64,000 nucleotides of DNA, taken from positions 122,698,001 to 122,762,000 of the forward strand of contig NC_073377.1 of assembly GCF_028641065.1 (NCBI RefSeq), given 5' to 3'. The position numbers and the translations under genes are program-made. This document shows, one piece after another, positions 1 through 64,000 of this stretch; position 1 is the first letter of the stretch; each line of letters opens with the position of its first letter. Below the pieces are notes generated by a model. It was given only the letters and a program-made list of their open reading frames with translations. It had not been told where the DNA came from and ran no database searches. This DNA is from Leucoraja erinacea. Its lineage: Eukaryota.

Positions 1-143
1 TCCCGTTCTGTCATCCATTTGCGGTTTTTTTCCAACATGTTGTTGGTCTATTGAATCGTTGGATTTGAAAGTCGGGGCTCAAATTCAAGGCCTTCAAAAT
101 CACAGATAGCAGTTCAGGACAAAGCCAAAGGTATATAGGACGT

Positions 144-360
144 AGACAAAAGTGCTGGAGAAACTCAGCGGGTGTGGCAGCATCTATGGAGCGAAGGAAA
201 TAAGCAACGTTTTGGGCTGAAACCCTTCTTCAGACCCGGAAACTTCTTCGGCCCAAAACGTTGCCCATTTCCTTTGCTCCATAGATGCTGCCACCCGCTG
301 AGTTTCTCCAGCACTTTTGTCTTCCTTCGATTTTCCAGCATCTGCAGTTCCTTCTTAAAC
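144..360. mobile_element. Penelope-like pLTR insertion (inverted plus direct copy) with 15-bp TSD
   Basis: AGGTATATAGGACGT at 129-143 and 361-375. 144-235 is the reverse complement of the 245-330 pLTR sequence. Confidence 0.75.
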
Positions 361-813
361 AGGTATATAGGACGTTTATTTAACAACTTATCTAGTTTTT
401 GGTGTTATTTAATTTTAATCTGATGATGCAAAATAAGTTAATTAGGCCCCGATATCGGCAACATGATTATCCGTATTGTGTAATTGTCTATCCACGATCA
501 CTATTTTCACGCTAAATATATGACTAAAAACTTCCACAGTACACACAGATTAGATTGTGGCCGCCGCCATGTTAAACATCTGTATGTATGTCTGTGTAAA
601 ACGGCCCTTGTGACAAGGCTTGTCCTCGATCACAGCTTTTGAGTTAAGTCAATAGAAAACTATAGGGAACAAGATGCTAATTTCCTAATAACTTTTTTAA
701 TACTTGTAAATAAGCAAACTGTACAATCTGGAGTTCAAGATCATCTTTAATCAGTATCCATAGTATAGCAGGTTGTTAGTTCATCGTTACCGTTTCCAAG
801 ACTGACCAGTATT

Positions 814-2156
814 GGGGGGTTGCACGTAAGGTCACTGGGTCATAGGGCTTGACGCATGGAGCCGCTCAATCTATCTGGAGGACATCCGTAACTTCTGGTA
901 TATGTTATTAATGCAAGAAACGCGTACTTTCCTACCTGTTAAAAAACGCCAAAATGTTGAATTTTTGCGCTGTAAAAAATTGTGGAAGTCGGGGTAAGTG
1001 TGAGAGACATTTACCCAACTTCAGAATTCCAAAAGTGTAGCGAAATTAAGGTAAAGAGAAGCGAGAGCTGAAGGGGCAACAGCAGCTAAAGTGCTTGGCG
1101 AACATTGGCCGTGTAGATATCGGAATTGAAAATATTGTGAATTATCGCGTTTGCTCACTGCTTTTCATCAACAGTAAGGCATTATTTGTGGTTTTTCTTG
1201 ATTCCTTTGGTATCTAAAAAGTCTCAGAAGTGATAAATCTGGCTGTAATTTTTTCTTCAGAGGCGTTTTCTTTTTGTATGTAAAACCCGACTTGAGAACC
1301 CTGGGCGATTTTAAAATTTTACAGCCAGATTTATCACCTCTGAAACTTTTTAGATTTGATTTGATTCAATTTATTGTCATTGCACTTTTCAGTACAACAA
1401 AATGGTTTAGCCTGCAGTCATAACATAGAATAAATAACAAACACTCAACACAGTTTAAGTCCCAAAGTCATTGTCTCTTCCCTCCTTGCTCTCCCTCTGC
1501 GCTGAGGCAATCCAAGCCTCCGATGTTGTGACCCCGCCGGGTGATGGTAGGTAAGTCCCGCGGCTGAATCCGTGCTCCGCAAACGGGCCAGTTCAAACTC
1601 CGCGGCCCGGGGCGGTCGAAGCTGCCGTCCTCCAGTCCAGCGGACGCAGCTGTAGTTGCGGGAGCTCCGGAAAACAGAACTCGAGCTCCCGATGATGTCG
1701 TCCACTGGCCCACGGCCGAGCCTCCGAGGCTCCAAAGTCGGGTCGGAAGTTGGGTCGTACCGCAACCACAGCCCCGAAGTCGGCCAGCCTCGCGTTGGTA
1801 AGTCCTGGCTGACTCCGCCAAAGGAATCAAGAAAAAAAAACAAATAATGCCTTAGTTGATGAAATGCAGTGAGCCAAGCACTCTGGCTGTTGTTGTCCCT
1901 TCAGCTCTCGCTTCTATCTACCGTCATTTGTTCTCACTTTTTGAATTCTGAAGTAGGCTAAATGTCTCTCACGCTTATCCCGATTTCCATAATTATTTAC
2001 AGCACAAAAATTGACAATTTCGGCGGGTTTTAACGGGCCCGCTACGCTGGAAACAATGGTGAGTGCTTACCTGCAGTTCATCGCGTGTACTCCACTTGGC
2101 GTAGCGTAGCAACAGTACTGGTCATGGGTCGTGACCCAACTGCCATGAAACCTCCC
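814..2156. mobile_element. Palindromic non-autonomous DNA transposon (MITE, possibly PIF/Harbinger-type), interrupted by a retro-insertion at about 1356-1816
   Basis: About 950-1210 is a diverged reverse complement of about 1817-2020. There is a central hairpin at 1213-1355. Ends read GGGGGGTTGCA... and ...TGAAACCTCCC next to TA-rich flanks. Confidence 0.45.
1356..1816 (-). mobile_element. GC-rich non-coding retroelement (LINE-dependent, TGACAATAAA + tandem tail), 5'-truncated
   Basis: The reverse complement shares blocks (GACCCGACTTT..GGAG, CCAGTGGACG..ACATCGGGAGCTCG, GGACTTACC..CATC.CCCG) with 31045-31840. Tail reads TGACAATAAATTGAATCAAATCAAA on the minus strand. Confidence 0.6.
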
Positions 2157-2438
2157 TATAGGAAGTGGGTGTTAGTATGAAAGTGGAGTACATGCGATGA
2201 ACTGCAGGTAAGCACTCACCATTGTTTCCAGCGTAGTGGGCCCGTTAAAACCCGCCGAAATTGTCAATTTTTGTGCTGTAAATAATTATGGAAATCGGGA
2301 TAAGCGTGAGAGACATTTAGCCTACTTCAGAATTCAAACAGTGAGAAGAAATGACGGTGGATAGAAGCGAGAGCTGAAGGGACAACAACAGCCAGAGTGC
2401 TTGGCTCACTGCATTTCATCAACTAAGGCATTATTTGT
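1840..2438. repeat. Near-perfect inverted repeat, 258-bp arms (1840-2097 / 2181-2438), 83-bp spacer
   Basis: Arms align gap-free as reverse complements with about 5 mismatches by eye. Confidence 0.9.
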
Positions 2439-2769
2439 GGTGGGGTTAGTGATGCTACTTCTACTATGATTGGTTCACATGCAATAACTGAAGATATGAA
2501 AGTGAATTAGGTAAATATCAAAGGTTTATTTTATGCTTTATCTGGTGGGTTAAATGACAGGCTTGATCTCAAAATGTAACATTCCTACTACGTGTCATCT
2601 TCCTTTGCATCGCATTCCTTTGACTGGTTTGCCTTCAAGACATCACTCTACCTACCAGTTCAACACTGAAGAAGGGTCTCGAAACGTCACCTATTCCTTT
2701 TCTCCAGAGATGCTGTCTGACCCGCTGAGTTACTCCAGCATTTTGTGTCCATATCTTCTGCAGCAAAGA

Positions 2770-3360
2770 TGATCTTTGCTCTGCAGCTCCTCAATGCAGG
2801 AGGGAGCTCCTCTCCCGGCAGGTGACGTCACGGACAGCGCCCAGCCAATGGGCGACGTGGACGGGGGCAGGTGGTGGCGGTCGTTGGACGGCTGCTCGGT
2901 GTCATGGTGTTGTCTTGCTCCGCTTACGGCTGCAAGAACCGGTATGACAAGGATCGCGGCACTTCTTTCCACAGGTAGGCAGGCAGTGGGCCCTGGCTAG
3001 TGGGTTCCGTGGAGGGAGCGAGTTTGCTGCGGCTTTGTGCCCGCAGAGCCTCGGCCGGCGATCCAGAAGCCTTGCGCTGGCTGGCGGGCGGGCGGGCTAG
3101 GCCGCTCCTTGAGCGCAGGGAGGGAGGGAGCTGAACGAGCCGGGTTGTGGGCGATCGAGAGGTGAGGTGGGAAGAGTTGGTCAGGGGAGGAAACTCGGAA
3201 GAAGAGGTGAGGCGGGCAAGGGTTTGCAAGAGAGCGGGATGGGGTGGGTGACGGACTCAGCAATAGTCAGGAAGAGAGTGTGTATGGCTGGATGGGGGTA
3301 GACACAAAATGTTGGAGTAACTCAGCGGGGAGAGAAGCATAGGCGAGGGCCTCGGGGCGG
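2770..3360 (+). promoter_or_regulatory. THAP1 CpG-island promoter with full CRE (TGACGTCA 2823-2830) and CCAAT box (2845-2849)
   Basis: CpG/GC-rich island around exon 1; motifs read directly from the sequence. Confidence 0.7.
2904..2974 (+). CDS. THAP1: THAP1 coding exon 1 (THAP zinc finger N-terminal half)
   Basis: ATG at 2904 gives [23 protein letters not shown](R), close to vertebrate THAP1 [24 protein letters not shown]. 71 nt, donor AG|gtaggc at 2975, inside a CpG island. Confidence 0.95.
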
Positions 3361-3584
3361 TGGAAAGGGACCTACAATGTTGAATGAGGATGAAATTAGA
3401 AAAAAAAGACCAGTGGTCTCTAAGTAAAACAAAAACTAGGTGGGGGTGGATTAGAATGTGTTGAACTGCAGAACTTCCATAATGTTAAGTGTAGGAAGGA
3501 ACTGCAGATGCTGGTTTAAACCGAAGAAAGACAAAAAACACTGAAGTAACTTAGTGGGTCAGACAGCATCCCAAAGAGAAATTG

Positions 3585-4655
3585 GGATGGCTTCCACTAT
3601 AAACCCACTGACTCCCATGGCTATCTGGACTACACTTCTTCCCACCCTGCTTCCTGTAAGGACTCCACTCCCAATTCCTCCGCCTACGTCGCATCTGCTC
3701 CCAGGATGAGGTGTTCTACACCAGGGCATCTGAAATGTCCTAATTCTTCAGGGAACGGGGGTTCCCCTCCTCCAACATAGATGAGGCTCGCACCAGGGTC
3801 TCTCCCATAGCCCGCAACAATGCTCTCTCTCCCCATCCCCGCACTCGCAACAAGGGCAGAGTGTCCCTAGTCCTCGCCTTTCACTCCACCAGCTGTCACA
3901 TACAACAAATAATCCTCCGGCATTTTCGCCACCTCCAACGTGACCCCACCACTCGCCACATCTTCCCATCTCCCCCCATGTGTGCCTTCCACAAAGACCG
4001 CTCCCTCCGGTCAATTCTTCCCTCCCCTCCCGTACCACCCCCTCCCCGGGCACTTTCCGTTGCAACCGCAAGAAATGTAACACCTGTCCCTTTACCTCCC
4101 CCCTCGACTCCATTCAAGGACCCAAGCAGTTGTTCCAGGTGCGACAGAGGTTCACCTGTATCTCCTCCAACCTTATCTACTGCATCCGCTGCTCTAGATG
4201 TCAGCTGATTTACATCGGTGAGACCAAGCGGAGGTTGGGCGATCGTTTCGCCGAACACCTCCGCTCGGTCCGCAAGAACCTACCTGACCTCCCGGTGGCT
4301 CAGCACTTCAACTCCCCCTCCCACTCCGAATCCGACCTCTCTGTCCTGGGTCTCCTCCATGGCCAGAGCGAGCAACACCGGAAATTGGAGGAACAGCACC
4401 TTGGGGAGTCTGCAGCCTGCGGGCTTGAACATTGAATTCTCCCAATTTTGTTAACCCTTGCTGTCTCCTCCCCTTAGCCCTCGGGCTGTCTCATCCCATC
4501 CCCCAACCCTCGGGCTCCTCCTCCTCCTTTTTCCTTCCCTATCCCCGCCACCCCCTATCCATCTGAAGAAGGGTTTCGGCCCGAAACGGTGCCTATTTCC
4601 TTCGGTCCATAGATGCTGCTGCACCCGCTGAGTTTCTCCAGCTTTTTTGTGTACA
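3585..4655 (+). mobile_element. Penelope-like element 3' part (RT thumb, Cys-rich linker, GIY-YIG endonuclease, pLTR), decayed, in THAP1 intron 1
   Basis: YKPTDSHGYLDYTSSHP. ORF 3980-4435 CNRKKCNTC...NLIYCIRCSRCQLIYIGETKRRLGDRFAEH...VAQHFN. pLTR with CTGAAGAAGG..CCGAAAC at 4563. Confidence 0.9.
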
Positions 4656-5139
4656 TCTCAAAGAGAAATCCATTTTCTCCAGAGATGATGTCTGACTGCT
4701 GTTATTTCAGCTTTTTTCGGTCTATTTTCCAAAATGTTAACATCGCAGATTTCTGTTATGGGCAGTATTTTATGTTTATTCATAATTCTAATGCTTTTAA
4801 ACAGTTTTCTTCCCTTTCCTGGTCACTGACTAATTTCTTGCTATGCTTTGTGATGAATCTTCACAAGGGTTGTAGATGTTGATAGGCCTGTGTTTATAAT
4901 CTAATGTACAATGAGGAAATCCCCAAATCCTAGAATTGTAATGAGAGAGACAGCCCTAATATTGATGGCAATTTACATTTTGTCCTGTCTGACAAGATGG
5001 TACCTGAGCTAATCCTTCCAACCAGTAAGGTAAATTAACATATTAAAGGCTCTATAAATTCCTGAACTCTGGTGACGTGCCATGTGAAAAATAAATAGAA
5101 AACATTCATACTTAGAGTAATGGTAGACTAGTTTAACAA

Positions 5140-5710
5140 AGCTACAGCCGTGTGGAGTCTTTGGAAAGGGTACAAAGGAGGTTTACCAGAATGATACCTG
5201 GAATAGGGGGGATGTCTGAAGAAGGGTCTTGACCCGAAATGTCACCCATTCCTGCTCACCAGTGATGCTCCCTGTCCCGCTGAGTTACTCCAACATTTTG
5301 TGTCTATCCTGGATTAAGGGGTATTAGCTACATGGAGAAGTTGGACAGACTCTGGAATGTTGGAGGTTTCGGGGAGACCTGATAGAAGTATATACAATTA
5401 TGAGAGGCGTAGATAGGCTAGACAGTCAGAATCTCTTCTCAGGATGGAAAAATCAAATGCTAGAGGGCATAGCTTTAAGGTGAAAGGGGCAAAGTTTAAA
5501 GGAGATGTGCAGAACAAGTTTTTTTACACACGGTGGTGACTGCCTGGGGTTGTTGGTTGAAGCATTTAAAAGACTTGGATAGGCATATAGATATGCAGGG
5601 AATGGAGGGATATGCGTTATGTGCAGGTAGATAGGTGATGGTCTTGGAATCATGTTCAGCGCAGACATTGTGAGCCAAAGTGCTCTTGTGCTGTACTCTT
5701 CTATGTTCTA
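5140..5710 (+). mobile_element. CR1-type LINE 3' fragment with a nested Penelope pLTR (about 5213-5308)
   Basis: QRRFTRMIPG / RGDLIEVY / RGHSFKV-type CR1 3' coding remnants, TCTATGTTCTA tail. Confidence 0.75.
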
Positions 5711-5903
5711 CTAATAACTGGAATAGACATAATGTGCTTTGTAAATTTGCATCATTTGGACTCTTGCCTGCATTTTGATGTCATCGGGAAAGCATGAGTG
5801 TCTGGAAGAATGGTGTCAATCCAACTGGAAATACCCAATTTTATTGTTAAATGTCCAAGTGCAGCTCTTCTCTCTAATAGTATTTTTAAAACCTGATTTG
5901 AAG

Positions 5904-6105
5904 GTTTCCTCTGAAGCGACCAGAGCTCTGTAAGAAGTGGTTGGCTGCAGTAAGGAGAAGGAATTTTATACCCACCAAAAACAGCAATTTGTGCTCAGAA
6001 CATTTCACTCTGGACTGTTTTAGAAAGAACTGTAACAATAAAATACTGGAAGAAAATGCCGTGCCATCCATATTCTGTTTTACCCGACCAAATCAACAAC
6101 CAAAG
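5904..6105 (+). CDS. THAP1: THAP1 coding exon 2 (C2CH finger completion, AVPSIF box)
   Basis: Acceptor tttgaag|G. Translates [57 protein letters not shown]...PK. Donor AAG|gtaac. Phases fit (71+202=273 nt). Confidence 0.95.
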
Positions 6106-7094
6106 GTAACTTTTGTGTTACTCATTTACAATGCATAAGTATAACAGTTATACATAAGTATATTAATGTGCCTAATTCAAAATAAAACCCGATCATTTCA
6201 ATTGAATAATTAAGATACTATTCTGTTATTCAATAGCATCTTTGGAGAGAGTACACCTTGATTGATTGTCAGTCATGTGTGGGTGAGGAAGAGATCATTT
6301 TCATTTTGAAGTATGTTAGTTTTTTAGATTTACAGTGAACATCTCTTTAGCATTGCAGTGTTACACTGCACTGGGAAACAAGTAGCCTTGTTCTCCAGGT
6401 GTTTAAGAAATAACTGCAGATGCTGGTAAATCGAAGATAGACACAAAATGCTGGAGTAACTCAGATGGTGAGGCAGCATCTATGGAGAGAAGGGAAATTG
6501 AGTATTAAGGTTCAAAGGATTCAAAGGTATTTTATTGTCATGTGATATGCAAATTACCATACAGTAATATGTATGTAACATATGTATGGTAATTCGCATA
6601 TCACTGTACCTTAATTGGTACACGTAACAATAAAAGACCTTTGAAACCTTTGAAACTTAATACTCATACCAACTGCCCAGGGGAGATATCAGGTGCTGTT
6701 CCTCCAATTTGCCCCATTCTGACAGTGGAGGAGGGAAGTGTGAAGAAGGGTCTTGACCCGAAACTTCGCCAATTCCTTCTCTCCGTTGATGCTGCTTCAC
6801 CAGCTGAGTTACTCCAGTATTTTGAGTCTACCTTGTTTCCAGGTAATTGGGTAACTAGCTAGAACTTGTTAATTGATATAAGGTAACACCTGGAAATATA
6901 AAACTGATCCCAATTACAGGAACAGTGCTTTTATTAAGCAGTGTTCTAAGTGGCAGCACCAATGTGTGGACTTGGGAAAGCAAGGGGCTCCAGTGAGGTA
7001 AGAGCAACAATTGGAGTTTAATATTCTGACATTAAATACAAAAATGAATTTCACTCGACCTCGGTACATGTGACATGAAGTACCATTAAACCAT

Positions 7095-7660
7095 GGGATA
7101 CTGAGTTGGATGATCAGCCATGATCATATTGAATGGCGGTGCAGCCTAATTCTGCTCCTATCACATGACAATTATGGTATGTTAGCTTTCATAGCAAAAA
7201 GATTTGAGTATAGGAGCACTGCAGTTGTACAGGGTCTTGGTGAGACCACACCTGGAGTATTGCGTACAGTTTTGGTCTCCAAATCTGAGGAAGGACATTA
7301 TTGCCATAGAGGGAGTGCAGAGAAGGTTCATCAGACTGATTCCTGGGATGTCAGGACTTTCATATGAAGAAAGACTGGATAGACTCGGCTTATACTCGCT
7401 AGAATTTAGGAGATTGAGGGGGGATCTTATAGAAACTTACAAAATGCTTAAGGGATTGGACAGGCTAGATGCAGGAAGATTGTTCCCGATGTTGGGGAAG
7501 TCCAGGACAAGGGGTCACAGCTTAAGGATAAGGGGGAAATCCTTTAAGACCGAGTAGAGAGAAACATTTTTCACACAGAGAGTGGTGAATCTCTGGAACT
7601 CTCTGCCACGAAGGGATCCGAGAAGGCCTATTCCTGCACCTATTTTCTAAGTATCTATGA
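7095..7660 (+). mobile_element. CR1/HER1-like LINE 3' fragment
   Basis: ORF 7204-7557 LYRVLVRPHLEYCVQFWSP...LEFRRLRGDLIETYK...TRGHSLRI, the typical CR1 ORF2 C-terminus. Confidence 0.9.
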
Positions 7661-9255
7661 CGTTATGAGGCCGAATAAGTTGGGAGAGATTCTTTCTCTA
7701 GCCCCAATGAGCTGTTCTTAATGATTAGGGGTGCATATGCAACACAATGCTAAATTGTCCCCTATTACCATTTATACTCCCTACCTTCCCTGCACCTTTA
7801 CTTTAACCCATTGGTTCAGATCCTATATTCTCCTCTAATAAAAATCAATAGACTAGGCATGTAGTGAGGATTGTTCATAGCACGAGCAAGACCGCAATAA
7901 TGACCAGATTGAGTCCTAATCTGCAGAATATTTGGAATGGATTTGAATTCTCTTTGACTTGATTATTGCTCAAAGAATCTGTTTACATTTTGGCTCAAGT
8001 AGTTTGCTTTTCTGGAGTTATAATGTATCTGTCACGTATTAATCTTTCAGATAATTGGTTGAATATAATATAATTTAAATAACCATCCATTTCTGTGTAT
8101 TTGGGCAAATCTGCAAAAGAAGCACTTCAAGCTTTTTTTTCCCTAATGTTGACGACCAGGTAACATTTATCGAAGTTCGTTTCGTCATTGCAATATTTGG
8201 GGTTTATTATTGTACGTCTAGCAATAAAGAATCAATGTAGATGCATTTTCTATCAATATAGAAGGAAATGTTCTGTAATGCAAGACTGTTTACAAACTAA
8301 AGGTGATTTATTTATAACTAACGATATACACATCTGGTAGATGTCTCAATCCGAACAATTAGACACAATTGATGGAAAAACTCTGTATAGTATTTTATAA
8401 ATCTTATATTTGGGGCACATGCTTTAACCATAGGGAATTCTTACCCCTGTGAGGTGAAATGAAAATTAAAGAACTAGGGGAAAACACAAAGCTGTTTATT
8501 TACCTGCTCCATTCAAGCCTGATGTGGTATTTTTGTTTTAAATACATCAACACTTCTTACTATTGGTTTCCTGTAACATGATATAGCCAGGATCTTAAAT
8601 GTGCTGCCCAAATATCAAGGGAATCCCTTTATAACCTGTGTGATTCCTGCTAATTCTGTATCTGTCACCAATCTGGTTTATGAGAGAAATTGGCATTCTT
8701 TTAAATCCTAATTGCTACAATGGATAAAGATTTGTGAATGATGGGTGCTGAATCTTTTCTTAGGATAGCATAAATTTGCAAATTTTTGATGCCTGGGTTT
8801 GTGGTTTTCTGCATCGGTTTGGTCATTGTATTGAATAGAAGCACCACATGACCTCATTGGAGTTTTATTAAAGTCAAATTTTGTTTTACTTAACATAATT
8901 AAAAGCAGAAAATAATATTTTCTGTTTTAAATCAGCAGCTCAGGCAATATCTGTGGAAAGAGAAACAGTTATTGATTCAAGTCTGAAATCCTTCAATTCT
9001 GAATTGATCCCAACATCTTTGGCTTTCTATCAAATTATCTCAAATTTCATTGTTAAATGAAACTTAACAATGAACTTTTCTTTTTGTCAGAGTGCATATT
9101 ATATGATGTGCAGTATTTGCATTTTAAATCTTACTGAAATTATACTTTGGAAATGTTGGATTAGATGAATGATTGTGGGTTCTAGGAATGACTTTGTTAC
9201 AGCTTGTTAACTCTATTGAAATTGTATATTCTGAACTATTCATCACTTTTGATAG

Positions 9256-9591
9256 AAGTTAGAAACGGCATTACCAAGAGCCCAACCTCAGGCAACAGAG
9301 GAAATTATGGAGGAATCCAAATTGAATCAAAAGCATGGACTCCTAACTGTTTTTGACCATAGCTATAGTGTTCGAGATGCGTGCTTACAAAAGAAAAAGA
9401 TTCAGCAGTTGGAGGAACAAAATGAGAAACTAAAGACGAAACTGAGATTCTTACAGCAGAAATCTCGCCGCCAAGAACAACGATTACAAAGAATGAAGAA
9501 GCTATTACAGGAACTTAATACACGAGAGATGTTACCACATAAAACCTGTGTGCTGTTAAATAACACTTTGTATGAATTAATTAAACTTTAA
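9256..9591 (+). CDS. THAP1: THAP1 coding exon 3 (HCF-1-binding motif DHSY and coiled coil)
   Basis: Acceptor ttttgatag|AAG in phase 0, in frame with ORF 9307-9591. DHSY (D/EHxY) motif is followed by a QQLEEQNEKLKTKL...RRQEQRL coiled coil and TAA stop. AATAAA at 9679 and 9732. Total protein 202 aa. Confidence 0.9.
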   Translation, partial: KLETALPRAQPQATEEIMEESKLNQKHGLLTVFDHSYSVRDACLQKKKIQQLEEQNEKLKTKLRFLQQKSRRQEQRLQRMKKLLQELNTREMLPHKTCVLLNNTLYELIKL

Positions 9592-10029
9592 ATGTAATTT
9601 GTTTACCAGTATCACATTTGTTATATAATGTAGAATCATAGCTGAGTATCTTTTACTACCCTTGCTGGTAGGGTTTAAAATAAAAAAATCCTCAAGGTTG
9701 GCTCTGGGGCAATTATTGTTTATAATGTGCAAATAAAAATAGCTTATTAAATTTATCGATGCATTATGGAGGTGGTGAATTGCAGATATCAGAACATGTA
9801 GACTAATAACAGAAATAGCGTGCTACCAAAATTCTAATATGGCCTAGAAGCAATATGATGAGATAGCTGAAGTATTAGAAAGATCTCATCAATCTTGGGT
9901 TACAGAGAATGACTTGTTTTCACATTGAGTGGTAGCAATAAATATAAATTGTGTACAGAGCGAAAATACATATACCATAAGGTTTTTCAGACTCTAAATC
10001 AGTTCCACCTGGGGTTAAGGTTCTGATCA

Positions 10030-10292
10030 TACTGTAGCAGAGGAGAACTTGCTCACAGTGCCAAAGACCTGCCTTTGATCCTGACCTCGGGTGTTGTCTG
10101 AGTGGAGTATGCACATTCTCCCTGTGGGTTTCCCCAGTTTCCTCCACATCCCCAATATGCTTGAGTTTGTACATTAATTAAGTGGCCTCTGTAAATTGCA
10201 CCTAGTGTGTAGAGAGTGGGTGTGAAAGTGGGATAACATCGATGGTAGGTGTTGACTTGTTGGGCTGAAGGGCCTGTTTCCATTCTGTATAT
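10030..10292 (+). mobile_element. V-SINE/HE1-like SINE
   Basis: tRNA-like head remnant, core (..CACATTCTCCCTGTG..GGTTTCC..TCCTCC.ACATCC) and CR1-derived tail GGGCTGAAGGGCCTGTTTCC. Confidence 0.7.
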
Positions 10293-10741
10293 CAACATTT
10301 TAATTGTACTAGTTTTTAACCTTTATATTAAATTTGGAATCTTTATCATAATTTATGCTGTGAAACTGGTTTATAATTAGCCATACTAATTTGACAACTT
10401 CACCTAATGTGATCTAGGGGAAGAAAAAAACATCTCAGTTTCAAGTTCTGTAACTAAATCCTCATCTTGCCATTTACGGTAGTTAAATATATGCTACAAG
10501 TTTCCATTGTTTCAGTATAATTGGTTGTCCAAAATTATAAATGCTATTTGAATAGTAGGCTAACTTTAAAGTTTTGTGACTTGCTATTGCATCCTATTGG
10601 TACTTTTTTCCAAGATACAGAACCAAGAATTGCCTTTGTATGCCTTAATAGCCTTATTATTTACATCCAACTTTAACAGTTAAACTTAAATTAACTGTGG
10701 TGGAATTTTGCCCTTCACATTAGGTTTATTCCATTGTTTTA

Positions 10742-11222
10742 GTCATAGAGTGATACAGTGTGGAAACAGGCCCTTCGGCCCAACTTGCCCACACCGGCCA
10801 ACACGTCCCAGCTACACCAGTCCCACCTGCCTGCGTTTGGCTCAAATCCCTCCAAACCTGTCCTGTCCTGTCCTGTCTAACTGTTTCTTAAATGCTAGGA
10901 TAGTCCCTGCCTTAACTACCTCATCTGGCAGCTCGTTCCATACACCCACTACTCTTTGTGTAAAAAAGGTTACCTCTCAGATTCCTATTAAATCTTTTCC
11001 CCTTCACATTAAACCTATGTCCTCTGGTCCTCGATTCACCTAATCTGGGCAAGAGACTCTGTGCATCTACCTGCATCTACCTGATCTATTCATGATTTTA
11101 TCCACCTTTATAAGATCACACCTCATCCTCCTGTGCTCCAAGGAATAGAGTCCCGGCCTACTAAACCTTTTCCTAGTCCTGGCAATATCCTTATGAATCT
11201 TCTCTGTACCCTTTCCAGCTTG
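10742..11222 (-). mobile_element. CR1-type LINE 3' fragment
   Basis: Reverse complement of the CR1 tail (GGGCCGAAGGGCCTGTTTCCACACTGTAT) and 3' ORF2. Same family as 22238-22570 and 37652-38510. Confidence 0.8.
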
Positions 11223-11239
11223 TGCTGAAGTTCAGTTCA

Positions 11240-11850
11240 CTTCATCTTAGTTTATTGTCACGCGTACCGAGGTACAGTGATAAGCTTTTATTGTGTGCTA
11301 TCCAATCAGCGGAAAGACAATACATGATTACAATCGAGCCATGGGTGTATAGATACGTACATGTTGAGGGAATAACGTTTAGTGCAAGGTAAATCCAGTA
11401 AAGTCCGATCAATGATAGGCTGAGGGACACCAATGAGGTGTTCTCTAGTTGTGGTAGAACTGCTCTCTAGTTGTGGTAGGATGATTCAGTTGCCTGATAA
11501 CAGCTTGGAAGAAACTGCCTGAATCTGGAGGTGTGAGTCTTCACACTTCTGTACCTTTTGCCTGATGGGAGAGAGGAGAAGAGGAAGTGGCCAGGATGCG
11601 ACTCATCCTTGATTGTGCTGCTGGCCTTGCTGAAGCAGCGTGAAGTTTAAATGGAGTCCATGGAAGGGAGGTTGGTTTGTGTAATGATCTGGGCTGCGTC
11701 CACAATTCGCTACAATTTCTTGGTCTTGGATGGAGCTGTTCCCAAAACAAGCTGCGATGCATCCTGATAAAATACTTTTTATTGCGAATCTGTAGAAGTT
11801 AGTGAGAGTTGGGGAATTGCCGAACTTCCGAAGCCTTCTAAGGAAGTGCA
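11240..11850 (-). mobile_element. Rex1/Babar-like LINE 3' fragment
   Basis: Minus-strand HFLRRLRKFG..TLTNFYR..IKSILSGCI..FGN; TGACAATAAA tail. Confidence 0.7.
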
Positions 11851-14713
11851 TATATACAACATCGACAGCTCTGCCCATATCAGCCGTTTGGTCACATCTT
11901 CAAAAAACTATCAGATTTGTGAGACACAATTTCACATCTACAAAACCATGCTGACTATCCCTAATCAACCCGTGTCCATCTAAATGCCTCCCCACATCAC
12001 TTCCTTCCAACACAGCTGCTCCCAACAGGCCGCTCCGCTACATCTAGCCTTACTTTTATTTGCTATTTAATGTAATCAACTAATTTGGATGTCCAGCCAA
12101 TTCACTCTCTTGTTACTTAGAACTGCCGCTCCTCTCCTGACGTCTGCATTAACGGTTCAAGGCTGTCCCTGGGCGAGTTTTTTAAAGTTTAGAAAAACAA
12201 TAATGTACTTTGTATTTAAACTATGTAATAGCACTGATTTTTTGTGTCCTTAAATGTTTTAACAACATTTTCTAATATAGTAGGATGTATATCATCCATC
12301 TTTGCACAATCAGCTAACTCACTTGAATATTTCAGCCTCGTAGTTTATTTAAATTATAATCCCATGTATGATCCAAGCCTATGGACAGAATTGCAGAATG
12401 TGATTTTGTGTATATTGCTAAGCATCTAAAAAGTACCCATGTAATAAAAATAGTCTGGCTTTAAAAAAAAAAAAAAGTTAAATAAATGTTCTTTATGATC
12501 TATGTTTGTAGTAAGAAAGAGAAGCTCTTGGGGTTTGCTAATTGTAAGGACAGGATACCGGGGGGGCTGATTTGGAATGTATTGTTATTTTTGACAAATT
12601 TTATTCCCTTTCACTATGTCTTTAAATGTAATATCTGGATGAAAAATAGCAAGACTTATGAATCATAAGTGAATCCTTAAATTTTGCATGAGCTGGAATG
12701 CGTGATTTGCCATTGTTTTGAAAAAGAGTGTTGGTAAAACATTAAGCCAAATCAGGTTAGCTGGCTTTAAACTACTACACAGTTTTGCAGGGGATACATT
12801 ATTTAAAACATTGGTCAAATATTTATAGTCAAATGTATGCAACTGCCGATCTTTAAACATTTACTTTATGGTAGGCGCATGTGTTCAGATCCTATGCATG
12901 TTACAACAGGGTACTTTCCTGTGACCCGTTTGTAACCCGAACAGTTTGTTGGTTGGAAATGCAGCCACTCAGCAATTGATTTAAATAAAAAGCATGGCAA
13001 CATGTAATTAAACCAGCATATTTAACTCAGCCATTCGTTTGTTGCCATGAACAGAGTTCTCACGCGGCAGAAGATGGCAGCAGCAGCCGGTAAATATATC
13101 CCACTGGTCTTCCAAACGCTTGGTTTTAATGTATGAGCTGTAATTAGATCGAGAGTTCAGAACCTGGGGAGGATCTGTAAATCCTAGAAGTCCTTCAAGG
13201 TAGAAAAACTTGCCCTCCTTACTCGGACTGGTCTTTATGACTCTGGACTGACAGCAATGTGGTTCCACTTGCCTGTCCTGTGAAAGGACTTAGTAGAACA
13301 CTTATTTCAAGACAATTAGGAAATTACATTGAGGAAGGAAATACGTGTCATGCCAGTGATTGCAATATTCATGCATGAATTTAAAAAAATGTAATTGTAG
13401 GTAGAGATAATTAAAGTGGGGTCTTATCAAAGGCCTCGCAAGTCCATTGTCTACCTTGAACACACTGCCCTCAATAGTTTTGTTACCTCTTAAAACCATT
13501 TGTAATTGACCAGACAGAATCTCTCATAATAAAGCCATTCCAACAGTCTGTCTACCTTTGCAAGTTAGATTTTTTTCAATAATTTCCATTTGACTGTATT
13601 CACTTGTTCTATCCCTGCTGCCCTTTTTTGGATAAAGAAACCACTCTTGCATACCTCTATTCCTTTAATACCTCATTTGTGGCCAGTGAAGATTTTAAAA
13701 TTGTCAGAGCCCCAAAAACATCTTCCCAAAGCACCCTGGAATTTATCCACTTCTAATCCTGCTAGGGCATTTCATACATCTTTTATTAATATGAATTTGT
13801 TTCTGAAGTTCACAGTACCTCTCCTTGAATTCTATAGTTACAATGGCCTTAGTTATACTAAGCAATTGTTTCGCTGAATACTTTCGCTCAGTCCGCCTGG
13901 ACCTACCTGATTTCCCGGTTTCCAAACACTTTAATTCCCCTTCCCATTCCCACGCTGGCCTTTCGGTCTGAGGCCTCCTCCATTGTCAGAGTGAGGCTAA
14001 ACGCAAATTGTAGGAATACCATCTCAAATTACGCTTGGGCAGCTTACAACCCAGTGGTGTGACTATTGATTTCTCTAACTTCAAGTAACCCATGCATTCC
14101 CTCTCCCTCCAATCCTCCCTCATCCAGTCGCACCAGCTTCTTGTTCTCACCTAGCAAATGGCTAATAATAGTTTCCTTTATCACCATAACTATTTTGCAC
14201 ATCTTTCATTCATTTGTTCCATATCTCTCTGCATCACTGTTTATCTCTCTGGTTTCCCTTTTCCAGGATCTTGACCCAAAACGTCATCCACTCCTTCTCT
14301 CCTGAAATGCTGCCTCTTCCGCTGAGTTACTCCAGCACCTTTGTGTCTTCCTTGGTTAGATATTTGCTTTGGTCTGTCATTTTCACACCTTACATTCACT
14401 TTGTACCCTTCCATGTCTCTAGTTTCCCTTTCCCCTCACTCTGTCTGAAGAAGGGTCTCGACCCAAAACGTCACCCATTCCTTCTCTCCAGAGATGCTGC
14501 CTGGCCCGCTGAGTTTCTCCGGCATTTTGTGTTTATCTTTGCTTTAATCCAGCATCTACAGTTCCTTCCTACACATCTAGAATGGTAGAAAGGAAATGTA
14601 GAATGGTTCATTATTAGCTGAGGGGGAGGTGACAAGGAGGCCTACAAACTGTAAAATTAATCAGAACAGTAGAACTAGTCAGAGAACTAGGGTGGGGGAG
14701 GGATAGAGAGAGT

Positions 14714-14914
14714 AGCGATGAAGAGGTGGAGCCTCGTGAACAGCGCCTCCTGCGAGTGTGGGGACCCAACACAGACAGTGGAGCACGTAGTCACCAGTTG
14801 CCCCAAACACCGGCCACCCAATGGTAAACGAGGTCTGATTGACCTGGACGATGACACATTGGCCTGGCTCGCCTTAACGAGCTGCAGGACTAAAAGACAT
14901 ACGACAGAAGAAAA
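14714..14914 (+). mobile_element. Vingi/Ingi-type LINE 3' end, 5'-truncated, 9-bp TSD
   Basis: CECGDPTQTVEHVVTSCP zinc knuckle, tail CATACGACAGAAGAA, TSD AGAGAGAGT at 14705-14713 and 14915-14923. Confidence 0.7.
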
Positions 14915-14987
14915 AGAGAGAGTGAGGAAAGCAAGGGTTACTTGGCGCAGGCTTGGCGATCGTTTCGCTGAACACCTCCGCTCTGTC

Positions 14988-15757
14988 GAGTGGTGGCGCC
15001 ATCGAGTGCTGCAGCCTCGCCTGCAGCTGTGCGTTCTTTCATCCTTTTTTTTAGTCTGTCAAACGTATTGTTTTGGAGGCCTTTTAGTCTTTTTATGGTG
15101 GGGATGAGGGAAACTTGTTTCCAGTCGCTACCTAGTCGAGGATGTGTCTTTCCTCCGAGCCGCATCTTCGCCCCCCCCCCACCATCTGGATTGGCACAGC
15201 CTTTCCTGCCAGAGACCCGGCCAGAGCTTCAGCTTCAGCACTGAAGTACCATCGGGGAGCGGGTGATACCTCACCAGGTCGCTGTTTTGGAAGCTCCGGA
15301 GTGCTGGGACTGCTGTGGAGCTGTGGTCTGCGGAGCTTCCAGCCGCGGGCGGCGCTGACTTTAACATCGCGGAGCCTTGGGATCTCCCACCGAGGTCGCC
15401 AGTGTTGGAGCTTCGCCCAGCTCGGCCCGTGGACTTCGGGAGTCAGTGGCAGATTCAGAACTCCAAGCCGCTGAGAGTGTTCTTCCGACTGCGGAGTTCC
15501 ATCATCCGGCGAGGGGGCCTGAAACATTGGTCCGCCGTTGCGGGGACTGCAGAGGCCTCAATAGACCCTGACCACAAGAGGAAGAGGACTGAACTTTGTT
15601 GCCTTCCTTCACAGTGGGAAACGTTGAAAATTGGGGGGGGATGTTTTTATGTTTAATGTTAAATTCTATAGTGTGTTTATCTTAGTTGTGTGCTGCATGG
15701 TAACTCAAATTTCACTGCACCACTTGGTGTGTGTGACAATAAATGTCCTTTGTCCTT
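14988..15757 (+). mobile_element. GC-rich non-coding retroelement nested in a Penelope fragment
   Basis: Starts GTGGTGGCGCC and ends TGACAATAAATGTCCTTTGTCCTT. Penelope sequence resumes on both sides. Shares motifs with 31045-31840. Confidence 0.6.
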
Positions 15758-16559
15758 CAGTCTACTACCTGAACTACCGGTTGCTAAACACTTTAAATTT
15801 ACCCTACACTGACCTTTCTGTCCTTGGCCTCCTCAATTGCCAGAGTGACGCCCAACTCAAATTGGAGGAAAAGCACCTCATATTTCGCTTGGGCACCTCA
15901 CACCCCAGCGGTATGAACATTGACCTCTTTAACTTCAAGTAACCCTTGCATTCCCTCTCTCTCCATCCCTCCCCTCTCCCAGTTCTCCGACTACATTTTA
16001 TCTGTTTGCTTTGTTGTTGCCTTCTCCCAACTAACAATGATCTGTTCTACATTTTCCTTGATCTCCATTCCCTTTGTCCTGTTTTCACGACTCTGAAGAA
16101 GGGCCTCGACCTGAAACGTTACCCACTCCATCTCTCCAGAGATACTTACTGCCTGTCCCGCTGACAGAGTTATTCCAGGGTACACAAAAATACTGGAGAA
16201 ACTCAGCGGGTGCAGCAGCATCTATGGAGCGAAGGAAATAGGTGACGTTTCTGGCAGAAACCCTTCTTCAGACTGATGGGGGGGGGGGGGGGGGGGGGGG
16301 GGGGAAGGAAAAAGGAAGAGGGGGAGGAGGGGGGCCCGGGGGGGGGGGGATGGGAGGAGACAGCTCGAGGGTTAAGGAAGGGGAGGAGACAGCAAGGGCT
16401 AGCAAAATTGGGAGAATTCAATGTTCATGTCATGCGGACGCAAGCAACCCAGGCGGAATATGAGGTGCTGTTCCTCCAATTTCCGGTTTTGCTCACTCTG
16501 GGAATGGAGGAGACCCAGGAGTTACTCCAGCCTTGTGTGTCTATTATATCTGGGCTGTA

Positions 16560-16757
16560 AACCAGCGTCACCAGTTCCTTCCCACACACACAGCGTCAGC
16601 CGGGGGAGCGGGGTCCGGTTGCCGTGGAGATGTCGTGACGTTTCCGCGCGTAATGGGCGCGAGGATGTGCGTCAGCGAGCGGCGTTACGTCACGCCACGT
16701 TCCAGTGCGGAGCTCAGCGCTGACCGGCGGCGGCGGCGGCGAGTTTGTCGGCTTGTG
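16560..16757 (+). promoter_or_regulatory. CpG-island promoter of the Jun-like gene with clustered CRE/ATF half-sites
   Basis: CGTCA 16566 and 16594, TGACG 16636, TGCGTCA 16668, TTACGTCA 16685. Confidence 0.6.
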
Positions 16758-16974
16758 ATGGCGGCGCCTTTCTACCGGGACCACACGACCAGCAGCGGGC
16801 ACCTGGAAGCGGCGCCGATGGACAAGAAGAGCGCGGCGGCGGCGGCGGATCGGCGCCCCCCGTCTCAGGAGCTGAACGGCGGCTCCGTGCTGACGCTGCC
16901 GGAGTCGGGTGCCCAGGCCGACAGGCCCGGAAGCAGGCGGGAAGCCGAGGGCCTCGTCCATCCACTGGCGAAAG
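16758..16974 (+). CDS. Jun-family AP-1 transcription factor, coding exon 1
   Basis: MAAPFYRDH resembles Jun N-termini (METPFY, MEQPFY, METTFY). Good Kozak gtgATGG in a CpG island. Donor AAAG|gtgaga in phase 1 matches the downstream exons. Confidence 0.8.
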
Positions 16975-17695
16975 GTGAGAGCGGCTTCCAGCTCCCGACC
17001 GAGCGGCCGGCCGGCCCGCGCTGTAGACGCTGCTTGGTGGCCGGTGTTCTGCGCTGGGCTCCGAGTATCCGGAGCCACATGCCCGCTGGTGCTTCCTTCC
17101 CCTGCTAACAACTCTGCGACCACTCACTCCCCTCCCCTCCCTTCCCTGCTTTCCATCAAAGATCTTATAGCAGAGCTCATTGCTTCCTCCCCGACACATT
17201 CGCGTGTGGCTTGAAGAAGAATTTGATGCAACGGTGAGGATGCGCACGGAAACGATCATTGAGGCTTTAAAGAAAACTGGAGCGATGTGGATCGAGGCAG
17301 CAGCAGGTCACCACCGCCAACATATGATTATAACAAAAGTCAAAAAGATCGCAGATGCTGGAAGTCTGGAATGAAAGCACATTTTGGAAACACTCAGTAG
17401 ATAAATGGTGGTAACTTTTCAAGTCGAAGAGCAGTTTTCGAAGCTTTCAGGACGTCCCATTTATATTTGTTTCCACCCGAGTGATCGTTGCACTTGACTA
17501 TCCCACGCCATCATGAGATAATTTACTGAATTTACTATTTAAAGAGTTGATGGTGAGGAGCGTGATTTCCCCGCCCCCCTCCCCCCAACTTGTACTTTTT
17601 ATTTCTAACCTCCACTTTTCTCTCAATTCAAGCGTGCTTTTTTATATAATTAAAATTAGTTTGTATTTTTAAAATATATTTATTACAATTTGCAG

Positions 17696-17749
17696 GTAGA
17701 AGATTCTTGCTTGGAGGCAGAGACGAGATTGAAAATCCGCACCCTTATG
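17696..17749 (+). CDS. Jun-family gene, 54-nt coding exon 2 (predicted)
   Basis: Acceptor tttgcag| and donor ATG|gtaagt. Symmetric phase 1-1, open (GRRFLLGGRDEIENPHPY), loosely at the position of the Jun QFL...EQEGF segment. It could be skipped without a frameshift. Confidence 0.6.
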
Positions 17750-18497
17750 GTAAGTCTTCACACTAATGATGCGTTTAAGTGCACAGTACTTTAAAGTGGG
17801 AGTTCTAAGGATATGCGAGGTGGTATTTAGGTTTGCAGAATAAAAGGCTGGTGGGTGGAATACCTTTTTTTGCGGGTGGGGGTGGGGGTAATTCGGTAGA
17901 GATTGGTGATGTCATTGACATGGACATAAAGAGAACATATATAAAGTATGGTAGAGGAACTTTAGAGGTCATTATAGAGATATCATTTAACTGATATACT
18001 GTATATCAAGGTTATTGGAATATCTGTCTTTATATCTAAGGCAGGAGTTTAAAGTTAGACATTATGTAGCAATTATGATTCACCAATTCAATATTGTGAA
18101 ATTTAGAATGTGGACAATGTCTTGATGGTTTTGAATAATAAGTTAATGGATGATATAATTAATAACTTAAAATTATTATTGGATTTGTTTGGGTATGTAG
18201 AGATGTATGTTTGAATATGTGCTGTGAATCTTTATAATCTATCACTGGATGCTTAGTCAGTAGTATATTTAAGATTAAAAAATAGAGATTTTTGTAGTTT
18301 TGAGACATGCTTATCTCAGGCAATTTGGTCTCTTGATAGTGTGAAGGAAAAAATGCAGCTTTTCTATTAATGATAGATGATTAATGTGTCAAATTGTAAG
18401 GATTTTTGTAGTTGTGTAGAATGTGGGCTGAATGACTCATCCATGTATTGCTGCTTAAAGTGAGTAATTTGATAACTTGGATTTTCTGTCTTTAAAG

Positions 18498-19111
18498 CAT
18501 TGCAGGATTTGACCAAACAGAACCAACATGTGGTCTTGGCGGGAGCCCCATGCTCAGCTCATACCTCCACCGCAATCTATCACGGCAGTCTGCATTTGGC
18601 CCAGTCGAAAGCAGATGTCCCTGTCTATACCAACCTTGGCAATTACAATCCAAGCTTGCCCAACACAGGCTCTGAAAGTTATCCCACTGGCCATGTTCCC
18701 TATGCAAGCCCAGCATCATTACAACATCATTTATCAGCTTTGGCACAGCTCATGTGTCCAAAATATCAAGAAGAGCCCCAGACAGTACCAGAAGTAGGCC
18801 CACTAAGTGAATCTCCACCACTCTCCCCATTAGAAGATGGAGGGCAGCATATCAAAGCTGAAAAGAAGAGACAGAGAAATCGCATTGCAGCATCAAATTG
18901 TCGAAGAAGGAAATTAGAGAGAATTGCAAGACTGGAAGATAAAGTAAAGACCCTAAAATCAGAGAACTTTGAGTTAACCTCAACGGCAAGTGTACTACGT
19001 GAGCAAGTGGTGCATCTCAAACATAAAGTGATGAATCATGTCAATAATGGATGTCAGGTAGTGCTTGCATCCTCTAGCCTCCTAAAGCCAGAAGAAAACG
19101 GCAGCATTTAA
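18498..19111 (+). CDS. Jun-family gene, coding exon 3 ([23 protein letters not shown], bZIP)
   Basis: Acceptor ttttctgtctttaaag|CA in phase 1. Jun-diagnostic segments [64 protein letters not shown]...[21 protein letters not shown]. Intact to TAA. Confidence 0.95.
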
Positions 19112-20879
19112 AATATCCTGCTTAATATAGCTTGATCAAAAAATTAGTTCTGCGGAGAAGTGCTGAATTGGATGCTCATCTCGACTTTTGTATTTCCAAT
19201 AAGCTGCTAAACATAATCTGAAGTTATTCTGCAGAAATGCTTTGAGCAGCTACTTCAAATGCTTCATTTTGAAGAAAGAAAATGGAAAGAATACCTGCAG
19301 CCCAGTGTACCTCCTCTTGATGATTGTTCTAGTTATACAGGTGTAGTGAAAGGACTGTAACAGTTCACCTATTTTCTGGAAATTTTTCTTTGTGTAAACT
19401 TACTTTCTTCGCAGTTTAAAATAAAATAAGTCACCTTTGAGGAAAGCCTCTTTGCTTACCTTGGAAGGTATCTGCTGAAAATATTTAAATTGAAATAATT
19501 AATTTTAATTTCCTTTTCCAAAAAAGTAAAGATAGAAGTAGAAAGCTTAAGTTTGGATTTGGATTTTGTTTTTTTTTAAAGAATAGTTTTGATATACAAT
19601 TATATTTGTGGAGATCACAAAAGTTTAATCCCATTCAATACACTGGATCAAATGTTTTTAAGTGTGGTAAATAATTGCAATGGTTTATTCCTCGCAAAGA
19701 TTGTCAACTCATTTGTTATACTTTAAAGAGCTTAAAGGAATTAATTTCACATTATTTGCAATTGTTTTGGCTAAATATATTACATGAGTTTGTATTGCTT
19801 TTGTAAGTTACTGTATGTTGAACATGCTGATCATTGGTGTTAAAATGGTACATTGCTGGAGAGGATTGCTTAACAGTCTGTGATGGTCAGAGTCCTACCA
19901 CATTCCTTATAATGTGCATCTTATTTCTAGGTGTTGGATGTGGTTCAATCTCCCCGAGTTGTGGGTTCAAGCTTCAATCACAGCCTTAGTCTGTAATTTA
20001 GAAGTCCTGAAGGAATGCTTCAGAGTTTGAGGTGTCTTTGAATTGGCATAACACTTTCTGCCTTGTGCCTTGACATTTTGTGGACACCTTGCAAATTAGG
20101 TGGCATTTTCAGTGTCCCACACAAGCATTTAAAGTTGATAATCTGGTTATTTATTTCATTTATATTTGTTGAAACATGCTGCAGTCAAATTTCCTGCTTG
20201 TTTCGTTTAATTGTGGTGGAACTTTAAAAGCACCCGTGGCTGGCTATAAAGCACAAATAGACATGCCAAAATTGTGAAAGGTGCTATAGAAATACAGCTT
20301 CCTTATGGTCTTGGACTTGTACATCATTGCATTGCGTCCTTTTCTGAAACTTATTATTTAGTTATTTGTTCAATGGTGGTACTTGCTAATTTAATTTTAA
20401 TGTTAATTAAATGTTTGAATATTACTGTATGTTTACTTGCATTTCCATTGGGATGGGCTGAAGCTCTAGAGCAATTTCAATCATTTAAAATTGAGATATT
20501 CAACCAGTTCTGAAAATAGTGTTCCTTTTACAAGATAAATCTGTATCAGTTACTTACAAAAACACCATGAAGGCAGGCCATCATTGCTTACTCTGCCCAG
20601 GCACTGGGTTTGAAAGGCAAAAAAAGAGGCTTATATCTATTTATATTCGAGATAAAACTTTGGTAAATTCAAATAAACAGTTTGTTAACAATTTCGGTTT
20701 ATCCTTGCATTGTTTTATATTTGCTAATATTCATAATTGTGCCAAAGAATAATTGTAAAAATAATGTACTTCTGCACTGATTGTTTGCAAAGGAATCTTT
20801 GCATAAGAAATTTGCACACATACAAGCATTACCGTTGCATTCCAACTGAAAGTGCCAGGATATTCCCTATACAATCTGT

Positions 20880-21480
20880 AAACTGGCCTGGTCCAGGAAC
20901 GCTGAGGCACTGTATAAGGGACAGAGCCACTTTCTGAAGCGGCTCAGCTCTTTCAACGTCTGCAGTAAGATGCTGCAGATGTTCGATCAATCGGTGATGG
21001 CCAGTGCCATTTTCGTCGCTGTCATGTGCTGAGTAGCAGGGCGTAGGCCGCAGACGCTAACAGAATTAATAAGCTCATCAGGAAAGCTGGCTCCATTCTG
21101 GGGTGGATTTGCATTCACTGGAGGTGGTCTTGGAGGGGAGGATGCTCCTCAAACGATAGAGCATCTTGAATAATACAGCTCACCCCCTCCATGACATACT
21201 TATCAACCTGTGATGCACCTTCAGCAACAGACTGGTTCCACCAAGATGTAGCACAGAACACCATAGATTATTTTTCCCTGTGGCTATCAAATTGTACAAC
21301 CCCTCCCCCTTTTGTCATGAGATAGACTGACTCCCCTTCACCCCCCACCACCCCACCCCAATCTTTGCGCATCCCCAATCCTGGACTTTCTACTCATCAC
21401 TTTAATTTCATGTATCTTCTGTTTTATGATTGTTGGCAGACCAATTTCTCCCCTGCGATAAAGTTCTATCGTATCGTTGT
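20880..21480 (+). mobile_element. Rex1/Babar-like LINE 3' fragment
   Basis: GQS.FLKRLSSFNVCSKMLQMF.QSVMASAIF..V.CW / NKLIRKAGS remnants; (TATCG)n tail. Confidence 0.7.
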
Positions 21481-22237
21481 CATGCATTAACTTAGTTAAT
21501 GTTTGGAAATTGTCAACTATTTCCTTTTGAGATATTTTAAAATTTTCTCCCTGAACTCCATTTGAGGCCTCTGGTGTCTTTATTTATCTCCAAGATCCAT
21601 TTGCCCTTGTCTGATAGTTCAAAATTACAAGCATTCTGGATTCATGCTGTGCTAACATTAACCTTGACACGTCATCAAGTGTTTCCTTCTTCCTCTGTCT
21701 ACCTACATAGTTCTGTCCTTGCATGGATCCTGTTATCTGTAACAAAGGTATCAACTTAATTTACAATTACAAGCCGTCAAAGCTTTATTATGGACAAGTT
21801 ATATACAACTGCTATCAAACAAAAGATGCTAGCCCCATCAATAAGATAAGTGGTCAAATGTTTGATCATAATGCTTGGATTTATCCAAGGTCGTGGAGAA
21901 AGAAAGAGGTGTAAATATTTATGAAGAGCTCAAGGCCAGGGCATTTGAAGGCATGGATGGTAATGCCAGATTTATAAAAACTATAAATGCAGGATAGGCA
22001 GCCGATGCAGAACTACTGTTTGATCTGCTGTGTTTATAATATTTAGGAGGTAAAAGTCACAACTAAAGTGAACTAGAACTTGAAGTTAAGAGATAGGCAT
22101 TAGTGTTTTGAATTTGGGGAGGCTGATTTAGAGCTTGGTTTAGTCGATGAGGAAATTGAAATATTTGAATAGTAATGTTCAGCCTTTCCTTCATCATTCT
22201 GAATAGCTCATAGCAGTTGATGAAATTGCTTCCTAAA

Positions 22238-22570
22238 GTCATAGAGTGAGAGTGTGGAAATAGGCCCTTCGACCCAACTTGCTCACACCAGCAAACGTCC
22301 CAGCTGCACAAGCGCCACCTGCCTGCATTCGGTCCATATCCCTCCAAACCTGTCCTATCCATGTACCTGCCTAACTTTCATTAATGCTGGGATAGTCCCT
22401 GCCTCAACAACCTCCTCTGGCAGCTTTTTCCATACACCCACGACCCTTTGTGTGAAAAGGTTACCCCTCAGATTCCTATTAAATCTTTTCCCCTTCACCT
22501 TAAACCGATGTCCTCTGGTCCTCGATTCACCTACTGTGCGTCTACCCGATCTATTCTTATGATTTTATAC
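22238..22570 (-). mobile_element. CR1-type LINE 3' fragment
   Basis: Closely similar to 10742-11100. Confidence 0.75.
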
Positions 22571-23472
22571 ACTGATGCGACATCAACTTTTCCCAATTGC
22601 TATAATGATTGTAATAAATTCCCACCCTCTATTGAAAAGTTATCATTTAATCTAAAAGCCATTATGAATCAAATCGTATCCCAATTCAGCACATTATTGT
22701 CCATTTTCTCTCATTTCAACCTCTATAAGCCCTGTCATATTTGTTTTGAGTCAATCATCTCCAATGCTGTTATCTTTATTCTTGAGAATTGTATTATGAA
22801 GATAGGAGTGCCTTGAGAGAAATAAGTGATTTAATTACAAACAAATCAATCAAATTTTTAATAAAGATCAATTTGTTCACAGTCTGTTACATGCCTGGAA
22901 TCCAAAATGATTCCAATAGTATCAAATAAAAATAGAACTTTGTAGAAAATATAGGTACAAAAACCACTGTACTATTTACAATAAAGGCTATTGCTTTAAT
23001 ATTTAAATCTAACTACACATACAATATATATCTTCAATTTGCCTTTTTTAAACGTACAGAGCAGGAATCTGGAGAAATCTAGCTACATGATTTATGACCA
23101 ATTCAGTTATTATTCATATAAATCTCATGTTGACAAAAAAAATCCCCAAGTTGATGACCTCAATTACACCCCAAATGTTCTCCAGTTCTCAATAATTCAA
23201 ATGTTCTCTAAATGAATGAAAACCAGTTTTGTGGAACAAAGCAGCTCAGTATTTCCGTAAATTTGACTTGCATTCGTTTGCAAGCTAAATGTTGTAATTG
23301 CTACCTTACGCACTTTATTGTTAGTCATCAAATGTTAATGGAGCTCTTGGTTTGCAACAGACCGATTCTGCTCATCAGCAGTAATCTGCTCAGAGGTAAC
23401 AACAGTCCTTTAGAGGAAAACATGCATTTAAACTTAGTTGCAATTGGGTTTTTTTGTTATTGAAACATTGAT

Positions 23473-23742
23473 TCACCTATTTAATCTTTGAGTAACTGCC
23501 TCTCGATACATTATAGAAATATAGATGAGAAGTAGAAAAATAACAAAAAGGTCATCCAGAAATCCTAGAATTCCAAAGAAAGCCTCGGGAATAAAGTCCA
23601 GTGGAGATACTAAATAGAACAAGGCACCAGCCAGGCAGAGGAAAATTCGTATTCGAAACATCCAGAAAAGCCCGCTGATGGAAAACAATTCTGTGAAGGC
23701 ATGACGAAGTAGTGTGGGCAAATCCATTATTCGATCCATAAG
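23473..23742 (-). CDS. RNF170: RNF170 last coding exon (C-terminal TM region)
   Basis: [16 protein letters not shown]...[10 protein letters not shown]...[44 protein letters not shown]; acceptor cctgcag|. Six exons total 789 nt = 262 aa. Confidence 0.96.
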
Positions 23743-25142
23743 CTGCAGGACAAATGTGATTACTTAGTACCATGCAATAATGATTGATTTACAAGAATAT
23801 GTACAAGTCCACAATTGTTTAAAAAAAATGGCATTATAACAGCTCAAAAACAGCAAAATGAATGACTCACTTGAAAGTAAATGTAAGGAGACAATTTTTC
23901 GTTTGTAAATATTACACCATTGAAAGGAATGAAATGACCTGTTTAAAACTGGTTGTGTAAATCAACTCTATTTTTGAATCTATTTGGATGAAATATTTAT
24001 TTTTAAAATAGGTTTTGAATGACCTAGGAACATTCACAGAGTTGAAGCATGCTTTTGAGTTGTAAGGTTTGTTACAACGTTCAATGGATTTTACCAAAGT
24101 AGAATGAGAGGAGAGAACATGGAAAATTATTTTCGGTTAAATCCTTACTATATAGCTCAATTATTTTGGGATAATGGTAAAGGGGCCTCATTATCACTCC
24201 CCACATAATTTTGTAACAACACTGATTAATACCCATTTTGAGGCACCAAGAGAATAAAGTGATCACTGGTGACGCAAAATGCTCGGAAAGATCAAGTTTG
24301 GTTAAGGTGAGGTGCAAAAACCAGAATGGTGGTTGGTGGAAGTCTTATTTCAATCTTTTCAACAAAAAAATCTTTCACATTTGAGGCAGAAGGTTTTTTT
24401 TGTCAGTCTGTTCAGGGACACCACCTTGTAAAGTGAAATAGGGATTCAGCAAATTTCACATCGATTGAAGTAGTAGAAAAAAATCGAAATCTTATAAACA
24501 TAGAAAATAGGTGCAGGAGTAGGATATTCAGCCCTTCGAGCCAGCACCACCATTCAATATGATCATGGCTGATCATCCAGAATCAGTACTCTGTTCCTGC
24601 TTTCTCCCCATATCCCTTGACTTTGTTAACCCTAAGAGCTATAGCTAACTCATTCTTGAATACGTCAACTTCCATGAAGCATATTGTGTTCATTCACATG
24701 GATGAAAAACAAAACAGCTGTATATATGGAAATAAAAATAAACTGCGTGAACTGTAAATTTGAAATAACAGAAAATGATGGAAATACTCAGCATGTTGTA
24801 TGTGGGGGAAAGATAAACAATGTTTTAGGTTACACATCCTTTGTCTGATGAAAGGTCTCTGATCAGAAACAGAGTTAGAGTCATAGAGTACGGAAACAGG
24901 AACTTTATCCGAGCAGGAGTTAGAGTGGGATAATTCTTAAAAACAATATCAGCTGTTCATGCCAACCAGTGAATAATCTATATGATAATACAGGCAAAAC
25001 CGATTGAATTGATTTGTGGAAAAATTGCAATTCCAAGAATGCCCAGGAAAACTCAAAATAGAAGAAATCATTTTAGAACTCAGAATAACTGAAGACCCTT
25101 AAATATGAAGAGAAAATATTATAAAAGTTCCAATGTTTGCGC

Positions 25143-25752
25143 ATAGATACATAGAAAATTGGGGCTGGAATAGGCCATTCGGCCCTTCTAGCCAGCACCG
25201 CCATGCAATGTGATCATGGCTAATCATCCACAATCAGTACCCCGTTCCAGTCTTCTCTCCATATCCCATTATTCCGCTAGCCCTAAGAGCTCTATCAAAC
25301 TTCCTTTTGAATGCATCCAGTGAATCGGCCTCCAATGCCTACTGCGGCATTGAATTCCACAAATTCACAACTCTGGGTGAAAAAGTATTTCATCTCAGTT
25401 CTAAATGGCCCACCCCTTATTCTTAAACAGTGGCCCCTGGTTCTGGACTCCCTCAACATCGTGAACATGTTTCCTGCATCCAGCTTATCCAATCCCTGAA
25501 TAATTTAATATGTTTCTATAAGATTCCCTCATCCTTCTAAATTTCAGTGAATACAAGCCCAGTCGTTCCATTCTTTCATCATGACAGTCACGCCATCCTG
25601 GGAATTAGCCTCGTGAACCTACGCTGTACTCCCTCAATAGCAAGAATGTCCTTCCTCAAAGTAGGAGACTTTGTCTGATGAAAGGTGCAAAGTACTGCAC
25701 ACAATACTCCAGGTGTGGTCTCACCAGGGCCCTGTACAACTGCAGAAGGACC
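25143..25752 (-). mobile_element. CR1/HER1-like LINE 3' fragment
   Basis: Minus-strand ORF2 C-terminus (LDAGNMF..ESRTRGH.LRIRG) and tail. Confidence 0.85.
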
Positions 25753-25756
25753 TGTT

Positions 25757-27025
25757 TATGGATTTATGAAAGGTAAATCATGTCTGAAAAATCTTATAGA
25801 ATTTTTCGAGGATGTAACTAGTAGATTGGATAAGGGAGAACCAGTGGATGTGTTATATCTGGACTTTCAGAAGGCTTTCGACAAGGTCCCACATAAGAGA
25901 TCAGTATACAAACTTAAAGCACACAGTATTTTGGGTTCAGTATTGATGTGGATAAAGAACTGGCTGGCAGACAGGAAGCAAAGAGTAGGAGTAAACGGGT
26001 CCTTTTCAGAATGGCAGGCAGTGACAAGTGGGGTACCGCAAGGCTCAGTGCTGGGATCCCAGCTATTTACAATATATATTGATGATTTGGACGAGGGAAT
26101 TGTATGCAACATCTCAAGGTTTGCGGATGACACGAAGCTGGGGGGCAGTATTAGCTGTGAGGAGGATGCTAGGAGGCTGCAAGGTGACTTGGATAGGCTG
26201 GGTGAGTGGGCAAATGCATTGCAGATGCAGTATAATGTGGATAAATGTGACGTTATCCACTTTGGTGGCAAAAACAGAAAAGTTATTATTATCTGAATGG
26301 TGGCCGATTAGCAAAAGGGGAGATGCAACGAGACCTGGGTGTCATGGCACACCAGTCATTGAAAGAAGGCATGCAGGCAGTTTAGAAAGGGAATGGTATG
26401 TTAGCATTCATAGCAAACAGATTTGAGTATAGGAGCAGGGAGGTTCTACTGAAGTTGTACAGGGTCTTGGTGAGACCACACCTGGAGTATTGCGTACAGT
26501 TTTGGTCTCCTAATCTGAGTAAATACATTCTTGCCATAGAGGGAGTACAGAGAAGGTTCACCAGACTGATTCCTGGGATGTCAGGACTTTCATATGAAGA
26601 ACGACTTGATAGACTCGGCTTGTACTCGCTAGAATTTAGAAGATTGAGGCGGGATCTTTTAGAAGCTTACAAAATTCTTAAGGGGTTGGACAGGCTAAAT
26701 GCAGGAAGATTGTTCCCGATGTTGGGGAAGTCCAGAACAAGGGGGTCACAGTTTAAGGATAAGGCGGAAATCTTTTAGGACCGAGATGAGAAAAACATTT
26801 TTCACACAGAGAGTGGTGAATCTCTGGAATTCTCTGCCACAGAAGGTAGTTGAGGCCAGTTCATTGGCTATATTTAAGAGAGATTTAGATGTGGCTAAAG
26901 GGATTAGGGGTTATGGAGAGAAGGCAGGTACAGGATACTGAGTGGATGATCAGCCATGACCATATTGGATGGCGGTGCAGGCTCGAAGGGCCGAATGGCC
27001 TACCCCTGCACCTATTTTCTATGTT
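25757..27025 (+). mobile_element. CR1/HER1-like LINE, RT domain to 3' end, frameshifted
   Basis: GFMKGKSCL.NL, YLDFQKAFDKVPH, GVPQGSVLG, FADDTKL, LVRPHLEYCVQFWSP; tail CCTATTTTCTATGTTT. Confidence 0.93.
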
Positions 27026-27277
27026 TACTCCTATACTCAAATCCTCTCGTTATGAGGGCCAACTTTCCATTAGCTTTGGAAGGCAAAGCTAGACTTCAGA
27101 ATAGGGGAGATTAACAACTATTTGAATTAACTATGTTACTTAAGACATGGAAAAAGTCTTGAGTGTAAAATATTCATCCAAAATTAAAGTGTGAAATATT
27201 GCTAACAAACATTTCTTTCCTAGTTATGTTGACATGCATTAGTTTCTCATTATGCTTTACATCACAGGCATACTTAC

Positions 27278-27388
27278 AGATCTGGGCTGGCCAGAAAATC
27301 TTCTGTTATAATCATTTACATCTTGAATAACTTGTATAGACTCTGGGTGTTGCTCATTCAGTGTGAACAATGGAAACAACAAGGTAAT
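27278..27388 (-). CDS. RNF170: RNF170 coding exon 5
   Basis: ITLLFPLFTLNEQHPESIQVIQDVNDYNRRFSGQPRS; aaacag| ... TCT|gtaag; 111 nt. Confidence 0.95.
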
Positions 27389-29789
27389 CTGTTTACAAGA
27401 TAATTAAAATAAAGAGTGACATTTTCCTTGTATATAATCAAAGCATGCATTGCAATCAATCTATTAATTTGTCATTAACATTTATTTAAAACTCAAATTT
27501 TGCCCTTGTGACACAATGTTTTGAAAATCCCAAGTTATAGTGTTGTTCACAATCATATGAATTAACTACATTGATTGTGATGGGACATTTTAAATTATCA
27601 ATGTTTCAAATAAAACAAAACCCTGGTCATACGTGTACCTAACAGACAAAGTTCAGAACTTCCAAGGGGCCATTTGATTGACTCTGGCTAAACATGGATC
27701 TGGGGGTTATAGAGCAAGATTATTGGAGATAGCAAATTATGCATTGCATCCACAGAGGTAATCGAGGGTCAGCTACCAAGGATCTGCTAGTAATAGCAAA
27801 CATACAGTTTGCAACAAAAAATGACCAAATGTCTCCCTCAATTTAACTTTTATTCTTCAGAACTGCCAGGCAGTCAGTTGGACTGGACCCTCTGATATAC
27901 TACACATTACTGATTAAAAAAGATGCAAATATAAATATATTTGGCCAATTCCCAAGTCATCCAATTAAAATTTTCGAAGTGGCAGGCAGGAAAATGCAGG
28001 CAAACATTCAAGTCATTGGTAGAGTGCATTAATGCAATAGTGCCACATGAAGCAGCTATATTTAGCACTATTAAGATACACCAAGCAATTTGAGACATTT
28101 ACATAGCCTTACTAATAAGTATGAGCAATTTAAATTCCAAAATCTGATGAATTTTGAAAATTAATATTTTTGATACTAGTCTGGTATTTTATCAGTGTTT
28201 TAATATGTATACAAACATTAGGTCTTAGTGATTAACTATACAAAAAATTGTATTGACAAGGATAATAATATTAACCTAAAACCACAAAATTGGCACAAAT
28301 AACCTGTGAATAACACAGGGTATAGATTTGTATAATGACAAAGACATAATTTGTAGTAATAGCACAAACCAAATGGCATAACCAGTAAATATTAGAGCCA
28401 AATAGAATAATGCAGATATGAACTGAGAATATTGGAGACAAATTGTTTAAATACTTTAGATGTTATCTCCAAATAAATATATAAACGTTTTAAATAATTT
28501 GTAACCTGTATGAATTAAAGAAAAAATCAACATGGAAATTTGAAACAAAAAAAATGTTGATAATAAATGGTGATTCATTATGAGTGAAGTGCAAGGACAT
28601 GTTATAATATTTCAGGTGGGTCTCAAGTTCTGCAAATACTGGTAAATACAAATTAACTTTAACAGTATACATTGATTGTTGTTATAAACAGAGAAGCAAT
28701 TCAAAGGATTATGACAGAAAAGTCAGATTGGGAATGGGAGGAGGACTTAAAGTGCTAAGCAACCGGGAGATGTTAGGACATGGCCAGCAGAGATTTTAAG
28801 GAACTTGTTTATGCACATAAAATGAGGAAATCCAGCATGAGAATATTTGAGTCTAGCAATAAAAAGACACGGATAACTGTATCAGCAAAAGAGCCAAATA
28901 ATTAGGTGACATTGCAGAGTTCCTTAGTCTTGGCATAGATTTGAGGAACTATACATAACTTGGGATCAAATTTGACACTTGACCATCTGGTTTAATTTTA
29001 AAGTTCCCTTGAAGGATGGAGTTTATGATGATGGCAAAAGATTAATAATATATCCAATGCCCTAAGATGACAGAATATATCCAATGCCAAATGATAGAAG
29101 TATATAAAATATGAGATGCGTTGCTGGGTAAACAGAACAGTTTTCCCCATGGTAGAAATGGCAAAGACTCGAGGGGTAGAGACTTCAAGCTGAGAGGGGC
29201 AAAGTTTAAAAGAGATGTGTGGGCCAAGTTTTTATTTTACAGGGTGGTGGGTGCCTGTAATGAGCTGCCTGGGGTGGAGGCAGATACAATAGTGGCGTTT
29301 TAGAGGCTTTGAGGGAAATGCATCTTGTGCAAGTACATGAGATTAGTTTATCTTGGCATCATGTTTGGAATAGACAAAAAATGTTTTTTTTTGGTTCCAA
29401 GATTCCAGCAATCTTTTGTGTTTCCAGTGTTCCAATGGAAGGGGTACTGAAAACTTAATAGTGGACGACGAGATGGCAGATAAATTAAAGTTATTTTGCA
29501 CGAATCTTCTCTACAGAGGATATAATCCCAGAAATAGCTGAAAATTGAGAGTTTGGAGGGAGGTATTCAGGAAAATGACAAATAGTAGCAAAGTAATATT
29601 GAATAAACCACGGGAACTTGTGCTGCCTATTTTTATGTCCCGATGGACTTCAGCCCGTGGTTTTAAAATGAGAGGTGGTTGAATTTTCCAAAATTCCTAG
29701 ATTTGAGTAGGTTTGAAAATGCAGTGTAACTCTTTGTTCAAAACGGGGAGATGAAAGCATGAAATGTCATGCTTAACATCTATCATATA

Positions 29790-30348
29790 TCTCTACACCT
29801 ATAAAAGTCTCTTGTGTGCGTCCCTGTGTGTATGTGTCCGTGTTTGTTTTGTAACTTCCTAAAAACGCTATGCGCTAGTGTTTTAATTTTTACATATTCT
29901 AACTCACATTTTTCCTGTCTACGCTGTACTCGGGTTCACTTACGATTTCATCCTATATTTCAGAAGTTATCGATGAATAAAGTTTAAAAAATAAGTAAAA
30001 AAACGGTTCTCACAGACGGCCCTTTTTCCAGAAGCTTCAAGTGATGTCACAATGCCTCTCACAGTGCACCAATCACAATGGGCTCTCAAGCTGGCTGCCG
30101 ACTGCCCCAATAACATCACAATGGGACGTTGCCAACGGTAAAGAGGTTGCTGCGTCTCTTCCAATATCTGAAGGGGCTGCTCATCAAGTTCTGGTTGCAT
30201 TTTGGTCCCATGATCCTGGTGTTTGGGCACAAGGCCGGTAGTGGGGAAGGCCGATCGGGGGGTGGGATCTCGGCTTGCTTCACATTTCATGCTACATTTC
30301 ATGCTATATTCCCCCCCCCCCCCCCCCCCCAGGTCCCACTTGGCCTAG
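29790..30348 (+). mobile_element. Non-autonomous Helitron-like element
   Basis: A|TCTCTACACCTATAAAAG ... GGTCCCACTTGGCCTAG|T; no TSD. Confidence 0.6.
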
Positions 30349-30384
30349 TAGAATATAAAAGGCAACCATAAGATTCAATTTGAT

Positions 30385-30638
30385 TTAGTTTAGAGATACA
30401 GCATGGAAACAGGTCCTTCAGTCCACCGTCCACACCGAACATCGACCTCCAGTTGACAATAGTTCTATGTCACAATACTTTTCCATCCACTCCCTACACT
30501 TTTTACAGATACCAGTTAATCTATATATCTGCACGATTGTGGTACGCGCAAACTCCAAACAGATAGCACCCAAGGTCAGGATCAAACCCGTGTTTCTGGC
30601 GCTGTGTGGCAGCAGCTCTATCAGTTGTGCCACTGTGC
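30385..30638 (-). mobile_element. V-SINE/HE1-like SINE
   Basis: Minus strand has an A/B-box-like head (GCACAGTGGCACAACTGATAGAGCTGCTGCC..GGTTTGATCCTGACC) and a CR1-type tail. Confidence 0.7.
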
Positions 30639-30717
30639 TGCTTTTTAAAAATTAAAAACAGGTTTTCAAATGAGGAGCAATATTTTCATAGATGTGAGGG
30701 AGCAGAGAATGATGATT

Positions 30718-30977
30718 ATACGGTGGCACAGTGGCGCTGTGATAGAGTTGCTGCCTTACATCGCCAGAAACCCAGGTTTGATCCCGACTACAGGAGCTTT
30801 TTGTATGTTCTCCCTGTGACCACATGAGTTTCCTCCCACATTCCAGAGATGTGCAAGTTTGCCGGTTAACCGATTTCTGTAAATTGTCCCTTGTATGCAG
30901 AATAGAGCTACTGTATTGGTGATTGCTGGTCAGCACGGGCTCAGTGAGCTGAAGGGCCTGTTCCCACACTGTATCTC
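30718..30977 (+). mobile_element. V-SINE/HE1-like SINE
   Basis: Head GGCACAGTGGCGC..GATAGAGTTGCTGCC..GGTTTGATCCCG, core TTCTCCCTGTGACC, tail GAAGGGCCTGTT. Confidence 0.75.
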
Positions 30978-31044
30978 AGAAAAACTGAAAATAGAACGAG
31001 CTGCCACAGGAAGTGACAGAAGCAGGTCCAATTAGGTGGGTTAG

Positions 31045-31840
31045 TGGTGGCGCCTAACGGCAGCGGCTCGACTACAGTCATCAGTCTTTTTTTATTTTTG
31101 TCTTGTTAAATGTATGTCTTGAGTTAGTTTTTATTATTTTTTTTAGCTGTGTATATGTGGGGGGGCTGTGGGGGAAACCGTTTTAAATCTCTTCCCTGTG
31201 TGGGGACCAGACTATTCCCTGTCGGGTCTCGGATGTCGTTGGGCCTAACATCGTGGAGCCGGCGGCGACCTCCGGCCAGGACTAACCTGAGGGCTCCAGT
31301 TGCAGAGCCTGCGGAACTGACATCGCGGAGCTGGCCAACTTCGGAGCAGGAAGAACTGTGGTGGCGCGCGGCTGTGACCCGACTTTTGGAGTTCGGAGGC
31401 ACCGGCCGCAGACCCAGTGGACGGGAACATCGGGAGCTCGCAGGTCCCTGGTGGGAGACCGCTTTTCCGAGCTCCGCAACGGCGACTTCTCCCGCTGGAA
31501 TCGCAGGTTTAAGGACATGGAGCCGGGGCCTAACATCGCCCGGCGTGGCTTAAACGGCCTCAGGACTTACCATCGCCCGCCGGGGGCTTTAACATCGGAG
31601 CCCCAGTTCGCCTCGACACTGCAGTTGGACTACTGAACCACGGGAGAAGGAACAAAGGGAAGACTTTGCCTTCCATCTCAGTGAGGAGATGTTGGAGACT
31701 CACTGTGATGGATGTTTATGTAAACTGTGTTAAGTGTGGGTCTTGGATTGTTTTGTAATGTAAAAAACTGTAGAAATTATATTTCGTTCAAACCTAGGTT
31801 TGAATGACAATAAATTGCATTCTATTCTATTCTATTCTAA
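31045..31840 (+). mobile_element. GC-rich non-coding retroelement with (ATTCT)n tail
   Basis: Starts GTGGTGGCGCC and ends TGACAATAAATTGC(ATTCT)4. Related to 1356-1816 and 14988-15757. Confidence 0.65.
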
Positions 31841-32106
31841 TTAGTGTTTAAAAAGCATTTAAACAGGTACTTGGATAGGAAAGGCTTAAAATGAAATAAG
31901 CCTAATGCAGAAAAGTAGGATTAGTGTTGATAAGCATCAGTCACCAAGGATGAGTTGTACTGTATTCTCCATGATTCCAAGATGGCATATACATGGCACT
32001 TAGAAAGGTTCATTGTATTCAAACATAGTTTTGTGAAAGGATGTGACCACTTAATAATAGTATTTGAAGTAGTAAAATGAGCTACTAATAAATGGATGTA
32101 TTGTAA

Positions 32107-33051
32107 TCTATATTACTAAAAGTCTGATCTTGACCGCTTTTGGCCCACTGTGCTGCAATTTCCGAGAGAACGCTGCCACCTACGGCCGTCATTTTTGGCC
32201 ACATCGCTCAGAGCCCACGTCTCCCTAACTGGACCAGAGGATTTTTCTCATCGATGACAAATCAGAGAGATATTAATGTTTCTAAAAAAGAAAATCACCA
32301 TTCTCTCTGCTGCCCCTGCTGGAGGGAGGGGGAGGGACTTTAAAACCAGGAAGTGGTGTACTTCGCTCGGTCTCTGCAATATGGAGGTCACGTCTCTCTG
32401 AGCTCTGAATAACACTGAACACATGTCTACTCAACTGTGAGTGCACTTAATGTGGTTTGAAAATGAAAATATGGTTGGTTTGAAGTAAAAAGGCACTGCC
32501 TGCAAATGATTGTTTGGGGGGGGTTTGGGTTGATGTAAAAAGGCACTCTCTCTCTCCCCTCCTCTCTCTCCCCTCCTCTCTCTCTCTCTCCCTCCTCTCT
32601 CTCTCTATCTCCCCCCTCTCCCCCCTATTCCCCCCCCTCTCTCTCTCTCCCCTCTTTCTCTCCCTCTCTCCCCTCTTCCCCCACCCTTCCCCCCTCCTTC
32701 ACCACCCCCCTTCTCCCCCCCCCCCCCCCCCCCCCCCTTTTTTCCTCCCCCCTGGTCCCCGCCCCCCTATCTTTCCCTTCCCCCTCCCCTCCCCCCCTCC
32801 CCCTCTACCCCCGCCCCCCCCCCCCCTTCTAGATGTGACTGCAAGTTGGGGGCTATGCATCAGTAGATAGGGTGGTTATGGGGTGAAAGGAGCAAATTAA
32901 TAATATTAATGTTGTTATATCAAGGGGGGTAATTAGCATATGTGTGGGGGGGGGAGGGGGAGATAGTTAGTGTGTGTGATGCTGCATGCCGCCTCCCCCC
33001 CCACGACCTCACGTTGGGGGAACAGACCCAACGGGTCTGCACTTGGTCTAG
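32107..33051 (+). mobile_element. Non-autonomous Helitron
   Basis: A|TCTATATTACTAAAAG start, subterminal hairpin CAGACCC-AAC-GGGTCTG (33023-33039), end CTAG|T. No TSD. Internal CT/C microsatellite. Confidence 0.8.
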
Positions 33052-33059
33052 TTAAGTCA

Positions 33060-33770
33060 TAAGGTCCTGCATTAAATGTCACCGTGAAAAATTAAAGTTC
33101 ATGGTGTAGTCACAACATACTGGATTGGGCTAACAGGAAATGCAGTAGGTGCAAAATGGTCTTTTCTCGGGTTGGTCAGATGTAATGAGTGATGTGACAC
33201 AGGGATCGGTGCAGGAGCATCAACATTTTGTAGTTTTTGTAGAAGGTACTGAAAGCATGTTTACCAAATTTCCTAATACCATGAAGGTTAGGAATGTAAG
33301 TTGTGAAGAGGGAAAAAGGAGGAATCAATAAGATCTGAATAGGTTACGAGTGGCAAAAGATCTGGAAAATAGCGTCTAATGTGGGAATTATGAAAATGTC
33401 CATTTTGTCAGGTAAAATAATAATGATCAAAATATTGAGGATTACACACTGACATGCAGTGAGATCTGGTTGTCCTGATGCATGATTTACACAAGGATAG
33501 CATGCACATACAACACTATTAGGAAAGTTCAAAGTCTATTATCACATTGCTCTCTGAGTTTTTTCCCCTCTGAGAGTTATGAAAGGGTACTTCAAAGAAT
33601 AGTGAAAATAGTTTTGAATATTTTTAAGGCAGAAATGGGTAAATTCTTGATATTCAATGGATTGAAAGGTTATTGAAAATGTAGGGAATGTGCAATTGAG
33701 GTTACAACCAGTTCATTCATAGAGTGTAAACTGGAGGGGTCAAGAGACTTACTCCCATTTCTAATTTGTA
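33060..33770 (+). mobile_element. Old CR1-type LINE remnant
   Basis: Decayed SGWSDVMSDVTQGSV / KFPNTMKV (RT) and a CR1-like tail. Confidence 0.6.
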
Positions 33771-35504
33771 CTAATCTAATGTTTGAAATAGAATGAAAAA
33801 TGCTTTCTTGTTTCTTATCTATGATAATTCTTCATTCCAACCAGATGGATCGGTTTTCTTTGAGGTCGGAAGTAAGTAGCTTTGCCATTGGCTGTACAAA
33901 ATGGGCCATTGAATAAACACTTTTCAGACACTGATTAACAAAGTTTTGTCTCAAAAAGACAAATGAAGTTTGCCCGTCAGAAAATGGAACATATGCCAAT
34001 TTAGCCAAATATTTGAGTTCAAGACCAATTCTCACCCACAGTGACTCAGTTGCTTTATTAAGCACTTCACCTCAAAGCTGAATCGGGTGCAATGAAAACT
34101 TTAATGAAATAAATTTTAACTTCCCGAGTGCATGTACAATTTATAAATATTCAAATTGTTCAACACAACTTAACATGCATGCAGGCCATTTACTAATTTA
34201 TTATTTTCCCCAATAACCATCAATATTTTTCAGTATACTTGGCTTAAAATTCCAAGGGAGACTTGGGAAGCTCCTGGCCACTTTGTCAGCACCTTCCATG
34301 TAGCGACTCTTTGCAAACTTGTGTATACAAAACAAAGAATCTTACTGTGACATGTCTGTGACATGAGTATCGTTAATTCATTCATTTGTTGGAAAACATC
34401 AACGCTATGAAAAGCCTTTGGGTTATTCACCGCAGGGTGAAGGAATATGGTGACGTTGATGGGCTAAAATTGGAGAATACAATATCCTGACCCACTGAGT
34501 TACTTCAGCACTTTGTCTTTTCTTGCACATCAGCATTTGCAGTTCCTTCTGTCTCCAATGAAGTTCAGCAAGTCATCTTGCATGGGAGAAAGATCCAAAA
34601 CTTCTAATTCAATCAAGACGTCACTTTATAACTGATATTTTCAGAGATGCTTTATGTGTTGCTTTTAGTTTTGGAACACATTGGTTGAATAAAATGAAAT
34701 GACTATCTGAGTTATTTAAAAATAAACAAAATTCAGTTGAATTAACATAACTAGTTCAACACTGGTGTGTGGTGGAAGTATATACAATAGTGGAGTTTAA
34801 CAGAGATTTTAGCAGGTATATGAATATGCAGTGATTCGAGGATTATATGGATCAAGAGCAGGCAGAAGAGTTAAGCTTAATTTGGCATTGTGTTCAACAC
34901 AGATATTGTGCGTCAAAGGACCTATTCCTGTGCTGTACTGTTTAATGTAACACAATTTTAATGGGAGCAAGTCCTGTAAATTTCCTTTACAGATTAGTAG
35001 ACAGTGGAATGTTAACAGTTTGAAAAAGAACAGACAGTTACGAGGAAAATTCAATACCTTAGTAGGCCACGGGTAATGCAAGATTCATCTCTGCATCCAA
35101 TTCCTTACAACTCCTAATAAAACTTAAGGACTTCATTGACTAGCACAAGGGTGTCTATCCCTATCATCCTTTAGATGACAATAATATTGATTTTAACACT
35201 CTGACACTATAAATAAAAGATATCCATAAATAAATTTTGCCATTTCATCAATCACCTTCTCTTCAAAGTTCATCTACATGTACTGATGATCACCGTGTTT
35301 TCATCAATCTGCAACTACTCAGATAACAAGAAAGTCTGTGACAACATACAGCAAGATCTGGGCAACATTTAGAGTTGGGATTACAAAAATCTCAGTACTC
35401 TCCAGCAAACACAGGCTGTTATGGTTCAATAAGGCTGCTCACCAGCATTTTCTCAAAATCATTTACAGATAGAAATAAATGCTTATCTTGGCAATGACAT
35501 TTTC

Positions 35505-36388
35505 GGTACCCGGACGTGGCGCCGACGGACGAGAAGCCGAAGCAAAGAACCCAAATAACCGAATGGAAACAAAGCCGAAATGCCAAATAACCATATGGAA
35601 ACAAAGCCGAAACACCAACTAACTGAAAGGGTGGGACGCCTAAATGAAAACCAACCGAAAGGGCGGGGCACCTAAAAGCCAACTAATCGAAAGGCTGCGC
35701 CACCTAAAAGCAAATTCACCGAATGGCCGCTCTGCTGAAATGCCACCTACCCGAAAGGCGGCGTTGCCTACAAGCCAACGAACCGAATGCCGCTCAACTG
35801 AAATGTCAAATAACGGACATGACATTGCCGGTGGGCGGGACTTGTCAGCGATTGGTCCAGACCCCCACGTCCATCACATCACTGTGGAGGGATGAACATT
35901 GTCCCACACCTCCACTCCACCCGACCGACAGCCCGCGGAGGGTGGCCGTGGGAAAGAGGGGGCTGCCCCGAGGGATGCGCAGCTTCGGCCGGTTACAACT
36001 TGGTGCTTGGGTTCAGGTTGCCCAGTCACCTATGGCTTGTGTGGGGAAAATGACTCCCAACCTCCCACCGGTGGAGACAATGCACCCCCATCGGACCACA
36101 ACCCCCACACCAGGGCGATTTCCCCCCGACCCCTGACACTCACACCTGGGGATTCACCCCCACCCCGGCCGCGTGGATAGAAGACTCGTGGTATAGTAAA
36201 TCGCTTTTAAAACACACACACATTCCCCAGCGGGTCGATAACAAGTGTGCATGACAACTAACAATTTATCTCCCCCCCCCCCCCGAGGGTTGCGCTCCTT
36301 AGGCCGCTTACAACTTGGTGCTCAGGTTCAGATTGCCCAGTCCCAATATTTTAAAAGCGATTTACAATGCCCCGAGCTGTCTGTCCCT

Positions 36389-36431
<43 letters not shown>

Positions 36432-37269
36432 GGGGGGAATCGCCTTGGGGTTGGGGTTGGGGTCCGATGGTGGTGCATCGCGGTCAGTGATTCTGGGTGG
36501 GCGGAGGGACCAGCCTGTCCCACATCTCTGCTCCACCCGGCACAGTGCAGCCGCACGGGGGAGATGAGGCGGAGGGTGGCCGTGGGAGAGTGGGGGCTGT
36601 CCCGGGGGTTGCGCTCCTTCGGCCGCTTACAACTTGGTGCTTGGGTTCAGATCGCCCAGTCACCTGTGGCTTGTGTAGGAAAATGACCCACACATCTCCA
36701 CCAGCGGGAGGGTGGGGATCATTTTCCCACACAAGCCACAGGTGACTGGGCAATCTGAACCCAAGCACCAAGTTGTAAGCGGCCGAAGGTGCGCATCCCT
36801 CGGGACAGCCCCCACTCTTTCACGGCCAACTCCGCGGGCCGTGGGTCGGGTGGAGCGGAGCTGTGGGACAATGTTCATCCCTCCACAGTGATGTGATGGA
36901 CGCGGGGGTCTGGACCAGTCGCTGACAGGCCCCCCCACGGCAACATCATGTCTGTTGTTTGACTTTTCTGTTGAGCGGCATTCGGTTCGTTGGCTTGTAG
37001 GCGACGCCGCCTTTCAGGAAGGTGGCGTTTCGGCAGAGCGGCCATTCGGTGAGTTAGCTTTTAGGCGATGCAGCCTTTCGGTTAGTTGGCTTTTTGGCAT
37101 CTTGCCCTTTCGGTTAGTTGGCTTTTATGCGTCTAGACCCTTTCGGTTAGTTGGCGTTTCGGCTTTGTTTCCATTCGGTTATTTGGTGTTTTGGCTTCAT
37201 TTCCATTCGGTTATTTGGCTTCCACTTCTTTGCTTCGGCTTCTAGTCCGTCGGCGCCACGTCCGCACAC
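35505..37269. mobile_element. Foldback-type DNA element (long modular TIRs, 9-bp TSD GACATTTTC; possibly MULE-related)
   Basis: TSD at 35496-35504 and 37270-37278. About 35510-36070 is the reverse complement of about 36705-37264. Outer arms are built of CCGAA-containing subrepeats. No transposase. Confidence 0.8.
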
Positions 37270-37327
37270 GACATTTTCACCCCATGAATAAATCTTTAAA
37301 AAAATCCATGTCTTCTTAATATCTTAC

Positions 37328-37401
37328 CATTTGCCTACAAATGGGGCAACTTACTGCTCCCAACCAAGTTCCATATGTCCAATATGCAACAATGCAGGAA
37401 C
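37328..37401 (-). CDS. RNF170: RNF170 coding exon 4 (RING second half)
   Basis: [25 protein letters not shown]; poly-T tract then tag| ... ATG|gtaag; 74 nt. Confidence 0.95.
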
Positions 37402-37651
37402 CTAAAAAAAAAAAAAAAAAAAAAACAGGTGAATTGTTTTAGGAGCATTTTACCAATTCTCATGCCTCTGAACATTTTAGCACAAAAATAAAAGCCGCAT
37501 AAAATTAGTCCTAGAAATGTTTTCCTCTTCCCGTTGTAAAGTTTAATAGCTTGAATTCTGGCCTTGGAGGGCCAACTACCAATGGTTTCATGTTTCAGTA
37601 TACTCTAGAACTTTTAAATGTTTTAATTATTCTTTTCCAAGACCAGTATAA

Positions 37652-38510
37652 AGTCATAGAGTCATACAGCGTGGCCCAACACCCATGCCGACCCACATGC
37701 CCCATCTGCCTGTGTTTGGCCCATATACCCCCCCCCCCCCCCCCTCCCCCCATCGATTCCCTTACTCTGGGAAGAAGGCTCTGTGTATTTGTCCTATCTA
37801 ATCCTCTCATGATCTTATACACCTCTACAAGATCACCCCTCATCCCCCTGCAATTAATAACGTCTTAGCCTGCTCAACCTCTCCCAATAGCTCAGGCCCT
37901 CAAGTCCAGGCAACATCTCATAAATCTTCTCTGCACCCTTTCGAGCTTAACAACATCTTTCCTATAACAGAGTGATCAATATGGAACACAATACTCTCAA
38001 TGAACTTATATACTCAATATTCTGACTGATGAAGGCCAATGTGCCGAAAGCCTTCTTAACCACCCTATCTAACTGTAGCGCCAATTTCAAGGAACTATGG
38101 ATCTGCACTCCTACTTCCCCTGCTCCACAACACTCCCGAGCCTTGCCGTTCACCGTGTAGCTTCTGCCCTGCTTAGATTTCGCAAAATGTAACACCTGGC
38201 ACTTCTCTGGAGTAATAAACTCCATCAACCATTCCTCAGCCCACCTGATCAAGATCCTGCTGCAATTTTTAACAACCATCTTCATTACCTACAATACAAC
38301 CCACATTAGTGTCATCTGCAACCTTACTAATGCTCTCATCCAAATCCTTGATATTTTCAACAAACAACAATGGTCCCAACACCCTGTGGCACATCACTAG
38401 TCACAGACCTCCAATCCGAGAAACAACCTTCTACCATCACCCTCTGCTGCCTTCCATTAAGCCCATTTTCTATCCAGTTGGCAAGCTCTCCTTGGATATC
38501 ATGTGATCTA
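37652..38510 (-). mobile_element. CR1-type LINE 3' fragment
   Basis: Minus-strand RWAEEWLMEF..KCQVLHF, VKKAFGTLAFI, RGDLVEVYKIMRGLDR. Confidence 0.8.
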
Positions 38511-39413
38511 TTGATTTATTAAATAATAATTAAAAGCCTCAGGCTATAAGGGACATTTAAAAAAGTTGACACGCAACACACTATCAAAGGTAGTTAGCAA
38601 ATTCCTGGATCAGTCTTATTCATTATTCAGTGTCTGTTCTGCTTTGCCAGATACCCCGTTTCAAGGGTACAAGGAGTTGGGTGGTTTGGCTTGTATGTCC
38701 TTCCTCATTTGGAAAATAAAATACGGGATCACAGGCAGCAAGACAAGGTAATAAGCCAAATCTTTGGCAATCTAGCCCAACTAAATAACTGATAGTAACT
38801 TCCCAAATTAATATTTAACAACATGACAATGTTTGAAATTATACAGGAAAAGGTAAACCCTGCAAATAATTCACATCCAGTACACAAAATGGCTATTGGA
38901 GGGTCAAGGAATTTATTGTGTACCTGAATAATATAACCAAATTTGAAACATGATAATCCAAAAGAACATGTTCAAAGTTAGTTGGCTCACTGAAATTTAT
39001 TTTACTGTTTGTTTCTTAGATTTTCATATACTGGACATTGAAATCTGTGGAGAAATTTGAGATCCATCTTGTTTTCCTCGTAAATTTAAAGTTATTCAAA
39101 TTCCATCTATTCCACAGTAAATGCTCTTCTTCGGAGATAACAAGATTTTCTGTTTTGTAGTGAAAATTGTTGGATATACAATACACATGTACAGAATGTT
39201 TAACAGTATAATTTTAATAATCCAAAAGTTATTTTCAAATTAACACACAATCACCTTATGTCAATACTGAATAATGCAATATTGTATTATGCACAATATT
39301 GTATTGTACAACCATATTGAGTTATTACACTGTATAGGTTTATAGGCTGTATCCAAATGTTAAGAATCACATCCATTTAATCATTTTTTGAATAAGAAGC
39401 AATCAGCTTATAT

Positions 39414-40888
39414 ATATATATATATATATTTTATTTTTTATTTATTTTTTATTAGAAGTATGGTAAATTACAATACCACACAACACATATATCTTAATAC
39501 ATTTTTTGTACCGCTTCATTTTTTTTTGAGCTTTATGAAAAAGATAGAAGTAAAGAAAGTAAAGAAAGTGCGCAAGAGTCGTGAAGTGCAAGAGTGTTGG
39601 GAAAAGAAAGCCCCTTAGAAAAGAAGTTAGAGAAGGAAGTAAAGTGAGAAAGTAGACCCTAGAAAAGAAAGAAAAAGAGAATAGGAACAATCGCTCTATT
39701 ATAACATTAAACTCCGCAGAAAGGGGACTACCAACCAAGTCTGTTTTTGTTGTTTTACCTCTTGTTACCAGGTCCTGATACCATTTATTTATTTATTTAA
39801 ATTACTATTGCACCTCATACTTGTAATAGGTCCAGAAACATAGACCACGTCTTTTGGAATTGGTCTGCTTTACCTGCTAAGAAGAATCTCATCTCTTCCA
39901 GATGTAATGTTTCAAACATATTTGATATCCACATTTTTATTGTTGGTGTGGGCGCATTTTTCCAGAATTTAAGTATAAGCTTTTTTCCCATTATTAGCCC
40001 GTAATTAAATAAATTCTTCTGAAAGACGTTTAGTTCAGGGTTACCTTCCGATATTCCAAAAATAATCCATTCTGGTTTTGGTACCAGTTTTATTTTGATT
40101 AATTTTGAAAAAATATCAAATATTTCATACCAGAATTTTTGGATTTTTTGTACAAAAAACAAAAGAGTACGCTATGGTAACTTCTTGACACAGGCATTTA
40201 TCACAGATTGGTGAAACATTAGGGAAGATTTTATTTAATTTAGTTTTTGAATAATATAATCTATGTAATGTTTTGAATTGGATGAGCGTATGTCGTACGT
40301 TGATCGAACATTTATGCACCTGTAGTAAATGATTATCCCAGTCCTCTTTTGAAATATTTGTAGCTAATTCTTGTTCCCAATCTCTTCTAATTCCATTTGT
40401 TGTGGGTATTTCTATATTTAAAATGATATTATATAGGTACGATATTAGATTAGCTGATTCCGCCTTTGTCTTCATTGCTTCATCCAATAAGTCAGAAGGC
40501 ATATTATGATAGTCTTTTGTGTGTTTTTTCAGATAATCACGAATTTGAGGATATTTAAAATATTGGTTATTTTTCAAATTATATTTCAGTTGTAGTTGTT
40601 GAAATGATAGTAATTTCCCCAATTCATACAGATCTTCGAGCGTTTTGATTCCCATTCTTTCCCATTGTATAAATGATTTGTCTATGATTGATGGTTTAAA
40701 CGATGGATTATTGACTATTGGTATTAAGAGATAGGTTTCTTAATTTTAAATTCTGTTTTATTTGTTTCCATGTTCTAATTGTGTTATGTATAATTGGATT
40801 TTTATTATAATTTTTATTATTCAAATTTATTGGTGAGAGGATAGTCGCTCCTATATTACTCGGGGAGCAGTCCCCTTTTTCCATTACC
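39414..40888 (-). mobile_element. L1-clade LINE, 5'-truncated, 12-bp TSD
   Basis: ORF2 C-terminus GIKTLEDL..SFQQLQ.KY.L..YFKY, QFKTLHRLYY, CDKC zinc knuckle. A-rich tail at 39414-39450. TSD ATCAGCTTATAT at 39402-39413 and 40889-40900. Confidence 0.88.
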
Positions 40889-41289
40889 ATCAGCTTATAT
40901 TTTTCTGTGATGTTTTCCAAACTTAAAGAAAGGCTAAAATATGAATATCAACCCATTGTGGGAGTTAAGAGGCAACTGGAAACTTGAGGCATTGAAAAGA
41001 TGGATTTAAAAAAGACTCATTATAAGAAAGGTTTAGAGAAAAAGTCGCAGCATACAGTTCTGGGCAATAATTTGGGGATAATGGAAGAATAGATGCCAGA
41101 ATTTGAAGATCAAAGGAAAAATAGGGAGCAGCACAGCTAGACAAGGCTGCAGAGCAACAGAGTGTAGACATGAGAAAATATGCCCGGCTTGGCACTGCAG
41201 ATACTGGTTTATACCGAAGATAGGCACGAAAAACTGGAGTAACTCAGTGGGTCAGGCAGCATCTCTGGAGAAAAGGAACGTGACGTATC

Positions 41290-43321
41290 GTGTTGGCAGC
41301 GACGATGTAGTGCGAAGCAAAGATACGGGGCGTGGGGTGACGAAAGGTCAGAGCGAATGACGGGCACCGCACAGCAGCAGCGACAGCTATTGCGGCTCCT
41401 CCTCCAGCACCCCGCCCGCCCTGATAGCGGCCGCTGCTTGCCAATCCGCTAACGGCGATAACTGCTTTCAAAACAAACCATCCCGCACGCCGAGGCCGGG
41501 AGGAGGGAGGGAGAAATGGGGAGGCCCCCTTCCGCCGTCTGAAGCAGCTGCACCGCTTGGCCCCGCACCTTCTGTTGGCTGGGGGAGGAGGGGAGGCGGT
41601 GGTGAGGAGATCCCAACCGCCTCCCCCTTTGGTGGCGGCACTTGGCGGTGGACAGGGATGGCCAAGGCAGTGGGGCGATGATACCGTCCGTGTCCGATGA
41701 GCGCTGACCTTCCTTCCTCGCCAACAGCCCCCCCCCCCCCCTCTCTCTCTCTCTCTCTTGTACGCCCCCCTTATCCTGGCACCCCTCCTCTCCACTGATC
41801 CCCATTCCCGCCACTATTCAGTCCTCACTGCCATTCCTGAGCTTCCCTCCCCATCTACCCCCCCCATCTATTCATCCTGCACTGATCTACCTATCCACCT
41901 TGCATTGATTCTCCTTCCCCCCCACCCTCATCCATCACTGATCCCCCAATTCATCCAGTACGCACTTCCTTACCCATCCACCTGCACTGCCTCCACCCCA
42001 TTCATCCTGTACTGATCCCCTCATTCATCCTGTACCGATCCCCCGGATCCATCCTGAATTGATTCTCTCATTCATCGTTGACTGATCCCCTCATTTATCC
42101 TGTACTGAACTCACCATTCATCCTGTACTGATGCTCCCCGTCAATCCCGTACTGATCCACCCCATTCAACCGCACTGACATCCCTCGCACTATCCCCACA
42201 CAATTTTACCTATTGCAACCAACACGACTAACCCCCCCCAATTCATAAAGATGGATTAATTAAATTGTGAACATGTGAAACATTAAAACCGCAGTGTTCG
42301 ATTGTCACTGCTACTGTTGACACGTTATTACAGAATTCATTTTAACGGCAAATCAATGCTCTTAATATGGAGTATCAGTACTGTTATATAATGAGCAACA
42401 TTCACAACTATACGTTGGATTTATCCAGGTTTTACTTCCTAGTCGGTCATATACATCACAAATTTGGTCAGGAGATATTTCAGTTGAAATTTTAACGTTA
42501 ATTCTGAACTGGGAACGATGGAAAACAGTATTTATCAAAAAAAAAGTTTTAATCTGGTGCATACAAACTGGGTATCTTCATTGCTGTTCACAACACATTC
42601 ATTTAATCTGAATGTCCGGTAATGTGGCGTTTTGACACCTTTAAACATATTACCAAAAGAACATTTGCTGCAGTTATGTCCTTTGGCCATCTCTTGTCAG
42701 TTAGTGTAATGTTTAACATGTCAGATGGGTATAGTCGGTTTTAACAGCTATTATCATAAAATGCCTTTAGAAATTTCCTTGCAACCTGTATATTTTGTTG
42801 TGGATAAATTATGTGGGAAGCGAGTGTTTCTGTACCAATAGCAATAACAACCTATGCTATGGCCATGTCATGATAATTTTCGGTCCTTCACAGAAAACAT
42901 GCTTGCATCAATCTGTTGGGGTGCATGGTTAAGCATATATGTTACCATGGTCCAGGATTTATTGACGCAGGTTGATCATACGCTGAACAATCCAACCACA
43001 TTTTTGTTGTGAAGTGGAAAGAAATAATAGAAATTGCATTAATTGCAATGTGTAAAAAGAGTTGAGATACTGTATTATAACCTTGCTGCATGTCATTGTG
43101 GTATATCTCTTGTCTTGATTGGTGAATATATTTAGTTTGTGACTTTATTTGAAGCAGAAATAATATGTGAATGCTTCATTGAACATAATTCCGACCGAGC
43201 ACATTATCGCACGCATCATGCAAGCCGTCTTAAATTGACCACCTAAACTGTCATTTAGCAACCTAAAAAGCTGCCAGAGTTGCCCGGCTGGCAACAGGAA
43301 AAAAGAGTTAAGAGAGCCCTG
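41290..43321. mobile_element. Probable DNA-transposon remnant (hAT-like right end) carrying a GC-rich block and the minisatellite
   Basis: Ends ...GTTGCCCGGCTGGCAAC...GAGAGCCCTG (CAGGG-type TIR). Left TIR not found, so boundaries are uncertain. Confidence 0.35.
41860..42180. repeat. Minisatellite, about 23-bp unit TTCATCCTGTACTGATCCCCTCA
   Basis: At least 8 degenerate tandem copies visible at 42001-42180, with more decayed copies upstream. Confidence 0.75.
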
Positions 43322-44186
43322 TATGAATATAAATACAACCATTTTAAACTTAATACACCGGGGAAGTGAGAAGATGATGCAGGATGAACTTGCATTGTTC
43401 ATTCCTTAATGGATTCTTCAAGGAATGGTGCATCAATTGGACCTGTTTGTACCTGTTTTCCCAATTGCCACAAAACATTGAAATAATTTTGTCTGAGGCT
43501 ATGCCAATTTGCAAATTCCTCTTCTCTCTAATCACTCTCATATATTTGTGTACAAATTTTCATCCCAACATCTTTCTCCATTTTTAATGATTTGTTCCTC
43601 TTAATAATTTTCAATGTAATCATTAATCCATACAGTATATTTATTAGATCTGTGTTTCCTGGTTCTAGTTACATATTTATCATGCATGCTTAGATGTATA
43701 GCATTAAAAGTATGTAGAACTACCTGATGAATGAAATATTCCAGCCATCAATTTGTTTAATCCCCGTAATGCCCTACTGAGCCTTTTAAAATTATAACCT
43801 AGACTCCTCCTCTTCAACTCTTCTAAATCCCAGATCAAACTGAACTTGATGAACACGTGGTAGCAGTCTCCTTAGAGAGACCACAATTAGATTTCTGCAT
43901 ATAATGTGGGTCATTATTAATCCTATTACATCACAACATGTACTATTTCAACTTTCTTGATTGAGCAATAGCCCTGATTACTTATATTAACAAGTCCTAG
44001 ATCACAAGTATGTTCAATTTATATACGTTCTGTTTTCATGTACTTTTATTATTTCATCACAAAATTGTCTTGCTTTTCATCATGACCCAGTAATCCGATC
44101 ACACAGTCAGCTACTTCTACATAAAAATTCCCAATTTGCAGCTTTATATCAGTTTATACCTGTATTACTACACTTGTTGATTTATA

Positions 44187-45845
44187 AAGTGTCCTCCATA
44201 ATGTTTGGGACAAAGACTCATCATTTATTTATTTGCCTCTGAACTCCATAATTTGAGATATGTAATAGAAAAAAAAAAAAAAAAATCACACGTGGTTAGA
44301 GTGCACATTGTCAGATTTTATTAAAGGCCCTTTTTATACATTTTGGGTTCACCATGTAGAAATTACAGCTGTGTTTATACATAGTCCCCCCATTTCAAGA
44401 CACCATACTGTTAGGGACACATGGCTTCAGAGGCGTTTGTAATTGCTCAGGTGTGTTTAATTGCCTCCTCAATGCAGGTATAAGAGAGCTCTCAGCACCT
44501 AGTCTTTCCTCCAGTCTTTCCATCACATTTGGAAACTAATTGCTGTTTATCAACATGAGGACCAAAGTTGTGCCAATGAAAGTCAAATAAGCCATTATGA
44601 GACTGAGAAACAAGAATAAAACTGTTAGAGACATCAGCCAAACATTAGGCTGACCAAAATCAACTGTTTGGAACATCATTAAGAAGAAAGAGAGCACTGG
44701 TGAGCTTACTAATCACAAAGGGACTGGCAGGCCAAGGAACATCTCCACAGCTGATGACAGAAGAATTATCTCTATAATAAAGAAAAATTCCCAAACACCT
44801 GTCCGACAAATCAGAAACACTCTTCAAGAGTCAGGTGTGGATTTGTCAATGACCACAGCCTGCTGAAGACTTCATGAACAGAAATACAGAGGCTACACTG
44901 CAAGATGCAAACCACTGGTTAGTTGCAAAAATAGGATGGCCAGGTTAGTTTACCAAGAGGTACTTAAAGGAGCAACCACAGTTCTGGAAAAGGTTCTTGT
45001 GGACAGATGAGACGAAGATTAACTTATATCAGAGTGATGGCAAGAGCAAAGTATGGAGGACAGAAGGAACTGCCCAAGATCTAAAGCAGATCACCTCATC
45101 TGTCAAACACGGTGGCAGAGATGACATGGCCTGGGCATGTATGGCTGCCGAAGGTACTGGCTCACTTATCTTCATTGATGATACAACTGCTGATGGTAGT
45201 AGCACAATGAATTCTGAAGTGTATAGACATATCCTATCTGCTCAAGTTCAAAGAAATGCCTCAAAACCTATTGGCTGGCGGTTCATTCTACAGCAAGACA
45301 ATGATCCCAAACATACTGCTAAAGCAACAAAGGAGTTTTTCAAAGCTAAAACATTGTCAATTCTTGAGTGGCCAAGTCAATCACTCCACCTGAACACAAT
45401 TGAGCATGTATTTTATATGCTGAAGAGAAAACTGAAGGGTACTAGCCCCCAAAACAATCATAAACTAAAGATGGCTGCAATACAGGCCTAGAAGAGCATC
45501 ACCGGAGAAGACACCCAGCAACTGGTGATGTCCATGAATTGCAGACTTCAAACAGTCATTGCATGTAAAGGATATGCAACAAAATACTAAATATGTCTAC
45601 TTTCATTTACATGGCATTGCTGTGTCCCAAACATTATGGTGCCCTGAAATGGGGGGACTCTGTATAAACACTGCTGTGATTTCTACATGGTGAAACCAAA
45701 ATGTGAAAAAATGGCCTTTATTAAAATCTGATAATGTGCACTTTAACCACATGTGATTTATTTCTATTACAAATCTCAAATTGTGGAGTATAAAGGCAAA
45801 TAAATAAATGATGGGTCTTTGTCCCAAACATTGTGGAAGGCACTG
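44187..45845 (+). mobile_element. Full-length Tc1 (DD34E) transposon, inactive; transposase pseudogene 44555-45590
   Basis: TA flanks at 44185-86 and 45846-47, TIRs of about 230 bp (.AGTG.C.TCCA.AATGTTTGGGACAAAGAC). GRPR, WTDETK, QQDNDPKH and NTIEH motifs, with several stops and a frameshift. Confidence 0.95.
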
Positions 45846-46169
45846 TATACTAACCTTCCTGATTAGAGAGTATTAGCAATATAAAATAGTTTGGATGATA
45901 AAGTAGTTTGTAGATTATACAAAAGTTGATGTACAATTAATAGTACGAAGGAAAGTTTTCAAATGCAGGAAGAAAAAATATGGTTTGATTGGCTGGACAT
46001 AAAAAAAAGACAAATGGAATTTAAATCTGGAGGAATGGGAGGTATTCATCAGGGGGAATGAAAAAGGGCAAGGGAATATACAATTACAAAGAAAGCTCAC
46101 CAATGCCACTACTTCCTTAGCAGATTGAAGAGATTTAGTACATCGTCTAATGCTGTCTCAAACTTCCAA

Positions 46170-46640
46170 AGGTGTTCAGTAGCATCACTGCCTGGTTCGA
46201 TAACTCAAACACCCAGGAATGCAGGAAGCAGGAAGTGGCAGATGTTGTTCTGTCCAGCATGAGTATTGGTCTCCTCATCATCAAAGGGATCTACAGGAGG
46301 CGCAGCCTCAAAAAGGCAACTAATGTCATCAAAAACCCACACTACCATGGCAATGCTCTCACCACAATGCTGCCATCAGGAAGATGGTACTGGTGCATGA
46401 GACCCGAGAACCATACTACACAACCCTAATCACACCCCTACCTCAGCAATGACACTGTTTTTGAATGAACTTCGTACTTCAATTTTGCACTATTATGGCC
46501 TGACTACCCAGTATCACTGATTAGTAGCTTATTCTACTATAAATTATTGTATATTTATTTCTTGTGTTATTACATTAATTGCCATGTAACATTGCAGCAA
46601 GTAAAAATGTCATTTATTTCATTCCCAGTGTATATAATAT
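46170..46640 (+). mobile_element. Rex1/Babar-like LINE 3' remnant
   Basis: SITAWF.N..QECRK..V / IY.RR.LKKA..IK.PH..LPSGR remnants. Confidence 0.6.
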
Positions 46641-46979
46641 TTAAACTCTCTTGACTGTCGTACATATTGAGTGCTCTAGATGATCAAAATGATTAAGGGG
46701 CATATTGTGGGAGTTGTGGAAAGAATTGAGTTGTTCTTCTTTCTTGTCATGAACATGGCAGCTCCTCATTCTATGGGAATTGAACTTTACTCCAGTGAAA
46801 TTTCTCTTCTGTGCTAGGTTAACATGTCTGGTCACACTGACCCACAAAATCAACAACCTGAACACCTGCATGATTTGTGTTTTTGGTGATAGGGACATAC
46901 TTTTGAGGGGAAAATTACAGAGTACTGGATCACGAAAGTTAAAGTGTAAACAAGATAGATTTTTATGGAACAGGAGGCT

Positions 46980-47706
46980 TAATTATGCTAGTAAGAGTGC
47001 TGTTATGATCTGTAGAACCAAAGAGGATAAATGTCTAAAATGTCCTGATTTTAAATTGTCTAACAATAATCTTAGTGTCCGTAATAAGGTAAAATATCTA
47101 GGGCATTTTATTACAGAACAAATGACAGATGATGAGGATATTTATAGGCAATAACGCATGCTGTATGTACAGGCGAATATTCACTTGTGTAAATTTGTTG
47201 CGTGTGCAGATGCGGTGAAGATGTCACTATTTAGAGCATACTGCACACCACTCTACACTGCGCACCTGTGGTCGAACTGTGGAAAGACAAGTTTGCAGAG
47301 ACTAAAGGTGGCATATAACGATGCCATGAGAACACTGCTAAGGAAACCTAGATGGTTTAGTGCCAGTAATATGTTTGTGGCTGCAGGAGTCAGTACTTTA
47401 GAAGCTATCCTAAGAAATCACATGTATAAATTCATTTGCAGGATAAATGACTCTAAAAATGTAATTATTGTGGCCTTGTCAAACATAAGGGTTAGCACTA
47501 CACGCTACGAATCCCAGCTGTGGAGACACTGGTATCGTTGTAGGACATTGATCATTCTTTTAATCTGGATTTTTAACTTATGTATTGTGTTTTAAAAAAT
47601 ATATAATTTATGATGCTTTTATGTGATATACAAAGATTTTATGTATTTTATGATATTTTTATGTAATGTTGACCCTTGTCTGGACCTCAAGTTTATTATT
47701 ATTATT
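46980..47706 (+). mobile_element. Non-LTR retrotransposon 3' part (RTE-X-like)
   Basis: N.SKS..MI, VKYLGHFI..DDEDIYRQ, LFRAYCTPLY.AHLW, LKVAYNDAMR.LL..PRW.SAS.MFV; (TAT)n tail. Clade assignment is tentative. Confidence 0.6.
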
Positions 47707-48116
47707 AATTGAGGTGTATACAATTATAGACTCAATAGGGTGGAATTATCTCCCTTCAGCATTCATTCAAAAAAATGAGGGCAAAGATTCAAGGAAAAAA
47801 GGGGAAAAAAACTCAGATGGTGGTAGGGAATCAGCATCTAAAACAGTAGTTGCGGCAATAATCCCCATCACATTTAAAAAGTACTTGGTGTACACAAAAA
47901 GCTGTGAAGTGTTGGGTCACCCACCTTGTGGTGAAAGATAGGATTAGGTTGTATAGTCTCTACAACCAATGCTGACACAATGGGCTAAATGTCTTCCTTC
48001 TGATGTAAATCTAATTGTTTGAGATAGTCTCAAGAGGCTGTAGTTTAAACCAAATAATCTAACTCAAGTACTTGAAAACCTTTCCTCATGTCTATTTTAA
48101 TTAAATAATCACATAC

Positions 48117-48225
48117 CACAAAAAAGATGGCCACAGTTGGTTTCAACAGGGAATGCAGCCAGCTGTAAGCAGACTGGACAGGACATGTCAGTGTAGAATT
48201 GATGGCGATCGCTTTCAGATGCATC
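48117..48225 (-). CDS. RNF170: RNF170 coding exon 3 (RING first half)
   Basis: [36 protein letters not shown]; ttacag| ... G|gtatg; 109 nt. Confidence 0.95.
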
Positions 48226-48375
48226 CTGTAATATTAAATAATGCACAATTAGTAGATTTGCTGTCAAAAACCTGATTTTCACATAATGTAATATTTTGCT
48301 CACATGCTAAAAATAATTTAATTGCTTCATTCTACATTGTTCTTTCTCTAAAAATAAACAAATTATTGTTTGCAA

Positions 48376-49140
48376 TAGACAATAGGTGCAGGAGTAGGCC
48401 ATTCGGTCCTTCAAGCCAGCACCGCCATTCAATGGCTGATCATCCACAATCAGTAATCCGTTCCTGCCTTCTCTCCATATCCCTTAACTGTAGCCTCACA
48501 AGCGTCATGTACAACTGTAATATAATGTCCCGACGTCCAACTCAATTCCCTGACTGATGGTCCAGCGTACCAAAAGCCTTCTTCACCACCATACATACCC
48601 AAAATGATACTTTCAGGGAACAATGTGCTCTTAGACCCTTCTGCTCTATAACATCCCAAGGACCCTACCATTCACTGTGTAGGTCTTGCCTTGGTTTGAC
48701 ATGGATGCAACTTATTTCAATTAAACTGCATTTGCGAGTCCTCGGCCCACGACCAGCTGATCAAGATCCCACTGTAATTCTTGATAACCATCTTCAATGT
48801 CTACGATAATATCTATTTAACCGTCATCTGCAAAGTTACTCATCATGCCTTGTATTCTCATCCAAATCACTCATACTGATGACAAGCAGCAATGGACCCA
48901 GCACTGATCCCTGAAGTACACCGCTAGTCACAGACCTCCAGAGAAAAAAAAATATTCCACCATCACATTCTGTTATCTATCATTAAGCCAACTCTTCATC
49001 CAGATAGCTAGCACTCCCTTGATCCCATATGATCTAACCTTCCAGAGCAGCCCATCATGTAGAACCTTATCAAAGGCTATGGTTGTTGAGGTCCATTTAG
49101 ATTAAGTGTATTGTTATGCGTTCATTAATGTTCTTGGTTA
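48376..49140 (-). mobile_element. CR1-type LINE remnants
   Basis: Minus-strand CR1 tail (48376-48490) and decayed RT (AFDKV.H, GV.QGSVLGP, FADD). Confidence 0.7.
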
Positions 49141-49718
49141 GTTATATTTTACACCTCCTGGACGCTAACAGTTGCTTTTTTAAATCTCCCATGATGTCCT
49201 TCCTTTCAGCAGCTCATACACAAGTGAAAACCTCTGAATTTCCTCCAAAGTTCTAGCTATAGGCTCTCCATTTATAAACTTTAAGGTCCACACCACTTGA
49301 GCCTGAATGCCTCTATCCTCAGTCTGGCATCAGGACTGGATGAAGAGTAGGTATTATGCAATAATCTTAACAGGATGGCTCATCACCACCTGCTGCACAA
49401 TGAATTAATTAATTAGGGAAGTAAACTCAATGATATACTTAAAATCAACAATGAATTTGCACACAGGTAGATCTAATTATGGCACGCAGTTTTTGAAAAG
49501 AAAAACTGTTTAAATTAGAATGAGATCTGCTTATGTACTTAAATAAACAGATGAGCTTCAGTTTAATACACCTCCAAATGTACAGTAATTCCATGTTGCA
49601 TTAACAATTTTCAACAACATGATTTGATTATTGATTTAGCTACAATAGATTTTTCTGTAATTAAATGTCAAAATATACTAGATAATATAGTGAAATGATT
49701 AATGAATGAAAATCTTAC

Positions 49719-49806
49719 CTGGGAATTTAAAGCCTCAGCTTGGAGATGTTGTCGGAGCTCCCTCACACGCTCCTGGTTCTCAGGGTGGATGTTTTGATGC
49801 TCAGTT
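49719..49806 (-). CDS. RNF170: RNF170 coding exon 2
   Basis: TEHQNIHPENQERVRELRQHLQAEALNSQ; ttgtag| ... CAG|gtaag; 88 nt, phases fit. Confidence 0.93.
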
Positions 49807-61790: not shown

Positions 61791-62759
61791 CATCGTGAGA
61801 TTAAAGGGTTCTCTACAGAAAAGTAATGTCTAATATTAATGAATGGAAGAGATCTGTCCCTACAGTTATTAGTGTAGTCAGCTTCAAAGCCCAGCTCCAT
61901 TACAACATGAAACTACCCATTAGTAAAATTTGACAAACTTAAATAGATTGCCAATGAGAACACTGAAGGATAAATTATTTAATTGGATAAAAAGTGGAAA
62001 TATAACTAGAATATGTTTACACTGGCCTAAAAACTGCAAATGCTCTCTTTCTGTCCAATAATTTCATTACAAAACATTAAAATTGTTTATTACAAAGTTA
62101 GAACAACCAACAGTTTGTTATATTTAACTACTGTTCTTGGAAATAAATAAAAATCTCCAGGTTTTGACAATATAAAATTAAAGTAATAAAAGTCAGTATC
62201 TTTTTTAAATAAATTTTAAAATAAACTGGGCAATGACTGTCAAATTGATTGCACTCCTTCACAAGAATACTGAAAATGTTGAATGAATAAATTGCCACTA
62301 GAATGGAACAAACTATTTTTCAGATTGACAGCTAACCAAAAGCAAAAGGAAAAGGTTAGGAAAGAGTCAGTTTCACTACCAGCTTGGTTCAGCTGTCGTA
62401 ACGTCCTTTTGAATTACAGCTGTTTGCAGATATTTGATTGCCTCCCCCCCTCCCCTTTTCACAGTAGCATATTTTGAACACCAATTGATTAATCCCTACC
62501 CCCCCAAAAAAAACCCTGTACATATTCTGGTCAGGCAGCAACTGTGGTGAGCATAATTGAGTCAAAGTTTCAGCCGATGACCTTCCGACCTAAAACGTTA
62601 ACTCTGTTACCGTCTCCACAGATGTTACCCGATCTGCTGTGTATTTCCTGATTTTTTTTCCCTTTTTATTTCGGATTACCATTACCTCCCCTCTACGTAG
62701 TTACTTAACAATTTTAGGGACGGATGCACTTTAACACAACCATATTGCAAACCCACAAG

Positions 62760-63520
62760 GCGAGTGCACGCTAACGCAAATGTCCAGGGTGTCAGGCTCG
62801 GCACAAGCAGGCCGTCCGTCATTACCTGTTCCCTTGCAGCAGCCACAAACTTCGCCGATTTGCTCAATAAATACTGAGGTTGTTGCTTTCGGCTGCGTTA
62901 ACTGCCGCAAACGCCCTTTTTCCTTCCTGTATGATCAAGTCATGCCGCGCTGGGGAGGGGTAATTCCACCCGACGGCCGACTTTAAGACATGCCCCACGT
63001 CTGAGTCCAACCGCGCAGGCGAATGAGGCGGCTGAGCTGACTGGGTGGGTAGGGAGGAGGGCGGGCGCAGGCGCAGTCGCCGGCCGAAGGTGGAATGTGG
63101 TGACGTTGTGGAAGCTCGGACAGTTGGCGGCGGTTCCTTTGTTGTCGGTAACGGCGGCGGCGCGAGCGGGTGAAGAGGGAGCGCGCGAGATGAACGTGGA
63201 CCGGATCGAGCTGTGCGACAGTCTGCTGACATGGGTGAGTGGGTGACGCCCCGGCGGCAGCGGGTAATCCAGCCAAGAGGAGTGATCTTCACCGTGGTAG
63301 GGGCTCGGTACTCCTTGTAATCCGACCCCCACGGGTGACCGAGCTGGACCTTTGTGGTGAATGACACCCCCCTCCCCGCTACGAGTGCGGCGGAACAGCG
63401 ACTGCCCCGTGTGTGTGTGTTTGCGCCAGTCTTGAGTGTGCGAAGCCCATTTAACTGGAGCCGGTACTGTTGACAGTAGTCTTGGGCCCGAGTGGGCACC
63501 GGCTTTGCCGTTATGAGTTG
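62760..63520. promoter_or_regulatory. RNF170/HOOK3 bidirectional CpG-island promoter
   Basis: CpG island between divergent genes. GC box near 63059, NRF1-type GCGCAGGCGCA 63065-63075, TGACG near 63101. Confidence 0.7.
63190..63234 (+). CDS. HOOK3: HOOK-family protein, first coding exon (HOOK3 by synteny); gene continues beyond the window
   Basis: MNVDRIELCDSLLTW|gtgagt matches the Hook ELCxSLLTW motif. It is head-to-head with RNF170, as human HOOK3 is. Confidence 0.85.
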
Positions 63521-64000
63521 GGATGTGTCAGCTGACAGCACGCATGTACAACCTCCTTTGCTGTTGTTTAACGCAGTTTTGCGATCCATTGTTGTCACTC
63601 TTTCGTGGTAGGTTTTTGCTAAACTTATTCATATGTATTCACATTATCTTTTCCCCCTCATTTCCTTTTATTTATTCTTGCATTAGAATATACCGTATAA
63701 ATATAGAAGCTTATCATTCAGCCCAACTTTTGATATTAATACTTCATATGATCTTACATACCACTTTCAGAATATTCTCCTTTCATGCGCAGCAGCATTT
63801 CATCACTTCAAGGACAAGTAGGGGTGGGCATTCAGTGCATATGAGTTGTTCTCATTCACTGGTGGTGAATTTTTTAATCTACTTGACTGATTTCCTTTTG
63901 TAAGCTTTTAATTTATGCACCACAACCACTGGGGTTGTTTTAAATTTCATTGTCTAAGCAGTCTGAGAATGTTTTTTTCTTCTAGATTTTCTACTATATT

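What the first reader, a model, noticed from the sequence alone, without database searches (positions are those of the whole stretch)
16758..19111. Intron-containing Jun-family gene between THAP1 and RNF170: candidate fourth 2R Jun ohnolog
Seen: an intact Jun-type protein of about 294 aa (276 aa if exon 2 is skipped) assembles from three exons with canonical, phase-compatible splice sites (16758-16974, 17696-17749, 18498-19111). Established: mammalian JUN, JUNB and JUND are intronless, and human THAP1-RNF170-HOOK3 has no Jun gene. Human JUNB lies next to HOOK2 and JUN lies about 1 Mb from HOOK1. Inference: a Jun next to HOOK3 completes the Jun-Hook paralogon, so this would be a fourth ohnolog kept in cartilaginous fish and lost in mammals, uniquely retaining or gaining introns. 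A teleost gene annotated 'june' may be the same lineage; I cannot confirm that here.
Basis: partly seen in the sequence, partly recalled or inferred. Interest (0 to 1): 0.85.

Follow-up and report, generated by a model that had tools for sequence, protein, structure and literature searches.

The report
Shark JunE gained introns and exon
This skate gene is a spliced fourth Jun (AP-1) transcription factor, most likely the shark-and-ray form of the fish gene junE, and it likely gained two introns and a new small exon while losing the JNK control sites that regulate human c-Jun.

Summary
Three exons give a 294-aa Jun protein, and both GT-AG joints appear in 3 of 4 runs laid. The genome (a skate) has JUN, JUNB and JUND elsewhere, each in one open frame. 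Trees put this gene, with orthologs from sharks, rays and chimaeras, beside the gene NCBI already names junE in teleosts, gar, bowfin, bichir and coelacanth. Nesting inside JUN, JUNB or JUND is rejected (AU p<=0.001). The split (JUN,JUNB)|(JUND,JUNE) matches the published pairing of 2R chromosomes. So the fourth ohnolog is real, but it is neither unnamed nor confined to cartilaginous fish. No outgroup was obtained, and junE synteny in bony fish was not testable. What looks undescribed: the one teleost junE contig found has no coding intron, so the introns were likely gained in cartilaginous fish. They flank a new 18-21-aa exon, conserved from chimaera to skate, that splits the Jun FVKAL motif and is skipped in some shark models. 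The N-terminus has eroded: no JNK docking motif or T91/T93, and no Ser/Thr-Pro site at all in this skate, while the bZIP is intact. Likely role: a JNK-independent AP-1 subunit that damps signalling (inferred, untested).

The parts
16566..16692 (+). Cluster of five CRE/ATF half-sites in the CpG-rich promoter or 5' region
   Evidence: 5 sites in the 218 nt before the ATG against 0.8 in dinucleotide shuffles, p about 0.001; region chosen after looking. Function untested.
16758..16974 (+). Coding exon 1: degenerate Jun N-terminus, with no JNK docking motif and no Ser/Thr-Pro
   Evidence: No Pfam hit on its own. A contig covers it from 16745.
16975..17695 (+). Intron 1, 721 nt, phase 1, inside the Ala codon of the conserved FVKAL motif
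   Evidence: GT-AG joint in 3 of 4 runs; alignment.
17696..17749 (+). Exon 2: 54-nt cassette, 18 aa, not found in any other Jun; a second frame is also open
   Evidence: Included in 3 of 3 runs with coverage. Present in 17 of 17 cartilaginous-fish rows. Skipped in RefSeq X2 models of two sharks. Single copy in G000. Second frame.
17750..18497 (+). Intron 2, 748 nt, phase 1; a second possible acceptor lies 8 nt into exon 3 (exon start 18506)
18498..19111 (+). Coding exon 3: C-terminal half of the Jun domain, SPPLSP degron-like motif (18812-18829), bZIP (18848-19033), 17-aa junE-type tail, stop
   Evidence: Pfam PF03957 and PF00170; best solved-structure matches are JunD and c-Jun bZIPs; motif tally.
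19112..20680 (+). 3' UTR, about 1.5 kb; AATAAA at 20672 is the likely poly(A) signal
   Evidence: Contigs reach 20630. ATTTA count 8 against 4.7 expected, p 0.09, not significant.
2904..9591 (+). THAP1, upstream neighbour on the same strand; exons 2904-2974, 5904-6105 and about 9256-9591
   Evidence: tblastn with a catshark THAP domain, 96-97% identical; boundaries.
23473..62900 (-). RNF170, convergent downstream neighbour; last exon 23473-about 23760, RING exons near 37350 and 48150; 5' end approximate
   Evidence: DUF1232 hit; RING motifs.
63190..63234 (+). HOOK3 first coding exon; the gene continues past the window
   Evidence: downstream HOOK_N exons on G000 C1 match human HOOK3 best.

Best explanation
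This is a spliced Jun-family bZIP gene that is most likely the cartilaginous-fish ortholog of junE, the fourth Jun copy from the two vertebrate genome duplications; it likely gained two introns and a new 18-aa exon, and is predicted to act as a JNK-independent AP-1 subunit that damps signalling. Shown: three-exon splicing; an intact basic region and zipper; three other single-frame Jun genes in the genome; grouping with junE in unrooted trees; loss of the JNK docking motif, T91/T93 and, in this skate, every N-terminal Ser/Thr-Pro. Inferred: orthology with junE (no outgroup, no bony-fish synteny); intron gain in the cartilaginous-fish stem, followed or accompanied by birth of exon 2; dimerising with Fos/ATF partners and binding AP-1/CRE sites through the conserved bZIP; weak, signal-independent activation, so that it competes with c-Jun for partners and sites; control by transcription (CRE sites), exon-2 splicing and a GSK3/FBW7-type degron (degron role recalled, not from a call) rather than by JNK.
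For: Tree of 51 proteins, 303 columns, LG+C20+F+G4: the 12 cartilaginous-fish rows (100/100) and 11 junE rows (100/99) lie on one side of a 97/91 branch; JUN+JUNB 100/97. AU test on 23 rows and 18 topologies: (this+junE),JUND,(JUN+JUNB) is best, p 0.99; 17 of 17 others rejected under JTT and 16 of 17 under LG. A tree from the C-terminal 105 columns alone keeps the split at 92/94 and 95/95. Shared 17-residue tail after GCQ in 30 of 31 cartilaginous rows and 62 of 122 junE rows, against 9-10 residues in all JUN, JUNB and JUND rows. Complementary range: G000 has exactly four Jun hits and no separate junE. The pairing matches SI Table 3 of PMC10115646 (linkage group L: skate chr10 and chr39 paired, chr3/chicken Z and chr29 paired). 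HOOK copies sit on C1, C10 and C39, PDE4 on C1, C10, C29 and C39. CHRNB3 and CHRNA6, the human neighbours of THAP1 (PMC4527799), sit on C3, tying this block to the chicken-Z-type chromosome. A teleost junE genomic contig has one 349-aa open frame across FVKAL. Exon 1 is 36% identical between batoids and sharks, against 71% for exon 2, 97% for the bZIP and 74% for the same region of JUNB. JNK acts on c-Jun through a D-motif and S63, S73, T91, T93, and S63A/S73A lowers reporter activity (PMC9576782, passages).
Against: The trees are unrooted and both grouped branches are long, so long-branch attraction is possible. Under LG the tree (junE+JUND),this,(JUN+JUNB) is not rejected (p 0.055). NFI, KANK, MAST and JAK have their fourth copy on C3, not C1, so a move of the block between C1 and C3 must be assumed. 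Intron gain rests on one teleost contig. My docking-motif pattern is also absent from 122 of 122 bony-fish junE rows and from 43 of 73 JUND rows, so that loss is not special to sharks. All 9 shark rows keep one or two Ser-Pro sites in exon 1, as do 3 of 6 batoids and both chimaeras. The basic region has a fixed change (SNC for SKC in 31 of 31 rows) of unknown effect on DNA binding. No functional data exist here.
Confidence: 0.62

Rival explanations
1. Same gene history (junE ortholog, gained introns), but the protein is an ordinary AP-1 activator: the eroded N-terminus and the new exon supply signal-independent activation, or remaining Ser-Pro sites are still used through a dimer partner.
For: Exon 2 is conserved as well as the non-bZIP part of exon 3 (71% and 75% between batoids and sharks) and is hydrophobic and acidic. 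Sharks keep one or two Ser-Pro sites. c-Jun lacking all four sites is weakened, not dead (PMC9576782 passages).
Against: This skate protein has no Ser/Thr-Pro in exon 1 and has lost the first 117 of 232 Pfam Jun positions. Exon 2 interrupts the most conserved motif of the region.
Confidence: 0.22
2. This is an older, fifth Jun lineage that kept ancestral introns, while the four intronless Juns come from a retrocopy; junE was lost in cartilaginous fish and this gene was lost in bony fish.
For: No outgroup fixes the root. It is the only Jun with coding introns. It sits on C1 while most fourth paralogs sit on C3. One topology separating it from junE survives under LG.
Against: It needs two complementary losses. 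It shares the junE tail length, sits next to HOOK3 as JUN sits 0.58 Mb from HOOK1, and fills the one empty 2R slot.
Confidence: 0.08
3. It is the junE ortholog, but intron 1 is old (junE stem or earlier) and was lost in teleosts; only exon 2 is new.
For: Only one teleost contig was seen. Protein sequences cannot show an intron whose removal leaves FVKAL joined (122 of 122 junE rows).
Against: JUN, JUNB and JUND of the same genome and the teleost junE all lack it, so one gain is the shortest path.
Confidence: 0.06
4. It is a cartilaginous-fish-only duplicate of JUN, JUNB or JUND that moved here.
For: Sources label the orthologs inconsistently (Jun-like, jun-D, JunB-like, JunD-like), and JunD proteins are the best non-ortholog hits.
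Against: Nesting beside the cartilaginous-fish JUND, JUNB or JUN is rejected at AU p<=0.001 under both models.
Confidence: 0.02

Closest known systems
[quoted passage not shown]
   Same: Groups with it in all trees. Same 17-aa tail in gar, bichir, coelacanth and lungfish. No c-Jun-type docking motif. No named tetrapod among the 120 best hits of the lungfish protein.
   Different: Two coding introns and an extra exon, against one open frame in the teleost contig. T91/T93-type motif in 0 of 31 rows against 114 of 122; S73-type motif in 2 of 31 against 104 of 122; SNC against SKC in the basic region.
JUN, JUNB and JUND
   Same: Pfam Jun plus bZIP_1. DNA-contact residues N, A, A, C, R and the zipper heptad kept. 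[S/T]PPxSP motif in 31 of 31 rows.
   Different: These three are single open frames in G000 and keep the JNK-site motifs; this gene does not.
N-terminally weakened or truncated AP-1 subunits: c-Jun S63A/S73A and 4A mutants (PMC9576782); TAM67 and JDP2 (recalled, no call)
   Same: Intact DNA binding and dimerising domain with little or no JNK-inducible activation.
   Different: This is a natural full-length paralog with a 200-aa N-terminal region and a conserved new exon; repressor-like behaviour is only inferred.
Ohnologs kept in fish and lost in mammals, such as CHRNB5, CHRNA8 and CHRNA11 (PMC6354393, passages)
   Same: Same pattern of a 2R copy missing in mammals; CHRNB5 lies on the same chicken-Z-type chromosome.
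   Different: Those keep the family's exon plan; this one changed it.

Membership tests
Jun family (AP-1) | Pfam Jun domain plus bZIP | tested here: met
   PF03957 46.4 bits (cut-off 26.7; only profile positions 118-232) and PF00170 63.3 bits.
Jun family (AP-1) | Basic-region DNA contacts and leucine heptad | tested here: met
   Alignment to JunD and c-Jun structures, E 4e-23 and 8e-22; one fixed K-to-N change.
Jun family (AP-1) | Dimerises with Fos/ATF and binds AP-1 or CRE sites | not tested
   Needs a bench assay; a predicted complex of a textbook pair would add little.
c-Jun-type JNK substrates | D-motif plus S63, S73, T91, T93 | tested here: not met
   Docking pattern 0 of 31, T91/T93 pattern 0 of 31, S73 pattern 2 of 31; no Ser/Thr-Pro in exon 1 of this skate. 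The patterns are my own, anchored on the skate JUN.
junE subfamily | One side of a supported branch with named junE | tested here: met
   97/91; AU best p 0.99; 92/94 on the C-terminus alone. Unrooted.
junE subfamily | Monophyly in a tree rooted with lamprey or invertebrate Jun | not testable with these tools
   No outgroup obtained: the representative search stayed busy; scans of viral and prokaryote contigs gave none.
junE subfamily | Same gene neighbours as bony-fish junE | not testable with these tools
2R ohnolog quartet | Four copies on four paralogous chromosomes | tested here: met
   Jun on C1, C10, C29, C39; PDE4 the same four; HOOK on three of them.
2R ohnolog quartet | Fourth copy on the expected chicken-Z-type chromosome (skate chr3 in PMC10115646 SI Table 3) | tested here: inconclusive
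   It is on C1; NFI, KANK, MAST, JAK, CHRNB3 and CHRNA6 are on C3. A split of the Z-type chromosome between C1 and C3 explains it but is inferred.
Intronless Jun genes | Single coding exon | tested here: not met
   Two spliced introns.

The most novel reading that the evidence does not exclude
Cartilaginous fish rebuilt the fourth Jun into a splice-regulated, JNK-independent brake on AP-1: intron gain in an ancestrally intronless immediate-early gene created a cassette exon that switches the activation region, and read-through splicing from THAP1 uses that exon in a second frame to make a THAP-bZIP chimera with two DNA-binding domains. The chimera exists as one catshark RefSeq model (P0011) and is frame-compatible in this skate.
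Probability: 0.15. Interest if true: 0.72.

Novelty: new variant of a known kind. Interest (0 to 1): 0.42.

Why it matters
It completes the Jun quartet: JUN+JUNB and JUND+JUNE pair as the 2R chromosomes predict, and the shark and ray genes now filed as Jun-like, jun-D or JunB-like can be named junE. It offers a dated case of intron gain and exon birth in a family known for lacking introns (mammalian state recalled; shown here for three skate genes and one teleost junE). That allows a test of whether lacking introns matters for fast induction, by comparing four paralogs in one animal. It also gives a natural series (bony-fish junE, chimaera, sharks, skates) in which JNK sites are lost step by step while the bZIP stays 97% conserved. 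The existence of a fourth Jun is not new.

Tried and rejected
Outgroup: the search of protein representatives never accepted a job. Scans with a Jun bZIP alignment gave one viral locus and one weak 451-nt contig, neither usable. RNA test of THAP1 read-through and exon skipping: the second lay was not carried out, so it is untested. treekit's own AU test did not finish; I ran IQ-TREE on 23 of the 51 rows with fixed within-group trees instead. Two Logan rows first labelled JUN fell inside JUNB and were left out of the smaller trees. RAD23 gave only two hits (C29, C39) and says nothing on C1 or C3. Exon 2 as a repeat-derived exon: no second copy found in G000 (the search skips common words). ATTTA enrichment in the 3' UTR is not significant. 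No Rfam family in the window. The Atlas search returned only Jun clusters by features and no useful structure match. No earlier finding of this scan was returned. Literature: 10 searches found no paper on junE evolution or shark Jun introns; 'june' appears only as a gene name in expression studies (PMC11955638, PMC12673963, passages; PMC12733183, listing only). The word also matches the month, and most subscription papers are not held. Two older papers on Jun gene structure were not held. PMC10507257 and PMC6389290 (passages) had nothing on Jun introns. The look-up of sequencing runs listed no holder on record as RNA.

Full report
Observation. Contigs of three runs from three studies join 16974 to 17696 and 17749 to 18498 and have no depth in the introns; a fourth run, raw RNA reads of another organism with about 6% read, had no depth on the coding exons. 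The tool only guesses that the three runs are RNA, but spliced contigs are hard to explain otherwise. Transcribed sequence runs from at least 16745 to 20630. Exon 2 is included in 14 of 15 listed members of the skate cluster, and the fifteenth starts downstream, so skipping is not shown in skate. RefSeq X2 models of two sharks skip it. THAP1 lies upstream on +, RNF170 downstream on -, and HOOK3 starts at 63190 on +. The organism is a skate: the nearest named proteins are from Leucoraja, Amblyraja and Rhinoraja, 95-100% identical, where the gene is already modelled as 'Jun-like' or 'AP-1-like'.

Family in this genome. A bZIP search of G000 scored 46 candidates and returned five matches: this gene, three other Jun genes on C10, C29 and C39, and one weak CNC-type hit. 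The three others are each one open frame of 318, 291 and 313 aa and fall with JUN, JUND and JUNB in the tree.

Relatives. Orthologs with the same extra peptide occur in sharks, rays and chimaeras under mixed names. Sources already name a gene junE in teleosts, gar, bowfin, bichir and coelacanth, and a lungfish protein groups with it. Among the 120 best of 2900 hits to the lungfish protein no named tetrapod appears, though many rows are unnamed; this fits loss in tetrapods but does not prove it.

Trees. With 51 proteins and 303 columns, the 12 cartilaginous-fish rows and the 11 junE rows lie on one side of a 97/91 branch, and JUN joins JUNB at 100/97. On 23 rows and 277 columns, 18 topologies were compared: (this+junE),JUND,(JUN+JUNB) is best (AU 0.99); all 17 others are rejected under JTT and 16 under LG, the survivor being (junE+JUND),this,(JUN+JUNB) at p 0.055; nesting in JUND, JUNB or JUN is rejected at p<=0.001. 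The C-terminal 105 columns alone, on 16 rows, give the same split at 92/94 and 95/95 but do not resolve JUN, JUNB and JUND among themselves. A 17-residue tail after GCQ is shared with junE and absent from the other three. All trees are unrooted and the two grouped branches are long.

Chromosomes. HOOK genes are on C1 (HOOK3), C10 (HOOK1, 0.58 Mb from JUN) and C39 (HOOK2 by elimination, about 6 Mb from JUNB); none was found on C29. PDE4 has copies on C1, C10, C29 and C39. NFI, KANK, MAST and JAK have copies on C3, C10, C29 and C39. SI Table 3 of PMC10115646 (passages and supplement rows read; two supplementary PDFs were too large to see and may bear on this) pairs skate chr10 with chr39 and chr3 (chicken Z) with chr29 for linkage group L. 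Reading contig numbers as those chromosomes, the tree's pairing is the expected one, and the empty slot is the Z-type chromosome. The gene is on C1, not C3. In human the order is CHRNB3, CHRNA6, THAP1, RNF170, HOOK3, with no Jun in the list (PMC4527799, passages), and in G000 the best matches to CHRNB3 and CHRNA6 are on C3. Chicken Z orthologs are also split over two chromosomes in gar (PMC6354393, passages). I infer that the Z-type chromosome is divided between C1 and C3 in skate.

Introns. One metagenome-collection contig of 4 kb carries a teleost-type junE in a single 349-aa frame that runs through FVKAL (1 of 89 pattern matches was confirmed). With JUN, JUNB and JUND also unbroken, one gain in cartilaginous fish is the shortest path. 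Intron 1 falls inside the Ala codon of FVKAL, and exon 2 adds 18 aa in sharks and rays and 21 aa in chimaeras at that point in 17 of 17 rows. How the introns arose is not resolved; exon 2 has no second copy in G000.

Protein. The bZIP matches JunD and c-Jun structures with DNA-contact and heptad residues kept, apart from SNC for SKC in 31 of 31 rows of 250 aa or more (many rows are near-identical skate sequences). Identity between batoids and sharks is 36% for exon 1, 71% for exon 2, 75% for the rest of exon 3 and 97% for the bZIP; the matching N-terminal part of JUNB is 74%. JNK controls c-Jun through a D-motif and S63, S73, T91 and T93 (PMC9576782, passages). By my patterns, the docking motif is absent from all junE-type rows (0 of 122 and 0 of 31), T91/T93 from all cartilaginous rows, and the S73 motif survives intact only in the two chimaeras. 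Looser counting finds one or two Ser-Pro sites in exon 1 of all 9 sharks, one in 3 of 6 batoids, and none in this skate. The SPPLSP motif is kept in 31 of 31. Five CRE half-sites lie in the 218 nt before the ATG (0.8 expected; region chosen after looking).

How it most likely works. Shown: spliced expression, intact bZIP, eroded JNK sites. Inferred: it pairs with Fos or ATF proteins and binds AP-1/CRE sites, but cannot be switched on by JNK, so it gives low constant activation and competes with c-Jun; its level is set by transcription, splicing and degradation. The main rival is an ordinary activator in which the new exon replaces lost function. SI Table 5 of PMC10115646 lists a gene whose symbol decodes as Jun-4 as differing between anterior and posterior pectoral fin (log2 1.44, adjusted p 4e-8); that it is this gene is a guess from gene-number neighbours.

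Read-through. A catshark RefSeq model joins the THAP1 THAP domain to exon 2 in another frame and re-enters exon 3 eight bases later. The same route is open and in frame here. It rests on one model in one species and was not tested with RNA.

Novelty. The fourth Jun is named in databases. Ten paper searches found no study of its evolution, of its shark ortholog or of these introns, but the library is partial and a GenBank record named 'JUN-3' from eel hints that someone has catalogued the paralogs. Verdict: new variant of a known kind, interest 0.42.

Noticed in passing
window 2904-6105, 17696-17749, 18506-19111; P0011: A catshark RefSeq isoform fuses the THAP1 THAP domain to the Jun exon 3 through exon 2 in a second frame; the same path is in frame in this skate.
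   Followed up: partly
L020:3001-3243: A 291-kb viral contig holds a Jun-type bZIP stretch, 73% identical. A fish herpesvirus with a captured JUNB gene is recalled, not checked.
   Followed up: no
P0121: A protein filed under the bacterium Kangiella spongicola is 92% identical to skate JUNB and clusters with ray JUNB proteins; likely contamination or mislabelling.
   Followed up: partly
P0272, P0358, P0360, P0331: X2 models of junE in carp-like fish and eel, and of this gene in Rhinoraja, start with another first exon or a later Met, suggesting upstream exons splice into the locus in several lineages.
   Followed up: no
G000 C3:31.10-31.22 Mb (L022-L024): Three neuronal nicotinic receptor genes in a row: beta3, alpha6 and a beta2/beta4-like gene that is probably CHRNB5, lost in mammals.
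   Followed up: partly
G000 C29:15.46 Mb and C39:0.74 Mb: RAD23-type exons were found on C29 and C39 only, none on C1 or C3; the C29 copy may be a paralog missing in mammals, or the search missed others.
   Followed up: no
window 16820-16850: A poly-Ala (GCG) tract in exon 1 varies in length among skate sequences, 3 to 6 Ala.
   Followed up: no
window 16000-16575 and elsewhere (e.g. 25682-26941, 44949-45491, 50452-52431): Repeat-derived DNA: a high-copy element just upstream of the gene draws very deep coverage; ORFs resembling LINE reverse transcriptase and Tc1 transposase fragments lie in the RNF170 introns (by eye).
   Followed up: no
L005 (G000 C7:21.0 Mb): A CNC-type (NFE2L-like) bZIP exon; its basic region has Asn where this Jun has the SKC-to-SNC change.
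   Followed up: no
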